Below are positions 1 through 64,000 of a DNA stretch of 64,000 bases, one piece after another. The DNA is from a bacterium (GTDB taxonomy: Bacteria > Babelota > Babeliae > Babelales > RVW-14). Location of the stretch: positions 14,302 to 78,301 of the forward strand of contig JBDRBF010000008.1 of assembly GCA_043822925.1 (NCBI GenBank), read 5' to 3'. Within the stretch, counting starts at the first letter, position 1. Each line of letters starts with the position of its first letter. The notes below the pieces were generated by a model that was given only the letters and a program-made list of their open reading frames with translations, was not told the origin of the DNA and did not search any database. Position numbers and translations under genes: made by a program.

Positions 1-962
1 AATTTTACCGCAAACGAATCACTATCTTTATTACGTCCGCGTTGTGGCCGCGTGCCATTATCAAGTAAGTGTCTATAAACTGGCGCAGCAGTATCAATAA
101 TGCTCGCATTTAGTTCATGCCATTTCATATAGTACAAATCAAACGTCAAATCTTTATATAATTGCGTACTAAATAAAATGCCAGGAGGCGCAAAGCGAAA
201 ACGCTGAAACCCCGCATCCCCTTCCCATCCAAGATACTCAACAGCCAAGTCGTCATGATATCCCATAGAGATACCGCGACCAGCTATATACTTAAAAAAA
301 CCAAGCTGAACAAATGTAGGCCCACCCGTTAAAAATTTTTTAGTTAACGTATCGATATTTATTTTGAACCAGGCTTGAGATGCGTATAATAACGGTATTA
401 ACGGCTTTACTTTAACATCTTTTGCAATTATCGTATCGAGCTCTGGGGAATTAATAGCTGAAACACTAAAAGGCGCATATACCCCATTATTTTGCCAGTA
501 CACATAATTTGTTAACTGAACAAATCCTTCCATGGCTGGCTTGCCATATTTTTTTGTTCCCTGCTCTATCCCAAGATTTATATCAAGACGATGTCTAAAG
601 TACTCAACTTGATCGTAAAAATCATCACGCAACGTGTGTACACGGTCATAATAAAATAAATCTTCCCGAAATTTGCCACCCAAACACATAGTGGCATCAT
701 AACCCTTGAGAAATACGTTACTTTGTATCGTAACATTATTGCCCTGAACTCTTACTATGCCTGTTTGAGCTTTTTCTTTTTTATACTCAGATTCTTGAGC
801 TTCAGCTGCTTGATCTATTTCGTCAGGTTCTTGGCTTAAATCTTCAGACTCTTGAATCTCGTCTGTATCTTCTTGCTGGTCAATCTCAGAATCAGTCTGC
901 GCATACACGCAAGCACTCGATAATACAAATATCAAAAAAAGTTTTTTTAACACGCTCTTCAT
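1..962 (-). CDS. exported protein with acidic N-terminal block, possible outer-membrane barrel; 3' end runs off the window (absent from ORF track)
   Basis: My own minus-strand translation from the ATG (complement of 960-962) stays open to base 1, about 320 codons. AAGGGG Shine-Dalgarno lies 5-6 nt upstream. Signal-like MKSVLKKLFLIFVLSSACVYAQ is followed by the acidic block TDSEIDQQEDTDEIQESEDLSQEPDEIDQAAEAQESE. Then come aromatic/Gly-rich segments such as FFKYIAGRGISMGYHDDLAVEYLGWEGDAGFQRFRF. Confidence 0.6.
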   Translation of the reverse strand, partial: MKSVLKKLFLIFVLSSACVYAQTDSEIDQQEDTDEIQESEDLSQEPDEIDQAAEAQESEYKKEKAQTGIVRVQGNNVTIQSNVFLKGYDATMCLGGKFREDLFYYDRVHTLRDDFYDQVEYFRHRLDINLGIEQGTKKYGKPAMEGFVQLTNYVYWQNNGVYAPFSVSAINSPELDTIIAKDVKVKPLIPLLYASQAWFKINIDTLTKKFLTGGPTFVQLGFFKYIAGRGISMGYHDDLAVEYLGWEGDAGFQRFRFAPPGILFSTQLYKDLTFDLYYMKWHELNASIIDTAAPVYRHLLDNGTRPQRGRNKDSDSFAVK

Positions 963-1007
963 TGTACCCCTTATGCGTTTATAAGATGAGCTCAAATATC
1001 AAATAAT

Positions 1008-2789
1008 TTATTCTAAAGACGCGCCCTGAGGTTCAAAAATCATAGGCTGCACTGAAACTTCTGGCACCTCTGGTGATACTAAATCTTCTTGAATATCAGA
1101 TTGCTCAGAAACAACAGGCTCAAGAACTTCTTGCGTAATAACAGGCTCAGTAACTTTCGATAATTTCTTATCTACTTTTACGCGTTGCTCAGGCGTTAAA
1201 ATTTGTTTATAAATCTTCTGCCACTGCTCTGCTGTCAATATTTTTTCTATCACATATTGCTGAATAAGAGCTCGTGAAATATCGGGAAGTTTTTTTTCTG
1301 ATATTTTTTGCTCAGGCAATTTTTCTGTTTTAGATTCAAGATCTTGAGCAGGAACTTCTTGAGCAGGAACTTCTGGCACGACAGGTTCTGGCACGACAGG
1401 TTCTGGCACAACAGGTTCTGGCACAACAAGCTCTTGAACAGGAGCTACCGGCTCTTTACGCACCTGTTCTCGCTGCGCCTCTTGCGCTATTTTTAAATCT
1501 TTTTCACTTGGCTTGGCCTGATTACGTGCAAGTACTTTTTTAGTTTGCGTATTAATACCAGACAATAAATAATAACTAATTGTTTTAAAAGCATCTTGCG
1601 TACGAATATCACGCCTATGCAATGTAAGCGTCCAGCGATCAATATCAGAAGCTACAGAAAGTGTAACAAACGCATCATAATAAAATTCAAGTGCTTTTTG
1701 GAACACATACGTAGGACAAGATAAAATGTTCCAGGCAACAGAATCCAAATCAGGAGCTAAATATCGCAAGCCTTCCATTTTCTGGAACGAGACACGTTTT
1801 TTCTCTCCCCGAATAATTGCCCGGATCCGTACCGGACTTTGCACATCTTCGCTATCAACAACTTCTGGAATAATATATGAAGAAAAGGCTTCGCCTTTTG
1901 CCATCAAAAATTTTGCAAAATTATGTTCACGCAACATAATACTTTGCCTACGCCCGAGATGAGATATTCTCACAAAATCTGTTTCAGATCCAGGCACAGA
2001 AAGATACAGAGCCAATGGGAGTGTATTAAAAAATTTATTAACCTCTTTTTCCAACGGGAGTGTTTGCTCAGACAGATCAACAGCACGAATTTGCAATTCA
2101 CGCTTGAGCGTATGTTCTTGCCAATAATTTTTAGATTCATGATTACCGCGCAAGTAAATAAATTTGTCTTTATTTGCTTCCAGCAGTCTCATAGCAATAG
2201 CCATTGTTTCCATAGAGTAACAAGAACGGCTCACAACGTTACCCATAAAAACAATATAATAATCAGGCTTTATAATTTTTAACGTATCATCGATAATCCC
2301 CAGATTTTTTAATTCACCCAGATCACGCACGAGTGAATGGAACGCTGAGTACAAATTACCAAAAACAACTAGCTTACTATTTTCTGTCGTTATAATTTTT
2401 GTAATCACATCGCCTGAAATTTTATCACGCTCGTTGCCGAGATTAATAACAAGCGTCTTAAAAAAACTCGGCGAAAACGCTGGTTCTTTAACCAGAGAGA
2501 TAAGTGACAATAACTTGTAAAATTTATCTTTAATTTTAGAAAAAAACGTTGGAACATATTGTTGATAAAACGTATCAAACACAGGACGCAACGTATTATC
2601 AGTATCAATCTTCACCGTCTCTAGTTTTTGCTGAGCATACGCCTGAATTTCAGGCAAGGTCCTAAAACCAGTTTTATATACAGGACTTGGAGCTAACAAA
2701 AGATATACAAAAAAAACACCTATAACGATACCGGCACCAAGCCACACATTTTTGAAAGTATACGTAATAGCTGTCTTTTTTGCTCTCAT
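1008..2789 (-). CDS. membrane-anchored PPP-family (PP1/PP2A-like) metallophosphoesterase homologue with substituted metal-binding motifs and a Pro-rich C-terminal repeat region
   Basis: The ORF-track frame starts at a GTG (2804), but the ATG at 2789 is preceded by AAAGAGGT, so I prefer 2789 (MRAKKTAITY...). One N-terminal TM helix (WLGAGIVIGVFFVYLLLA). PPP motifs: VVFGNLYSAFHSL (GDxHG position), FMGNVVSRSCYSMET (GDxVDRG position), intact LRGNHES, and ISHLG. C-terminal VPEPV x4 and VPAQE x2 repeats. Confidence 0.75.
   Translation of the reverse strand: MRAKKTAITYTFKNVWLGAGIVIGVFFVYLLLAPSPVYKTGFRTLPEIQAYAQQKLETVKIDTDNTLRPVFDTFYQQYVPTFFSKIKDKFYKLLSLISLVKEPAFSPSFFKTLVINLGNERDKISGDVITKIITTENSKLVVFGNLYSAFHSLVRDLGELKNLGIIDDTLKIIKPDYYIVFMGNVVSRSCYSMETMAIAMRLLEANKDKFIYLRGNHESKNYWQEHTLKRELQIRAVDLSEQTLPLEKEVNKFFNTLPLALYLSVPGSETDFVRISHLGRRQSIMLREHNFAKFLMAKGEAFSSYIIPEVVDSEDVQSPVRIRAIIRGEKKRVSFQKMEGLRYLAPDLDSVAWNILSCPTYVFQKALEFYYDAFVTLSVASDIDRWTLTLHRRDIRTQDAFKTISYYLLSGINTQTKKVLARNQAKPSEKDLKIAQEAQREQVRKEPVAPVQELVVPEPVVPEPVVPEPVVPEVPAQEVPAQDLESKTEKLPEQKISEKKLPDISRALIQQYVIEKILTAEQWQKIYKQILTPEQRVKVDKKLSKVTEPVITQEVLEPVVSEQSDIQEDLVSPEVPEVSVQPMIFEPQGASLE
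1343..1430 (-). repeat. in-frame 15-nt tandem repeats (2 x cttgagcaggaactt, then about 4 x ctggcacgacaggtt) encoding VPAQE / PEPVV units
   Basis: Read directly from the sequence; the unit length is a multiple of 3 and lies inside the 1008..2789 CDS. Confidence 0.9.
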
Positions 2790-2821
2790 TACCTCTTTCC
2801 CCACAAAAAAATAATTTTTTT

Positions 2822-2870
2822 ATAATCTGGCAAACAAGCTATTACCCGCTTGCCAGATTATTTTTTTTTT
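2822..2870. terminator. perfect 12-bp stem-loop (ataatctggcaa / ttgccagattat, 16-nt loop) flanked by an A-run and T10
   Basis: Arms at 2822-2833 and 2850-2861 are exact reverse complements. The T10 run (2861-2870) follows the stem only in the plus orientation. On the minus strand the stem sits directly after the stop of the 612-aa gene but is followed by A7 and then T-rich sequence. Confidence 0.45.
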
Positions 2871-4707
2871 AGAACGAATAATTCATGTTAATATGTGCAC
2901 CAAGGGTCTTAGACATATTGCGACCAGCAAAAACATAGTCTATTCCAGCTCGCAAACGTGAAGATTTATCATATTGATAACTATATTCTGCCCCAATTTT
3001 GTGAGCTACGGCCTGTGAACAAAGTCTATATGGATCAATATTCCATTCTTCGGTTTTAAAACCTGAAAACGTATCATGAGCTTTAACATATAAATCATAA
3101 AAGACGTCTAAGAATGCACGGCGATAAACAAATTTTTCAATCATGTTACCCATACGCGCATTAAATTCTATGCCCTTGCGCATATTAACTGACAATATAT
3201 TGTCGCCAATTTCTTTAAATGGTGCTTCTTCTGCGTCACCCAGTTCGACACCACGTTTTTGAGTTACACGATCACCAAACGTAACGCCTAATAGCTCGCT
3301 TCCAGCATTAACCTCTAATGTCATCTTTTTAGGCACACGTCTATTTACATGCGCATCAGCAAACCCCGTAGCCTGGACAAACATATGTGGATTAAGATAC
3401 TTACTCTTATGCAAACAAATGCCACTAAATAAAGCAATACCCAAGAAACCACCATTGCCAAGTTCAGGAGCCCATAATTTATCACTTGCTCGTTTAGATG
3501 CTGATGGAATTATAATTTTTGCACCAGCAATCATGCTTTCAAAACGAGAAGATTCAAAATTAATATGGGAATATAACTCAACATCACCAAAGCCACTACT
3601 GCTACCACCAAATTCGTTCATGCCTTTGGCTCTGAAAACATCTTTAACAAAATTCTCAAAAGAACCATATTGCAATATCATCTGCATAAAACCATCGCTC
3701 TTGCGCTCATCAATGGTTAATGCAGGTTCTTCAGTACTTATCGTATGTTTTTGATATACAAACGGTATCCGTACACCACAAACAATATTGCGTTTCCATA
3801 AATAACGCGATAAATCAAAATTTATGATGCAATCTTCTGCCTGACCCAAGAAATTAACCTTTTTATAGGCCAAATCTGTTAAATAATTAAAATCTAAACC
3901 ATTTTTAGGCTCAAATTTACCCTCTTTAATCAATTTACTTACAAGCAATAAATCTTTTAATAAAATCGTATTTTCACCAAACGCAAGTCTCGTTAAATCA
4001 CCACTGCCGCCACTATTGCCGTACGCATCAGTTGCATATTTATATTCAAAGCCGACATTAAGCAAATGCTTGAACGGCACATATGTCGCCGGTGTATCCC
4101 ACGCTGGTTGTTTATACAAATCAGAATACATACCTGATTCATAATCATGTGCTACTTCTGCACTGTGCGATTCGGTCCAGCGTGTCACAAGTTTTTCGTT
4201 TTCATGGCGCATTACCAATGTTTGTTTTCTCTTGGCTGCTTCTTTCTTTTTGGCCATCTTTAAAACCATGTCATATTCATGCCGACGGCTATCTCTACGC
4301 GCCTGTCTGCGCTCTGCTCGCTCCTGCTTGCGAACTTGCTTATTCAAGCGAGCTTGCTCTTTCTTGGATTGACGAGTATTTTTCTTTTCTTGAGCTTCTT
4401 TCTTTTTCTCTTTTTTATCTTTTTTAACTTTTTCTGGTTCTATCTGTTCTATTTGTTCTGGATCAGCTAATACTGATTCTATTTGCTCAGGCTCAACTTG
4501 ATCTGGCGCAGCTTGTTCTTGCGCTTCTTGTTCTATTTGTTCTAATTCAACAATATCTTGCTCCAGCACTTCTTGCTCCAGTTGCTCATACTCTGCCTGA
4601 TCTTGTTCTATTTGTTCTGGTTCATCAAAATCTGGCTCAGCTGAAGCAATAACAGTGCCACTAGCCAGCAGCATAACAAAAATAAATTTTCCAAATAATT
4701 TGTTCAT
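2869..4707 (-). CDS. exported protein: signal peptide, about 90-aa acidic EQ-repeat block, about 70-aa K/R block, then a putative outer-membrane beta-barrel domain
   Basis: 612 aa. Signal-like MNKLFGKFIFVMLLASGTVIASA. EQIEQ/PEQIE repeats are followed by KKDKKEKKKEAQEKK...RRQARRDSRR. The C-terminal roughly 420 aa have alternating aromatic/Gly segments and end ...GAHINMNYSF (terminal Phe, as in many OM barrels). AGGGAGAAAG RBS lies in the 18-nt gap after the upstream gene. Confidence 0.6.
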   Translation of the reverse strand: MNKLFGKFIFVMLLASGTVIASAEPDFDEPEQIEQDQAEYEQLEQEVLEQDIVELEQIEQEAQEQAAPDQVEPEQIESVLADPEQIEQIEPEKVKKDKKEKKKEAQEKKNTRQSKKEQARLNKQVRKQERAERRQARRDSRRHEYDMVLKMAKKKEAAKRKQTLVMRHENEKLVTRWTESHSAEVAHDYESGMYSDLYKQPAWDTPATYVPFKHLLNVGFEYKYATDAYGNSGGSGDLTRLAFGENTILLKDLLLVSKLIKEGKFEPKNGLDFNYLTDLAYKKVNFLGQAEDCIINFDLSRYLWKRNIVCGVRIPFVYQKHTISTEEPALTIDERKSDGFMQMILQYGSFENFVKDVFRAKGMNEFGGSSSGFGDVELYSHINFESSRFESMIAGAKIIIPSASKRASDKLWAPELGNGGFLGIALFSGICLHKSKYLNPHMFVQATGFADAHVNRRVPKKMTLEVNAGSELLGVTFGDRVTQKRGVELGDAEEAPFKEIGDNILSVNMRKGIEFNARMGNMIEKFVYRRAFLDVFYDLYVKAHDTFSGFKTEEWNIDPYRLCSQAVAHKIGAEYSYQYDKSSRLRAGIDYVFAGRNMSKTLGAHINMNYSF

Positions 4708-4725
4708 ACCAAACTTTCTCCCTTT

Positions 4726-7700
4726 TTAAGATATCGTACCATCTTGATTAATAGTAAAATGTGATCCATTTTTTCTGTGTGCATCAATAACAATCTTCTG
4801 TGCCCCTGTCGCGCTCACAATAACTCTATCTTGTTCAATAACATCTGTCGCAAGCAGATCAACAATCACTCCCTTAACTGTTCGTATTTTACGAGACACA
4901 GAACCGGGAAGAGTATATTCAATAGAGCCATTGGTCAAATTGCTATTTATGTTAATAAAATATTTCGCAATATCAAGAGCATAAACAGACGAAGAAGATG
5001 TAAACGGTATTGATTTATTTTGAATCTGAGCAGCCTCAATACCTTGATAATATCCTGAAACATCTTGGCTTACTGGGCGGGATACAAATTCAAATGTTGC
5101 ACCAGATTCTGCTTCTATAACAGGACCCTGAAAAGATGTTTTTACTTCTGTCTTTAAACGAGCTGAATGAACTTCGTTAATACCCCAAGATATTTTTCCG
5201 TTTTTACCAACAATAAGCTTTGATCCCGTTTTAAATATCGCCGACTCGATATACCCACGTGTTAACTGATCACCCAAAGATCTAAGAACTGGAAGCTCAC
5301 TCTTATCGTTAACAGAAAATTCACCATCAAGCACTTGTAATGTTGATCCTGATTCAAACGTAAAATTACCAGTACCAAGACCAGTTGTAACACTACTTCC
5401 AGAACCGATACGCCATATTGCACCAGCTTGAAGAAACACAATAATATCATCACTATCGCATGGCCATAAGTGTAAACCGCCACTTGCTGGCTCAATATTA
5501 CCAGCACATACAAGTTGGCCTACTCCCGTAATAAACGCTTTTCCAGTATCAAGCACACGCAACTGAACATCCGGACCGATATCAAAACTTGCCCGATCAG
5601 TAATTGTAAACATCTTACGACCCTGGACAACGCCATCTTCTACTTTATTACCCTTCATATTAATTACAGCACCATCAGCAAATTCAATAATTCCTGTACC
5701 TCTAAATCTAATAACCGCATTTGCTTCTAAATCAAGTTGCGTTGCACTGGCAAACCGAAACACAGGTGTATCAGCAACGCCAGATTTTACGAATTCAACA
5801 ATTAATTCTGCCCCTGGCGCAACTCTAAAGTTATCGTTCACCTCAAAAAGCCGCGATACTTTAAGCGTAATTACTTTACGATCTGCTTTATCAATATTTA
5901 TGTATTGATTTGGCGCCAAACGTACATCTTGAGTAAACGCTTGCTCCAATACGGCTCCATTTTTAAGTGTAAGATTAAACGCAGAACCACCAATAACGCT
6001 TTCGCCCAATGCATCGATAGTATATTCGTTCATAAAGTTGGTTGCTTTTGCTCCATCAAGTTCTATGTTGCCCTTGACATACTTATCGAACCGAACATCT
6101 TTACGATACGTCGTATCAAAAGCGGCAGGAAGAACCAAAGCTCTCGATGCGAGAACAAAAGCTTCATCAAGACCATTTAAATCTATATCTCGTTGATTCA
6201 AATCTACTTTATCTAGATCTTCTAGATCTTCTAGATCTTCTAGCAAAACAGGAAGCCCTCGCAACATTTTATGTTTTTTATTTTTACTTATTTTTTGTAC
6301 CAGTTTTTTATCAGTTTTTTGTATTTGCTTTTGTTCTGACTTTGTGTTTTTTATTGGGTTTATCTTAATTTTATATTTGTTAAGCTTGGCAAGTTCCTGC
6401 GCTTGTTTAACGACTTTTTTTGCATAAGCTGTAACTGCAAATTTCTCATTTTTTTTACTTCGTCTCATTCTTATAAATGATGGATCTAGACCCTGCCCAG
6501 TTATTTTTTCAGCACTTAACCTAAACTGAGCAGACTGTTGTTTTATTGGATAATCAAGAACTTCAAACTCTTGAACATCCAAGAAAGAATTTTTATCTAC
6601 AATAAATGCATTTGCATTTGTATTACGTATTGAAATTGATGGGTCAGGAAAAATTAACCCAGCCGTACTCAACCTTTCCAAGCCTAAAGTTCCAGTGTCT
6701 GACGTCAAATAAATACCTGTATCTCCATCAAAGATTATTAATGGATTACCAGCTTTAACACCAGCACGATCACCAACAGTAACGACATCATATGATATAG
6801 GATCAATAAGAGAAAAACGCATTATTAATTGATTCGTTGCCGCATTACCAAAAAAAGAAATCGCCCCAGAAAGAGTAATCGCGTCATTCAAAAATATTAA
6901 TTCATTATTAATGCCCTCTATATCAAAATTTATACTCGTATCTTGAGAAACTGGAACAGTGGCATTTCCACCGATCAAAAGAGAAGCTGAATCATCATGC
7001 GTAATAAATTCTAACCCATCAAACTCAACATTTTGCAATACAAGCGTTCCACCACCCAAGTCCATTAACTTACTTACGCCATCAGCTGGACTCAAAACCA
7101 TCTTCTGTTTACCGCTCAAGCCACATACAGTAAAAATATTGTCAGTTCCAGCAATCACCAATTTCCCATTTGTCAGCGTAAGTTCCTGACTTAATTCAAA
7201 AGTAACATCTTGACCAATCTGAATCTGTGATCCTTTCCCCATACTAAAAGTATTTGCATTTATTCTAGAAAACGTAATATTTTCCAAAAGAACAGAATCA
7301 CCTGGAGAAACAATAAATTGTGGTTCGGGCTGATCTGCAAAAGTAACAACCGTGCCTCCACCATCAATCGTAATATTATTCTCAATAGTTATCGTCTGAC
7401 CGGGAGCAATATCAGCATTTGAAGTTAACTGTGTGTTTGCAACCAAAGGCTGATCAACCAACGCACCAGAAGATGAATTTCCGCCTGATGATTTATCCCC
7501 GACTTCTTTGATTATTCCATCAGGCCCAATTGCTAAAAAACCTGCTGCTTCATTTGCCAAAACATTCGCATTACTTAAAACATGTCCAACAAATAACGGA
7601 TTCGGCGCTTTTATTTGTCCGGCGCCCCTATAAACATCAAGCCATAAACGATCATTAACCGAGAGCAAACTTGTACCAGCAAACGTCCAATTATTATCTT

Positions 7701-8637
7701 TTAATAAAATAGTCGTGCACCCGTCAATAATATAATTACCAACAAGAGTCGTTACATTACCATCTAGATCCAACGTAACGTTATTTAAATATATTTTGCC
7801 GCCAGCTGTATCAAAAATAATTTTGCCTTTGCTAACAGCATCTGCAAGACCCTTAATATACACGTCGTTAAGATATAACGCTCCTGTTGCGCCACTAACA
7901 GTAATTGACCCGCCATCAGACAAATCAAGAATAGCTCCGCGACCGTTAATGACACTCTTGCCATTAAATGTCCATGCACCAGTTAGAGCTATATTCCCAT
8001 TAAGCACAACATCTGTTGCCCCAACAAACGTTACATCTGTATCCCAAGAGTTAGAGCTCGCATAGTAACCGCCCAAAGATAACTGTTGCTGATTAAGATC
8101 AATAATTCCAGGACCTTTAATTTGAACATCGTCAGATAAATTAAGATTATCGCTTAACGTCAAAGTGCCACTATTTAAATTAATATCTTTATTTAACGCA
8201 CTTTGTATGCCAAGCGTTAATGCTGTTGACGAATTTGCAAGATTAAGAGCACTTGAAAAAGTTGGCTGACCTTCAATTTTGTTTCCAGTCCCACTGATAT
8301 AAACCTGCTTAGCTAATGTGCCAGGCTCAAAACGCAAATAACCTGAACCATTAAGCGTTACCGTATCATCGCCTGTTGGATCATACTGAGCGGTCATGAG
8401 CGCCTGTGATCCAGCACTTTCAAGAACCCCCTCATTAAATTCAAACGTATTTCCCGTTATAGCGCCAGAACCTGACTGAACCAATGTCCCATCAAAACTT
8501 AACCCTGGGCAAGCTATATTAAAAGTTCCAGAAGAAACTTTAATAGCCGAATTTCTATTTCCAAAATTGATATCAGAAAAAAGATCTGTCACAAGGGGTA
8601 CTAATAAAAAGACTAATACACGTAAAAGTTTCTTCAT
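4726..8637 (-). CDS. giant exported protein (1303 aa), Gly/Asn/Thr-rich beta-helix-like N-terminal half, K-rich linker, conserved C-terminal half; paralogue of 8790..12590
   Basis: Signal-like MKKLLRVLVFLLVPLVT. Long uninterrupted ORF with a GGGAGAG RBS. Full-length similarity by eye to the upstream gene, e.g. SISIRNTNANAFIVDKNSFLDVQEFEVLDYPIKQQS against SISIRNANSNAFITDANSFLQVQELEVLDYPIKQQS. No C-terminal aromatic residue. Confidence 0.8.
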   Translation of the reverse strand: MKKLLRVLVFLLVPLVTDLFSDINFGNRNSAIKVSSGTFNIACPGLSFDGTLVQSGSGAITGNTFEFNEGVLESAGSQALMTAQYDPTGDDTVTLNGSGYLRFEPGTLAKQVYISGTGNKIEGQPTFSSALNLANSSTALTLGIQSALNKDINLNSGTLTLSDNLNLSDDVQIKGPGIIDLNQQQLSLGGYYASSNSWDTDVTFVGATDVVLNGNIALTGAWTFNGKSVINGRGAILDLSDGGSITVSGATGALYLNDVYIKGLADAVSKGKIIFDTAGGKIYLNNVTLDLDGNVTTLVGNYIIDGCTTILLKDNNWTFAGTSLLSVNDRLWLDVYRGAGQIKAPNPLFVGHVLSNANVLANEAAGFLAIGPDGIIKEVGDKSSGGNSSSGALVDQPLVANTQLTSNADIAPGQTITIENNITIDGGGTVVTFADQPEPQFIVSPGDSVLLENITFSRINANTFSMGKGSQIQIGQDVTFELSQELTLTNGKLVIAGTDNIFTVCGLSGKQKMVLSPADGVSKLMDLGGGTLVLQNVEFDGLEFITHDDSASLLIGGNATVPVSQDTSINFDIEGINNELIFLNDAITLSGAISFFGNAATNQLIMRFSLIDPISYDVVTVGDRAGVKAGNPLIIFDGDTGIYLTSDTGTLGLERLSTAGLIFPDPSISIRNTNANAFIVDKNSFLDVQEFEVLDYPIKQQSAQFRLSAEKITGQGLDPSFIRMRRSKKNEKFAVTAYAKKVVKQAQELAKLNKYKIKINPIKNTKSEQKQIQKTDKKLVQKISKNKKHKMLRGLPVLLEDLEDLEDLDKVDLNQRDIDLNGLDEAFVLASRALVLPAAFDTTYRKDVRFDKYVKGNIELDGAKATNFMNEYTIDALGESVIGGSAFNLTLKNGAVLEQAFTQDVRLAPNQYINIDKADRKVITLKVSRLFEVNDNFRVAPGAELIVEFVKSGVADTPVFRFASATQLDLEANAVIRFRGTGIIEFADGAVINMKGNKVEDGVVQGRKMFTITDRASFDIGPDVQLRVLDTGKAFITGVGQLVCAGNIEPASGGLHLWPCDSDDIIVFLQAGAIWRIGSGSSVTTGLGTGNFTFESGSTLQVLDGEFSVNDKSELPVLRSLGDQLTRGYIESAIFKTGSKLIVGKNGKISWGINEVHSARLKTEVKTSFQGPVIEAESGATFEFVSRPVSQDVSGYYQGIEAAQIQNKSIPFTSSSSVYALDIAKYFININSNLTNGSIEYTLPGSVSRKIRTVKGVIVDLLATDVIEQDRVIVSATGAQKIVIDAHRKNGSHFTINQDGTIS
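6212..6243 (-). repeat. 9-nt in-frame tandem repeat (tctagatct x3.5) encoding LEDLEDLEDLD
   Basis: Read directly; each unit contains overlapping TCTAGA/AGATCT palindromes; lies inside the 1303-aa CDS just after its K-rich linker. Confidence 0.9.
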
Positions 8638-8724
8638 TACTTTTCTCTCCCATAGAACGTATAGATAAACGATCTTTTCTCTCTTTTTTTTGACGCTTGC
8701 TATTAACGCTTAAAGTCAAATTTT

Positions 8725-8752
8725 AGTCTAGTATGCTCATGACTTTTGTCAA
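8725..8752 (-). promoter_or_regulatory. candidate sigma70-type promoter for the 4726..8637 gene
   Basis: On the minus strand: TTGACA (complement of 8747-8752), 16-nt spacer, TAGACT (complement of 8725-8730), about 88 nt upstream of the ATG. Pattern match only. Confidence 0.3.
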
Positions 8753-8789
8753 AAAAGATATTCCTAAACACTTTTTATGTTTTTTATTT

Positions 8790-11700
8790 TTAAATTAGTT
8801 TGCCATCTTCATCATAAGCTCTCAATTCGCCTTTGGAAGACCGTACTATGATTTCAATTTTATTTGTTTTCTTATTTTCTCGCACTTCAGGAATGTCTCC
8901 TGAATTAAGCGTGATAGTTACTCCATGATTCGTTCTTACACAAGAAGTACCCGAGACCTGCTCATAATACAAAACGCCATATTGAGTAAATGTTGTATTT
9001 TTTTGCGAAAGAAATATCGCAAGTTTTTCAAATGTCATCTGAGAATCAATTAAAGCTTTAGCTACTGGTCTTTGCACCCTAGCAACAAAACCTTTATATG
9101 ATTCTTCTTCTGCTGGACGATCAACATATTCAATCAGACCATCACCATCAATATTAAGCGGCTCCCACTTAATATTAAATGGCTTTTCAAGTCGTACTTG
9201 GTCACTTATTATTGTATTACGCCCCAAAACAAGTTTGCCTCCAACATGAACATACGAGTTGCCATCGATAATTAATTGTGAAAAATCTCCACGCTTTAAC
9301 TGATTCCCAAATGGACTTCTTATTGCAGGACTACTTACGTCGTTAAATGCAAATGTGCCGTTCTGTTCAATAAGCAAACTTGAATCATGCAACGTCCAAC
9401 TCGATTTACCCAGTCCAGTTGCTATGATTTTAGAATCTGCAACACGTATAGATGCATTATCAAAAACATACGTAATATTATCGTCAGCATTTGGATTAAG
9501 ATAAATATTCCCCTCTATTGCATTTAATAATCCAGAATTCCAAAGCGCTTTGCCGACACCGGTCAAATAAATAATCTGGGCACCAAGTGCAGGAGCAAGA
9601 GAGCCTCTATCATAAAACTGTATTGTTGAAATATTTGGCCCCTGACCAACAAGTTTTAACTCTGCTTTATCTCCTAGCTCTACTGGAATCGTCGCGCCAA
9701 AATACATGTTCTGACCCAATGTAATAACAGAATTATCTTTTATACGAACCATAGGATCTTGAGAGCCAACACGCAGCCCCTGAAATATAACTGATTTCTG
9801 TAAATCAAAATTTGCATCACCAAACTCAAATAAACCTGTTACATTAACAATATTATTCTCACCTGAAAATCTAAAAACTTGTCCAGAAGCAAGAGATGCT
9901 TGAACGGGTAAAAATATATTTGCTTTATCGGCCAAAATATCAAAAGAACTAAAACCAATAGATCCAATCTTAAAACGAGAACTCGCTCTACCATCAAATT
10001 TTAAATTCCCACTCGGATCATTAATTTCTAACTCGTTACGATATATCACATCATAAGAAGTTGGCGCTTCTGGAAGAACTCTCTCTATATCAAAATCAAA
10101 GCTACGCGTTGCTATATTTTTTTTCTGTTTTTTTATATTTTTTTTAGTCTGTTTCTTATCTTGCTTTTTATCTTGCGGAGTATCTTGTTTTTTAACGGGC
10201 TGCGTATCTCGCTCCAAAGCTCCTAAGCCAAAACTATTCTTACTTCGCATCCGAGCAAAAGCACTCTTACGCCGCACAAAAGCTTTTCCCTTTTTTTTCA
10301 TACGAACATAAGAAGAATCTATCCCTTGGCCAGAAATTTTTTCAGATATAAGATCAAAATCTACCGACTGCTGCTTAATTGGATAATCAAGAACCTCCAG
10401 CTCTTGAACCTGTAAAAACGAATTCGCATCAGTAATAAAAGCATTTGAATTTGCATTACGAATGCTAATAGATTTATCAGAAAAGACAAGGCCAGCCAAA
10501 CTAGAACCTGAATCAGAACTATCTGTTAAATAAATACCAGGGTCACCCGTTAAAATAAATAATGGATTTCCTGGCAGCACACCAATTCTACGAGAAGAAT
10601 CAGCGAGTAAAGAATAAAGAGAAAATCGAATCGTTAGCTCATTTAAAGCGGCAATTCCGGAAAAAGCTATTGAACCAGAATATTCAAGCGCATCCTGCTT
10701 AATAACAATTTCATTATCGCTGCCCTCTATGTCAAAATTCAAACTCGTGTCACCATCAAGGGCTACCGATGAATTACCAGAAAGCGCGATAGAAGAATCA
10801 CTTTCCCCAATAAAATTCGCTACCCCCTCAAGTTCAATATTTTGTAAAACAAGAGACCCATAATTTAAATCAAAGCGCTTAGCTCTGTCGGGTGATTTAA
10901 ATGTTACTTTTTTCTTACCACCTATTCCACGCATACATACAACATTAGAAGCTCCATCTATCACAAATTTGCCAGACGTAAAAGTTACATCTTGGTCAAA
11001 CTCAAAAAGAACATTTGAACCTAAATAAACTTCACTTCCAGCATCCAAACGAAATGTTCCAGCATTTATACGAGAAAAAACTATATTTTCTAAAATTACT
11101 TTTTTCCCTGAATGAACAATAAATTGTGGTGTATCCTGATGAATAAACGTAATCACTGAACCTCGACCATCAATCGCCACATCAGCATCAACACTAATCG
11201 TCTGAACCGGCGCAAGAGTTACTCCTTTATCAAGCAAAACATCGCTTGTAATTGGAGTATCAACAAGCGTTACGTCAGAAATAGATTGACCAATAGAACG
11301 ATCTGCGACTTCCAAAATAAAACCATCAGGCCCGATTTCAAGATTTCCACTTGCTATATCTAAATTTACATTATCTACACTCAATACATGCTTAAGAAAC
11401 AAAGGCAATGGCGCATTAATTTGCCCTGAAGCATCACTAATAGGAAACACAAAAGTATATAAATTTAAACGACTATTCACTCTCAAAACAGATAAGCCAT
11501 CAAAATTCCAATTTTTAGTTCGCAAAGCGATCGTCGAATCTGACTCAACCTCAACAATCCCCTTATTCATAGTAAAGTCACCAGACAGTTCAACGTCAGC
11601 TCCATTTAAACAAAGCGTTGAAGTCCCAGATTGAAAAACAATTTTACCATCTATATTACTTAGACCCTTGACGGTAATGTTCTCTAAGCGCAATGTCACG

Positions 11701-12590
11701 CCGGGTTTTATAATAAGTTGCCCTCCACCAGACAAATCAAGAACCGCTCCATTACCATTAATTTTTGAATCGTCTTCAAATGTCCAATAACCAGTCACAT
11801 TAATATTACCATTAAGTGTTATGCTCCGTGCATTCTGAAACGTTATGTCTGTCCCCCAAGCACTTGTATAAATGCCCCCTAAATATAGGGTATACCCAGC
11901 AACATTAACATCACCAGGCCCTTCTATAAACGTATCATCAGTTAACTTAAGATCGTCACCCAATGTTAATAAACCACCATGAAGCTCAATATTTTCGTTA
12001 TATGCATTTTGAATAGCTATCGTTAATTCTGCGCTAGAATCAGTAAACACAATTTTTTGACCAGGATTAAACCGCCCTGAAACTCTATTACCAGACCCCG
12101 TAACACTTATATCAACGCCCGTTTCCGCCCGACTTACTGCTGGACTACGAGATGAAAAACTGCGTGTACCAAAAATAAACCCTGAATCAGACGGGTTAGA
12201 CTCTATTTGCGTATCGCCGATAAACTTTATGTATGTTTCTTTTTCTGGATCAAGATCACACTTATCCACACCAAGAGCCACCCCCTCTTGCGTCAAAATC
12301 CCGTCATTAAGCGTTACTATTTCACCACTAACGCCAGTTACAGGATCTGGCAAACGAGTACCATCAGCTGAAAAACGAGTTCGCGAACCAGCTTTGGGCA
12401 AAGTAATCGTGATAGTTTTTAACGATTGATTTGGCTGCGTAATATTCATACGACCATTACGAACATCAATTCCTGAAGACCTATTTGCACTATTGAGCTT
12501 TTTAGCAACAAAACGACGCGCACTTACTCTTGTTGTACTTATTAACTGCAAAAGCACCATAATCAATAATAATTTTTTTGGAACCTTCAT
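8790..12590 (-). CDS. giant exported protein (1266 aa from preferred start), paralogue of 4726..8637
   Basis: The ORF-track frame begins at 12608, but the ATG at 12590 is preceded by GGAG 5 nt upstream and gives MKVPKKLLLIMVLLQLISTTRVSA (signal-like). Same architecture as its neighbour, including the K-rich linker KKQDTPQDKKQDKKQTKKNIKKQKKN. Confidence 0.8.
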   Translation of the reverse strand: MKVPKKLLLIMVLLQLISTTRVSARRFVAKKLNSANRSSGIDVRNGRMNITQPNQSLKTITITLPKAGSRTRFSADGTRLPDPVTGVSGEIVTLNDGILTQEGVALGVDKCDLDPEKETYIKFIGDTQIESNPSDSGFIFGTRSFSSRSPAVSRAETGVDISVTGSGNRVSGRFNPGQKIVFTDSSAELTIAIQNAYNENIELHGGLLTLGDDLKLTDDTFIEGPGDVNVAGYTLYLGGIYTSAWGTDITFQNARSITLNGNINVTGYWTFEDDSKINGNGAVLDLSGGGQLIIKPGVTLRLENITVKGLSNIDGKIVFQSGTSTLCLNGADVELSGDFTMNKGIVEVESDSTIALRTKNWNFDGLSVLRVNSRLNLYTFVFPISDASGQINAPLPLFLKHVLSVDNVNLDIASGNLEIGPDGFILEVADRSIGQSISDVTLVDTPITSDVLLDKGVTLAPVQTISVDADVAIDGRGSVITFIHQDTPQFIVHSGKKVILENIVFSRINAGTFRLDAGSEVYLGSNVLFEFDQDVTFTSGKFVIDGASNVVCMRGIGGKKKVTFKSPDRAKRFDLNYGSLVLQNIELEGVANFIGESDSSIALSGNSSVALDGDTSLNFDIEGSDNEIVIKQDALEYSGSIAFSGIAALNELTIRFSLYSLLADSSRRIGVLPGNPLFILTGDPGIYLTDSSDSGSSLAGLVFSDKSISIRNANSNAFITDANSFLQVQELEVLDYPIKQQSVDFDLISEKISGQGIDSSYVRMKKKGKAFVRRKSAFARMRSKNSFGLGALERDTQPVKKQDTPQDKKQDKKQTKKNIKKQKKNIATRSFDFDIERVLPEAPTSYDVIYRNELEINDPSGNLKFDGRASSRFKIGSIGFSSFDILADKANIFLPVQASLASGQVFRFSGENNIVNVTGLFEFGDANFDLQKSVIFQGLRVGSQDPMVRIKDNSVITLGQNMYFGATIPVELGDKAELKLVGQGPNISTIQFYDRGSLAPALGAQIIYLTGVGKALWNSGLLNAIEGNIYLNPNADDNITYVFDNASIRVADSKIIATGLGKSSWTLHDSSLLIEQNGTFAFNDVSSPAIRSPFGNQLKRGDFSQLIIDGNSYVHVGGKLVLGRNTIISDQVRLEKPFNIKWEPLNIDGDGLIEYVDRPAEEESYKGFVARVQRPVAKALIDSQMTFEKLAIFLSQKNTTFTQYGVLYYEQVSGTSCVRTNHGVTITLNSGDIPEVRENKKTNKIEIIVRSSKGELRAYDEDGKLI

Positions 12591-12843
12591 TACTCCGTTC
12601 TCCCTCATTCAAAAATACAAAAAATATAAAAATTACATGCCTAACAGTTAAATACACACATAATAATCACAAATACTTTTGTGCTATTTTAATTTCTTCT
12701 CTAAATTCCCCAAATAAAAGCCTCAGCACCAACTATGCTAATTGTGCCGAACAAACGCCCACCATTTATACGACATTCTCCCTTTTTTATTCAGGCTAAT
12801 GTCCTCATTTCTATATGTCAACAATTCCCTACTACGCAAGTAT

Positions 12844-12934
12844 CCTGGGGTTAAAAAACACCAGGATAAAGCTACGAAAACGCGTAGCGCTGCTACGCTC
12901 GTTATTTACAAAACGATTCTTGGTTTGAAGATAT
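12844..12934 (+). repeat. dispersed intergenic repeat, copy A
   Basis: The 5' block cctggggttaaaaaacaccaggataaag matches copy B in 25 of 28 nt. The 3' block gctacgctcgttatttacaaaacgattcttggtttgaagatat matches copy B in 34 of 43 nt. Its 27-nt core matches copy C in 25 of 27 nt. All counts were made by hand. Confidence 0.8.
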
Positions 12935-12955
12935 GTATGTATATTTTAATTATAT

Positions 12956-13444
12956 ATGAAGATCCCAATGAAGATTCTGTTCTTTTTTTATCTCACCAGT
13001 TGTTCTGTTGTATTTGCTCAAATTAAAATAGTCCAGAAAGTTGCGCAAGAAAACACCCAAATGCCTACCACGCCTGTTACGCGCGAGGCAAATCCCAACC
13101 AACTTGCTCAATCATTTATTTTAGCCGAATACCTTAAAACTATACTTGAAATGACGCTAACATATCATGAAAATCACGCACAAGAGCCTGAAGTTACATG
13201 TATCAACTGTCAGAAAAAACTATCATCAGGAGTATTTTTTACCGGAATTGCAGGAATGGCCTTACATGATTTTGTCGAAAGAAAAAATAATTATGAATAC
13301 ATGAAAAAAAACCTAGATAAATCTATCGAATTATTATCGAGCGGATCACCTGATGAAATAACAGAGTTCATGTTACAAGTGGCAAATGAAGTCCATTTTC
13401 CTTGCACCAAATGTCATACAAATTCTTGGATAATACAAAATTAA
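12956..13444 (+). CDS. small exported protein with CxxC and C-terminal CxxCH motifs (function unknown)
   Basis: 162 aa. Signal-like MKIPMKILFFFYLTSCSVVFAQ. CINCQ in the middle and FPCTKCHTNSW eleven residues from the C-terminus. Followed by a clean terminator. Confidence 0.6.
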   Translation: MKIPMKILFFFYLTSCSVVFAQIKIVQKVAQENTQMPTTPVTREANPNQLAQSFILAEYLKTILEMTLTYHENHAQEPEVTCINCQKKLSSGVFFTGIAGMALHDFVERKNNYEYMKKNLDKSIELLSSGSPDEITEFMLQVANEVHFPCTKCHTNSWIIQN

Positions 13445-13470
13445 TTTTTCACCACAGATCGCTTAAATAA

Positions 13471-13507
13471 AAAGCTGCAAGATTTTTAAAAATCTCGCAG
13501 CTTTTTA
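13471..13507. terminator. bidirectional intrinsic terminator between the convergent 12956..13444 gene and rplQ
   Basis: The gctgcaagattt / aaatctcgcagc stem (one mismatch) is flanked by an A-run on the 5' side and a T-run on the 3' side. Confidence 0.75.
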
Positions 13508-13558
13508 TTTATAACAAGTGCTCGCTTAAGAGCGCTTTTTATTTACTTATTTACAGAA

Positions 13559-13915
13559 CTAAACCCATTCAAGACGGGCAATAGGAGCTGTGTCGCTCAT
13601 ACGACGACCAAGTAATATAACACGCGTATATCCTCCAGGTCTGCCGACATACTTAGGTGCAATTTCTTTGATCATTTTAGTAACTGCTTTAGCATCATAT
13701 GGCAACAATTGTTTAATACGACGAATCGTATTAAAATCGTATCCCTCACGAGAGAGCGTAACGATTTTTTCAACCATTTTTTGAACTACTTTTACATGAG
13801 TCTTTGTTGTTTGTAAGCAACCATAATTAATAAAGTGAATAATTTGATTTCTCAAAATCGCTTTTCTATGGCCGCTCTTTAGATTGAGCTTTTTTCTACC
13901 ATTTTGGTGATTCAT
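13559..13915 (-). CDS. rplQ: 50S ribosomal protein L17
   Basis: 118 aa; MNHQNGRKKLNLKSGHRKA... bL17-type N-terminus; last gene of the alpha operon, with a 4-nt overlap with rpoA. Confidence 0.95.
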   Translation of the reverse strand: MNHQNGRKKLNLKSGHRKAILRNQIIHFINYGCLQTTKTHVKVVQKMVEKIVTLSREGYDFNTIRRIKQLLPYDAKAVTKMIKEIAPKYVGRPGGYTRVILLGRRMSDTAPIARLEWV

Positions 13916-14973
13916 GACTTCTTGGTTCCTTCCTGTTGCTTGATCGCTTTTTTCAAATCTAATTCCTTGATGTTCATCCCCAAATGCAAGCCAAATGCAC
14001 CAAGAATTTCTTTCACTTCACGCAAAGATTTGCGACCAAAATTTTTAATTTTCAAAACATCTTCATCAGTAAGATTTACCAAATCGATAACACGTTTTAT
14101 GCCCGCACCGACGAGACAGTTATGAGCTCTAACTGAAAATTCTAATTCATCAATTGATTTCAAAAACAAATCAACTGGTAAACCTTTTGTTGGCCCTTGG
14201 AGATCAGTTTGTGCTTCTTTTTCAGCTTCTTCGTCTACTTTTTTAGAAATTTCATTAAATGGAATTTCAGCTGCAGACAAAAAGTGTTCAAATTGCGTTC
14301 TTAATACAGATGTCCCGTAATGAATAACATCTTTCGGCTCGACAACTCCATTAGTTTGAATCTTCAATGTAAGTTTATCGTAATCGATAGCTTGTCCAAC
14401 ACGAGTTTTTTCAACATGAAATTCAACACGCTTAATAGGCGAGAACATCGCATCTAAATAAATACGGTCATCAGCCTGAAGAGCTTGTCCTTTTGGCCAT
14501 TGAGCCGCAAGATACCCTCTGCCTGTTTCCACAAAAAACTCTATTTCTAATTCTCCGTCAGTAGCCAAATGAGCAAGAATGTGCTCTGGATTCAAAAGTT
14601 CAAGATGTTCGTCTGCATTAATATCAGCAACTTTTGCAACACCTTCGCCTTTGACAGAAAGACGCATTTTGCCCGACTCTCCGGTTTTATTTGAAATAAC
14701 AATTTCTTTAATATTTAAAAGCACATTCAAAACGTCCTCAGTCACTCCTTTAATCGCTGAATACTCATTATTAACCCCCTTAATAATCACAGAGGTTACT
14801 GCAGAGCCTTCAACAGAAGAAAGAATAACTCGACGCAACGCATTACCAAGCGTTATGCCAAAGCCAGGTTCAAGAGGCTGAACAATCAACTCTCCATAGG
14901 TCGGCGACGACACCTTTTTCTCCCAACTCAAACTTGGAGATATCAACGGTTTATAGGTTCTCTGCATCCACAT
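13912..14973 (-). CDS. rpoA: DNA-directed RNA polymerase subunit alpha
   Basis: 353 aa; GITLGNALRRVILSS N-terminal-domain motif; C-terminal domain LEFSVRAHNCL...IKNFGRKSLREV; located between rpsD and rplQ. Confidence 0.95.
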   Translation of the reverse strand: MWMQRTYKPLISPSLSWEKKVSSPTYGELIVQPLEPGFGITLGNALRRVILSSVEGSAVTSVIIKGVNNEYSAIKGVTEDVLNVLLNIKEIVISNKTGESGKMRLSVKGEGVAKVADINADEHLELLNPEHILAHLATDGELEIEFFVETGRGYLAAQWPKGQALQADDRIYLDAMFSPIKRVEFHVEKTRVGQAIDYDKLTLKIQTNGVVEPKDVIHYGTSVLRTQFEHFLSAAEIPFNEISKKVDEEAEKEAQTDLQGPTKGLPVDLFLKSIDELEFSVRAHNCLVGAGIKRVIDLVNLTDEDVLKIKNFGRKSLREVKEILGAFGLHLGMNIKELDLKKAIKQQEGTKKS

Positions 14974-15010
14974 TCCTCTAAGCTACTTTTCACCAACATC
15001 CAACAGAGCT

Positions 15011-15634
15011 TTACTTAGAATACAATTCAACAATTAAGTGTTCTTCTATCGGAGCTGTAATATCTGAACGAATAGGCAATCTAAGAACAGTCCCTGTTCT
15101 ATCTTTTTTATTAAGCTCAAGCCATTCAGGAACACGAAGACCCATATTCATTTTCTTGTCAACAACATTCGCCAAGAAAACTTTTTTGTTAAGAGAACTA
15201 TCTGAAAGAGTAACAACATCGCCTTCATTTACTAAAAATGATGGTGATTTTACCCGTTCCCCATTAACATAAATATGACCATGAACAACCATCTGACGAG
15301 CCTGAACTCTTGAAGTTGCTAATTTTAATCGCGCAATAACGTTATCTAATCGACGTTCCAATAAGCTCAAAAGTGTTTCTCCAGTAACTCCCTTTTGACG
15401 GGAAGCAAGTTCAAAAAAACGTTGAAATTGCTTTTCGAGAACTCCGTACATAAACTTTACTTTTTGCTTTTCTTGAAGCTGTCTTCCATATTCAGATGAC
15501 TTTTTCACTGAAGATTTTTTACCATGTTGTCCTGGGGTCAGTGGCCTTTTTTCAAGAACACACTTAGGACCTTTAGAACAAAGCTTAACTCCAGTTTGCC
15601 GACATCTTTTACATCCGGATAATTTTTTTCCCAT
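15011..15634 (-). CDS. rpsD: 30S ribosomal protein S4
   Basis: 207 aa; N-terminal Cys cluster CKRC..C..C; S4 domain RRLDNVIARLKLATSRVQARQMVVHGHI. Confidence 0.95.
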   Translation of the reverse strand: MGKKLSGCKRCRQTGVKLCSKGPKCVLEKRPLTPGQHGKKSSVKKSSEYGRQLQEKQKVKFMYGVLEKQFQRFFELASRQKGVTGETLLSLLERRLDNVIARLKLATSRVQARQMVVHGHIYVNGERVKSPSFLVNEGDVVTLSDSSLNKKVFLANVVDKKMNMGLRVPEWLELNKKDRTGTVLRLPIRSDITAPIEEHLIVELYSK

Positions 15635-15702
15635 AATCCTACCAACAATTTACTACTAAGTAACTACCAAAATTATTATACAAAAACCTACGCTCTTATG
15701 CG

Positions 15703-16086
15703 TTACATTCTTCTTTTCTTAGCAGGCCTACATCCATTATGAGGAAGCGGCGTCACATCTCGCAATACCGTTACCATCAATCCAGTTGCCTGCAAACCTC
15801 TAATCACAGAATCCCGTGAAGACCCCGGACCTTGCATATTGACTTCAACTACTTTTACGCCAAGAACTTGTAATTCTTTGCCTAATTTTGTAGCTATTTG
15901 TGTTGCCGCGAAAGGAGTCCCTTTACGAGCTCCTTTAAAACCCAATTGTCCTGAACTTCCACGCATTACAACGTCACCGTCCATCGTAGTAATAGTTACA
16001 AGCGTATTATTAAAAGAAGATTTAACATGCGCTAAAACAGAATCTACGTTTTTATATTGCTTTTTCTTACTCTTTTTATATGCCAT
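15703..16086 (-). CDS. rpsK: 30S ribosomal protein S11
   Basis: 127 aa; ...GFKGARKGTPFAA...DVTPLPHNGCRPAKKRR uS11 pattern. Confidence 0.95.
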   Translation of the reverse strand: MAYKKSKKKQYKNVDSVLAHVKSSFNNTLVTITTMDGDVVMRGSSGQLGFKGARKGTPFAATQIATKLGKELQVLGVKVVEVNMQGPGSSRDSVIRGLQATGLMVTVLRDVTPLPHNGCRPAKKRRM

Positions 16087-16118
16087 TATGTACCCTGGTT
16101 ACTGGTTAGTTGATAAAT

Positions 16119-16508
16119 CTATTTCTTAGTAACAACCTTTTTAAGAGCAACTGCCCCACCAGCTTTTCTGGGACCTTTTCTCGTTCTTGCATTAGTCTTA
16201 GTACGTTGCCCCCGAACTGGCAAAGATCTCTTATGCCGAGTTCCTCGATAAGAACCAATCTCTTGAAGTCGTTTAATATTCAACGTAACTTCTTTTCGCA
16301 AACCACCTTCTATAACAAAAAACTTTGTTATAAATTTTTGAATTGCAGCAACCTGTTCATGAGTTAAATCTTTTATACGTACATCTGGACTAATGCCAGT
16401 TTCTTTTAAAATATCGTGAGATCTTGCAAGGCCAATGCCATACAAATACGTCAATCCGATTTCTACACGCTTTTCATTTGGAAGAAGTACACCCTCAATA
16501 CGAGCCAT
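16119..16508 (-). CDS. rpsM: 30S ribosomal protein S13
   Basis: 129 aa; [26 protein letters not shown]... uS13 pattern. Confidence 0.95.
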
Positions 16509-16565
16509 TAAAAAACCTCTCTGCTCAAATAAAAACTTACAACAATTTTCATCATAAACAAGTCA

Positions 16566-16682
16566 TTAACCTTGACGCTGTTTGTGGCGTGGTTGTTTTT
16601 CACATAACACACGAACAACTTTACCACGTTTAACTATTTTGCAATGTCCACATATTTTTTTTACGGAAGTTCTTACCTTCAT
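16566..16682 (-). CDS. rpmJ: 50S ribosomal protein L36
   Basis: Not in the ORF track (38 aa). My translation of the minus strand gives [38 protein letters not shown], a canonical bL36 with the C-x2-C...C...H pattern, located between infA and rpsM. Confidence 0.9.
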
Positions 16683-16711
16683 GGTTCAATTCTCTTTTCT
16701 ATCTAAATGTT

Positions 16712-16933
16712 TTATTTATAACGAGAAATAATTCGTCCCTTTGTTAAATCATAAGGGGAAAGCTCAACAGCAACCTTGTCCCCTGGTAAAAGACGAATAT
16801 AATGCATACGCATTTTACCTGAAACATGCGCCAAAATTACGTGCCCGCCATCTATCAATTTCACTTGAAATACAGCATTCGGCAAAGCTTTTTCTACAAT
16901 CCCATCCATCAATATTATATCAGCTTTTTTCAT
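16712..16933 (-). CDS. infA: translation initiation factor IF-1
   Basis: 73 aa; [31 protein letters not shown]1-like IF-1 pattern. Confidence 0.95.
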
Positions 16934-16957
16934 AACACCTTCTTTTGGCTATCTCCC

Positions 16958-17716
16958 TTAAATTCTAGTAAAAATCTCTGCACCATCTTTAGTTACAAGC
17001 ACAGTATCTTCAACATGTGCCGCGAACCCACCATCAACCGTCTTTGCAGTCCACCCATCAGCCATAACTTGTACGTCATAGCTTCCTTGCGCGATCATGG
17101 GTTCTATTGCAAGAGTCATACCTTCTTGCAATATCACGTCAATCTTACTCTGCGTCCTAAAGTTCGGAATTTCAGGTTCTTCATGCATATTTCTGCCAAT
17201 ACCGTGACCGGCAAAACTTCTTACTACACTAAAACCTTCGTTTTCAACCGTTTGCTGTATTGCTACTGAAATGTCAAATAACCGACACCCTGGCTTAATT
17301 CTATCGATAGCCACATCTAACGCTTGCTGTGCGACTGCAGCCATTTTTTTTGCCACAGGATCTACTTTCCCAACAAAAAAACACCGAGCCATGTCCACAC
17401 AATATTTTTTATATGATCCCACAACATCTATAGTAACAAAATCACCAGATTTTAAAATAACTTCTTTCGATGGAATACCATGTACTACTACATCATTCAA
17501 AGATATACACGTTGCATATTTATACCCTGCATAACCCTTACATTCCGGTTTTAAGCCTCTTTCCAGCATTTTTTGTTCAAAAAGCCTATCAATTTCATAC
17601 GTACTGCAACCAATAACTACATGTTCTGCAATTTCTTCCATTACTCGAGCAAGTAATTCGCCCGCGATACGCATTCGCTCAATAGCCATCTTATTTTTTA
17701 CTATTATCTTCGACAT
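16958..17716 (-). CDS. map: methionine aminopeptidase type I
   Basis: 252 aa; M24A pattern (VVHGIP, DVVGSYKKYCVDMARCF, FAGHGIG, LAIEP, HVEDTVLVT); sits directly after secY. Confidence 0.9.
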   Translation of the reverse strand: MSKIIVKNKMAIERMRIAGELLARVMEEIAEHVVIGCSTYEIDRLFEQKMLERGLKPECKGYAGYKYATCISLNDVVVHGIPSKEVILKSGDFVTIDVVGSYKKYCVDMARCFFVGKVDPVAKKMAAVAQQALDVAIDRIKPGCRLFDISVAIQQTVENEGFSVVRSFAGHGIGRNMHEEPEIPNFRTQSKIDVILQEGMTLAIEPMIAQGSYDVQVMADGWTAKTVDGGFAAHVEDTVLVTKDGAEIFTRI

Positions 17717-17750
17717 AATTTTCAGCTAGAAAACCTTAAATAAACGATTC

Positions 17751-19082
17751 TTATCGCCCCCAGCGCGTTTTTAAACGACCAGTTGCAAGAAAACCCTCAT
17801 ACTTTCTCTCAATTAAATGTGATTCAATTTGAGCAGAAGTATCAAGAGCTACACCAATTACAATCAATAATCCAACACCACTAAATATTACCGGAAAACC
17901 AATAAACGTTTTAAGTGCGTTAGGGACTATTGCTAGTAACGCCAAGTACACAGCACCCGGAAAACCTACTCGAGTAAGAAGATAATCAAAGAATTCTGCA
18001 GTCTTTTTACCTGGTCTAATACCAGGAATAAAACCACCCGATTTTCTTATATTATCCGCAAGCTCAACCGGATTAAATATAATCGCAGTATAAAAAAATG
18101 CGAAAAATATTATTAATCCAACATTAAAGATACTATATAAAAGCCCATTATAACTAAACCAGTTGGTCATAAATACATTAACACCAGGCCATCGAGCAGC
18201 CAATACCCCCGCAAGCATTAAGGGCAACCCCAAAACAGCTTGAGAAAATATAACTGGTATAACACCTGACGGATTAAGTTTCAATGGAATATAAGAACTC
18301 TGTCCGCCATACATTCTATTACCAATAACTCTCTTTGCATACTGTATTGGAATTTTTCGTTCGCCTCTTTCTAAAAAAACAACGCAAGCAATAATCGCTA
18401 TCGTTACAATTAGCAACAAAATAATAATCAAAAGATTCGTTTGTCCCATGCTAAAATTTTTAAAAATTTTAACAAGAGATTCTGGAAGCCTCGTTACTAT
18501 TCCAGCAAATATAATCATCGAACTACCATTCCCCAGTCCATGAGCATTTATTTGTTCACCAATCCACATTACAAATAAAGACCCAACAGTCAAAAACAAA
18601 ATAGCCGACAATCTAAATCCCAATCCAGGAGAAACTACAAGTCCTGGATTTCTCTCAATATACACAGCTAAACCAATACTCTGAACAACACCTATTACCA
18701 AGGTTAAATATCGTGTATATTGTCCAATTATCCGACGACCATACTCCCCCTCTTTTGATAATTGCTCAAAAGTAGGAACCATGACAGTCAAAAGCTGCAT
18801 CATAATAGAAGCACTGATATATGGAGACATGCCCAATGAAAAAATTGAAAAATGCTGCAACGCTCCACCAGAAAACAAATCTAAATAAGAAAGTAGTCCC
18901 GTTCCCGCATTAGCAAAGAAATTTTTCAGAGCTATAACATCTACCCCCGGTATCGGCACATGAGCGCCGAACCGATACACCGCAAAAATTCCTAATGTAA
19001 ACAACAGTTTTTTTCTTAAATCTTCAACTAAAAAAATGTTTTTAAAGTTACGAAGCAACACTACCACTAGTCTTCTCCTCAC
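17751..19082 (-). CDS. secY: preprotein translocase subunit SecY
   Basis: 443 aa polytopic membrane protein; LRKKLLFTLGIFAVYRFGAHVPIPGVD start region. The exact start is uncertain because the ORF-track start overlaps rplO by 35 nt. Confidence 0.9.
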   Translation of the reverse strand: MRRRLVVVLLRNFKNIFLVEDLRKKLLFTLGIFAVYRFGAHVPIPGVDVIALKNFFANAGTGLLSYLDLFSGGALQHFSIFSLGMSPYISASIMMQLLTVMVPTFEQLSKEGEYGRRIIGQYTRYLTLVIGVVQSIGLAVYIERNPGLVVSPGLGFRLSAILFLTVGSLFVMWIGEQINAHGLGNGSSMIIFAGIVTRLPESLVKIFKNFSMGQTNLLIIILLLIVTIAIIACVVFLERGERKIPIQYAKRVIGNRMYGGQSSYIPLKLNPSGVIPVIFSQAVLGLPLMLAGVLAARWPGVNVFMTNWFSYNGLLYSIFNVGLIIFFAFFYTAIIFNPVELADNIRKSGGFIPGIRPGKKTAEFFDYLLTRVGFPGAVYLALLAIVPNALKTFIGFPVIFSGVGLLIVIGVALDTSAQIESHLIERKYEGFLATGRLKTRWGR

Positions 19083-19527
19083 TTACCTCAATTAAGAGGA
19101 CCTTACCCTTTGCCTTTTCTATTGCTTGAATTGCTGATTTACTGTAGGCGTCGACCATTACTGTTAATTTTTTTGTTAAAGTCCCTTTGCCTAATATTTT
19201 AATTGGAGAAATTTTCTTGCCCCGTATAAGAGCTTTTTCCATTAAACTATTTCTATCAACAGTATCCCCATCTGAAAACCTTAATTCCAAATCTTGTAGA
19301 TTTACAATTTGATAAGTTTCTCTAGAAAAATTAGTAAATCCTCGTTTTGGAATACGTCGAGCCAAAGGCATCTGTCCACCCTCGAAGAAAGATCTGAATT
19401 GAGTCGTTCCTCCAGAGCGAGCCCGCTGTCCCTTATGCCCACGACCTGACTGACCACCCCGTTCACCACCTCTTCCAATACGTTTTCTTTTTTGCGATAT
19501 GGATTCTAATTTATCAAGCTTTAACAT
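19048..19527 (-). CDS. rplO: 50S ribosomal protein L15
   Basis: Start placed at the internal ATG (MLKLDKLESISQKRKRIGRGGERGGQSGRGHKG), typical of uL15. It follows rpsE directly, with no rpmD in between. Confidence 0.9.
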   Translation of the reverse strand: MLKLDKLESISQKRKRIGRGGERGGQSGRGHKGQRARSGGTTQFRSFFEGGQMPLARRIPKRGFTNFSRETYQIVNLQDLELRFSDGDTVDRNSLMEKALIRGKKISPIKILGKGTLTKKLTVMVDAYSKSAIQAIEKAKGKVLLIEVSEEKTSGSVAS

Positions 19528-20065
19528 TATTGTTTTCTCCAAATAAGTCTTTCAGAGTTTTGCCTCTCAGACCCGCAATGTGCTGTGCTGATTTTAATTT
19601 TTTCAACGCATGAATTGTTGCTTTTACAACGTTCTGTGGATTAGAAGATCCAATTGCTTTCGCAAGGACATCCTTTACCCCAATAGCTTCCATAACTGCT
19701 CGTACAGCCCCTCCAGCAATTATACCAGTACCTTTAGAGGCTGAGCGTATAAGCACTATACTCGAACCATGCTTACCCTGAACAGTGTATGGAACCGTTG
19801 TTTTATATAAAGGAACCGTAAACATGTTCTTTCGAGCACGTCTTAATCCTTTAGAAATAGAAGAAGCAACCTCTCGACTTTTACCTAAGGCAACGCCAAG
19901 TTTACCGTTTTTATCCCCAACAACTACCAATGCCGAAAATGCAAATCTTCTTCCGCCTTTTATAACCTTGGCTACACGACGAACATTCAAAACAGATTCA
20001 ACATACTCATCGTTCTGTTGATTACTTTTTGTCGACGTGTTTTTTTTCTTTTTTTCCTCAACCAT
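19514..20065 (-). CDS. rpsE: 30S ribosomal protein S5
   Basis: 183 aa; VRRVAKVIKGGRRFAFSALVVVGDKNGKLG uS5 pattern. Confidence 0.95.
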   Translation of the reverse strand: MVEEKKKKNTSTKSNQQNDEYVESVLNVRRVAKVIKGGRRFAFSALVVVGDKNGKLGVALGKSREVASSISKGLRRARKNMFTVPLYKTTVPYTVQGKHGSSIVLIRSASKGTGIIAGGAVRAVMEAIGVKDVLAKAIGSSNPQNVVKATIHALKKLKSAQHIAGLRGKTLKDLFGENNNVKA

Positions 20066-20112
20066 CGTACTCTTTCCCGCTATCTAAAAATTATTTAGCT
20101 TAAAGTCAATTT

Positions 20113-20469
20113 TTAAAAAACCAAACCACTCTCACGTAATCCTTCAGCCAGCGCCTGAACGCGCCCATGATACAAAAATCGTCCACGATCAAAAAAGATT
20201 TTCGTAATACCAGCAGCTACAGCTTTTTTTCCTAAATCTATACCTACTTGCTTTGCAGCTTCCTTTTTGTCCCCAGAAATTTCCGCCAAAGTCAACGTGG
20301 AAGAACTCAGTAATGTTTTGCCCTGACTATCATCAACTATCTGTACATACATATTTTTCAAACTTCGAAAAACTGTAACACGTGGCATCAACCCACGACT
20401 CACAAATTTTTTTCTTGTTCTAAATGCACGTTTTTCAGCTCTAAAAACTTCTCTTTTTTGCAAATTCAT
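20113..20469 (-). CDS. rplR: 50S ribosomal protein L18
   Basis: 118 aa; ...FDRGRFLYHGRVQALAEGLRESGLVF uL18 C-terminus. Confidence 0.95.
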   Translation of the reverse strand: MNLQKREVFRAEKRAFRTRKKFVSRGLMPRVTVFRSLKNMYVQIVDDSQGKTLLSSSTLTLAEISGDKKEAAKQVGIDLGKKAVAAGITKIFFDRGRFLYHGRVQALAEGLRESGLVF

Positions 20470-20499
20470 AAAACCCGTCCTATAGTCCTATATATATAA

Positions 20500-21039
20500 T
20501 TAGGCAGCTTTTGTTTTACCAGATTTACGAATAATAATATCACCATCTCTGATAATACCAGTTCCTTTGTATGGTTCTGGTGGTCTAAAAGACCTTACAG
20601 CATCACACACATTACCGACAACAAGCTTATCTGCGCCTTTTACCGTCAGTTTTTGACCGGTCTTATCAATTTCAACAGATATTCCAACAGGGAGATCAAG
20701 TTCTCTTTTATTTGTATACCCTAATGAAAAAACCATTTTATTGCCAACGAGAACAACTTTATATCCCAATCCAACAATATTTATATTCGTAGCAAATCCC
20801 GTTTCAACACCTTTTATTTTATTGGCCAACAAAGCTCTGTGAAGTCCCCACAAAACACGATTTTCTCTCGTATTTTCTTGTATAAGAACCTTCAAAACCT
20901 TATCATCCAAAGAAACAGTAACTCCGTTAGGCAACTCATGTTCAAATTTGCCGTTTTTGCCTTCGATAGTTATTTTATTTTTTTTAACTTCGACCTTAGC
21001 GGATGACAATAGAATCGGCATTCTTCCTATTTTTGACAT
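20500..21039 (-). CDS. rplF: 50S ribosomal protein L6
   Basis: Start placed at the internal ATG giving MSKIGRMPI..., typical of uL6; two-domain repeat pattern. Confidence 0.9.
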   Translation of the reverse strand: MSKIGRMPILLSSAKVEVKKNKITIEGKNGKFEHELPNGVTVSLDDKVLKVLIQENTRENRVLWGLHRALLANKIKGVETGFATNINIVGLGYKVVLVGNKMVFSLGYTNKRELDLPVGISVEIDKTGQKLTVKGADKLVVGNVCDAVRSFRPPEPYKGTGIIRDGDIIIRKSGKTKAA

Positions 21040-21050
21040 ATAATCAATTC

Positions 21051-21443
21051 CTACCAAATATGACAAATCACTTCGCCGCCAACGCCTGATTTCTTCGCTT
21101 GACGATCAGTCATCAAACCCAAACTCGTCGATAATATTGAAATACCTAATCCCCCAATAACAGGAGTGAGGTTATTAAGTCTTTCATAATAACGACAGCT
21201 TGGTTTACTTACACGTTTAATTTCATGAATAGGAGACTCGCCCTGAACATATTTAAAAAATATTGTCAGTTCGCTTTTTGGCCCGGTTGTTTCTATTTTA
21301 AAGTCTCGAATATAACCCTCTTCTTTTAAAAGAGTTGCTATATTAACTTTTATATTTGAAGAAGGAACAGTCACTGACCGTTTACCAACCATCAACCCAT
21401 TACGCATACTTGTTAAAAAATTACCAATTGAATCAATAGACAT
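21051..21443 (-). CDS. rpsH: 30S ribosomal protein S8
   Basis: 130 aa; MSIDSIGNFLTSMRNG...GGEVICHIW uS8 pattern. Confidence 0.95.
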   Translation of the reverse strand: MSIDSIGNFLTSMRNGLMVGKRSVTVPSSNIKVNIATLLKEEGYIRDFKIETTGPKSELTIFFKYVQGESPIHEIKRVSKPSCRYYERLNNLTPVIGGLGISILSTSLGLMTDRQAKKSGVGGEVICHIW

Positions 21444-21459
21444 CTCTATTTCCCTACCT

Positions 21460-21645
21460 TTACCAACTTGCCTTTTTTACCCCAGGAAGAAGTCCTTCCA
21501 AGGCATTCTTTCTAAAACAAAGCCTACACATCATAAACAGCCGGATGTAACCACGTGGTCGTCCGCATAATTGACATCGATTTCTTATGCGCGTAGAAAA
21601 CTTAGGAGTTTTGTTTGCTTTTACAATCAATGCTTTTCTTGCCAT
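21460..21645 (-). CDS. rpsN: 30S ribosomal protein S14, short zinc-binding (type Z) form
   Basis: 61 aa; [22 protein letters not shown] has two CxxC pairs. Confidence 0.95.
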
Positions 21646-21666
21646 AACTAAAATCCTTTAAAACCT

Positions 21667-22212
21667 TCAACTTTTGCTTCGAAAAGGCATATTAAATTTT
21701 TTTAAGAGCGCCAACGCTTCTTCATCTGTTCTTGCTGTTGTTTGAACACTAATATTCAAACCCCTACTTCTATCAACTTTATCATAATCAACTTCTGGAA
21801 AAATCATCCAGTCTTTGATACCCAAGTTATAATTACCATGGCCATCAAATTTTAATGAAACACCTTGAAAATCCCGCACTGATGGCAATGCAATATTAAC
21901 AAGCTTATCGAGGAAGTGATACATTTTTGTTTTTCTTAGAGTCACCATTACTCCGATTGGCATACCCTCTCGAAGTTTAAATCCTGCGATAGATTTTTTT
22001 GATAACGTCGATACAGCATGCTGACCTGAAATTTTTGTAATCATTTCCTGTATTTCTGCTATCACCTTGCTATCCGCAACAGCATCTTTTGCTCCAACAT
22101 TCAAAACTATTTTTGAAATACCTGGAACACGCATAATATTTTTCAAATCAAGCTCTTTACGGAGCTCTTCCCGAAGCCGTGTTTTATAGAGTACTTCCAA
22201 TCGTGACTTCAT
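21667..22212 (-). CDS. rplE: 50S ribosomal protein L5
   Basis: 181 aa; uL5 pattern (NIMRVPGISKIVLNVG...FPEVDYDKV). Confidence 0.95.
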   Translation of the reverse strand: MKSRLEVLYKTRLREELRKELDLKNIMRVPGISKIVLNVGAKDAVADSKVIAEIQEMITKISGQHAVSTLSKKSIAGFKLREGMPIGVMVTLRKTKMYHFLDKLVNIALPSVRDFQGVSLKFDGHGNYNLGIKDWMIFPEVDYDKVDRSRGLNISVQTTARTDEEALALLKKFNMPFRSKS

Positions 22213-22239
22213 ATAAACCTTTACCTATTCCAACTTTGG

Positions 22240-22554
22240 TTAAAATGTTTCTTTGCAACGGCTACAACTTCTACTCTTTGTACTATCATCTAAAAAGCGA
22301 ACTTGAATACGACAAGGCATCGAGCACGATGGACAAATTGGCATCACTTTGCAAAGAGGAATATGATTTTCTTCTTTTACTATTTGACTCTTGTCCCCTG
22401 ATTTTTTTGCCTTTACATGCCGCGTTACTATACACGCGTCTTTCACAAGTACTGTTTCGTTTTTATGATCCACGGAGAGGACTTGCCCTCTTTTGCCTTT
22501 ATCTTTTCCAGATAAAACAACAACCGTATCATTTTTCTTTACTCGACTTAACAT
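22240..22554 (-). CDS. rplX: 50S ribosomal protein L24 with a 4-Cys C-terminal segment
   Basis: 104 aa; KOW motif VKKNDTVVVLSGKDKGKRGQV; C-terminal CPSC...CSRC. Confidence 0.95.
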   Translation of the reverse strand: MLSRVKKNDTVVVLSGKDKGKRGQVLSVDHKNETVLVKDACIVTRHVKAKKSGDKSQIVKEENHIPLCKVMPICPSCSMPCRIQVRFLDDSTKSRSCSRCKETF

Positions 22555-22575
22555 ATCAAAAAGCCTCTTTAATAC

Positions 22576-22944
22576 TTACAAAACTTCAGGAGCCAAAGAA
22601 ATAATTTTATGATATCCAGCGGCCCTTAATTCACGAGCAACGGGACCAAATATACGAGATCCAACGGGTTGCTTCTCTTTATCTATAATTACAGCCGCAT
22701 TATCATCAAAACGAATATAGCTTCCATCCGCACGACGAACTTCTTTTCTTGTACGAACAATAACCGCATCAAGAACTTCACTCTTTTTTACCATTCCCCC
22801 AGGAATAGCCTTCTTTACCGTAACTTTTACCACATCCCCTAAATAAGCAGTTTTTTTACCTGTTGATCCAGTAATATGAATCACTTTTAATTTTTTAGCC
22901 CCAGTATTATCAGCAACTTCCAGCATCGTTTCATTTTGAACCAT
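22576..22944 (-). CDS. rplN: 50S ribosomal protein L14
   Basis: 122 aa; [18 protein letters not shown]... uL14 pattern. Confidence 0.95.
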
Positions 22945-22959
22945 CGCTTAATTCCTTTA

Positions 22960-23244
22960 TCAAGATCTTTTTGTCAATATTCGATTCAATATCATATGCT
23001 TAGTTTTGGAAAGAGGTCGACATTCAGCAATTTCAACTTCATCACCAATTTTACAAGCATTTTTTTCATCATGCGCTTTATATTTCTTGAACATTCTCAC
23101 TGTTTTTCCATACAACGGATGCTTAAACGTTCTCATCACCTTGACGACAACCGTCTTATCCATTCTGTCAGAAACAACTTCCCCAACAAGTACCTGTTTA
23201 ACAGCTACAGACTGCTGCAACAAACCTTCAGTTTTATTCACCAT
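22960..23244 (-). CDS. rpsQ: 30S ribosomal protein S17
   Basis: Start placed at the internal ATG (MVNKTEG...[19 protein letters not shown]), uS17 pattern. Confidence 0.9.
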
Positions 23245-23284
23245 TTTATCTTTACCCCTAATCATGCAATAGCACAATCATATC

Positions 23285-23500
23285 TTACTTTTTACTCTCA
23301 GTCTTCTGTTCATTTTGATTTGAAAAAGTCAACGCTTGTGCAATTTTACGACGTATCTTTTTAAACTGAGAAAAATCTTTTATTTGCCCAGATGATACCC
23401 CTAATCTCAAATTAAACAACTCTTTTTTTAAAGAGACTGCTTCTTTAAGTAAGGAGCCACTATCTATTTTTTTCATTTCATTCTTATCCACAACGATCAT
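23285..23500 (-). CDS. rpmC: 50S ribosomal protein L29
   Basis: 71 aa (or 63 aa from the internal ATG); LKKELFNLRL uL29 motif. Confidence 0.9.
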   Translation of the reverse strand: MIVVDKNEMKKIDSGSLLKEAVSLKKELFNLRLGVSSGQIKDFSQFKKIRRKIAQALTFSNQNEQKTESKK

Positions 23501-23504
23501 CCCA

Positions 23505-23945
23505 CTAAATTAAAACGCCCGAAGCATTAGGCAAATCATTTTTCGTAACAAAACGAGTTTTTATAGGCAATTTATAGGTAGCAGACTTCAAAATCGCTTT
23601 TGCTTCTTCAACAGTCATCGGTCCACCAATTTCAAAAAGAATCCGACCTCTTTTTACAGCATGAACCCAAAACTCTGGATTACCTTTTCCTTTACCCATT
23701 CGAGTTTCAGCAGGCTTCTTTGTTACTGGTCTATCAGGAAATACTCTCAAAAAAAATTCACCATCTTTTTTAAGTTTTCTGCTTACCGTAACTCGAACAG
23801 CCTCTATTTGACGAGCTGTAATCCATGCCGGCTCAAGCGCTACAAGACCAAATTCACCAAAAAAAAGACTCTTGGCTCCCTTAGTCAAACCTTTTAGGCG
23901 GCCCCTCTGAACTTTTCTATATTTTGTTTTTTTCGGCATCAACAT
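23505..23945 (-). CDS. rplP: 50S ribosomal protein L16
   Basis: 146 aa; [16 protein letters not shown] uL16 N-terminus. Confidence 0.95.
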
Positions 23946-23965
23946 TGTTCTGACCTTCTATGCTG

Positions 23966-24592
23966 TTAGTACTCACCTTTACAAATCCACACTTTAACAC
24001 CAATGGTACCATACGTTGTAACCGCTTCAGCCAAGGCAAAATCAATATGAGCCCTTAAAGTATGCAAAGGTATAGATCCGAGGCGCAACCATTCAGTTCG
24101 TGCTATTTCAGCACCCGCCAATCGACCAGCACAACATATTTTAATTCCCTTAGCGCCACTTTTCATCGTAGAATATCCAGCACGCTTCATAAGCCGCTTA
24201 TAACTGCCTCTGCGTTCTAGTTGTTCTGCTATGCTTTGAGCAACCAATCGAGCACTCAACTCAGGAACGCGTACTTCTTTCACTGAAATATCAACGTTCT
24301 TTTTTATCATTTTGCTGAGTTCAACTTTTACATGCTCAATTCCCTGCCCTTTTTTTCCAATAATCACACCAGGGCGTGATGAAAAAATAGCAATACGAAC
24401 ATCATCCACAGCTTTTTCTATTACGATGTCTGCAATATCTATTCGATTCAATCGTTTAAGCAAAAACTGCCTTATTTTGATATCCTCTAATACTCCATGA
24501 CCATAAGCGGAAGCGCCCTTTGCAAACCATCGAGACTTCCAATTCTCATAGACACCTAGTCTAAACCCAAAAGGATGAACTTTCTGTCCCAC
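23966..24592 (-). CDS. rpsC: 30S ribosomal protein S3
   Basis: 208 aa; MGQKVHPFGFRLGV, KH domain, GRLAGAEIARTEW. Confidence 0.95.
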   Translation of the reverse strand: MGQKVHPFGFRLGVYENWKSRWFAKGASAYGHGVLEDIKIRQFLLKRLNRIDIADIVIEKAVDDVRIAIFSSRPGVIIGKKGQGIEHVKVELSKMIKKNVDISVKEVRVPELSARLVAQSIAEQLERRGSYKRLMKRAGYSTMKSGAKGIKICCAGRLAGAEIARTEWLRLGSIPLHTLRAHIDFALAEAVTTYGTIGVKVWICKGEY

Positions 24593-24607
24593 AAAACACC
24601 TCTAAAC

Positions 24608-24949
24608 TTAACTTTTTTTATCTAATATTATTTCCAAGTGACACATTTTCTTACGCTGCGCTGCAGCACGACCCATTGCTGCTGGCTTAAAATATGTTAC
24701 TGTTGGCCCTTGATCTACTCTTATTTCTTTAATCACAAGATCACTCATGGCTGAAATATCAGCATGCTTATTTTTCGCATTCGAATATGCAGAAAAAAGT
24801 GTCTTAATAATAGGTTCCACTCTTTTCACTGAACAAGTTTTCAACCAATTGTATGCCCTATCTACAGAGCTCCCACGTATCACGTCAACTAGAGGACGCA
24901 ACTTATATGGCGAAATGCGAATGTACTTGCTTTTCGCTTTCGAAATCAT
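24608..24949 (-). CDS. rplV: 50S ribosomal protein L22
   Basis: 113 aa; YIRISPYKLRPLVDVIRG uL22 pattern. Confidence 0.95.
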   Translation of the reverse strand: MISKAKSKYIRISPYKLRPLVDVIRGSSVDRAYNWLKTCSVKRVEPIIKTLFSAYSNAKNKHADISAMSDLVIKEIRVDQGPTVTYFKPAAMGRAAAQRKKMCHLEIILDKKS

Positions 24950-25021
24950 TTTTTTCCCAACCTTGATATTTTAACAAAAAAACAAAAACTCGTATATATC
25001 ATTTACAACAATAGAACTATT

Positions 25022-25324
25022 TTACTTACTTTTTGGTGCCGATTCGACATCTTTTTGAGCTTTTCTTTGCCCACTATGCGCCCTAAATGTACGAGTAGCT
25101 GCAAATTCTCCAAGAGCGTGCCCAACCATGTTTTCAGTAACAAAAACAGGAATAAACTTTCGCCCATCATGCACAGCAATAGTAAGTCCAACAAATTCAG
25201 GAATAACCACGCTTGCACGCTTCCATGTTTTAATGACTTCTCGTTTTCCTGAAGTTTTTACTCTTTCAACTTTTTCTAATAATGACGGAGCAACAAAAGG
25301 ACCTTTTCGTATCGATCGTGACAT
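25022..25324 (-). CDS. rpsS: 30S ribosomal protein S19
   Basis: 100 aa; [11 protein letters not shown]...[13 protein letters not shown] uS19 pattern. Confidence 0.95.
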
Positions 25325-25381
25325 TACCGTATTTCCTTTACTTTTGCATCAAACATTTCCATCACGCATTATGTCGACTGC

Positions 25382-26200
25382 TTATGGGCGTCTTCTTTTT
25401 AAAATCGCGGTGCTCTTATTCTTTCTTGTTCTTACACCCTTACAGCTCTTTCCCCATGGAGTCATAGGATGAGAGCCAGATTTTGATCGACCTTCACCTC
25501 CTCCATGTGGATGATCCACCGGATTCATAGCCATACCACGGACTGTTGGTCGCTTTCCAAGCCATCGCGATCTTCCAGCTTTTCCTATCACCATATTTCT
25601 AAAATCGGCATTAGACAATGTCCCAACAGTTGCCCAATTATCAGCCGAAACCGTTCTTAACTCACCTGAAGGCATTTTTAAAATTGCATTATCTTCTTCT
25701 CGTCCAACAAGTTGAACAGCACAACCAGCACTACGTGCAAATTTGCCTCCTCTACCAGGATAAAGTTCAACGTTGTGAACAAAAAAACCTACCGGTACAT
25801 GCTTGAGCGGCAGACAGTTTCCAACCTGAGCCTCAGCTTTCGCACTCGCAACTACAGCTTCGCCAACCTTAAGTCCATCAGGCTTAAGAATATATCCCTT
25901 TGCGCCATTCGCATAAGAAACCAAAGCAATTAATAAATTTCTATTTGGATCATACTCAAAAGCTTTGACAACCCCAGGGATCTCTTTATGCATACGCTTA
26001 AAATCTATTATTCTGTATAATTTTTTCGCGCCGCCCCCACGATGTCGACAAGTAATACGTCCATATGAATTACGACCACCTGTTTTAGACAAAGAACTTA
26101 CAAGCCCTCTCTCAGGTCTTTTTTTAGTCAAATCATCATGAACTATATACTGCTGTGTTCGCAATGAAGAATTTGTTGGCTTTCTTGTTATCACGGCCAT
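25382..26200 (-). CDS. rplB: 50S ribosomal protein L2
   Basis: Start placed at the ATG preceded by AAAGGA (MAVITRKPTNSS...); GMAMNPVDHPHGGGEG uL2 signature. Confidence 0.95.
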   Translation of the reverse strand: MAVITRKPTNSSLRTQQYIVHDDLTKKRPERGLVSSLSKTGGRNSYGRITCRHRGGGAKKLYRIIDFKRMHKEIPGVVKAFEYDPNRNLLIALVSYANGAKGYILKPDGLKVGEAVVASAKAEAQVGNCLPLKHVPVGFFVHNVELYPGRGGKFARSAGCAVQLVGREEDNAILKMPSGELRTVSADNWATVGTLSNADFRNMVIGKAGRSRWLGKRPTVRGMAMNPVDHPHGGGEGRSKSGSHPMTPWGKSCKGVRTRKNKSTAILKRRRP

Positions 26201-26238
26201 TCTCTGCATCCTTTATTTACTTTTTAACCTAAGATCCC

Positions 26239-26589
26239 TTATTCGTTGCCTGCAACCGAATTCTGATCCGAAGAACCACCAACTAAATTTAAAGCTTCTA
26301 CCATTCCAGGGATTTCAATTTTATATCCCTTTTTTAAAGTGATAATTGCTTTTTTCTTATCCGATCCCTTCGATTGTCTTCTCATAACAATACGGTTTTT
26401 ACCTATTTTGTTAAGAACACGGACCTCGGCAACCTTAACATTCCAAATTTTTTCAACAGCATCTCGAATAACCAACTTATTAGCCGATTTGTGTACTTCA
26501 AAAGTAACTTTCCCAAACTTTTGATATTGTTCTACACTTTTGCTCGAAATAACCGCTTTTTTTATGATATCGTAAATACTTAATTCCAT
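26239..26589 (-). CDS. rplW: 50S ribosomal protein L23
   Basis: Start placed at the internal ATG ([18 protein letters not shown]...), uL23 pattern; 10-nt overlap with rplD. Confidence 0.9.
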
Positions 26590-27218
26590 TGTAAAATCAT
26601 ATCTTTTAAGAAATCCATATCTTTTTTCAGAAACACCCAACAATCAGAATTACTTAAAGCAAAAGCATTTGGTTGATCAAAATGAACAATCGAAACATAT
26701 GGAATATTTCTAAAAGAAGCAAAGTTCACATCATCATGATGAGACAAAAATAATGTTACCTTCTTTTCAGAAAAACCCATGTTTTTTAATGCTACATTTG
26801 CTTTTGTTGTATTTGGTTTTATATCACTATTAAAATCCAATCCACACAACAAATTATTATCTAAAAAAGAAAACAAAATATTATTAAAAACTAATTTGTT
26901 TTGTTTTTTAAGTATCGAAAGAGTTCTAACACGAGGTTGGGGGCCAAAAACAACCCCTCCCTTTCTCCACAAAGGAGATCGAAGACTTCCCGCGCGAGCT
27001 CTACCAGTACCTTTTTGTTTCCACGGTTTTTTATTTGAAAAAGCAAGCTCACCGCGAGTTTTACAGCCGACCGTTCCTTGGCGCTGATTCTGATGAAACG
27101 CTTTTATAACACATGAATATGTTTTTGGACTGACATCTTTTCGTGTAAGATCAAATTCTAATGGAAAACTTTCACTTTTTTTACCACTAAAATCGTATAC
27201 TTGTATTGTTACAGCCAT
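26580..27218 (-). CDS. rplD: 50S ribosomal protein L4
   Basis: 212 aa; [30 protein letters not shown] uL4 signature. Confidence 0.95.
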
Positions 27219-27219
27219 C

Positions 27220-27852
27220 CTATATTCCTTGCTTTCTAACCACTAATACCGTGTCTTTTTTTCCAGGAACAGCACCTTTAACAAACAAACATTTATTTCC
27301 AGCATCAATACGCACGACCTGTAATCCGCGTATTGTAAAATGCCTAAACCCATGTCTTCCTGGTAAACGCTTACCTTTTATAACTTCACCTTGAGTTCTC
27401 ATATGACCAATTGCGCCAGGACGACGAAGGAACATAGAACCGTGCGATGCAAAACCACCACTAAAGTGCCAACGCTTCACAACACCCTGGAAACCCATGC
27501 CCTTACTTCTACCCGTAACCGCAATTACATCACCTTCTTTGAGCGAAGTAAAATCAAAAGAAACTACCTGTCCTGCTTTAAAATCGTGCTTTTCTGAAGA
27601 AGCAACCTCTTTTATGCATGAAAAATGCTCTTTTTTATCTTTCAACCACTCGGAAGAATATACTTTATCTCGATATTTCTTTCTCAAAAGACCAAGCTGT
27701 AAAGATGCATACCCATCATTTTCTTTTGTTTTAACTTGCAACACAAACCAGTTTGCAACATCAACAACAGAAACAGGGACAACTCGACCCGTTTGATCGA
27801 AGATTTGAGTCATTCCAATTTTTGTACCTAAAAGTCTATCTAACATAAACAC
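27220..27852 (-). CDS. rplC: 50S ribosomal protein L3
   Basis: 210 aa; [11 protein letters not shown]...[18 protein letters not shown] uL3 pattern. Confidence 0.95.
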
Positions 27853-27873
27853 CTGCCTCAGTATCTCGTTGCA

Positions 27874-28179
27874 TTATTTAATTTCAACATCAACCCCTGC
27901 TGATATATTCAACTTCATTAACGCATCCATCGTTTGCTCAACTGGAGATAATATATCCAGAATACGCTTATGAGTTGTCATATCAAACTGCTCTCTTGAT
28001 TTCTTGTCTACGTGAGGAGATCTCAACACCGTAAAACATTTTCTTCGACTCGGCAACGGTACAGGCCCCAAAACTTGGGAGCCTGTACGTTTTACCGTTA
28101 AAACAATTTGTTTTACTGCATTATCAAGAAGTTGATGATCATACGATTTTAGTGTTAAACGAATTTTATGTTTTTTCAT
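27874..28179 (-). CDS. rpsJ: 30S ribosomal protein S10
   Basis: 101 aa; [15 protein letters not shown]...[25 protein letters not shown] uS10 pattern. Confidence 0.95.
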
Positions 28180-28186
28180 ATTCAGT

Positions 28187-29377
28187 CTATTCTATAATTT
28201 CGATAACAACACCAGCTCCAATAGTTCTACCACCTTCTCGAATAGCAAATTTCACGTCTTTATCCATTGCAATTTTGCTAACAAGTTCAACAGAAATTTC
28301 TACGTTATCACCAGGCATAACCATTTCACGACCAGCTGGTAGCGTTATAGATCCTGTTACGTCTGTTGTTCTGAAATAAAACTGAGGACGATATCCACTA
28401 AAAAATGGACTATGCCTTCCGCCTTCCTCTTTTTTCAATACAACAATTTGCGCTTTAAATTTAAAATGCGGAGTAACCGACCCTGGAGCCGCAAGAACTT
28501 GTCCTCGTTCAACATCTTCTTTTTTAATACCACGCAACAAAATACCAACGTTATCACCAGGTAAACAATCTTTCATTTCCTTGTTAAACATTTCAATACC
28601 GGTAACCGTCGTTTTTACGGTATCTTTCAATCCAACAATTGCAATTTCATCGCCAACCTTAACAACACCGCGATCAACACGGCCTGTTACTACAGTTCCA
28701 CGGCCAGAAATTGAAAAAACGTCTTCAACTGGCATCAAAAATGGTTTAGCAATATCACGAGGCGGAATTTGTATAAAACTATCAATAGCATCCATTAATC
28801 TCATAATAGACGGAGCACCAAATTCACTTGTATCACCATTCAATGCTTTAAGAGCTGAACCTCTAATAATAGGAGTCTTATCTCCTGGAAAACCATTAGA
28901 CGTTAACAATTCACGAACTTCTTCTTCAACAAGATCGATCATATCTGGATCATCAACCATATCAACTTTGTTCAAGAAAACAACAACTGCTGGAACGTTA
29001 ACTTGTCGAGCCAAAAGAATGTGCTCTCGAGTTTGAGGCATTGGACCATCTGCAGCTGAAACAACAAGAATTGCGCCGTCCATTTGCGCAGCACCAGTGA
29101 TCATGTTTTTAACATAATCAGCGTGGCCTGGACAATCAACGTGCGCATAATGACGCTTATCCGTATTGTATTCAACGTGTGTAACCGCAATAGTAATACC
29201 ACGAGCTTTTTCTTCTGGCGCTTTATCAATCTGATCGAATGATTTAAATTGAGCCCAGCCTTTTTCAGCCAAAACCTTAGTAATAGCTGCCGTCAAAGTT
29301 GTCTTTCCATGATCAACGTGACCAATTGTGCCAACGTTACAATGTTCTTTCGTACGCTCAAATACACCTTTTGCCAT
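28187..29377 (-). CDS. tuf: elongation factor Tu
   Basis: 396 aa; [22 protein letters not shown] GTPase motifs; located between fusA and rpsJ. Confidence 0.98.
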
Positions 29378-29430
29378 TCCTTATTCCTTCCAGACTCTAA
29401 CTAATTAGTATATTACTTAACTTATTTTCA

Positions 29431-31497
29431 TCATTTTTTTTTGCTAACAATCTCATCCTGAGTATTCTTAGGTACTTCACGATAGATCTCAAATTGCATA
29501 GAATACGTTGCTCGTCCTTTTGACATGGAACGCAACGACGTTGCATACCCAAACATCTCTCCAAGAGGAACTTCTGCACGTATTACCTGCACCCCTTTTC
29601 TTGTTTCCATTCCTAAAATTCGTCCACGTCGTGAATTTAAATCACCAATAACATCTCCCATGTTTTCTTCAGGCGTCGTTACTTCAACTTTCATGATAGG
29701 CTCCAATAGAACAGAAGACGCCTTTGTTAAACCATCTCGAAACGCTATCGATGCTGCTATTTTAAACGCAAGCTCAGACGAATCAACATCATGATAAGTA
29801 CCATCGTCCACAATCGCTTTTACGTCAACAACAGGATACCCCGCAAGAACGCCTGCATCAGTCGCTTCTCGCACACCTTTTTCAATTCCAGGAATAAATT
29901 CTCGAGGAATCGATCCCCCTTTTATTTTTTCCTCAAACAGGAACCCTTCTCCACGAGCAAGAGGTTCAAGCTGCAACCAGACGTGACCGTACTGACCATG
30001 TCCACCAGACTGCCGAATAAATTTTCCTTCAACTCGAACTGGCTTCTGTATTGTTTCTTTATAAGCAACCTGAGCTTTACCAACAGTTGCCTCAACTTTA
30101 TACTCACGAAACAACCGATCAACGATAATCTCTAAATGCAACTCACCCATTCCTTTGATAATCGTTTGACCTGTTTCATCATCATAAGAATATTTGAAAG
30201 AAGGATCTTCTTGCGCTAATTTACGCAACCCAAGAACCATTTTTTCATAATCACCTTTACCTTTTGGCTCAATAGCAACACTAATAACAGTTTCTGGGCA
30301 AGTGATCGTTTCTAACAATATCGGACTATTTTCAGCCGAGAGAGTATCGCCCGTCGTAACATCTTTGATACCAACAATAGCAATAACATCGCCAGCGCCA
30401 GCTTCTTTTATCTCTTCTCGCTTATTAGAATGCATGCGAAGCAATCGGCTTACACGCTCCTTATTTCCCTTAGTTGCGTTATAAACATATGAGCCACCCT
30501 CAAGAACCCCTGAATAAATTCGCGCAAAAGTCAAAGATCCAACGAAAGGATCAATCATAATCTTAAACGCTAAAGCACAAAAAGGTTCTTTATCATCAGC
30601 TTTACGAACATCTGTAGCCTTTGTCTTCGGATTTATGCCTTCAACTGGAGGAACATCTAATGGTGAAGGTAAGTATTCAACAACACCATCAAGCATTAAT
30701 TGAACGCCTTTATTCTTAAATGCCGCTCCACAAAAGACAGGTGTAACTTCTTGACTTAGCACGCCAGCTCTCAAAGCCAACTTAACTTCTTCTATTGAAA
30801 ACTCTTTTCCGTCTAAATATCTCTCAGCCAACGAATCATCAAAATCACAAGCGCGCTCCACAATAGCTTTATACATTTCTTCCATTTGTGCATGGAACTC
30901 AACTGGAACGTCTTCCCACGTCATAACCTTCGTTTCTTCGTTGAACACAGCCATTTTTCTCGTCAAAACGTCGATAATCGACTTAAAATTTTCAGACTCC
31001 CCAACAGGAATTTGCATTGCCAGAGGACTACCCTGTAATTTTTCATCAATCTCTTTAACGACAGAAAAATAATCGCCGCCGATACGATCAAGCTTATTAA
31101 CAAAAGCAATACGAGGAACCTTGTGTTTATCAGCTTGCCTCCAAACTGTTTCAGACTGAGGCTCTACGCCACTAACGCCACAAAAAACCACCACAGCTCC
31201 GTCAAGCACTCGCAATGATCGTTCAACTTCTATTGTAAAATCAACGTGACCAGGCGTATCAATAATATTGATTTGATGATCTTTCCAGTAACAGGTCGTC
31301 GCGGCCGCTGTAATAGTAATACCGCGCTCTCGCTCCTGCTCCATCCAGTCCATAATCGCTTCACCCTCATGAACCTCACCTATTTTATGAGTCTCACCAG
31401 TGTAAAACAGAACGCGCTCGCTAACTGTTGTCTTACCAGCGTCTATATGAGCAATGATTCCAATATTTCTATACTTATCTAAATTCTTACTAGCCAT
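29431..31497 (-). CDS. fusA: elongation factor G
   Basis: Start placed at [24 protein letters not shown]; [12 protein letters not shown] motifs. Confidence 0.97.
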
Positions 31498-31508
31498 GTC
31501 TATTCCTA

Positions 31509-31988
31509 TTACCAAGCATAATGAGAGAAAGCTCTGTTCGCTTCAGCCATTCTATGAACATCCAACTTCTTCTTTATCGCATTTCCATTGCCTTCTGCAG
31601 CTTCAAGAAGCTCATACGCAAGGCGCTCACCCATCGTTTTATTTGAACGACCAGAAGCAGCATCTAGAATCCATCGGAAGGCCAACGTAGTCGCACGACT
31701 AGATCTCAGCTCAACAGGAACTTGATAAACACCACCACCAACACGGCGTGACTTTACTTCAACATAAGGTTTTACCGAATTAATCGCCTTTTCAAACAAA
31801 GCGAAACTCTTTTTTTCATCGCCAATTTTTTTAACAATTATATCAAAGGCATCGTACACAATAGTACGCGCTATATTTTTCTTACCATCTTTCATCACAA
31901 TATTGATAAATTTCTGGACAACGTAAGAGTTAAACCGAGGATCCACCCCTATCTCTCTCACAAAACCAGCTTTTTTACGCCTTGGCAT
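31509..31988 (-). CDS. rpsG: 30S ribosomal protein S7
   Basis: Start placed at the conserved [12 protein letters not shown]..., with an AAGGGAGA RBS inside the end of rpsL. The ORF-track frame starts 66 nt further upstream, which I consider an artefact. 14-nt overlap with rpsL. Confidence 0.93.
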
Positions 31989-32370
31989 TAGGAGTATCTC
32001 CCTTCTTACGTTTAGCACCATACAAAGAACGACTTTGATTACGCTTCTCAACACCAGCCGAGTCTAAAGTTCCTCGAACAATGTGATATCGCACTCCTGG
32101 CAAATCTTTTACTTTTCCACCACGAACAAGCACAACTGAGTGCTCTTGCAAGTTATGGCCTTCCCCAGGAATATACGCGGTTACTTCTTTCCCTGTTGTC
32201 AATTTCACACGAGCAACTTTACGCAATGCAGAGTTTGGTTTTTTAGGTGTTTGCGTATATACACGAATACAAACACCGCGCTTTTGTGGACACTCCACTA
32301 ACGCAGGCGATTTCGAAAACTCTCGAGTTTTCCGACGCTTACTTCGAACAAGCTGATTAATCGTTGGCAT
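31975..32370 (-). CDS. rpsL: 30S ribosomal protein S12
   Basis: 131 aa; [13 protein letters not shown]...[14 protein letters not shown] uS12 signature. Confidence 0.97.
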
Positions 32371-32847
32371 ATCTTACAACCTTACACGTAATATGTAATA
32401 TAAAAAAAATACTACAAAAAAATTCTGTTAGTCCTATTGAACACTCTTTTTACCTATAAATTCTCATATTTGTAGAAAATATAGAAGAAACTTTTAGTTC
32501 TTAGCGCTATTTTTAGATACTTTATTGCTACAACTCACAGTACTCAAAAAATATTCTAGCCTTAATTTTATATTTTTTCTCAATTTTTTCAAGCAAATAT
32601 TGAGCTCATTTACTCGTAAAGCATACTATGCTATACAACAACCGTTACAATATTGCAATTGTTGCAAATCGAATTTAGTTCACATCTGCTTACATACAGT
32701 TTATGCTTAAAGACACTCATTTGATGATCTTCTTTGATAAACAGTAGGATTATTTCGACAAATAAAGTACTCTAAAATCATGTATTAATAAGTTTGTTTT
32801 TTTAAACTTTGAATATTTTAAATATTTTTGAAAATAAGGATAGAAAT

Positions 32848-34014
32848 ATGTCACTAAATACCATTCTCCCATTTATTTCATCAAAAATTCTTCCTCTTAT
32901 TTTTTCTATTATAGGCTTTGGACTTCTCATTCTAGTCCATGAACTAGGACATTTCTTTTTTTGCAAAGCATTTAGTATACACACCCCAACGTTTTCCATC
33001 GGATTTGGATCAAAAATCATTGAAAGAAAAATTGGGGCAACAAATTTTAGAATATCTGCTATCCCCCTTGGTGGATATGTAGAAATAGCAGGACTCTCCG
33101 AAATAGGCCAAGGCGAACAAGAATCGGCACAAATAACAGGCGAGAACTCTTTCAATGAAAAACCTTTCTGGCAAAAATTTCTTGTTTTAAGTGGTGGAAT
33201 ACTTTTTAACCTTATATTTGCCTATTTTGTATTTTGCTGTGTATTCATTGTTGGAGAACCAAACAAGAAACAAATAATAACAATTGCACACATCGTTAAA
33301 GGCTCCCCTGCCGAAAAAGCAGGCCTAAAAGAAAAAGACGAAGTTTTACGAATTCAAGACGTCTCTCTCATCCCTGATTCAGAAAAAACCATAACGACAT
33401 CATCAGCGCAAGCAACTTTTTTACAAATAATACGCGACAACCCCACTAAACCAATCAATCTAATAATTCTCAGAGAAAACAAAGAAATCAAAATATCTGT
33501 TGTACCAGAATCAACACAAGAAAATAACCTCACCGTTGGCAAAATAGGCGTTTTTCCGGTTATTCCAATGCCTCGCCTATCGATCTTTCAAGCAGCAACT
33601 CAAAGCTTTTGGACAACCCTTGACTGGATAACAAAAATCACCGACGGTATAAAACACATGTTCCAATCAAAAAGCTTAGAAGGTGCTGGAGGCCCAGTAC
33701 GCATCTTTGAACAAGGATTCAGATTCGCTCAAAACGGCATAATAGCTTTTCTACTTTTTTTGGCCATAATAAGCGTCAGTTTGGCTGTTTTTAATCTCCT
33801 CCCTCTTGGCATCACAGATGGCGGGCAATTACTATTAACAACAATAGAAGCTATTATAAGACGACCAATCCCTGAATACATAAGACTCGCAATCAACGTG
33901 ATCTCATTAATCCTATTTGCATTCTTATTTATATACTTGACGTATAAAGACACTGTACAAATCTTCGGCAAGACTTTTATGAATATTTACAAAAAAATCA
34001 TTCATTTATTTTAA
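32848..34014 (+). CDS. rseP: RseP-type site-2 zinc metalloprotease (M50) with one PDZ domain
   Basis: ATG at 32848 preceded by AAGGA; HELGHFFFC (HExxH), a PDZ-like middle region (GSPAEKAGLKEKDEVLRI), NLLPLGITDGGQ. Confidence 0.9.
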   Translation: MSLNTILPFISSKILPLIFSIIGFGLLILVHELGHFFFCKAFSIHTPTFSIGFGSKIIERKIGATNFRISAIPLGGYVEIAGLSEIGQGEQESAQITGENSFNEKPFWQKFLVLSGGILFNLIFAYFVFCCVFIVGEPNKKQIITIAHIVKGSPAEKAGLKEKDEVLRIQDVSLIPDSEKTITTSSAQATFLQIIRDNPTKPINLIILRENKEIKISVVPESTQENNLTVGKIGVFPVIPMPRLSIFQAATQSFWTTLDWITKITDGIKHMFQSKSLEGAGGPVRIFEQGFRFAQNGIIAFLLFLAIISVSLAVFNLLPLGITDGGQLLLTTIEAIIRRPIPEYIRLAINVISLILFAFLFIYLTYKDTVQIFGKTFMNIYKKIIHLF

Positions 34015-34056
34015 AATAATTCAAGCTGCTTATTTGAACCTTATCGGCTGGGATGA

Positions 34057-34911
34057 TTAAATTACGTCCCAGTCATGAGGATTCTGAATAAAATGCTCAA
34101 CGACACACCGATTAAAATTATGACCAGTCTTACTCGCCTTTACATGACCAGCAAGAGCATGCCCAAGCAATCCCAAATCTCCAATTAAATCAAGTACTTT
34201 ATGCCGTATACACTCATCCGGAAACCGTGGATCATTTATAAACTCATGCTCTCCAATCACTACCGTATTGCCAAGCGACGACCCCTGAGCCAGTCCATGT
34301 TTTTTCATGAACGGCAACTGATCTAAAAACCCAAACGTTCGAGCAGGCGCAATTTCTTGAATAAAACAATCATGCGTCACACAAGCACTAAAAAAATTTT
34401 TACCCACTAATGGATGTGTAAAATCTGATTCATAATCGATATATAAATTTTTGTCATTATTACAGGCAGAGCTCACTGAAATCTTACGCCCCTGGTCGTC
34501 GTTAAAAATAAGCTCTTTTTTTGGCGTAAGATATTTTTTAGCCCCAATTTGATCTTCAAACCCACAATCCAAAATTTCCTGAACAAACGGTAAAGCACTG
34601 CCATCTCCAATAGGAATCTCCGCCCCCTGCACATCAATCGCAACATTATCTACGCCCAACATTATAAGCGCAGCGAGTAAATGCTCTGTCGTACTCAACA
34701 CCCAACTTTTTTGCCGCACAACCGTTGCATGCATCGTTTTTTCCGGAATTATACGTCCAACATGTATAGGCTCATCCGGAAACTGAGCATTATAAAACAC
34801 AATCCCATGATCAACAGAAGCAGCTCTTAAAACAATAGCTGTAGCCTTACCCGAATGGACCCCTATACCAAAAAGCATGATATTCTTTTTAATCGTCTTT
34901 TGCATGATCAC
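34057..34911 (-). CDS. lpxC: UDP-3-O-acyl-N-acetylglucosamine deacetylase
   Basis: 284 aa; GIGVHSG, TTEHLLAAL, RHKVLDLIGDLGLLG, KTGHNFN patterns of LpxC. Confidence 0.9.
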   Translation of the reverse strand: MIMQKTIKKNIMLFGIGVHSGKATAIVLRAASVDHGIVFYNAQFPDEPIHVGRIIPEKTMHATVVRQKSWVLSTTEHLLAALIMLGVDNVAIDVQGAEIPIGDGSALPFVQEILDCGFEDQIGAKKYLTPKKELIFNDDQGRKISVSSACNNDKNLYIDYESDFTHPLVGKNFFSACVTHDCFIQEIAPARTFGFLDQLPFMKKHGLAQGSSLGNTVVIGEHEFINDPRFPDECIRHKVLDLIGDLGLLGHALAGHVKASKTGHNFNRCVVEHFIQNPHDWDVI

Positions 34912-34923
34912 TATGCATCTTTC

Positions 34924-34962
34924 AAAAGTAAAAAGGGCAACGCTGCTTGCACAGCGTTGCCC
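34924..34962 (-). terminator. intrinsic terminator after rplM
   Basis: Perfect 11-bp GC-rich stem gggcaacgctg / cagcgttgccc with a 6-nt loop, followed on the minus strand by TTTTTACTTTT. Confidence 0.85.
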
Positions 34963-34988
34963 AGATATTTCTTACGCTATAAATATTA

Positions 34989-35408
34989 CTAAACTTGAGC
35001 TTGATGAGGATGCTCGTTGCCAGCATAAACTTTCAGCTTTTTGATAATTTTATGCCCCATTTTTGTTCGAGGAAGCATGCCTTTAACCGCATGTTCAATC
35101 AAACGAGCCGGATCTTTAGCAAATACTTCACGAGCTGTACGTTCTTTCAAACCACCTCTCCACCCGGAATAAGACTTATAAATCTTATTATCAAACTTGC
35201 TACCAGATAATGCAATTTTATCACAGTTAACAACAACAACATAATCACCAGAATCCGTTTGAGGTGTAAAACCAGGTTTATCTTTACCACGCAAAATCAT
35301 TGCGATTTGCGTTGCCAAACGACCCAGAATTTGCCCTGAAGCGTCAATCACACGCCATTGAGGATCACGTAGTTCATGTCTCAGTACAAAAGCTTTATTC
35401 ATATCCAT
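34989..35408 (-). CDS. rplM: 50S ribosomal protein L13
   Basis: Start placed at the ATG preceded by GGTGG (MDMNKAFVLRHELRDPQWRVIDASGQILGRLA), uL13 pattern. No rpsI follows. Confidence 0.93.
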   Translation of the reverse strand: MDMNKAFVLRHELRDPQWRVIDASGQILGRLATQIAMILRGKDKPGFTPQTDSGDYVVVVNCDKIALSGSKFDNKIYKSYSGWRGGLKERTAREVFAKDPARLIEHAVKGMLPRTKMGHKIIKKLKVYAGNEHPHQAQV

Positions 35409-35532
35409 AATAATGCCACCGGCTTCTATTTTATTAACCAATAATTAAGTATAAACTTCAAAAATCTAACGAACAGCCATCAGTCTAGAAGAAAAAACTA
35501 CATTGGTCAACACAAACAACAATACTTTTCTT

Positions 35533-37272
35533 TCATGATTCACAGCCATATTTACCATCAATTATCGCTACTACAAACGCTTTAAACAATGGATGAGCCT
35601 TAAGAGGTGATGATAAAAATTCTGGATGGAACTGCGTACCAAGCATAAATGGATGCCCCTTTATCTCTGCAATTTCAATCAAATCTTTATCTTTGAACGT
35701 ACCTGAAAACACAAGGCCTGCCATCTCAAATTGCTCTTTGTATTTATTATTAAATTCATAACGATGTCTATGCCGCTCAAAAACCGTATTTTTTTGATAT
35801 GCCAAATACGCCTGAGTCCCGAGCACCAAACTACACTCATACTCGCCTAAACGCATAGAAGCCCCCTTTTGAACAACTTCTTGCTGCTCGGCTAAAAGCG
35901 ATACAACCGGATAAAGGGTGTTCTTATCAACTTCTGTACTATGCGCACCCTCAAGCTTTAACATAGAACGTGCATATTCAATTAACAAAACCTGTAAACC
36001 CAAGCATAACCCAAAATACGGAATATTATTCTCTCTAGCAAAACGAGCCGCCGCTATTTTGCCTTCAATCCCACGTTTATCAAAGCCACCAGGCACGACA
36101 ATTCCATCAACTTTTTTTATTTTTTGCCATGCCGATTCTTGCTTATCTTGAGCTCCGATATTTTCTTTCTCAAGAGCTTCTGCATCAATTAGCTCAACAT
36201 CTACCATTACACCACACGCATATCCAGCAGACCTCAACGCCTCAATAACGCTAATATATGGGTCATTATTTGTTACATATTTTGCAACAAGCCCGATAGA
36301 TACACATTTTACGCACTGACCAATGCGTCCAATTAATTGTTTCCAGGCTGATAAATCAGACTCGCGCGCCTGGCTCAGCCCAAAATACTCTTGAATGCGG
36401 GCCCCAACCTGCTGCTCATCTAAATCAAGAAAAAGTTTATATATTGGATTAAAAGATAAAACCTGAAAAATTAACGTTTTATGTACTCCACACATAATAG
36501 CCAATTTTTTCGCAGCGTGATCTGGAATAGGCTTAGCCGCACGTAAAAACAAACCATCTGGCATAAGCCCAGCTTCTTTAAGTGCATTAACACTATGTTG
36601 CGTTGGTTTCGTCTTAACTTCACCCGTCCACTCAAGATATGGCACATAACTCAAATGCCCATGAAATATGCTTCGAGGGTCCATTTCCATACGTATTTGA
36701 CGAATCGCTTCCAAAAAAGTCTGCCCCTCCATGTCTCCAACCGTGCCACCAATTTCAAGCAAAACAAAATCAACATCATGCTTTTGAGCAAAGGTGAAAA
36801 ATCTATTTTTTATTGCATCAACAACATGAGGTACAAGCTGAATACATCTGCCTAAAAACTTCCCCTCACGCTCCCCCTCGATAATCTCTTTAAAAATTTG
36901 ACCCGAAGATACAGACGAATCTTTAGTTAACCGAACACCTAGCGTACGCTCATAATGCCCTAAATCCAAGTCTGTCTCGGCCCCATCGCACGTCACAAAT
37001 ACTTCACCATGCTCAAGTGGAGACATTGTTCCCGGATCAACATTAAGATACGGATCCCATTTAACAACCGATACAGAATAACCAGCATTTTGGAGCAAAA
37101 CACCTAACGACGATATCAAAACCCCTTTACCAATAGAAGAACAAACACCACCAGTAATCACAATAAGCTTTGTTTTTCGAATTTTCGATCTTTGTTCTTT
37201 GTACGCATCTATTTCACTATTCTTCAATGCTTCTTGAGTCATATTAGCTACTCCCTTTTTCTTTTTTAACAA
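35533..37272 (-). CDS. pyrG: CTP synthase
   Basis: 579 aa; ITGGVCSSIGKG, glutaminase GLCLGLQ, HRHRYEFN. The N-terminal roughly 25 aa are an extension, so the start is uncertain. Confidence 0.95.
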   Translation of the reverse strand: MLKKKKGVANMTQEALKNSEIDAYKEQRSKIRKTKLIVITGGVCSSIGKGVLISSLGVLLQNAGYSVSVVKWDPYLNVDPGTMSPLEHGEVFVTCDGAETDLDLGHYERTLGVRLTKDSSVSSGQIFKEIIEGEREGKFLGRCIQLVPHVVDAIKNRFFTFAQKHDVDFVLLEIGGTVGDMEGQTFLEAIRQIRMEMDPRSIFHGHLSYVPYLEWTGEVKTKPTQHSVNALKEAGLMPDGLFLRAAKPIPDHAAKKLAIMCGVHKTLIFQVLSFNPIYKLFLDLDEQQVGARIQEYFGLSQARESDLSAWKQLIGRIGQCVKCVSIGLVAKYVTNNDPYISVIEALRSAGYACGVMVDVELIDAEALEKENIGAQDKQESAWQKIKKVDGIVVPGGFDKRGIEGKIAAARFARENNIPYFGLCLGLQVLLIEYARSMLKLEGAHSTEVDKNTLYPVVSLLAEQQEVVQKGASMRLGEYECSLVLGTQAYLAYQKNTVFERHRHRYEFNNKYKEQFEMAGLVFSGTFKDKDLIEIAEIKGHPFMLGTQFHPEFLSSPLKAHPLFKAFVVAIIDGKYGCES

Positions 37273-37446
37273 GCAAAAACGTCACTCGGTTTCTGTTTCA
37301 TTTTGCAATTATAAACAAGCAGTTTAACAAAATAATAAAAAAAGTTGATAATAAAACACATTTATTTAAACTAACCCTACAAATTAAATCGCTATTAAAT
37401 CGTTACAACAATATTTTAATTAACTTATTAACAAAAAGGACACACC

Positions 37447-38421
37447 GTGCTGCATAATCCAAATAAAACTTACCACGCTCTTGGTATAACTTTAATCATA
37501 CTTACAACGATGTGTACAACGATGTGTAGCAAAACATACACAACAGAAACAACGCAAACAAACGTACTCCAAGATCAAACCAATCATCAAATCCAAGAAA
37601 ACACTACACTCGATACGCAACAAACCATAAAGCTCATCAATAAAATAGTCACACAATTCAAAGCGGTCTCCGAGTCTCTCATAAAAAAAATAAAGGCAGC
37701 AAACATCGAACAACAAAACTATTCAAATGAAGACTTAGAAAAATTAATCGAAGAGACACTCAATATCGCCTCTTTCCAGGATTCGGCCGAAACACCAGAC
37801 ATTGCAAACCTTAAAAACATCCATACCGCTCTTATCAATAACCTCAAGTCCTACAAAGTAACCGGTTATTCTTTTGCTATAGTTCCTAATCTTGCTTTAT
37901 TTTATAATTCACAAAAGCCAGAATTTGTCATCACCTACATGGATCAAAACGGAAACGAAAAAACAAGAGTCTATCAGACCGAGCTTAACTCTATTGGCCT
38001 AAAATACGCAGCTACCGTTAACTTCGACTTCATGTTCTTCGTCAACACTGATGCTGATTTTTATACCACAAATAAAAAAATTATATTTGGAAAAGGAATA
38101 AGCTTTAGCGCCAATTCCCCGCTATTTCTCACCAGCTTGCTCGGTTTAACACCTCGAATACGCTGTGACTTAAGCGAGACCCAACAATCCGCGATTCTTG
38201 AACGAGGAGACTCATTCGACCTCCTTAACGAAATAATAAAGCATTCAAAACGGACGGCTTGGGACAAAACTTACAAAGTCCTAGATTATTTGGAAATCAC
38301 CTATGTTTCATTCGCTAATATGCCTGGTGGCATGTTTATGATTAACATATTACCACCACTTCTCCCACATGGAAACCTTCTAAGTATTGTGACTGGAGGA
38401 TCGTTAACTCCTATAAATTAA
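37447..38421 (+). CDS. hypothetical membrane-anchored or exported protein
   Basis: 324 aa; GTG start with AAGGA 7 nt upstream; hydrophobic N-terminus ALGITLIILTTMCTTMCS followed by a T/Q-rich spacer; no family recognised. Confidence 0.6.
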   Translation: MLHNPNKTYHALGITLIILTTMCTTMCSKTYTTETTQTNVLQDQTNHQIQENTTLDTQQTIKLINKIVTQFKAVSESLIKKIKAANIEQQNYSNEDLEKLIEETLNIASFQDSAETPDIANLKNIHTALINNLKSYKVTGYSFAIVPNLALFYNSQKPEFVITYMDQNGNEKTRVYQTELNSIGLKYAATVNFDFMFFVNTDADFYTTNKKIIFGKGISFSANSPLFLTSLLGLTPRIRCDLSETQQSAILERGDSFDLLNEIIKHSKRTAWDKTYKVLDYLEITYVSFANMPGGMFMINILPPLLPHGNLLSIVTGGSLTPIN

Positions 38422-38433
38422 CAAAATATATTT

Positions 38434-39771
38434 TCAGCTTTTTTTCATAAAATTTTCTATTTCACGCGCCTGTTTAGGTAACTCAGGGCTTAAACAAACG
38501 GCCCCATCAAGGGTCATAAGAAAGTCGTCTTCAATACGAATTCCCAAATTTTCTTCAGGAATATAAAGACCCGGCTCAATTGTAAAAACATCACCTGGTG
38601 CTAGTGGAATTTTAGAATCACCAACATCATGAACATCCAGCCCAAGAAAATGACCAATACCATGAGGAAAGTATTGCGCAAGCCCATGCTGCTCAAAAAA
38701 ACGCACCGCACAATGATGCAAAGATCGTTCTTGCTCGTCGTCACTTCTTAAAAACATGCCCGGCTTGGCACAATCCTGAACGTGTTTTTGAGCAGCTAAA
38801 ACAATATTATATATTTGTGCTTGGCGCTCAGTAAATTTGCCATTAACGGGATACGTTCGGGTCAAATCAGCTGCATACCCACAAAACTCCGCACCTATAT
38901 CGATTATAACCAAATCACCATCGTTTAATTTTTGATTACATTCTGTGTAGTGCAAAATCGTGGCATTACGCCCCGTTGCAACAATGCTTGGAAACACACA
39001 ATGCATGTTATTACTCGTAAATACATGCTCTATTGTTGCTCGTATTTCGTTTTCATATTTTTTAGCACATATTTGCTGAGCTGCTGCCTGGTGCGCTACG
39101 CGTGTAACCTGAATAGCGCGGCGCAAACAGTCAAGCTCATGTGTGTCTTTGCTGCGACGCTGATGGTAAAACACCTGCGAAATATCACGTTTGGCTGAAG
39201 CAAGATGGGGAATCTGTTGATCGAAACTTTTAAAAAGCTGTACTTGTTCTAGATTATTATCGGCTAGAAGCGTAAAAACAAGCGTATGTTCTGTTATAAA
39301 ACTTGTAATATCTTGTAAAAAATACGTGTAAAGCTCAGGTTTAAAAATAACTGGCGCGGGATACGAATACCCGGATAAGATGGGATCGCTTAAAGTTTTG
39401 ATTTGATCAAAACAAAAATCAACTGGATTACTTTCAGGACTTACCTGTAAAACTACCCACTGAGCACGCTGGCCACCAAAAGACGGCACATACAAAACTT
39501 CTTGCACAGAATCTGGTCCATCAAAAAAAACACAAGCTATTGTTGCGGGCTCTTTAAGCCCCGTCAAATAATAAAAAGAACTCTCCTGCCGAAATAAATG
39601 ACGTCTACCCTCAAAGCCAGCTCCAACGACTATAACCCCTCGTTGGGATTTGCCATATTTTTCAAACAAAGACGCTAATAAAACTCGTCGACGACATTTA
39701 AAAATAGAATAATCAATAGAGTTAACAAACTCAGGATTCGTATGAACAATAGACATTTTGACTCTCCCCAA
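38434..39771 (-). CDS. pepP: Xaa-Pro aminopeptidase (M24B)
   Basis: 445 aa; DIGAEFCGYAADLTRT, HGIGHFLGLDVHD, EPGLYIPEENLGIRIEDD. Confidence 0.85.
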   Translation of the reverse strand: MGRVKMSIVHTNPEFVNSIDYSIFKCRRRVLLASLFEKYGKSQRGVIVVGAGFEGRRHLFRQESSFYYLTGLKEPATIACVFFDGPDSVQEVLYVPSFGGQRAQWVVLQVSPESNPVDFCFDQIKTLSDPILSGYSYPAPVIFKPELYTYFLQDITSFITEHTLVFTLLADNNLEQVQLFKSFDQQIPHLASAKRDISQVFYHQRRSKDTHELDCLRRAIQVTRVAHQAAAQQICAKKYENEIRATIEHVFTSNNMHCVFPSIVATGRNATILHYTECNQKLNDGDLVIIDIGAEFCGYAADLTRTYPVNGKFTERQAQIYNIVLAAQKHVQDCAKPGMFLRSDDEQERSLHHCAVRFFEQHGLAQYFPHGIGHFLGLDVHDVGDSKIPLAPGDVFTIEPGLYIPEENLGIRIEDDFLMTLDGAVCLSPELPKQAREIENFMKKS

Positions 39772-39823
39772 AAATCTAAACTCACGAACTAATCACACGA
39801 TAATATTAACAAAACAAAAAAAG

Positions 39824-42211
39824 TTACTCTCCAAACTTAGCTTTAGTAACATCTGGAAGTTTGTGTTTTTTAGCAAAAGAACCCAAAGAATCAAATCGAG
39901 CTGAAAATACAATAGCTTGTTCTTTCCGATTATTTCCAAATTCCCGATACTTTTTTTCTTCATACCCAACAGACAGCCCCCAACAATGGCCATTATACTC
40001 AAACTGAACACGATGAATTAATGGCTGGATATCAACAAAACCAAAAAGAGACTTGCCACGCTCCGAAGAAAACTGAGCATCGTATCGCAGCATGCCATAC
40101 TCACCAATCGGAACAGCAAAACCACATAAAATAAAATGAGGAATATTAGAAAACAACTCACGCATAATACGCATAGATTCATGCTGAAAAAGATATCCAG
40201 CCATCAAATGAACTTTACCAACCAAAACATCTGTTTTAAGCAACGTCTGTAGCATTTTCTTTTGTGGAACTTCATACTCCTGCACAACAGAAAAGCCAAC
40301 TTTTTCTGAACGGGCACTAAAAGCTATTTGCAACGGCAACAAATGCTTTTGAGAGACAGGCCTACGCAATGGAAAAAGATCTTTAGAATTATAAAAATCA
40401 TACCCCTGAGTTATTGTAAAATCTAAAGTTGTATTATTAATAGAAAAATTGTTTCTTAAATCAAAATTAAGTACATTTTTAGGATAAATACGATCCCAAT
40501 GATCAATATGATACCAATGGTCTTGAAATATTCTTGGTACATACTCCCAACTAAAAACAGGTTGTACATAATGGACATAACTCAAATCTTGATTATGCAC
40601 CATCCCCTCAGGCAATGCCCACTGAATATCATACTCGAAAGATAGCCGACTAGCCCCGTGAGAAAACAAATGTGATTCTAACGCACTATTTCCTCTCATA
40701 ACTCCTCTATCAAGCGCACTTCTGACCTGCGCATATGGGCGAATCGAAAAATCGACTATATTTTGCGAAATATTCACAGAACGAGATAACGCTGACTGAT
40801 AATTAAAGCGAATAAGCTTTTCCGAATTTAATGGAATAATCTTTGATTCTTGAGCCAATAACGACTGAAAATAATACTTATCTGTCTCAAATTCTCGATG
40901 ATATACCTGATCAACACCAATATCATGCCGATATAAAAAAAACTTTGATACATCAAAATAAGTACAATTCAACTCAATATGGGGAAGCATTACTGTTTGA
41001 GAAAAACTTTCAATCTCTTTTTTATGAAATGTTTTAATTGGAATCTCAACACCTTTTACACGAAATTCATCAATAGTTTTCTTTACAGACAACTCTTCAC
41101 TTGGCGTAAGATCAACAAAACTTTGACGAAACGTCTTATTGCTATCAACCCGCGCCTCAACCAAATTAGTTGACCATAAACCACGCGTAACCCATGAATT
41201 ATCAAAAGAATCATCAATATCATCAATACTATTAAAAAATTGATACCCAATATACTTATCTGTTCCAAAATCAAATTTAACTAAACTACTTACATTACCG
41301 CCTAAAAAATCATCGAATGAGCGAAAATCCTTTCCAGTCATCCAATAGCGATTTCGCGTTTTGGCTAACACGGTACCTTTTCTTTGTGTGAACGAGTTTT
41401 TTGCAATAGCATAACATCCATAAAGTTCAGTAAAACTTGTCGCACTACGTGCCCACCGAAACTCATCCGAGAAAACTACCCCTTTTTTATCTCGCCAGCT
41501 CAAGCCAACTGTTGTATCACAATATTGACTAAACGATTGGTAATACTCCTGCTTAAAACCAAAACCATTATAATAATCAAAGTAAAACTTGGGAATTAAC
41601 AACCCGGAACGAGATTGACCCTGAATAGGAAAAACCATCGTCGGCAAAATAAAAACAGGAATCTTACCTATCTTAAAAATAACCCCATTAACACGAATAA
41701 AATAACCACCATGCAGCATCGCTTTTACAGCATATAGGCTCCAATGATGATCATCATGATCACAGGCTGTATAATACATGTGTTCTATACGCCACCGACT
41801 CGCATCAATTTTTTCAGCCCGCCGAGCAAATACATACCCATCTTGCACATGTATTCTAATGTTTTTAGCAACGCCAGTTTTATTTTGCAAGTTAAGTTCA
41901 AAACTATCTGCAAGCATCACAAGATCATTATTCTCAATAATAACAGCTCCTGACTCTTTTCTTTGAGCTAAAAGCTTATATTTTTGCTTATCGACATCAA
42001 CACGATCGGCCCTGATATGCAATTTCTTATCAAAAAAAACCTCAACGTCTTCCTCAAAAACAAACTTATTTTTACCGACAATTTTTTGAGATAAACTTTT
42101 AATTTCCAAGCGCTTTGCTGACGCCAACAAATTTCGGGTACCCGCACGCAAATGGGTACAAAAACAAGAAAATACAACTAAAAGTAAAATACTAATTTTT
42201 TTTTGATTCAA
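39824..42211 (-). CDS. lptD: LPS-assembly outer-membrane protein LptD (OstA family)
   Basis: 795 aa; signal peptide; OstA-like N-terminal segment (FEEDVEVFFDKKLHIRADRVDVDKQ); long aromatic-rich beta region. The start overlaps the recR stop by 4 nt. Confidence 0.7.
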   Translation of the reverse strand: MNQKKISILLLVVFSCFCTHLRAGTRNLLASAKRLEIKSLSQKIVGKNKFVFEEDVEVFFDKKLHIRADRVDVDKQKYKLLAQRKESGAVIIENNDLVMLADSFELNLQNKTGVAKNIRIHVQDGYVFARRAEKIDASRWRIEHMYYTACDHDDHHWSLYAVKAMLHGGYFIRVNGVIFKIGKIPVFILPTMVFPIQGQSRSGLLIPKFYFDYYNGFGFKQEYYQSFSQYCDTTVGLSWRDKKGVVFSDEFRWARSATSFTELYGCYAIAKNSFTQRKGTVLAKTRNRYWMTGKDFRSFDDFLGGNVSSLVKFDFGTDKYIGYQFFNSIDDIDDSFDNSWVTRGLWSTNLVEARVDSNKTFRQSFVDLTPSEELSVKKTIDEFRVKGVEIPIKTFHKKEIESFSQTVMLPHIELNCTYFDVSKFFLYRHDIGVDQVYHREFETDKYYFQSLLAQESKIIPLNSEKLIRFNYQSALSRSVNISQNIVDFSIRPYAQVRSALDRGVMRGNSALESHLFSHGASRLSFEYDIQWALPEGMVHNQDLSYVHYVQPVFSWEYVPRIFQDHWYHIDHWDRIYPKNVLNFDLRNNFSINNTTLDFTITQGYDFYNSKDLFPLRRPVSQKHLLPLQIAFSARSEKVGFSVVQEYEVPQKKMLQTLLKTDVLVGKVHLMAGYLFQHESMRIMRELFSNIPHFILCGFAVPIGEYGMLRYDAQFSSERGKSLFGFVDIQPLIHRVQFEYNGHCWGLSVGYEEKKYREFGNNRKEQAIVFSARFDSLGSFAKKHKLPDVTKAKFGE

Positions 42212-42810
42212 AACGGCCTTCTGCCAGATAATGCTTTAGAGATAGTAACGCGATCCATGTACTCTAGACTAGACCCAATGGGAACACCACTGGCCAGCTT
42301 TGAAATGACAATATCAAGATTTTGATCAATTTTTGAAACAATATAACTGGCCGTTGCTTCACCTTCTGGCGTCGGATTTGTTGCAAAAATTATCTCTTTT
42401 ACAGAGACATCCAAACGCTTGATCAACAAATTAATAGTCAAATGCTCCGGCCCAATCCCCTCCATAGGACACAAAGATCCTCCAAGAACATGATAACGCC
42501 CCCGAAATTCACCTAATTTCTCTATCGCCCATAAATCGTGCCATGTTTCTACTATACAAATAACGCTGTCAATACGATCTCGAGCTGAACAAATAGTACA
42601 AAGTACATCCGTCTCAGTCCAATTACAGCACTGGCTACACATTTTAATCTTATTTTTTGCTTCAAGAATAGTCGCACACAATTGTTCGATATTTTGTTTT
42701 TCATCAGCAAGAAAATGAGTAGCAACACGATATACATTCTTTGACGCTAAATAAGGCACGCGCTGTAAACATCTAATAAGCTTTTGAAGTGTTGGTATTT
42801 GTCGAAACAT
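42208..42810 (-). CDS. recR: recombination protein RecR
   Basis: 200 aa; C4 zinc finger CSQCCNWTETDVLCTIC; Toprim region ICIVETWHDLWAIEK...YHVLGG. Confidence 0.92.
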   Translation of the reverse strand: MFRQIPTLQKLIRCLQRVPYLASKNVYRVATHFLADEKQNIEQLCATILEAKNKIKMCSQCCNWTETDVLCTICSARDRIDSVICIVETWHDLWAIEKLGEFRGRYHVLGGSLCPMEGIGPEHLTINLLIKRLDVSVKEIIFATNPTPEGEATASYIVSKIDQNLDIVISKLASGVPIGSSLEYMDRVTISKALSGRRPF

Positions 42811-42927
42811 AGGTTACATCACAATTATATTATATTTTTATATTTATAGAGGGCCCCTACTGGACCCTCTATAAAATCTGCCATCCCGGACCCCGATCAA
42901 GGACCCAAGTCTCTTAAATTATTATAT

Positions 42928-44571
42928 TTATGAAAGAAATGCTTTTCTAAAATAATCTTCAGCTATTGTAAGAACGTTATTCAAGAACCAGTACAGCACA
43001 AGTCCAGCAGCAAAACTTGAAAACACAGCGGTCATAACAACAGCCATAAACCACATAATAACTTTTTGCTTATCATCAGCGGCCGGCGTCATTGATTGCT
43101 GCCAAATCATAGAAACACCCATAAGAACTGGCAATACATAGAATGGATCTTTTGCTGATAAATCAACAATCCAACCAAAAAAAGGCGCTTGATACAAATC
43201 TAAATAACTACCGAGAACACGATACAAAGAGAATAATATTGGCAACTGAATAAGTAAGGGCAAACACCCAATCATTGGAGTTGCAGGAGACAAATTATGA
43301 TCACGGTGATATCGCATAATCTCTTCCTGCTGCATCTTAACATCGCTTTTATACTTCATACGAATATGTGTAATAAACGGCTGATGCTTTTGATAGTCTT
43401 CCATTTTTTTACGAGAATATATAGATAGAGGAACAAATGGTAATCGCAACAAAATCGTCAAAGCAATAATAGCAAGTCCAAAGTTATGCAAATATTGATA
43501 CAAAAATTCAAGCAACTTAAGCATCATTTTGCAAAACCAAGACAACCACCCAAAAGACAAAATATCACTTATGCGATTATGCGCTTGATTTAGTTGATCG
43601 TACACTTTTGGACCTATATAAAAAGACATGCTCCAACTCTTTTTCTCAGTAACCTGAGGCCCCTCAAGAACTGAAAACAAACTTGTATCGCTTATTTTCT
43701 TGTAATAACCGCGTTGAACAAAATAACCATTATCTCGAATAAGGGCATGGGCAAAATAACGATCCTGTGCTCCAAAAACAACATTGTCTCTACGCTCCCA
43801 ATACCAGGCATACCCGTGAACAGCTGTTACCTCTTTCTGCTCAACCGTGTCACTACTTTCACTATACATAAAAGCAGTAATCGCATCGTTACCCAACTCT
43901 GGAATAAATGGAGACATAAAAAACAGACGAGGCTGAATCGCAGCTCCTTCGATTTTACCGCTAACAAGACTTGTAACAGCGCCAACCAGCGGGCCTACTT
44001 TAGGCTCAAATTCTAATACCAAATCAATTTGATAAGATCCGCTAGATAACGTATAGATCTTTCTGATATCCCATTCAGGCGATTCCGTTTGAAAGGCAAC
44101 AATAAACTTGTTGTCCTGAGTTTTAGTATACAAATGCTTATAAAAATATGGGGTCTTTTCTCCAAGAGCAAGCAAGAAACACCCTTTTTTACGCTGTTCT
44201 TCATCAACGCCACTTTGCGCATAAACCGTACGCAATGGTGTTTTATTTCTTCCCAGATATTTCTTATAATCAACCGTGTTTAAAATAGCGCCAAACGTTG
44301 AAAACGTCGCAACTACGTTATCTGTTTCAATACGAATTATCTCTTCTTGCTGAGAAATTTTCTGTTCAACAAAACTCACATCTGTATTAAGAGGCTTATG
44401 CAATTGCTCCGTCGTTGGAACCTTTATCGGCTCTCCTGGTTTAACAGGAATCTGACCAACAGCCACCATCCCAGCACGCGCATCAGTCGCCTGTTTTTTC
44501 CCATAAAAATAATGAAATACGCCGACTGTAAGCAACGCAAGCAAAAGTGAAAATAGAAACTTTTTGTCCAT
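42928..44571 (-). CDS. yidC: membrane protein insertase YidC
   Basis: 547 aa; N-terminal TM, large periplasmic domain, conserved C-terminal core (GCLPLLIQLPILFSLY...GLVLYWFLNNVLTIAE). Confidence 0.9.
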   Translation of the reverse strand: MDKKFLFSLLLALLTVGVFHYFYGKKQATDARAGMVAVGQIPVKPGEPIKVPTTEQLHKPLNTDVSFVEQKISQQEEIIRIETDNVVATFSTFGAILNTVDYKKYLGRNKTPLRTVYAQSGVDEEQRKKGCFLLALGEKTPYFYKHLYTKTQDNKFIVAFQTESPEWDIRKIYTLSSGSYQIDLVLEFEPKVGPLVGAVTSLVSGKIEGAAIQPRLFFMSPFIPELGNDAITAFMYSESSDTVEQKEVTAVHGYAWYWERRDNVVFGAQDRYFAHALIRDNGYFVQRGYYKKISDTSLFSVLEGPQVTEKKSWSMSFYIGPKVYDQLNQAHNRISDILSFGWLSWFCKMMLKLLEFLYQYLHNFGLAIIALTILLRLPFVPLSIYSRKKMEDYQKHQPFITHIRMKYKSDVKMQQEEIMRYHRDHNLSPATPMIGCLPLLIQLPILFSLYRVLGSYLDLYQAPFFGWIVDLSAKDPFYVLPVLMGVSMIWQQSMTPAADDKQKVIMWFMAVVMTAVFSSFAAGLVLYWFLNNVLTIAEDYFRKAFLS

Positions 44572-44905
44572 GTGAAAAATCCCTCAAGTTTTAATTATTC
44601 AAAAGACACGCTTTCTCAAGAAAAGAAGAGTGTATCAAAGAAAGCACTGTCCGGCCAGCACCTCTTTCTTTATCCAGCTAACAAGGAGCAACCAACACGC
44701 TTTATTGACTGGCTGAATAATAAAACATAAATAAAACATATCTAATCCCCAGTTTCCACGAAAAACCAGCATCTAACTACAATAAATATTGCGTCAAACA
44801 AGACAAAACATTTTTTTTAAAATATGCTAATATTGTTCTCTTGTATCTCTGGTCCCTAATGTTTTTTACTTTAAAAGTTTAATTTATAAAGAAAGGGGTG
44901 GTTTT

Positions 44906-45709
44906 ATGGTTCAAACACCTAACAAACAATATAGCAGTAATTTCACAGGATTACGTGTTGCTCTTTTTTCATTTTTAACAACTATAATACTCTTTTCGTC
45001 ATGTGCTAAAAAAACAAAAAGCAAAGACGACATGAGTTTTGAAGATCTCAAAAAAAATGCGCTCACGCTTCTAGAACAAAAAAAATATGAAAAAGCATCA
45101 GAATATATAGAAAAAATGGTTTCCAGATTCCCAGACCATGCCGAAACACACAAGCATAAACTCATACTTGCTGACACCTATTTCAAAATGGGGCACTATC
45201 CTTCAGCAGAAAAATTATACACACATTACGCAACGTACTATCCATCAGACCAAAAAGCTGAATACTCACAGTACCGAGCTATACGATCCCAATTCTATCA
45301 AACTTTGCGTTTAGATTGCGATCAAACAGCGACCGAAGACACCATAAACTTATGTAAAACGTATCGAAATATTCCAACATATGCAAAGTATCTAAAAGAC
45401 GTTGTCGACATACAAAGCACCTGTGAGCACAAGCTTATAAACAAAGAAATTTACGTTTATAACTTTTATCTCAGAAAAAAGAAATACGACGCTGCTCAAA
45501 ACAGACTTGCATATTTACGCAGCAATTACGTCCCAAAGAAAAAATCACTTGAACCTCGCATTCTGTACCTCGAATGCAAACTTGCCCAAAAACAAAAAAA
45601 TAAAAAGATACTCGATGAAAAGCTTGAACAACTTGCAACCCAACATCCTGAATCACAATACACGCGCATGGCTCAATCATTAATTTCTCGTTCAAAATTT
45701 GAATTTTAA
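44906..45709 (+). CDS. bamD: BamD/YfiO-like TPR lipoprotein
   Basis: 267 aa; lipobox-like ILFSSC; TPR-like helical repeats (YEKASEYIEKMVSRFPDH..., YFKMGHYPSAEKLY...). Confidence 0.55.
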   Translation: MVQTPNKQYSSNFTGLRVALFSFLTTIILFSSCAKKTKSKDDMSFEDLKKNALTLLEQKKYEKASEYIEKMVSRFPDHAETHKHKLILADTYFKMGHYPSAEKLYTHYATYYPSDQKAEYSQYRAIRSQFYQTLRLDCDQTATEDTINLCKTYRNIPTYAKYLKDVVDIQSTCEHKLINKEIYVYNFYLRKKKYDAAQNRLAYLRSNYVPKKKSLEPRILYLECKLAQKQKNKKILDEKLEQLATQHPESQYTRMAQSLISRSKFEF

Positions 45710-45718
45710 TTAAATCTC

Positions 45719-45760
45719 AAAATAAGACGTTATAAATAAACATAACGTCTTATTTTTTAT
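45719..45760 (+). terminator. intrinsic terminator after the bamD-like gene
   Basis: Perfect 13-bp stem aataagacgttat / ataacgtcttatt with an 8-nt loop, followed by a T-run. Confidence 0.85.
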
Positions 45761-45794
45761 ATCTAAACACACAAATAACATCACGCATTAAATT

Positions 45795-46151
45795 ATGAAT
45801 CAAACAAAACGTCTTGGTAATAATGGCGAACAAGCAGTCGCACGTTGGCTCAAAAATTATGGATTTCATATCGTAGAACTCAATTATAATACAAAGTACG
45901 GCGAGATCGATCTTATTGTCAGCAAGAATGACCTCATCGCCTTTGTTGAAGTCAAAACCCGAGCTACAACCTATTTTCCAATCTCAACCGTTGTTACAAG
46001 ACCAAAACAAAAAAAAATTATAAAAACAGCACAAATCTTCTTACTCAAAAGACAAATAACCGAAAAAACCATACGTTTTGACGTAGCAACTGTAACAATA
46101 GAAAACAATTGTTACAAAATACAATATATCGAGAATGCCTTTCAGACCTAA
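45795..46151 (+). CDS. yraN: YraN-family (UPF0102) endonuclease-like protein
   Basis: 118 aa; GEQAVARWLKNYGFHIVELNYNTKYGEIDLIVSKNDLIAFVEVKTR pattern. Confidence 0.75.
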   Translation: MNQTKRLGNNGEQAVARWLKNYGFHIVELNYNTKYGEIDLIVSKNDLIAFVEVKTRATTYFPISTVVTRPKQKKIIKTAQIFLLKRQITEKTIRFDVATVTIENNCYKIQYIENAFQT

Positions 46152-47785
46152 TTATTAAAAACATCGTGTACAACCAATTTCTCTGCGATACGCTTATATA
46201 ATGGCGCCGCAACATCAGACGCCCACAAACGCTTACGCAGGGCCGGTTCTTTAATAAAAGTAATAACAACCCGCTTAAAATCATCTTTTTCAATAATTCC
46301 AGCAAACGTATACAAGTGTTTTTCATTAGAATACCGTCCATTAACGACCATACGCGCCGTACCTGTTTTACCCATCGTTCGATATCCCGCAATTGTGGCG
46401 TATTTTGCACCAACTATTTCTAATATTTGCTTTACTTGCGCTATTGTTTTATCGCTATAAATTTTTTTACGAGCAACATTTCTTTTATATGACTTGTCTT
46501 CTTTTACCAATACAGGCTTAACCAAATACCCCCCATTGGCAATCATAGACATAGCAACTCCAAGCTGCAAAAGAGTAGCTGAAATCTCATAGCCAAACGA
46601 CATTACTATTGCTGAAGAACGGGACCAGTTACGCGGATTATTAACAAAACCATCTCGTTCACCAGAAAAAACAAGACCCGTTTTCTTACCAAAACCAAAA
46701 TTAAGAAGATGGTCATAATACTTCTTATCAATTCGCTTAATCACTTTTGCTATACCAATATTACTCGAATTAGAAATAACATTATAAAAAGGCAAAACCT
46801 CAAGATTTTTCCAATTTTCTACTTTAAAGTGATCAATATATTCAACTCGCCCTCCGCAATCTATTTCTTCATCAAACCCAACCGCACCTTCTTCCAGCAC
46901 AGCCATCGCAGCAAAGACTTTCATAACAGACCCCAACTCAAAACACTCAGAAACAATAATATTTTTTGTTTTTTCAAGATCATCTGGAACCTTACCATTA
47001 GGATCAAATGTTGGATAATTTGCCATCACTATAACTTCTCCGGTTTCTGGATCCATTACAAGCACTGCCCCAGCCTGCGCCTGGAATTCATCGATAGCTT
47101 CTTTTAAGTACTCATGCGCTAAAAACTGAAGTTTATTATCAATCGTTAACGTTACTGAAATACCCCGCGCCCCCATATCGATAACATGTTTATCAAAATA
47201 CAAATTCGTCGAACGAGCATCTTTATTAAGCATGAAATGGGTCGGCTTACCTCGAAGCCGATTACAATACTCTCGCTCTATTCCTGCTATCCCCTTATTA
47301 TCAACATCAGTAAAACCAATAATATTAGCAAGCTCTTTATATGGATAAAAACGCTGAAATTCCTGTATAAACTTAATATCATCCAGATTAAACTTCTGGA
47401 ACCACGCAAACCGCTCTGGCGTTAATTTACGCTCAAGCCATAAAAAATGTCGCTCAGGATGTTTTTTCATACGTTTATAAACATCTGAATAATATTTTTT
47501 TAAAAAACTTTCTGTCTTTTGAGCCGTGTGTATTTCATGAGGCAATATAAAAGCAGACGGCACATCACGATTAAAAGCAAGCAACGCTCCCCTCCGATCC
47601 AGTATTTCTGCACGCTCAGGTTCAAGTGTAACACTCACATGATGCTGCTGAGTTGCCAGAAGCTTAAAAAAATCTTTTTGATAAATTTGCAATAAAAATA
47701 ATCGAATAATAATAACAAGATATAAAGCAAAAAAGCACAAAAAGAGCACAAGCACGCGAGCTTTGTAATCTTTATGTATTAACAC
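46148..47785 (-). CDS. ftsI: class B penicillin-binding protein (FtsI/PBP3-type transpeptidase)
   Basis: 545 aa; N-terminal TM; SVMK (SxxK), SSN (SxN), KTGTA (KTG). It follows the ftsL-like gene with a 2-nt gap. Confidence 0.85.
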   Translation of the reverse strand: MLIHKDYKARVLVLFLCFFALYLVIIIRLFLLQIYQKDFFKLLATQQHHVSVTLEPERAEILDRRGALLAFNRDVPSAFILPHEIHTAQKTESFLKKYYSDVYKRMKKHPERHFLWLERKLTPERFAWFQKFNLDDIKFIQEFQRFYPYKELANIIGFTDVDNKGIAGIEREYCNRLRGKPTHFMLNKDARSTNLYFDKHVIDMGARGISVTLTIDNKLQFLAHEYLKEAIDEFQAQAGAVLVMDPETGEVIVMANYPTFDPNGKVPDDLEKTKNIIVSECFELGSVMKVFAAMAVLEEGAVGFDEEIDCGGRVEYIDHFKVENWKNLEVLPFYNVISNSSNIGIAKVIKRIDKKYYDHLLNFGFGKKTGLVFSGERDGFVNNPRNWSRSSAIVMSFGYEISATLLQLGVAMSMIANGGYLVKPVLVKEDKSYKRNVARKKIYSDKTIAQVKQILEIVGAKYATIAGYRTMGKTGTARMVVNGRYSNEKHLYTFAGIIEKDDFKRVVITFIKEPALRKRLWASDVAAPLYKRIAEKLVVHDVFNN

Positions 47786-47787
47786 GC

Positions 47788-48054
47788 TTATCTCCCTGTT
47801 ACTGAAATAATTTGTGAAAAAGATAGAGCGCTCATGCCGTGATTAACCCCTGCCCATTTCTTAACCCCATCTTTATCAGAGGCTTGATACAACTGAGTTA
47901 AAAGCTCACTTTTTCGCTTTAAATATTCAAGCTCTTTTTGCTGTAATCGCTGCTTTTTATAACTCATACGTATCAAACAATTGTGCTGATAAATTTTAAC
48001 AAACACAGACAAAACAAGAATCACAAACGCCATTTTTAAAAATTTGTATTTCAT
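47788..48054 (-). CDS. ftsL: FtsL-like cell-division protein
   Basis: 88 aa; one TM helix plus a short coiled-coil; located immediately upstream of ftsI. Confidence 0.45.
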   Translation of the reverse strand: MKYKFLKMAFVILVLSVFVKIYQHNCLIRMSYKKQRLQQKELEYLKRKSELLTQLYQASDKDGVKKWAGVNHGMSALSFSQIISVTGR

Positions 48055-48259
48055 AACGCTACTTTCTCTTACGCCTCAGCACTTATAATAAAAACACCCA
48101 TAAAAAGCCCTCACAAAATGCTATTCTCTTTTTAAAGCTTAAAAAAATTACACATTCTTTAGCCAGTAATTACAAAAAAAGCTAGATTTTGATTGGTTAC
48201 ATGTTAATTTAGTTATCGTGTTCGTTTTATTAATTACTATTCTTACCTAAAGGGTTACT

Positions 48260-48709
48260 ATGTTGAGAAAGAATCTGTTTCTTATCGGTATTGCATCAAT
48301 GTTAATTCTAGGTGCTTGCGACTGTCCAATGTGCTCAAAATGCTGCAAAAAAGAAGAAGCTCCAAAAGCACAAACAACATCAACCGAACAAACAAATGTC
48401 AAAGCTTTGACAACAGCACTATTTGAAGAATCTGTTAAATCAGAAAAATTAACCGTTGTTAAATTCTGGGCATCATGGTGCAAAGCTTGCGAACAAATGG
48501 CTCCTGCTTATGAAAAAGTTGCAACAGAGCTCAAAGATTCAGTAAATTTTTACCAAGTCAACGTTGACGAAGAAACTTCTTTAGCAGAAAAACATGAGAT
48601 CAAAGGCATCCCAACAATTCTTTTCTTTAAAGATGGCAAGCAATTAGATAAAATTACCAAAGCCCTTACTGAAGAAGAGCTCAAAGAAGAAATAACAAAA
48701 GTTAAATAA
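48260..48709 (+). CDS. thioredoxin-fold lipoprotein (WCKAC active site)
   Basis: 149 aa; lipobox MLILGAC; VKFWASWCKACEQMAP thioredoxin motif with KA in place of GP; GIPTILFF. Confidence 0.7.
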   Translation: MLRKNLFLIGIASMLILGACDCPMCSKCCKKEEAPKAQTTSTEQTNVKALTTALFEESVKSEKLTVVKFWASWCKACEQMAPAYEKVATELKDSVNFYQVNVDEETSLAEKHEIKGIPTILFFKDGKQLDKITKALTEEELKEEITKVK

Positions 48710-48713
48710 AAAT

Positions 48714-50060
48714 ATGAGCATTTTTTTCACAAATACATTAACGAAAAAAAAAGAGCTTTTTGTTCCCGTAAATAAAGATAATATAGGGGTGTATGCCTGT
48801 GGCATCACCCCTTACGATTATGCGCATTTGGGCCACGCTCGATGTTTTATTAATGCAGATATTTTCATCAGATTTCTACGTTTTATGAACTATGACGTTA
48901 CGTTTGTTAGAAACTATACAGATATAGATGACAAAATTCTGGCAAAGGCTGAGCAATCAGGCGTCGCCCATAACTATGCTCAAATTACCGAAAAATTTAT
49001 ACGAGCTTATCAAGAAGACATGCAAGCACTACACTGTCTAACGCCAGACCACGAACCGCGTGTAACACAACATATTCCAGAGATAATTAATTTTATCGAA
49101 CAATTAATCGACAATAAAAAAGCTTATGTAATAGATCATGACGTCTATTTTAATCTTTCATCATACCCCGAGTATGGCAAACTATCTGGTAAAAAAATCG
49201 ACGAACTGGAAGCCGGCTCACGTGTCAAAGTAGATCCACGCAAAAAAAATCCTGGTGACTTTGTTCTCTGGAAAGGCAACAACGATAAACACTTCTGGCT
49301 ATCCCCCTGGGGGTATGGACGCCCTGGCTGGCACATCGAATGCTCTGTTTTAGCTAAAAAGTATCTGGGTTCTACCATAGACATTCACATGGGCGGGCAA
49401 GATTTAATGTTCCCACATCATGAAAACGAAATAGCACAATCAGAAAGTTTACACCATGCCCCTTTTGCTCGCTATTGGATACATAATGCTTTTGTTAACA
49501 TTAATAAAGAAAAAATGTCTAAATCTCTCGGAAACTTTATTACCCTCAAAGATATTTTCAAAGAAATTAACCCAATGGTCTTGCGCTACTTCTTTTTACA
49601 ACATCATTATCGCACACCGATCGATTTTAACATCGATGAATTAACAGGTGTCCAAACAGCTTACAAAAAACTTATAGCCCAACTGGGAAGCCCTATAGTT
49701 GAGCAAAAAACAAATCCCGACTATAAACAATTTGCTTCGCTAAACGAACCAATAAAATCCATGCTCGAAGCGTTATCTGACGATTTAAATACCCCAAAAT
49801 TCTTGGGACTTGTGTTTCAAAATCTTGATCTAATTACACAATCACCAGAATTATGTGCTGCAACAAAAATACTTTTACAAAACGTGCTTGGCCTAAATTT
49901 GCAGCCGATACAAGAAAAAACCATAGAAATTACACCCGAAATTCAAAAGCTCATAGACGAACGAGAAAAAGCACGGGAAACTAAAAATTGGACCCGTTCA
50001 GATCAACTACGAGACCAACTCTTGCAACTTGGCATTAAAGTCCAAGATAAAAAAAAGTAG
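48714..50060 (+). CDS. cysS: cysteine--tRNA ligase
   Basis: 448 aa; HLGHAR (HIGH), KMSKSLGN (KMSKS), Cys/His zinc-ligand context WHIECS. Confidence 0.95.
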   Translation: MSIFFTNTLTKKKELFVPVNKDNIGVYACGITPYDYAHLGHARCFINADIFIRFLRFMNYDVTFVRNYTDIDDKILAKAEQSGVAHNYAQITEKFIRAYQEDMQALHCLTPDHEPRVTQHIPEIINFIEQLIDNKKAYVIDHDVYFNLSSYPEYGKLSGKKIDELEAGSRVKVDPRKKNPGDFVLWKGNNDKHFWLSPWGYGRPGWHIECSVLAKKYLGSTIDIHMGGQDLMFPHHENEIAQSESLHHAPFARYWIHNAFVNINKEKMSKSLGNFITLKDIFKEINPMVLRYFFLQHHYRTPIDFNIDELTGVQTAYKKLIAQLGSPIVEQKTNPDYKQFASLNEPIKSMLEALSDDLNTPKFLGLVFQNLDLITQSPELCAATKILLQNVLGLNLQPIQEKTIEITPEIQKLIDEREKARETKNWTRSDQLRDQLLQLGIKVQDKKK

Positions 50061-50154
50061 TTTTTTCTATTTTATAATGCGCTCATGCTAAGCTCTGAGT
50101 TTATCAGGGGTATAAATATCCGTACGACATTAAAAATAAAGGCTATAAAAGCGT

Positions 50155-52002
50155 ATGCTGCCACATTTTTTTTCCTATAACAATGGCGACCACGAATTTA
50201 ATTTTAAAGAAACAATTAAATCACTCGGTCTAGTTTTTGGCGACATCGGAACAAGTCCTATCTATACAATGACCATAATTTTCGCCACTATGCCGATCAC
50301 TGTGCCAAATGTTATAGGCGTCTTATCACTCATTGCATGGACTCTCGGATTACTGGTTCTTCTCCAATACGCCATACTTGCCATGAATTTAAGTAGAAAA
50401 GGTGAAGGCGGAACAATCGTACTCAAAGAAATTCTCATTTCTTTAGTCAAATCAAATAAGAAAATTGCGTTTATTACATTTCTATCTTTTATAGGACTCT
50501 CTCTTTTTTTTGGTGATGGCGTTATCACGCCAGCTATCAGTATTTTGAGTGCCGTCGAGGGGCTTAAACTTATTCCCGGAGTTCAAGGCATATCAAAACT
50601 TACTATTATCTGCATAGCAATCGTTATAACGTTTTTTTTATTCTTTTTTCAAAAACGTGGTACCGATAAAGTTTCAGTCGCCTTTGGTCCTATTATGCTC
50701 ATATGGTTTACAACCCTTGCTATTTCTGGTTTTATAGCACTTATTCATGCTCCTTTTGTTTTTCAAGCATTAAACCCCTACTATGCCATTAACTTTATGT
50801 TAAAAAATGGAATCGCTGCTTTTTTTGTTCTTTCAGAGGTAATACTGTGTGCCACAGGAGGAGAAGCTCTTTATGCAGATATGGGACATCTTGGAAAGAA
50901 ACCAATTCAACACGCAGGAATTATCGTTTTCCCATCACTTATTTTAGCATATTTCGGGCAAGGAGCTTTCTTACTTACTCATCATGAAACAGGAAATGTT
51001 CTCTATAAAATGATTCTCAATCAAGCAGCTTTTTTATACATCCCATTTCTTTTATTAAGTTTAGCCGCGACCGTTATTGCCTCTCAGGCCATGATCAGTG
51101 GAATATTTTCTATAGCATATCAAGGCATTACCACAAAAGTCCTTCCCAATCTAAAAATTGATTACACATCAAGAAAATTTCGCTCTCAAATTTATCTTGG
51201 CGGCGTCAACTGGTTCCTATTTGCAGCAGTTGTCACAATTATTATTCGCTTTGAATCATCAAGTGGACTCGCTGCAGCTTACGGCTTAGCCGCTACAGGG
51301 ACCATGACCATAACAGGCATAATGATGAGTTCAATATTTTTCTTACGCAAAAAATATTTAAAAGCGATAACAGCCGTATTCCTAACATTACTCAATATTG
51401 CTTACCTATGTTCTAATAGTGTAAAAATCCCATCAGGCGGATATTGGTCAATAGTTCTTGCACTTATCCCTCTTAGCCTCATTTTAATTTACACCAAAGG
51501 CCAACACAAAATGGAAACAAGTCTCAAACCAATGCCACTCGAACAATTTCTTGAAAAATATAACATTACGTATGCAAACACGGCACACATAGATGGTACA
51601 GCATTATTTTTTGTAAAAGAATTACAAGACGTCGTCGATCCATATGTTGAACAAACCATGTTCAAAAATAACATTATTTATAAAGACAATATTATTACTT
51701 CAATTATAACACGCGACAACCCATTCGGAGTTATTGGGTTCTTTAAAGGTGATCTGGCCCCTGGGCTCAGAATTTTTGAAATTCACATGGGATACATGGA
51801 AGTTATTAATATCGAAAAAATTTTACATAACGCGGGCATAAACGCAAAAGTTATTTTTTACGGGCTAGAAGACATAGACACCAAAAATATTGTCTGGAAA
51901 TGCTTCTCACTTATTAAAGACATTACACCATCGTTTGTTCGTTTTCACAGATTACCCCCGTACAAATTACACGGCGTTGTTACATTAATAGAAATGAAAT
52001 AA
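50155..52002 (+). CDS. kup: KUP-family potassium transporter
   Basis: 615 aa; LVFGDIGTSPIYT signature, about 12 TM segments, cytosolic C-terminal domain. Confidence 0.9.
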   Translation: MLPHFFSYNNGDHEFNFKETIKSLGLVFGDIGTSPIYTMTIIFATMPITVPNVIGVLSLIAWTLGLLVLLQYAILAMNLSRKGEGGTIVLKEILISLVKSNKKIAFITFLSFIGLSLFFGDGVITPAISILSAVEGLKLIPGVQGISKLTIICIAIVITFFLFFFQKRGTDKVSVAFGPIMLIWFTTLAISGFIALIHAPFVFQALNPYYAINFMLKNGIAAFFVLSEVILCATGGEALYADMGHLGKKPIQHAGIIVFPSLILAYFGQGAFLLTHHETGNVLYKMILNQAAFLYIPFLLLSLAATVIASQAMISGIFSIAYQGITTKVLPNLKIDYTSRKFRSQIYLGGVNWFLFAAVVTIIIRFESSSGLAAAYGLAATGTMTITGIMMSSIFFLRKKYLKAITAVFLTLLNIAYLCSNSVKIPSGGYWSIVLALIPLSLILIYTKGQHKMETSLKPMPLEQFLEKYNITYANTAHIDGTALFFVKELQDVVDPYVEQTMFKNNIIYKDNIITSIITRDNPFGVIGFFKGDLAPGLRIFEIHMGYMEVINIEKILHNAGINAKVIFYGLEDIDTKNIVWKCFSLIKDITPSFVRFHRLPPYKLHGVVTLIEMK

Positions 52003-52013
52003 CCCCATGCGCT

Positions 52014-52092
52014 CCTGGGGTTAAAAACCGCCAGGCTAAAGAACAGGAAGCCACGCTCGTTATTTACAATAACTATCTGATTTTGAAGATAT
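52014..52092 (+). repeat. dispersed intergenic repeat, copy B (overlaps the 3' end of idi)
   Basis: See copy A for the hand-counted identities. It lacks the roughly 12-nt gctacg...cgtagc hairpin insert present in copy A. Confidence 0.8.
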
Positions 52093-52653
52093 AGACGTAG
52101 TGTCGATTACTTTTTGCGCACAAACCTTGAGCCAATACGTATATTTATCCGGACAAGCAATTATATCACATAGCAAATCGTCCGGACAAACCCAAGCATA
52201 ATCTGCAACTTCTTCTGTATTTGGACACACCGGCCCATCATATTGCCCAATAAATACATGGTCAAACTCATGCTCACAAAGCGTTTTACGATTATTTTCA
52301 CGGTCTTTTTGAACCTGCACTGGATCATCAAATGTTACTTTATATATAAACGCAAAAACTTCTGTTACTTCACACACAAAACCCATTTCTTCTTGCAAGC
52401 GCCTAAGCGCTGCTTGCTGAATACTTTCTCCAGGCCTAGGGTGACTACAGCATGTATTACTCCACAACCCAGGTGAATGATATTTGCCATGCGCTCTTTG
52501 ATGTATAAGCACCTGGCCCTGTGAATTAAATATAAAAACAGAAAAAGCCCGGTGCAATAAACCCATTTCATGAGCTGCAAGCTTTTCTTGTATGCCAATT
52601 TGATTATCATACTGATCGACTAAAATTACAATTTCTTCACATTGTTTTGGCAT
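52060..52653 (-). CDS. idi: isopentenyl-diphosphate delta-isomerase, type 1 (Nudix fold)
   Basis: 197 aa; HRAFSVFIFNSQGQVLIHQRAHGKYHSPGLWSNTCCSHPRPGES and EHEFDHVFIG patterns. Confidence 0.85.
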   Translation of the reverse strand: MPKQCEEIVILVDQYDNQIGIQEKLAAHEMGLLHRAFSVFIFNSQGQVLIHQRAHGKYHSPGLWSNTCCSHPRPGESIQQAALRRLQEEMGFVCEVTEVFAFIYKVTFDDPVQVQKDRENNRKTLCEHEFDHVFIGQYDGPVCPNTEEVADYAWVCPDDLLCDIIACPDKYTYWLKVCAQKVIDTTSISSKSDSYCK

Positions 52654-52801
52654 AAGCCCCCCGATTAAACACTTATTTTTCGTAAATTTTTACACAAAAA
52701 TCAAGAATATAAAAATGCATTTAAGCTCTTATTATCCAGCTAAAACCCCTCTCTGTCAAAAGCCATAAACACAACCAATCCAAAAAGAACATGCACAAAC
52801 G

Positions 52802-52830
52802 TTGACAAAGCACCCAATTATCTGTAAATT
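52802..52830 (+). promoter_or_regulatory. sigma70-type promoter for tRNA-Gly
   Basis: TTGACA (52802-52807), 17-nt spacer, TAAATT (52825-52830), about 27 nt upstream of the mature tRNA 5' end. Confidence 0.5.
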
Positions 52831-52857
52831 TTAACCAACTTAAATACCGACCAATAC

Positions 52858-52932
52858 GCGGGAATAGCTCAGCGGTAGAGCATTGCCTTGCCAAGGCAAG
52901 GGTCGCGGGTTCGAATCCCGGTTCCCGCTCCA
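52858..52932 (+). tRNA. tRNA-Gly (anticodon GCC), CCA encoded
   Basis: Cloverleaf folded by hand. 7-bp acceptor gcgggaa/ttcccgc; D stem gctc/gagc; anticodon stem ttgcc/ggcaa with loop ttGCCaa; 5-nt variable loop; T arm gcggg-ttcgaat-cccgg (outer pair G-G mismatch); discriminator T then CCA. Confidence 0.93.
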
Positions 52933-53253
52933 TCTTTTATTAACCCCCTAACCTATGATACCCGACTTGAGCCGTCTAAACGTGAAATTTGTTCTTTAAT
53001 GTTTAACGGCAAGCTGTTACTCTAATCCCTGCAAAATTGCCATTATTCAAATATTTACACCAGCGATTGCACTACAAAGTAAATTTTGTTACATTTTTAT
53101 GGGAAATAAGCATATTCCCGTTCCCCCCAAAAAGCATTACGCTATAGGCGGGGCCAAGAACTTCACTCTTATTTTCCTGAGCAACGGACACACGGCAAAA
53201 ATGTATAAACGCTGAAAAATCAGCATGTTTTACCGACTAGAAAGGTTTACTGA

Positions 53254-53994
53254 ATGAAATCGATGCTCCATGAAGCTCCTACTGTTATTAAAGCAATTGA
53301 AAAAGCGTGGACTGACTCCGGACAACCATCTGAATTCACCATAAAAGTCCTGGAAACAGGAGAAACAAGCTTTTTGTGGTTTTCCAAACATCCAGCCATT
53401 ATTTCTATGACCTACGATCCTAAAAAACAACTAAAAAAAACGGACGTACCAAAAGAAAAACCGGCAGCAGGACAAACGACACAAAGCTCACAATTTAAGA
53501 GACAGGGTCAACACCAATCCCCATCGCAAACACAACAAGCGCAGCCTTCTGGGCAAAAATACCAAGACAACAGACAACAACGACCTACGCAACAAACACA
53601 AACCCAACCAGGGCAGCAACTACGTCAACAAGCCCAAACACAACAAACTAGCCAACAAATGCAAGGAGATCAGCCCCTTTTTGAAAGAACACCACTCGCG
53701 TGGATCGATGAATGGATTGAAACCATCGATAAAGACCTCAAAGACATCATGGTCGTAATGGGCATTGATACCCCATTTACTATACAAGCTGACAAAAAAA
53801 CGCTTCATATTAATTTTACAAAAAACATTTTAGCAACCCCTGAAGAAGAACGTCTTTTGTTTATTAGCTTGTCATACCTGCTAATACAATTTTTAAAAAA
53901 GCGCTTCAAGAAAAAACTACGCGGTTTTCACCTTCTTATAAAATCTAAACAAATACAAACCAATGACACACATTCAAACAGCACCATTGGATAA
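53254..53994 (+). CDS. jag: Jag-like (Jag_N + KH) RNA-binding protein with a Q-rich insert
   Basis: 246 aa; N-terminal EAPTVIKAIEKAWTDSGQPSEFTIKVLETGE resembles the Jag N-terminal domain; about 75-aa Q/T/P-rich tract; located directly upstream of mnmE. Confidence 0.55.
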   Translation: MKSMLHEAPTVIKAIEKAWTDSGQPSEFTIKVLETGETSFLWFSKHPAIISMTYDPKKQLKKTDVPKEKPAAGQTTQSSQFKRQGQHQSPSQTQQAQPSGQKYQDNRQQRPTQQTQTQPGQQLRQQAQTQQTSQQMQGDQPLFERTPLAWIDEWIETIDKDLKDIMVVMGIDTPFTIQADKKTLHINFTKNILATPEEERLLFISLSYLLIQFLKKRFKKKLRGFHLLIKSKQIQTNDTHSNSTIG

Positions 53995-55447
53995 AGATCA
54001 AGAAACCATCGTTGCCTTGTGTACACCACGAGGCAACGGTGCTCTCGCGTTAATTCGCCTAACTGGCATTGATGCAGTAAAAATCACAGATAAAATTACA
54101 AAACTATCTTCAAAAAAAAAATTACAAGACTGCAAAACCCACACCATTCACCATGGGTTTGTCATAATCCCAAACAATAAACCTGATATAAAAAAACAAG
54201 ACCAAACTAAAAACAAATCTGACAGTCAAACACCGAGTGATAATAAAAGTAATATTATTGACGAAGTTTTGTTTTTTCTCATGCGCGCGCCAAAAACATT
54301 TACTGGTCAAGATACGGTCGAAATAAGCTGCCACAACAATCTTTTTATTGTCGATAGCATTATAAATTGCTGTGTCGCCATGGGCGCTAGGCTAGCACAA
54401 GCCGGGGAATACAGCAAACGCGCATACTTAAACGGAAAAATAGACTTACTACAGGCTGAAGCCATTAACGAAATGATTAGCGCGCAAACAGAACTCGCAC
54501 TACGCACATCGCTGGCCCAACTGCAGGGCAGCCTCTCTCACCATATAAAAACTATCGAAACCGATCTTTTTAATCTCTTATGTTTAATTGAATCAAGTTT
54601 TGAATTCTTAGAAGAAGAACAACACGATTTAAATATCGACAATATTATTAATCAAAAGACACACGATTTACTCACAAAAATAAATGATACAAAAGCACAC
54701 TTTAATACTCAGCAGCAAATAAAAGAAGGCCTACGCATAGCAATTATCGGATCAGTAAATGCGGGAAAATCTACACTATTTAATGCTCTTGTAAAAAAAG
54801 AACGAGCCATCGTTACCAGTCAACCAGGGACAACTCGTGATTCTATAGAGTACAGTTTATATAAAAATGGCAACTTTTGGCTTGTTATCGATACAGCCGG
54901 AATACGGCACACGCAAGACAGCATAGAACAAGAAGGCATACAGCGATCATATAACGAAGCTGCTACTGCCGACATTATTTTACTCGTCATTGACGCATCT
55001 AGCAAATTAGATGATCATGAACAAAAAATTTACACAGACTTAACAACTCAGTATCCTAGTAAAATTATTACGATTTTAAACAAAGTTGATATAAAAATTT
55101 TAGAAACAAAAGATTTACAATTTCTGCATGAAATACAACCAATACACGTATCCGCAAAAGATAATATTGGCATTACGAATTTAGAAACTAAAATAGAAAC
55201 AAAAATTCAAAATCTATTCGCTCAATTACAATCACCGTTCTTGCTCAATCAACGACAATTTAAACTTTTAAGTGAAATTGCACTAAAACTAGAAAACATT
55301 GCAGACAGCTACACCGATGTTATACAATATGAGTTGGCAGCATATCATCTTAAAGAAATTTTAGAAAATATAGCGCAACTCACCGGTAAAAACATCACTG
55401 AAGGCCTTTTAGATACGATCTTTAAGACATTTTGTGTTGGAAAATAA
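53963..55447 (+). CDS. mnmE: tRNA modification GTPase MnmE
   Basis: 494 aa; ETIVALCTPRGNGALALIRLTG N-terminus; G domain GSVNAGKSTLFNAL, DTAGIR, NKVD; C-terminal FCVGK. 32-nt overlap with jag. Confidence 0.9.
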   Translation: MTHIQTAPLDKDQETIVALCTPRGNGALALIRLTGIDAVKITDKITKLSSKKKLQDCKTHTIHHGFVIIPNNKPDIKKQDQTKNKSDSQTPSDNKSNIIDEVLFFLMRAPKTFTGQDTVEISCHNNLFIVDSIINCCVAMGARLAQAGEYSKRAYLNGKIDLLQAEAINEMISAQTELALRTSLAQLQGSLSHHIKTIETDLFNLLCLIESSFEFLEEEQHDLNIDNIINQKTHDLLTKINDTKAHFNTQQQIKEGLRIAIIGSVNAGKSTLFNALVKKERAIVTSQPGTTRDSIEYSLYKNGNFWLVIDTAGIRHTQDSIEQEGIQRSYNEAATADIILLVIDASSKLDDHEQKIYTDLTTQYPSKIITILNKVDIKILETKDLQFLHEIQPIHVSAKDNIGITNLETKIETKIQNLFAQLQSPFLLNQRQFKLLSEIALKLENIADSYTDVIQYELAAYHLKEILENIAQLTGKNITEGLLDTIFKTFCVGK

Positions 55448-55498
55448 CATTTTTAAGAAGTTCTTTTTACCGTGGTAAAACAAGGTTAAGGGGGGTAC

Positions 55499-56806
55499 AT
55501 GAAGAAAGTAACAGCGCTTTGTATAAAAAAAGTTTATCTATTACTTCTTATTTTTTTATACGCAAACAACTGTACAGGTACCGCTCACAAAGTTATCCAA
55601 ACAAACACTAAAAATCATAAAATAACTCGTAAACGCCCAAGAAAACGTCGTAAAAGAATTCCCAGACGCACAAAAAATCGTAGTAAACCACGCCGACCAG
55701 CACGCAGAACTAAACGTTTTTTACGACGCTCAAATCTACGCCACATAAATCAACGACTAATACAGCGCGAAAATCCACCAGAATTTTCAAAAACAATTTC
55801 ACATTTTATCCAGCCAACAGAAGCTCCTGAAATAAATAACCAAAAGCCATACATGTGGCAATCACAAAGCCAAATACCATTTAATGAACTTATCGTCTCA
55901 TGGAATGCTAAACGACCACTAACTGGTTATATGACTCTTTGGGTTCGCGTAAAACACCAAGACTGGTCTCCTTGGCATAAAATTGCCGAATGGGGCCAAA
56001 ATTACCAGCTAAGTTTTGCCAACACAAGAAACCAATTTGTTCATACCGCTTACGTCAAAATTGTCACAAAACAGGGACGCTTTGCCAACGCTTTTGGCAT
56101 TAAGGCCCTTTTCCATAATGGCGCACAAAAACAAGATCTTCATGCTCTGTTCGCCTGCTGCTCAAACCTAAAAAAATTTCAAGGAAATAAAACATCTTTT
56201 AATCAGCCATCGGTAACGATTTCTGGCATAACAGCACAATCACAAAAAGTTCTCGATCATGCACGCACCGGCGATCTGTGTTACCCAACATCAATGAGCA
56301 TGATTGTTAACTACTTCACCTCAATACTCAATAAAGACAAACATCCATGCTCGCTGAGTAATTTTGCAGTTGATTTTGCTGAGAAAGTTCACGATCTACG
56401 TCTTGATATTTTTGGCAATTGGTTGTTAAATACAGCCCAGGCATATGATGCAAGCGGTGGAGATGTCTTCTACCGCGCCGAACGTCTACGCAACTTTAAC
56501 GACATCTACAATCGTCTTATAAACAAAATACCGGTAGCGGTCAGTGTACGCAAACTTCATGGAGGCGCAACACCATACTCCAAAGGACATCTTATAACGA
56601 TCATTGGCTGGAACAATGAAACACAATCAGTAATCTGCTTAGATCCAGCTTTTAGGTCAAACAAAGCGGTGCATAAATCATACAAGTTAAATTACTTTGC
56701 GCGCGCATGGGCTCGACAATCAAACCTAAGTTATATCCCATTACCAAAAAAAGATATTTGGCTAAAATTTTGTCAAAACATGAACCCATTCCCAAAAACA
56801 ATCTAG
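55499..56806 (+). CDS. exported protein: polybasic tract plus C39-like (papain-fold) cysteine peptidase domain
   Basis: 435 aa; signal-like N-terminus. The 41-aa tract KITRKRPRKRRKRIPRRTKNRSKPRRPARRTKRFLRRSNLR has 24 R/K. C-terminal GDLCYPTSMSMIVNYF (Cys), KGHLITIIGWN (His) and LDPAF resemble the Peptidase_C39-like family. Confidence 0.5.
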   Translation: MKKVTALCIKKVYLLLLIFLYANNCTGTAHKVIQTNTKNHKITRKRPRKRRKRIPRRTKNRSKPRRPARRTKRFLRRSNLRHINQRLIQRENPPEFSKTISHFIQPTEAPEINNQKPYMWQSQSQIPFNELIVSWNAKRPLTGYMTLWVRVKHQDWSPWHKIAEWGQNYQLSFANTRNQFVHTAYVKIVTKQGRFANAFGIKALFHNGAQKQDLHALFACCSNLKKFQGNKTSFNQPSVTISGITAQSQKVLDHARTGDLCYPTSMSMIVNYFTSILNKDKHPCSLSNFAVDFAEKVHDLRLDIFGNWLLNTAQAYDASGGDVFYRAERLRNFNDIYNRLINKIPVAVSVRKLHGGATPYSKGHLITIIGWNNETQSVICLDPAFRSNKAVHKSYKLNYFARAWARQSNLSYIPLPKKDIWLKFCQNMNPFPKTI

Positions 56807-56860
56807 AACTTGATTAAGCACGCTTAGAAAATATTAGACCTTAAATCCAAACCTCGTCAA

Positions 56861-56974
56861 ACCTACGCAAAACGAGCGATAAGAACGTGTAGCTTTCGTC
56901 TTTGCCTCACGGCTACGTAGAACTTCACTGCTACACTCGTTACTTACAAAACGATTATTTTTTTAGAAGAAATA
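56861..56974 (+). repeat. dispersed intergenic repeat, copy C (longer variant lacking the 5' block)
   Basis: The core gctacactcgttacttacaaaacgatt (56929-56955) matches copy A in 25 of 27 nt. The upstream ctacgcaaaacg...cgtgtagc corresponds to the copy A hairpin with extra sequence. An imperfect inverted repeat joins 56872-56890 and 56929-56950. Confidence 0.7.
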
Positions 56975-57016
56975 TAACATTCGTATTTTAATGATAAAAA
57001 TACTCGAACTTCTGAT

Positions 57017-57055
57017 TAAAAAAAGGGAAAATTTGCAAAAGCATTTTTTCCCTTT
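57017..57055 (-). terminator. intrinsic terminator after the histone-like gene
   Basis: 10-bp stem aaagggaaaa / ttttcccttt with a 14-nt loop. On the minus strand the stem is followed by a T-run. Confidence 0.75.
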
Positions 57056-57078
57056 CTCAACGTGATTAGTCGCTGAAG

Positions 57079-57372
57079 TTACTTTTTCTTTCTGATGACT
57101 CGTGGCTTCATAGCAATTGGGCCAACTGGAGCAACAATAGCAAGTTTTACAACTTTTTTTGCTGCTTTTTTGGCTACTTTTTTCTTAGCTACTTTTTTTT
57201 TTGCTACTTTTTTAACTGCTTTTTTTGCTACTTTTTTTGCTACTTTTTTCTTAGCAACTTTTTTGACAACTTTTTTTGCTACTTTTTTTGCTACTTTTTT
57301 CTTAGCAACTTTTTTGACAGCTTTTTTGACAACTTTTTTTGCTACTTTTTTTGCTACCTTTTTCTTTGCCAT
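57079..57372 (-). CDS. histone H1-like Lys/Ala/Val-repeat protein (putative nucleoid-associated)
   Basis: 97 aa; MAKKKVAKKVAKKVVKKAVKKVAKKKVAKK... continuing for about 75 aa, then LAIVAPVGPIAMKPRVIRKKK. Strong AAGGAG RBS 7 nt upstream and its own terminator. The opposite-strand ORF is a mirror artefact. Confidence 0.65.
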   Translation of the reverse strand: MAKKKVAKKVAKKVVKKAVKKVAKKKVAKKVAKKVVKKVAKKKVAKKVAKKAVKKVAKKKVAKKKVAKKAAKKVVKLAIVAPVGPIAMKPRVIRKKK

Positions 57373-57861
57373 GAGATTCTCCTTTTTATCAGTAAAAGAT
57401 ATTAAGAACTCCCTTCTAGGTCATACTCTAATAACTTTTTTTCTCTATAGCCTTCTCTCCTTTAATTAATTATTCATCAATAACTTACAGCTATATATCC
57501 CGTTATTCTCATTATAGACAATTTTCTACCCCATTTGTCAAATAAACAAAAATATAAAGTGATTTTTTTTTCAAAATTAAAAAGCAATTCGCAACTCAAA
57601 ACACTCACTTCATATCGAATCAGAAGCCTTTTTCGCGTTTTTCTTCATTGCTAATTCAAATTTACGAGAAGCACAAGAAAAAGATATCTTGAAAATCAAA
57701 GATTATCAAAAAGCTTTGCTCTTAATCTATTCTATCTCATAAAAACTTTCAGCCTTTTTACAAAATACTTAAAAAAAACCTAAATTTCTAATATGGTTAA
57801 CAAAGACTGTGATGCAAAAAATACGATTTAACCCAGCTTTTTTAAGTATAAGGACAGATAC

Positions 57862-58479
57862 ATGCCCAATTTCAGCTTCAAAAAATATATCTCAAAACAA
57901 CTCAAAGATAATAAAATTTTGAGAAATATTCTTCAATACACACTCTACAGCATCATACGTCTGCTTTTTGCTACATATCGGCTCCAGATCATCTATAAAG
58001 ACACATCTTTGGACAATAAAAAAATTCATGATCACCCAGGAATTTTTTATTTTTGGCACCAACAAATTATTGCCGGCATGCTCTTTTTTTCACGAAATAA
58101 AAGTAAGGGATATTGCATCGTCAGCCCAAGCAATGATGGCAAAATTGCCGGTTTTATCTGCGCAAAACTCGGTTTTAACGTTTTATACGGCTCATCATCA
58201 AAATCCCCTATCGCTTTAATCAAAGATAGCGTAAACGTTCTAAACACCGCAAAACAATTGTGTCTAGTCGGGGACGGCTCGAGAGGCCCAGCTTTTAAAC
58301 TCCAAAAAGGCTTACAATATCTCTCTACAAAAACCGGAGTCCCCCTTGTTTTTATCGAGTGCTCTGTCAGCCGAGCCATAACATTCACAAAAAGCTGGGA
58401 CCAGTTCAAGATACCCTTGCCATTCAGCAAGATTACTGTTACCGTTCATGCGCCAGAATACGCAAGCGCTGATCAATAA
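57862..58479 (+). CDS. DUF374-family protein (lysophospholipid-acyltransferase-like, usually linked to Kdo/lipid A genes)
   Basis: 205 aa; VSPSNDGKIAGFICAKLGFNVLYGSSSKSP...LVGDGSRGPAFKLQKGLQYLSTKTGVPLV matches the DUF374 pattern as I remember it. Confidence 0.65.
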   Translation: MPNFSFKKYISKQLKDNKILRNILQYTLYSIIRLLFATYRLQIIYKDTSLDNKKIHDHPGIFYFWHQQIIAGMLFFSRNKSKGYCIVSPSNDGKIAGFICAKLGFNVLYGSSSKSPIALIKDSVNVLNTAKQLCLVGDGSRGPAFKLQKGLQYLSTKTGVPLVFIECSVSRAITFTKSWDQFKIPLPFSKITVTVHAPEYASADQ

Positions 58480-58504
58480 AAAACCGTAGGGGGTTACTAA
58501 AAAA

Positions 58505-60508
58505 ATGTTCGCACAAGTACAATTATTAAATGGATTCACAAAAACACTCACCTACAAAATTCCAGAAAAAATCGCAGGCTTAAACCTAATTGGCAAACTT
58601 GTTCTTGTCCCACTCAGAAACAGGGTCACGTCTGCTATAGTTCTATCACACCAAGAAAAACTTGATAGCTCGATGCTCTTTGATATTAAAGAAATTATAG
58701 ACTTACACCCATTCCCAAAAGATCTCGCCTATAATGCGTTTATTGAGAAAATAGCACAATTTTATTTCACAAACCCGTTACAGTTTTATCAAAGAGTTCA
58801 AAATTTTTTAAGTACAAAAAAACAAGAACCTGAGCCTGAAGATGCTGCTCTTTTAGAATCAGAACCTAAAATAAAAAAAATAGACGTATCGCTCACGCAA
58901 GAACAACAAATAGTTGTTGATGCGCTTTTGCCCCTCATAACAAAACCACGTTACTCGCCGACGCTTTTACATGGAGTTACCGGATCTGGTAAAACAGAAA
59001 TTTATAAAAAATTAATACTCGCATGTATCGAGCAAAACAAAACAGCGATACTATTATTGCCAGAAGTCACGCTGAGCATGCAATTCGAACATTTACTCTC
59101 AGTCCAACTCCCGACAGTAACTATTCACAGTTTTCACAGCGCGACAAAAATATCTGAAAAAAAAACACTTTGGAAAAATTTACTCGTAAATAAGCCGATA
59201 TTAATAATAGGTGTCCACTTACCAATATTACTCCCGATACAAAACCTGGGACTTATTATTATTGACGAAGAACACGAAGTTGGATTTCAAGAAAAAAAAC
59301 ACCCAAAAATAAACAGTAAACACGCAGCCTTGTGGCGCGCCTACTTGTACAATATTCCTATTTTACTGGGATCAGCAACGCCATCACTCACGTCACTCTA
59401 TAACGTAGACCATAAACGCTGGAAATTCTTTCAACTCAAAAATAGATTTATAGGAAATTTCCCAACAATAAAAAAAGTTTTACTTACTGATAAATCAAAA
59501 AAAAGAGGGCCCTGTTTTTGGCTCTCGCACGAACTTGAAACCGAAATAAAAACATGTCTAGCCCAAAAAAAACAAGCCATTATCTATATAAATAGACGAG
59601 GCTACAGTTTTTTTGTTCAATGTAAACAATGCACGTTTATCTTTCAGTGTCCAAATTGCTCGGTAAGCCTGACATTACATACCTACCAAGAAAACGGGCT
59701 AGATCAAGATATTTTACGCTGCCATTATTGTGATCATAAAAAAAGTCTGCCAAAAAATTGCCCTGAATGCAAAGCATCCAACCAAGAATTTTTAAAAAAA
59801 GGCATAGGCACACAACAAGCAGTATCTTTATTTAAAAAAATTTTTCCCTATGCGCGCATAGAACGAGCAGATCTGGATACAACAAGTAAAAAACGTACGT
59901 GGCAACAAACTGCACAAAATTTTAAAGACGGCCACATCGATATTCTTATTGGCACAAAAAGTATCACCAAGGGATACCATTTTCCCAATGTAACACTCGT
60001 AGGTATTTTGTGGGGAGACTTAACCCTCAATATGCCTCAATATAATGCCGCTGAAACAACGCTCCAAGAACTCATTCAAGTAGCTGGACGTGCAGGACGC
60101 TTACATCAAGAAAGCAAAGTAATTATCCAACTCATGCAAGAAAATCCAATTTTTGATTTTGTATGTGAACAAAAATACATCGAATTCACAAAGCTCGAAT
60201 TAAGCCAACGTGAACAAATACTTTATCCCCCATTTTGCTTACTTATTTGTCTTGAATTACATCACAAAAGAGCAATCACAGTACAACAAGATGCTGCTCT
60301 TATAGCTCAAAAGCTTAACGTAATAATACAGAAAAAAAATATATCTGTAACCGTGCTCGGCCCCGCTCAACCCCAAGTATACAAAATACAAAAAACAGAA
60401 ATACGTCACATTTTTTTAAAATCGACATCACTTAATTGCTTACATAATCTCTTACAAGAAATAAAAACAGTAAAAATCTCAAGCAGCATGTTTATTGTTC
60501 ATAACTAA
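58505..60508 (+). CDS. priA: primosomal protein N' (replication restart helicase PriA)
   Basis: 667 aa; Walker A GVTGSGKTEIY; IIIDEEHE (DExH); Cys-rich zinc region CKQC..CPNC...CHYC...CPEC. Confidence 0.92.
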   Translation: MFAQVQLLNGFTKTLTYKIPEKIAGLNLIGKLVLVPLRNRVTSAIVLSHQEKLDSSMLFDIKEIIDLHPFPKDLAYNAFIEKIAQFYFTNPLQFYQRVQNFLSTKKQEPEPEDAALLESEPKIKKIDVSLTQEQQIVVDALLPLITKPRYSPTLLHGVTGSGKTEIYKKLILACIEQNKTAILLLPEVTLSMQFEHLLSVQLPTVTIHSFHSATKISEKKTLWKNLLVNKPILIIGVHLPILLPIQNLGLIIIDEEHEVGFQEKKHPKINSKHAALWRAYLYNIPILLGSATPSLTSLYNVDHKRWKFFQLKNRFIGNFPTIKKVLLTDKSKKRGPCFWLSHELETEIKTCLAQKKQAIIYINRRGYSFFVQCKQCTFIFQCPNCSVSLTLHTYQENGLDQDILRCHYCDHKKSLPKNCPECKASNQEFLKKGIGTQQAVSLFKKIFPYARIERADLDTTSKKRTWQQTAQNFKDGHIDILIGTKSITKGYHFPNVTLVGILWGDLTLNMPQYNAAETTLQELIQVAGRAGRLHQESKVIIQLMQENPIFDFVCEQKYIEFTKLELSQREQILYPPFCLLICLELHHKRAITVQQDAALIAQKLNVIIQKKNISVTVLGPAQPQVYKIQKTEIRHIFLKSTSLNCLHNLLQEIKTVKISSSMFIVHN

Positions 60509-60513
60509 CTCTA

Positions 60514-61491
60514 TCAAGCTGTTGGAATAGAGCCTGGATAATTTACCTGTGTAGGAACATTCGCTGGCACCAAAGGCTCGGTTTGTTGCTTAATATTCGC
60601 ACCCGGATTTTCAATAATTTTAGTTGTCCCCGGTTTTTTAGGAACTCTGTGCGTTTTTTTAAACCGACTAATAACTTTAGATCGTGCTCTCACTGCTCTT
60701 TTTGTTTTCTTAGGTTTTTTAGGAGCAGTTTTCCAATGCACTCCCGGCTTTCTTTTCTCTTGTTTTTTTACTCTAAAGTCTTCTTGTTTCTTTTTTTGTT
60801 CCGTTTTCTGTTTTTCCAGCGCTTGCACCTGTTGTTGCGCCTTTTGTAACGCAATTTTTGCCTGTTGCAACTGATTTACCTGCTGCGCTGGTTGCACCTG
60901 AGGAGATTGCCGTGCTTTCTTTCTTACTACTTTTTTCACTACTTTTTTAACTGTTTTTTTTACTGGCGCTTTTGCAGGCGCAGGCGTGCCTATCGTTTGA
61001 GGCGCAACTGAAATAACCTGAACTGGCGCAACTTGGGCCGGAACAACTTGAGTTTGAACAGGTTGTAGCTGAACAGGACCTGATTCATACACTGGCTGAG
61101 CTTGTGGCATCACTGATTGAACCTGATCTATCGGGGCTTGAGTTGGAGCTTGAACTGGAGCGTACGGCTCTTGATCCTGTGCTGGAACTACATATTGAGA
61201 TTGATCAACCGTCGCAGCTGCCGGTATAGGATCCGTTTGTGTTGGAGCCGGCGCCGAAGGCGCAGAAACTGTCCCCATAATAAGATCCCAATTAAATTGG
61301 TCGTCAGCCTGAGACTGCGCAACTAACCGTTTAACAACATCTTGCTGATCTAAGCCAAGATTCTGGCCAGACACAGGAAAAAAAAACACGTTCTCAGCAA
61401 AAACCTGCTGTACAAAAATAAATGCACCTACAGCTAAAAAACATGCTAATTTTTGAGAAAAAAGCTTTTGTAAAAGTAATTTTATAGTCAT
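60514..61491 (-). CDS. exported low-complexity protein (P/Q/V-rich, then polybasic)
   Basis: 325 aa; signal-like N-terminus; PVQ/PAQ-rich middle; KKTVKKVVKKVVRKKA block; Q/K coiled-coil-like stretch and basic tail; no family recognised. Confidence 0.6.
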   Translation of the reverse strand: MTIKLLLQKLFSQKLACFLAVGAFIFVQQVFAENVFFFPVSGQNLGLDQQDVVKRLVAQSQADDQFNWDLIMGTVSAPSAPAPTQTDPIPAAATVDQSQYVVPAQDQEPYAPVQAPTQAPIDQVQSVMPQAQPVYESGPVQLQPVQTQVVPAQVAPVQVISVAPQTIGTPAPAKAPVKKTVKKVVKKVVRKKARQSPQVQPAQQVNQLQQAKIALQKAQQQVQALEKQKTEQKKKQEDFRVKKQEKRKPGVHWKTAPKKPKKTKRAVRARSKVISRFKKTHRVPKKPGTTKIIENPGANIKQQTEPLVPANVPTQVNYPGSIPTA

Positions 61492-61655
61492 CGTCTGCCC
61501 CCCTACCCCTGTACAAACACTTCAAAACTCTAACCCTCTTTTTGTATTGTAGCAATTTCGGACCAACTGGAGCAACAGCTTATACATAATAAAAAGAGAC
61601 ATGCTTTTGACATGCCCCTTTTTATTACAAATAAATACTTTAAAAATACTTAAGA

Positions 61656-62654
61656 TTAGCGAGCAAGACTTTGCTTAAAAGCTTCTTTTTGTTCGTCTAA
61701 TTTTTTACGATCGCTATAATATTTATCCCATCGTTTTTTAAGCTCTTTATCAGACAGGGCTTTCACAGGCACAGATGCTATAACAGGTGCGATAACAGGT
61801 GCGATAACAGGCTCTTTTTTTTGATTTAAAACACCCATAATTTTGTCATAGGCCACTTTTCCATCAGGAATCAAATCATCTTTTTGAATCACACGAATTT
61901 CAAACTTCCCATTATCCATCTCACGCACATCGCCACGATGTAATAAAATCTCGCCAAAACCGGTTCCCCACCTGGAAGAATCAAAAGCCCAAAGACATGT
62001 CCCATCAGAAAATTCATCGCCCGATAAACTCTTGATATACAAAACATCCCCATCATCAATAGGCGTCCCATTAATTTTTATTAATCCCATAAACGCAAAA
62101 TGCGCTTTTGATGTTTGAGTTTCAAGAAAACCTGGGTCTGAAACAACAATCTCACTAAAATTTGGATAAAGACGAGCTGGATAATGAACCCACAAAACGC
62201 GTGATTTCTCTTGAAAACCCGCTTCTGCCGCTATCCCATTTTTTCCAGCGCCAGAATAATACGATACTATTTTTATCTTATCACCATACAAAACATCCCC
62301 CATTTTTTTAGGGTCATCAACAGATTGAACAACAAATATTTGGTTACCACTTTTATCAAGCAAATTTGCCGGCAAATCCATCCCAACCAAAATTTCATGA
62401 TGATTCTCTGGCGCTGCAACATACTTGTCTCTACTTACAGATCTCCCCTTACTCCAATCCCCAACATCAAGCGTTTTATTATTTTTAATATTTCGACTAG
62501 ATGCATGCACCCATAAAGATTTATCACTAAATTTTTTAGATTTAAACATAATCGGCACATTATATTTAACCGTCACTCCATAAACGTAACAATTACAAAC
62601 AAAAACAACTATAAACACCGCACTACCAGTAAAAAAACTCTTCATAACTCTCAT
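61656..62654 (-). CDS. exported hypothetical protein with a threefold internal repeat and a PVIA tandem repeat
   Basis: 332 aa; signal-like MKSFFTGSAVFIVVFVCNCYVYG. Three units share the pattern I-x-[FI]-K-S...FSD..LW (KFSDKSLWVH / KSRVLWVH / EFSDGTCLWAF). C-terminal PVIAPVIAPVIASVPV is followed by a charged helix. Confidence 0.6.
   Translation of the reverse strand: MRVMKSFFTGSAVFIVVFVCNCYVYGVTVKYNVPIMFKSKKFSDKSLWVHASSRNIKNNKTLDVGDWSKGRSVSRDKYVAAPENHHEILVGMDLPANLLDKSGNQIFVVQSVDDPKKMGDVLYGDKIKIVSYYSGAGKNGIAAEAGFQEKSRVLWVHYPARLYPNFSEIVVSDPGFLETQTSKAHFAFMGLIKINGTPIDDGDVLYIKSLSGDEFSDGTCLWAFDSSRWGTGFGEILLHRGDVREMDNGKFEIRVIQKDDLIPDGKVAYDKIMGVLNQKKEPVIAPVIAPVIASVPVKALSDKELKKRWDKYYSDRKKLDEQKEAFKQSLAR
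61777..61812 (-). repeat. 12-nt in-frame tandem repeat x3 (gc[tg]ataacaggt) encoding PVIA units
   Basis: Read directly; lies inside the 61656..62654 CDS. Confidence 0.9.
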
Positions 62655-62891
62655 CTCACTTCTCCCTCTATAAAAGACATGTTAAAAAACTCTAAATAAT
62701 ACGCTTGACTCCATGCTCTTTAATTACTTTAACAAGATATAATTTATAATCTATCCCCTTTTCCGATGGTTGATTCATCTAAGCCAAAACTACACCCGGG
62801 GGATTTCATCCTGTGCTCTTGGCCTTCGGCTCGTAGCTTCGTAAGACAAGCCCAAGAACAAATCGATAGGTAAAATTTTTAAATTAAGATC

Positions 62892-62936
62892 TAAAAAAAA
62901 GAATTGGGCTGATATTAAAAAAATATCAGCCCAATT
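62892..62936 (-). terminator. intrinsic terminator after ddl
   Basis: Perfect 14-bp stem aattgggctgatat / atatcagcccaatt, followed on the minus strand by a T8 run. Confidence 0.85.
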
Positions 62937-62960
62937 ATAATATTTTTTGATTTTTTAATA

Positions 62961-64000
62961 TTACCCAATAACAGACTGCTTCTCTCGCTCATCAATAATC
63001 ACCGAAGTCTCTGGAGCATTTATATTAATATTTTGCACTGGCGCAATATCTTTTTTTGCATGATTCTGAAAACCTAATTGGACAATAATATCAATAAACT
63101 CCATAGGACGTATTCCAACTTCAGCCGCTTGATGAAATAAGCACGTTGCGGGCGTTAATGCAGGCAAAGAGTTTATTTCCAAAATAACAACTCGCTGTTT
63201 GCCCGTAGGACTCTCAAGAGCGCTTTGATAAAAGCAATCAATACGAACGTAGCCTTTACAGTCAATCGTTTTGTATACGCCACCGATAGCATCCTGAACA
63301 AGAGAAATTTGTTCTTCACCAAGAGGCGCTGGCGTAATATTAGACCCAGCTCCTGGTAAAAACTTTTCTCTGATAGAAAGTACCCCTGCCTGTGCAACAG
63401 CCTGAGATGGCGGCAATACAGTAACAATATCGTTACCGTAAGCGCCACAAGTTAGTTCCATACCAATAATAAGTTCTTCAAGCATAGCAACAGATTTTCC
63501 TGCATCAAATATCGCATTACATGCAGCAATAAGCTCCTGCGTATTCTGTACTTTTTGTACAAACATACTACAACCATCATCATGAGGTTTTACAACGAGC
63601 GGGAAGTTAAGAACCCCACTCAAACGCTCACTTAAATAAGCTTCTTGTTCTTGTTCTGTTTTTTTACTCAAAATAGATTTGGAAATAAGTATAGATTGTG
63701 GTACATCAAAGCCTTTAGCTCTCAAAAACGTGTTTGTTTTGTTCTTATCCATACACAAAGCGCTGGCTAAAACCCCAGAGCCATTATATGGCAAACCAAG
63801 CATCTCAAGAGCCCCCTGAACCGCTCCACCCTCACCTTTACCACCATGAAGAGCAATAAACACAAAATCATAATTTTTTGGCAAATCTGCCCACTCAAGA
63901 GCACTATCAGGTAATTCGGAAACAAGCTCTGCTATAATCCCTGTCGAATTTTTAATCAAATATTTTTGCGTAAGCTTAAATAATTTCATGTCGTGCTTAA
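62961..64000 (-). CDS. ddl: D-alanine--D-alanine ligase (ATP-grasp); 5' end probably beyond the window
   Basis: FVFIALHGGKGEGGAVQGALEMLGLPYNGSGVLASALCMDK and the later ATP-grasp region (VVKPHDDGCSMFV, ILEINSLPALT). The frame stays open upstream of the ATG at 63989 to base 64000, and the usual N-terminal GGxSxExxVS segment is missing from the ATG-start version. Confidence 0.8.
   Translation of the reverse strand, partial: KHDMKLFKLTQKYLIKNSTGIIAELVSELPDSALEWADLPKNYDFVFIALHGGKGEGGAVQGALEMLGLPYNGSGVLASALCMDKNKTNTFLRAKGFDVPQSILISKSILSKKTEQEQEAYLSERLSGVLNFPLVVKPHDDGCSMFVQKVQNTQELIAACNAIFDAGKSVAMLEELIIGMELTCGAYGNDIVTVLPPSQAVAQAGVLSIREKFLPGAGSNITPAPLGEEQISLVQDAIGGVYKTIDCKGYVRIDCFYQSALESPTGKQRVVILEINSLPALTPATCLFHQAAEVGIRPMEFIDIIVQLGFQNHAKKDIAPVQNININAPETSVIIDEREKQSVIG

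Follow-up and report, generated by a model that had tools for sequence, protein, structure and literature searches.

Vps29 of the retromer and the B subunits of DNA polymerases alpha, delta and epsilon are non-catalytic scaffolds of the calcineurin-like phosphoesterase type. Like the protein described here, they belong to the Metallophos superfamily, keep the fold, have lost the ligands and act as protein-binding platforms, a function that the present protein may share; however, they come from other superfamily branches without the SAPNY motif, are cytosolic or nuclear and have no membrane link. To our knowledge, pseudo-phosphatases with the PPP fold have so far been predicted only in a few eukaryotic parasites. 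Among the kinetoplastids, kPPP and a PP2B-like cluster are predicted PPP pseudophosphatases with substitutions of catalytically important residues, and they have been proposed to be non-catalytic (PMC2175518). Those proteins are cytosolic and eukaryotic, and no anchor, envelope association or coupling to channels and binding proteins has been described for them (PMC2175518). The family presented here is a large bacterial one, with hundreds of clusters at 50% identity, and its PPP fold appears to have been relocated to the periplasm with loss of the metal centre.

The physiological ligands and partners of bacterial pLGICs are largely unknown. As described by Tasneem et al. (2004, PMC549065), prokaryotic pLGICs can have PBP-I domains fused N-terminally, as well as PBP-II or Cache genes in their operons, and DeCLIC bears an additional N-terminal periplasmic domain on the pLGIC (PMC9897478). 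The family studied here resembles these accessory modules in combining the channel with periplasmic solute-binding domains, either fused or in an operon. It differs from them in that the module has a PPP fold, is placed after M4 or in trans with its own anchor and carries the binding-protein domain(s) at its C-terminal side, while the gene examined here is without a channel neighbour. No phosphatase-fold partner is mentioned in these two papers, and no description of this PPP-like family was found in the literature on Dependentiae phosphatases and pLGICs or on pLGIC accessory domains, of which the coverage is incomplete. If the arrangement proposed below is true, pLGICs would have their first accessory subunit with a phosphatase fold, and scaffolded receptor-channel complexes would have a precedent in bacteria.

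The gene product and its PPP fold

The gene of the PPP-like pseudo-phosphatase is located at 1008..2804 of the window (the whole 64-kb stretch of DNA that was analysed), on the minus strand, as are all the features given below. The ORF from the GTG at 2804 encodes 598 aa; nevertheless, the true start is probably the ATG at 2789 (593 aa), which has a G/A-rich stretch ahead of it and gives the length of the identical protein at NCBI (P0001, 593 aa). Residue numbers are counted here from the GTG at 2804 (598-aa version). The protein starts with a single N-terminal transmembrane helix (2691..2747; residues 20-38; Kyte-Doolittle 2.46; AF2 helix 3-37), followed by the family-conserved and predicted periplasmic region (1509..2687; residues 40-432), which comprises an N-terminal helical extension and the PPP fold, and ends with a disordered E/P/V/Q/K-rich tail (1011..1508; residues 433-598).

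Regarding the fold, Pfam Metallophos (PF00149) matches residues 170-281 with 27.5 bits, above its cut-off of 21.5, which places the protein in the superfamily, and phmmer against the PDB retrieves the PP2A catalytic subunit (E=2.5e-5). The family profile matches PP2A, BSU1 and PP1 at ~1e-7, and its hhalign comparison with PP1alpha (a sequence identical to 1FJM_A) gives a probability of 97%; in local mode this alignment ends at residue 268 (PP1 165), and the C-terminal half is taken from a forced global alignment of low confidence. The AF2 model has a pLDDT >90 over residues 10-430, and Foldseek with this model finds PP5, PPZ1, PP1, PP2A and calcineurin at E~1e-12 over 330-370 columns, with every one of the best 50 PDB matches being a PPP catalytic subunit (E down to 2e-12). 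The homology to PPPs is far above the chance level, in agreement with the original prediction that the PPP motifs occur in the right order; the strings on which it was based are all present, namely VVFGNLYSAFHS at 146-157, FMGNVVSRSCYSMET at 186-200, LRGNHES, and ISHLG at 280-284.

Compared with PP1, PP2A, PP5, PPZ1 and calcineurin A, the window protein has a common fold (TM ~0.6 normalised to the target in Foldseek) and the same motif order and spacing, with GNHE, the SxET helix start, F..LPLA and a SAPNY-like SCPTY being present. However, identity to the eukaryotic PPPs is 16-20%, and D64, H66, D92 and H248 are replaced. Unlike these enzymes, it also possesses a membrane anchor, a predicted periplasmic location, ~100 additional residues ahead of motif I and a Pro-rich tail, and it is genetically coupled to proteins of the envelope, not to kinases or regulatory subunits. 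The RG motif (R221) is likewise missing, and no conserved phosphate-binding RG was found in the family alignment. Other matches were set aside, as Thioredoxin_7 (E=0.2) and the Pro-rich region of MisL (E=6.5e-4; cut-off 1297 bits) correspond to noise or low complexity, and the weak matches to PrpE and Pnkp to remote Metallophos relatives.

Metal ligands in the window protein and across the family

Motif I reads GNLYS (149-153; 2346..2360) where PP1 has GDIHG, with D64 changed to N150, H66 to Y152 and G67 to S153, the GDxHG pattern being broken at the first two of these residues. In motif II, GNVVSRS (188-194; 2223..2243) stands for GDYVDRG of PP1, with D92 changed to N189, D95 to S192 and G97 to S194, and the GDxVDRG pattern is lost at N189 and S192, though R193 (PP1 R96) remains. 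Motif III, GNHE (220-223; 2136..2147), is intact, N221, H222 and E223 corresponding to N124, H125 and E126, and the eukaryote-type motif SAPNY (PP1 268-272) is found as SCPTY (362-366; 1707..1721), recognizable in spite of being partly degenerate (A to C, N to T). The distance from the motif II Gly to the motif III Gly is 32 residues without gaps in both proteins (G188 to G220; G91 to G123), so the spacing noticed previously holds and its value of 33 is an inclusive count; the placement of S-x-ET is also kept as in PP1.

The equivalents of H173 and H248 come from the low-confidence global hhalign alignment together with the secondary-structure register. SHLG (281-284; 1953..1964) lies against CHGG of PP1, with H282 as the probable equivalent of H173 at low local confidence, while RAI (328-330; 1815..1823), at the end of the strand 326-331, is probably equivalent to RAH (246-248). 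H248 is replaced by Ile under this register, and by S339 under the other hhalign register; G254 of PP1 falls on G345 in the same global alignment, whose confidence is low in the C-terminal half. In total, four of the six metal ligands, D64, H66, D92 and H248, are gone. The profile alignment did not bring canonical D/H residues into the motif positions, and the proposed N/Y/N/S replacements are thereby upheld; the missing H248 ligand is additional to them, as it was outside the scope of that proposal.

The family comprises 603 cluster representatives at E<=1e-30, with Dependentiae/TM6 always being the named taxon among its members. None of 236 relatives possesses the full ligand set, a complete M1 site is seen in 7 and three of the four M2 ligands in 47; motifs close to the canonical ones occur, for example, in P0109. 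In the 236 relatives, 6-17 different residues share each ligand column, Pro, Val, Ala, Leu and Lys among them, and the top residue reaches 32-65%, while conservation in the adjoining Gly/Glu/Ser/Pro columns is 92-100%. As examples, the motif I columns have D in 47% and H in 18%, those of motif III have N in just 50% and H in 79%, the H173 column has His in 32%, and the columns equivalent to SAPNY preserve S in 99% and P in 94%. For H248, whose register is inferred, no conserved His was found among the 236 relatives in any candidate column (330, 331, 332 or 339), a His at any of them being present in 12 and column 330 being I/L/V in ~88%.

Ligand columns that vary freely beside conserved neighbours indicate a family of pseudo-phosphatases. 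With the fold kept, the catalytic residues lost and selection persisting, as read from these alignments, the family fits the pseudoenzyme type, and the loss of catalysis put forward for the single protein thus appears as a family property. The annotation 'metallophosphoesterase' is probably misleading family-wide. On the other hand, the N/Y/N/S pattern is not kept in orthologues, as the consensus at these positions is N/D - Q - D/N - S/D/N. Tyr at the H66 position (6/236) and Ser at the G67 position (1/118) are rare, making the window protein more degenerate than its own relatives, and its motif I is more degenerate than that of any close relative.

It could still be considered that the protein is an enzyme with an altered centre, i.e., a mono-metal or differently liganded periplasmic hydrolase using Asn, Gln or Tyr as ligands, with nucleotides, phospholipid head groups or phosphorylated sugars as possible substrates. 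Metal coordination by Asn is accepted in the Metallophos superfamily, N124 being an example. GNHE with its general-acid His is intact, R96 and probably H173 are kept, and the residues of the former active site (N150, Q152, R193, N221, H222 and E223) are near-invariant in the 33 closest relatives, showing that the pocket is under selection and leaving room for ligand binding or altered chemistry. Moreover, the change of D95 to Ser is not diagnostic by itself, because ApaH-like PPPs tolerate the loss of that Asp (PMC2175518). Nonetheless, the four lost ligands include both His/Asp ligands of site 1 and the bridging Asp, the H248 position is hydrophobic in most of the family, the diversity in the ligand columns is unlike a conserved alternative centre, and the window protein departs even from the consensus of its subfamily (Q152 to Y, G153 to S, D189 to N), so this explanation is regarded as unlikely. 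According to the preferred reading, of a fold unable to hold the two-metal centre, R193, N221, H222, E223 and H282 remaining in the old pocket may form a polar or anion-binding surface and not a catalytic centre.

Topology and gene neighbourhood

The only hydrophobic segment of the window protein, at 20-38, is flanked by basic residues on its N-side. Of the 236 relatives, 162 have exactly one such segment at the N-terminus, where the flank charge is +3.3 at the N-side vs. -0.35 at the C-side, and 84/236 carry C-terminally fused Peripla_BP_6 domains in 1-7 copies. The giant relatives were considered as possible tandems of PPP-like domains, an idea rejected since the domain-only HMM detects one such domain in each and the additional stretches are Peripla_BP_6 repeats. 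In two divergent members, P0111 and P0176 (41% identical over the full length), one chain contains TM0, the pLGIC ECD and M1-M4, then the PPP-like domain and then a binding-protein domain. No added helix lies between M4 and the PPP-like domain, and this arrangement places the latter in the periplasm. The anchor is predicted to be N-in/C-out with a periplasmic PPP-like domain, and the orientation originally suggested is thus favoured by the positive-inside bias of the family, the C-terminal binding-protein fusions and the pLGIC fusions after M4. These triple fusions are also ready-made constructs for cryo-EM and electrophysiology.

The tails of the unfused relatives are disordered and P/Q/A/K/E-rich, with a median of 131 aa, often with a short amphipathic helix at the end. 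A short helical segment is predicted at 509-548 in the tail of the window protein, in common with its closest relative, P0002. It is plausible that the protein spans the periplasm, given the long disordered Pro-rich tail before a short helix and the outer-membrane barrel gene next to it.

Related loci were retrieved with a 33-sequence alignment of close relatives. The usual gene order is PBP, pLGIC, PPP-like and c3, the intergenic distances being -4 to +20 nt in most loci; the PBP is a type I periplasmic-binding protein, and the channel (c1) was recognised as a pLGIC from a profile match to GLIC (E=2.5e-12). In 25 of 30 loci the channel gene either immediately precedes the PPP-like gene or is fused to it, making the family a concrete candidate for a pLGIC accessory subunit in bacteria. 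The link by operon and fusion to pLGIC and binding proteins is the main functional clue, and was absent from the original prediction.

The c3 barrel gene is often found downstream of the PPP-like gene in family loci. In the window only its 5' part is present (1..962; 320 codons), beginning 45 nt past the PPP-like stop codon, and it encodes the first 320 residues of P0238 with 100% identity. P0238, the full c3, has 750 aa, a signal peptide, an AlgE-like outer-membrane beta-barrel and a C-terminal ..YKF. Pfam Alginate_exp matches 8/12 c3 members (best E 2.6e-7), and the AF2 model (pTM 0.77) leads by Foldseek to AlgE (E=4.7e-17). The protein search with the partial c3 of the window gave no match, probably due to its acidic low-complexity N-terminus, and the relatives were gathered with the full-length orthologue of the closest relative locus (L026) as a query.

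A consensus scan found no terminator-like site between the PPP-like gene and c3. On the other side, an 18-bp hairpin followed by a T-run (2822..2861; dG -25.7 kcal/mol, z -7.9) lies between the PPP-like gene and the 612-aa gene upstream of it; the consensus scan missed this hairpin, which was noticed on visual inspection and verified by a folding calculation. The hairpin probably terminates transcription of the 612-aa gene, in which case the PPP-like gene and c3 look like a transcription unit of their own. No pLGIC or binding-protein homologue was found within the 64-kb window by tblastn and six-frame HMM search, and just the c3 barrel gene still adjoins the PPP-like gene; as a result, the adaptor role proposed for the family may not apply here.

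An alternative is a lineage-specific relic, which lost its partners and is drifting with no remaining function. The absence of the pLGIC and binding-protein genes from both the locus and the window, a motif I degenerate beyond any close relative, and the splitting of the PPP-like orthologue of another locus (L024) into two ORFs are consistent with it. However, the 598-codon ORF is uninterrupted in a genome of 37% GC, the model keeps its high pLDDT, the window protein retains all of the family-specific invariant residues, namely H156, S157, R160, R193, S194, E223, W228, E334-K-K-R337, W358 and D377, and relatives of ~50% identity are known, from which it is concluded that the gene is not decaying. 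In addition, L026, where the pLGIC is not directly upstream or fused either, shows the same rearranged order with an intact PPP-like gene and c3, while the PPP-like proteins are only 52% identical, and the close spacing to c3 is retained in the window. A relic is thus considered quite improbable.

Proposed function and further alternatives

The reading preferred here, which seems reasonably probable, is a non-catalytic periplasmic adaptor whose PPP fold is unable to hold the two-metal centre. The chain would run from the inner-membrane anchor, through the eukaryote-type PPP fold in the periplasm, to a disordered Pro-rich tail of ~165 residues. In typical members, the domain would be located beside the periplasmic domain of the channel, carrying or docking the solute-binding protein(s), and the tail may reach the c3 outer-membrane barrel, as suggested by gene order. 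In the lineage of the window and L026, the PPP-like gene has lost the PBP and channel genes as neighbours and keeps only its link to the barrel gene; judging from its neighbours, the window protein is most likely a periplasmic tether or partner of the c3 barrel.

More tentatively, it is possible that the dead PPP domain is a dedicated auxiliary subunit of an undescribed trans-envelope receptor-channel apparatus in Dependentiae. In such an apparatus, the AlgE-like pore would admit a solute to be captured by the 1-7 type I binding-protein domains, which the dead phosphatase domain would present to the pLGIC, docked next to the periplasmic domain of the channel and with its tail reaching the outer-membrane pore. 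Dependentiae are uncultured or host-dependent parasites, and the apparatus may be one of their main means of sensing or importing host metabolites.

A host-directed mimic, i.e., an exposed or secreted PPP decoy binding host PPP regulators or substrates, would agree with the closest structures all being eukaryotic PPPs, with the SAPNY-type motif and with the many eukaryote-like domains of Dependentiae, and Ank, RING and WD40 genes occur near family loci. Nevertheless, the N-terminal membrane anchor is conserved family-wide, the operons and fusions involve periplasmic binding proteins, an inner-membrane channel and an outer-membrane barrel, and neither a secretion signal nor an effector context was observed, making this explanation very unlikely.

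The least probable explanation is a TonB-like energy transducer coupling the inner membrane to an outer-membrane transporter, since, besides the N-terminal inner-membrane anchor, the Pro-rich periplasmic spacer and the barrel gene immediately downstream, the protein has no TonB C-terminal domain or TonB family match (Pfam, NCBIfam), its anchor helix VWLGAGIVIGVFFVYLLLA lacks the His-containing motif that TonB anchor helices carry, no ExbB/ExbD genes occur in the window region or related loci, the barrel is AlgE/porin-like and not a 22-strand plugged TonB-dependent transporter, and a globular domain of 390 residues separates the anchor from the spacer. Homology to TonB is largely refuted, and from the earlier description of the tail as TonB-like only the composition stands. 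The PEPVV x4 repeats, also described earlier, are confirmed: a run of 15-nt tandem repeats occupies 1342..1428, where PEPVV is encoded by 3.9 copies (1371-1428), followed by EVPAQ x2 (1342-1374).

The PPP fold and its metal-ligand positions

The PPP-like gene (1008-2804, minus strand) is an ORF of 598 codons with a GTG start, from which residues are numbered here; an ATG at 2789, preceded by a G/A-rich stretch, gives a product of 593 aa, the length of P0001, the identical NCBI protein annotated as 'MAG: metallophosphoesterase [bacterium]'. All motif strings quoted in the original prediction are found in this ORF, namely GNLYS (residues 149-153), GNVVSRS (188-194), GNHE (220-223) and ISHLG (280-284), and its four PEPVV units are a genuine 15-nt tandem repeat of 3.9 copies (1371-1428), followed by two EVPAQ units at 1342-1374.

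Regarding the fold, Pfam Metallophos is matched at 27.5 bits (cut-off 21.5), and phmmer against PDB sequences retrieves the PP2A catalytic subunit at E=2.5e-5, aligning FMGNVVSRSCYSMET...LRGNHES of the PPP-like protein with FMGDYVDRGYYSVET...LRGNHES of PP2A. A profile of 118 relatives matches PP2A, BSU1, PP1, PP5 and rdgC in the PDB at 1e-7 to 1e-5, from motif I to the F..LPLA motif. By hhalign, residues 138-268 are placed on PP1alpha 52-165 with 97% probability (reference sequence 330/330 identical to 1FJM_A), the stretch between motifs II and III being ungapped. In this alignment, PP1 residues D64, H66, D92 and D95 correspond to N150, Y152, N189 and S192, and R96, N124 and H125 are retained as R193, N221 and H222. 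The motifs thus stay in place with no shift, as expected from the earlier claim of a PPP fold with its ligands replaced. In the AF2 model, for which the family alignment was used, pLDDT is >90 over residues 10-430, and the best 50 Foldseek matches of the model among PDB structures are without exception catalytic subunits of eukaryote-type PPPs, including PP5, PPZ1, PP1, PP2A and calcineurin, with E down to 2e-12 over 330-370 aligned columns.

For the C-terminal half, the comparison with PP1 comes from a forced global hhalign of low local confidence, setting SHLG on CHGG (H282 on H173), G345 on G254 and SCPTY (362-366) on the eukaryote-type SAPNY motif. The H248 equivalent is I330 or S339 according to the register, the former if RAI is matched to RAH where strand 326-331 ends, the latter in the ungapped hhalign; no conserved His is present in these or adjacent columns of the family alignment. 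We infer both the H173 and H248 assignments from these alignments and, because no candidate H248 column bears a conserved His, four of the six metal ligands are lost in the window protein. The loss of D95 is undiagnostic by itself, since ApaH-like PPPs also lack it (PMC2175518). By computation, the protein has the PPP fold but lacks a competent two-metal site.

Loss of catalytic residues across the family

Among 5.8 billion proteins searched, 126 relatives were found, and exhaustive searching of 1.84 billion cluster representatives with a profile gave 603 at E<=1e-30. The taxa named in family records are Dependentiae, Babeliales or candidate division TM6, apart from doubtful labels of 'Pseudomonadota' or 'Campylobacterota' on a few MAGs. 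Among 236 aligned relatives, the D64 column holds D (112) and N (70), then T/V/E/A/P/S; the H66 column Q (154), H (42), F (13) and Y (6); the D92 column D (126) and N (100); the N124 column N (118) and 15 other residue types; the H173 column H (76), D (38), N (24), P (21) and others; and the H248 column I (158), L (31) and V (18). The M1 site (D, H, D) is complete in 7 of the 236, and the full ligand set in none. Meanwhile, the neighbouring structural columns G63, G67, G91, G123, E126, G254, S268 and P270 are 92-100% conserved, and H156, S157, R160, R193, S194, W228, W358 and D377 are family-specific and nearly invariant. Such variable ligand columns against conserved structural ones are the signature of a fold under selection whose catalytic centre has been released. 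Regarding the N/Y/N/S substitutions, the non-canonical state is general among orthologues, but Tyr152, Ser153 and Asn189 are peculiar to the window protein, the subfamily consensus around it being G-N-x-Q-G ... G-D-x-x-S-R-S.

Retention of an altered chemistry by a residual enzyme seems rather improbable, even though the ex-active-site pocket (N150, Q152 in relatives, R193, N221, H222 and E223) is conserved almost without exception in the 33 closest relatives, which speaks for it; this pocket may have a ligand- or anion-binding role. The preferred reading is a retained fold without catalysis. In one family locus (L024, 1600-2788), the PPP-like orthologue is found as two ORFs of 232 and 283 aa with the rest of the operon intact; a frameshift, sequencing error or pseudogene could explain the split.

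Periplasmic location and coupling to channels and binding proteins

The sole hydrophobic segment of the PPP-like protein (residues 20-38) is preceded by five Lys/Arg, and exactly one such segment precedes the domain in 162 of 236 family proteins; the mean net charge of the family segment flanks is +3.3 on the N-terminal and -0.35 on the C-terminal side. Peripla_BP_6 domains, from one to seven, lie C-terminal to the PPP-like domain in 84 of the 236 relatives, nearly always with no membrane segment in between, as in P0123 (3020 aa, seven such domains) and P0160 (2821 aa, six). The relatives P0111 (971 aa) and P0176 (1113 aa; locus L027, 6864-10205), from different sources and two organisms and 41% identical over their full length, are natural triple fusions of a pentameric ligand-gated ion channel (pLGIC), the PPP-like domain and a periplasmic-binding protein. 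Their pLGIC part is complete (signal/anchor helix, extracellular domain, M1-M4), and the PPP-like domain follows M4 directly, with no extra helix, then the binding-protein domain. As the C-terminus of a pLGIC is on the extracytoplasmic side, the PPP-like domain is placed in the periplasm. Two independent lines, the Peripla_BP_6 and the pLGIC fusions, thus agree with the predicted topology, and by computation the protein has an inner-membrane anchor and a periplasmic location. The giant members P0123, P0160, P0185, P0132, P0134 and that at L028 8609-12274, in which as many as seven tandem Peripla_BP_6/ANF_receptor domains come after a single N-terminal PPP-like domain, are chains of solute-binding domains on a single membrane anchor.

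The comparison covered thirty loci: the window, 8 regions around single relatives and 21 loci taken from GTDB species genomes. A typical locus is a tight operon (gaps of -4 to +20 nt) whose first product is a secreted periplasmic-binding protein of type I (Peripla_BP_6, E=1.6e-20), followed by a ~365-aa protein with no Pfam match, the PPP-like protein and, in the unfused clade, c3, a 700-830-aa signal-peptide protein. The profile of the ~365-aa protein matches the proton-gated channel GLIC at E=2.5e-12 over the Pro-loop and M1-M4 region, and its consensus includes the FPFxD loop as well as an M2-M3 signature, 'P-x-V-G-Y..T..D'. Of the 30 loci, 25 have the pLGIC gene immediately upstream of the PPP-like gene or fused to it, and one more has it 5 kb off. 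By computation, this Dependentiae family is coupled to pLGIC and binding-protein domains genetically and, in two cases, covalently. Two or three pLGIC/PPP-like units stand in tandem in some genomes (L021, L025, L028), indicating paralogous expansion of the module. Proteins with eukaryote-like domains (ankyrin repeats, RING fingers, WD40 propellers) are found beside the operon in Dependentiae genomes other than that of the window (L001 12486-14844; L003 1-5528), consistent with a host-associated lifestyle. Binding-protein domains fused to or co-operonic with bacterial pLGICs are already known (Tasneem et al. 2004, PMC549065); neither that paper nor the pLGIC inventory of Jaiteh et al. mentions a phosphatase-fold partner, and no paper connecting pLGICs with Dependentiae was found in the literature searched.

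The window locus and the proposed role

No binding-protein or pLGIC gene lies upstream of the window PPP-like gene, nor did tblastn and six-frame HMM searches find a homologue of either in the 64-kb window. The gene directly upstream (2869-4707, minus) encodes a 612-aa protein with a signal peptide and no Pfam or NCBIfam match, which has an acidic repeat region rich in E/Q as well as a stretch rich in Lys/Arg; its C-terminal half ends in ..NMNYSF, as is typical of outer-membrane barrels. A homologue of it (58% identity) occurs among the 30 loci only in L026, again upstream of the PPP-like gene. Then come two giant paralogues with signal peptides, 1303 and 1272 aa long (4726-8637 and 8790-12608, minus; 34% mutual identity), neither with a Pfam match. 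Many other Dependentiae loci have members of their family, c2, close to the PPP-like operon, usually downstream on the opposite strand, and some members give faint WD40/beta-propeller matches. L026, the locus of the closest relative P0002 (52% identity), has the window order of 612-aa homologue, giant-protein relative, PPP-like gene and c3; this shared derived order rules out an assembly accident, and the arrangement is a derived, clade-level rearrangement. Between the 612-aa and PPP-like genes, a perfect 18-bp hairpin followed by an A/T-rich T-run (2822-2861, minus; -25.7 kcal/mol, z=-7.9 vs shuffles), absent from the consensus terminator scan output, is probably an intrinsic terminator, and its position suggests a separate transcription unit for the PPP-like and c3 genes.

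The first 320 codons of c3 (962..1, minus) begin 45 nt after the PPP-like stop codon, with an AAGGGG stretch before the start and no terminator-like site between both genes in the consensus scan. The full protein, P0238 (750 aa, same contig), is 100% identical over these 320 residues. Pfam Alginate_exp is matched by 8 of 12 c3 orthologues (best E=2.6e-7), and the AF2 model (pTM 0.77) has long antiparallel strands, its best PDB match being the 18-strand alginate exporter AlgE (E=4.7e-17), then MOMP, chitoporin and OprD-family porins; by computation, c3 is therefore an AlgE-like outer-membrane channel. The PPP-like tail (433-598) is disordered in the AF2 model except for a weakly predicted helical stretch (509-548) common to P0002. 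The tails of unfused relatives (median 131 aa) are enriched in P, Q, A, K and E and unconserved in sequence, often with a short amphipathic helix at the end. The likeness to TonB holds for composition and layout only, as no TonB C-terminal domain or TonB family match was found in the protein and no ExbBD genes in any locus compared.

Judging from the sequences, the PPP-like domain would be a non-catalytic adaptor, which in typical members would sit beside the channel, carrying or docking solute receptors, and the Pro-rich tail may extend to the outer-membrane channel. The window gene is an atypical, partner-less member and, since in its genome only the barrel link remains within the 64 kb searched, the protein is probably a periplasmic tether or partner of c3. 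Vps29 and the B subunits of DNA polymerases are examples of inactive calcineurin-like folds used as scaffolds. In kinetoplastids, PPP-family pseudo-phosphatases have been predicted as well (PMC2175518), so the principle of a dead phosphatase fold is already known; what is new is that the fold stands in the periplasm on a membrane anchor, how large the bacterial family is, and that it is linked to pLGICs, binding proteins and an outer-membrane pore. The family-level finding is relevant to the pLGIC and pseudoenzyme fields, and the natural triple fusions allow direct tests.

Regarding the surroundings, the core genes rpoA, rpsD, map (Peptidase_M24), secY, rpsE, rplF and EF-G (13912-21066 and 29431-31515, minus) mark the window as ordinary bacterial chromosome, not a mobile element. 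Throughout 1-64000, all 2-kb bins show a negative GC skew (-0.12 to -0.32), with a GC of 34-41% and most large ORFs on the minus strand; the whole window is on one replichore with strong strand bias. A tRNA-Gly(GCC) at 52858-52932 (plus) is the only Rfam/ARAGORN match in the window.
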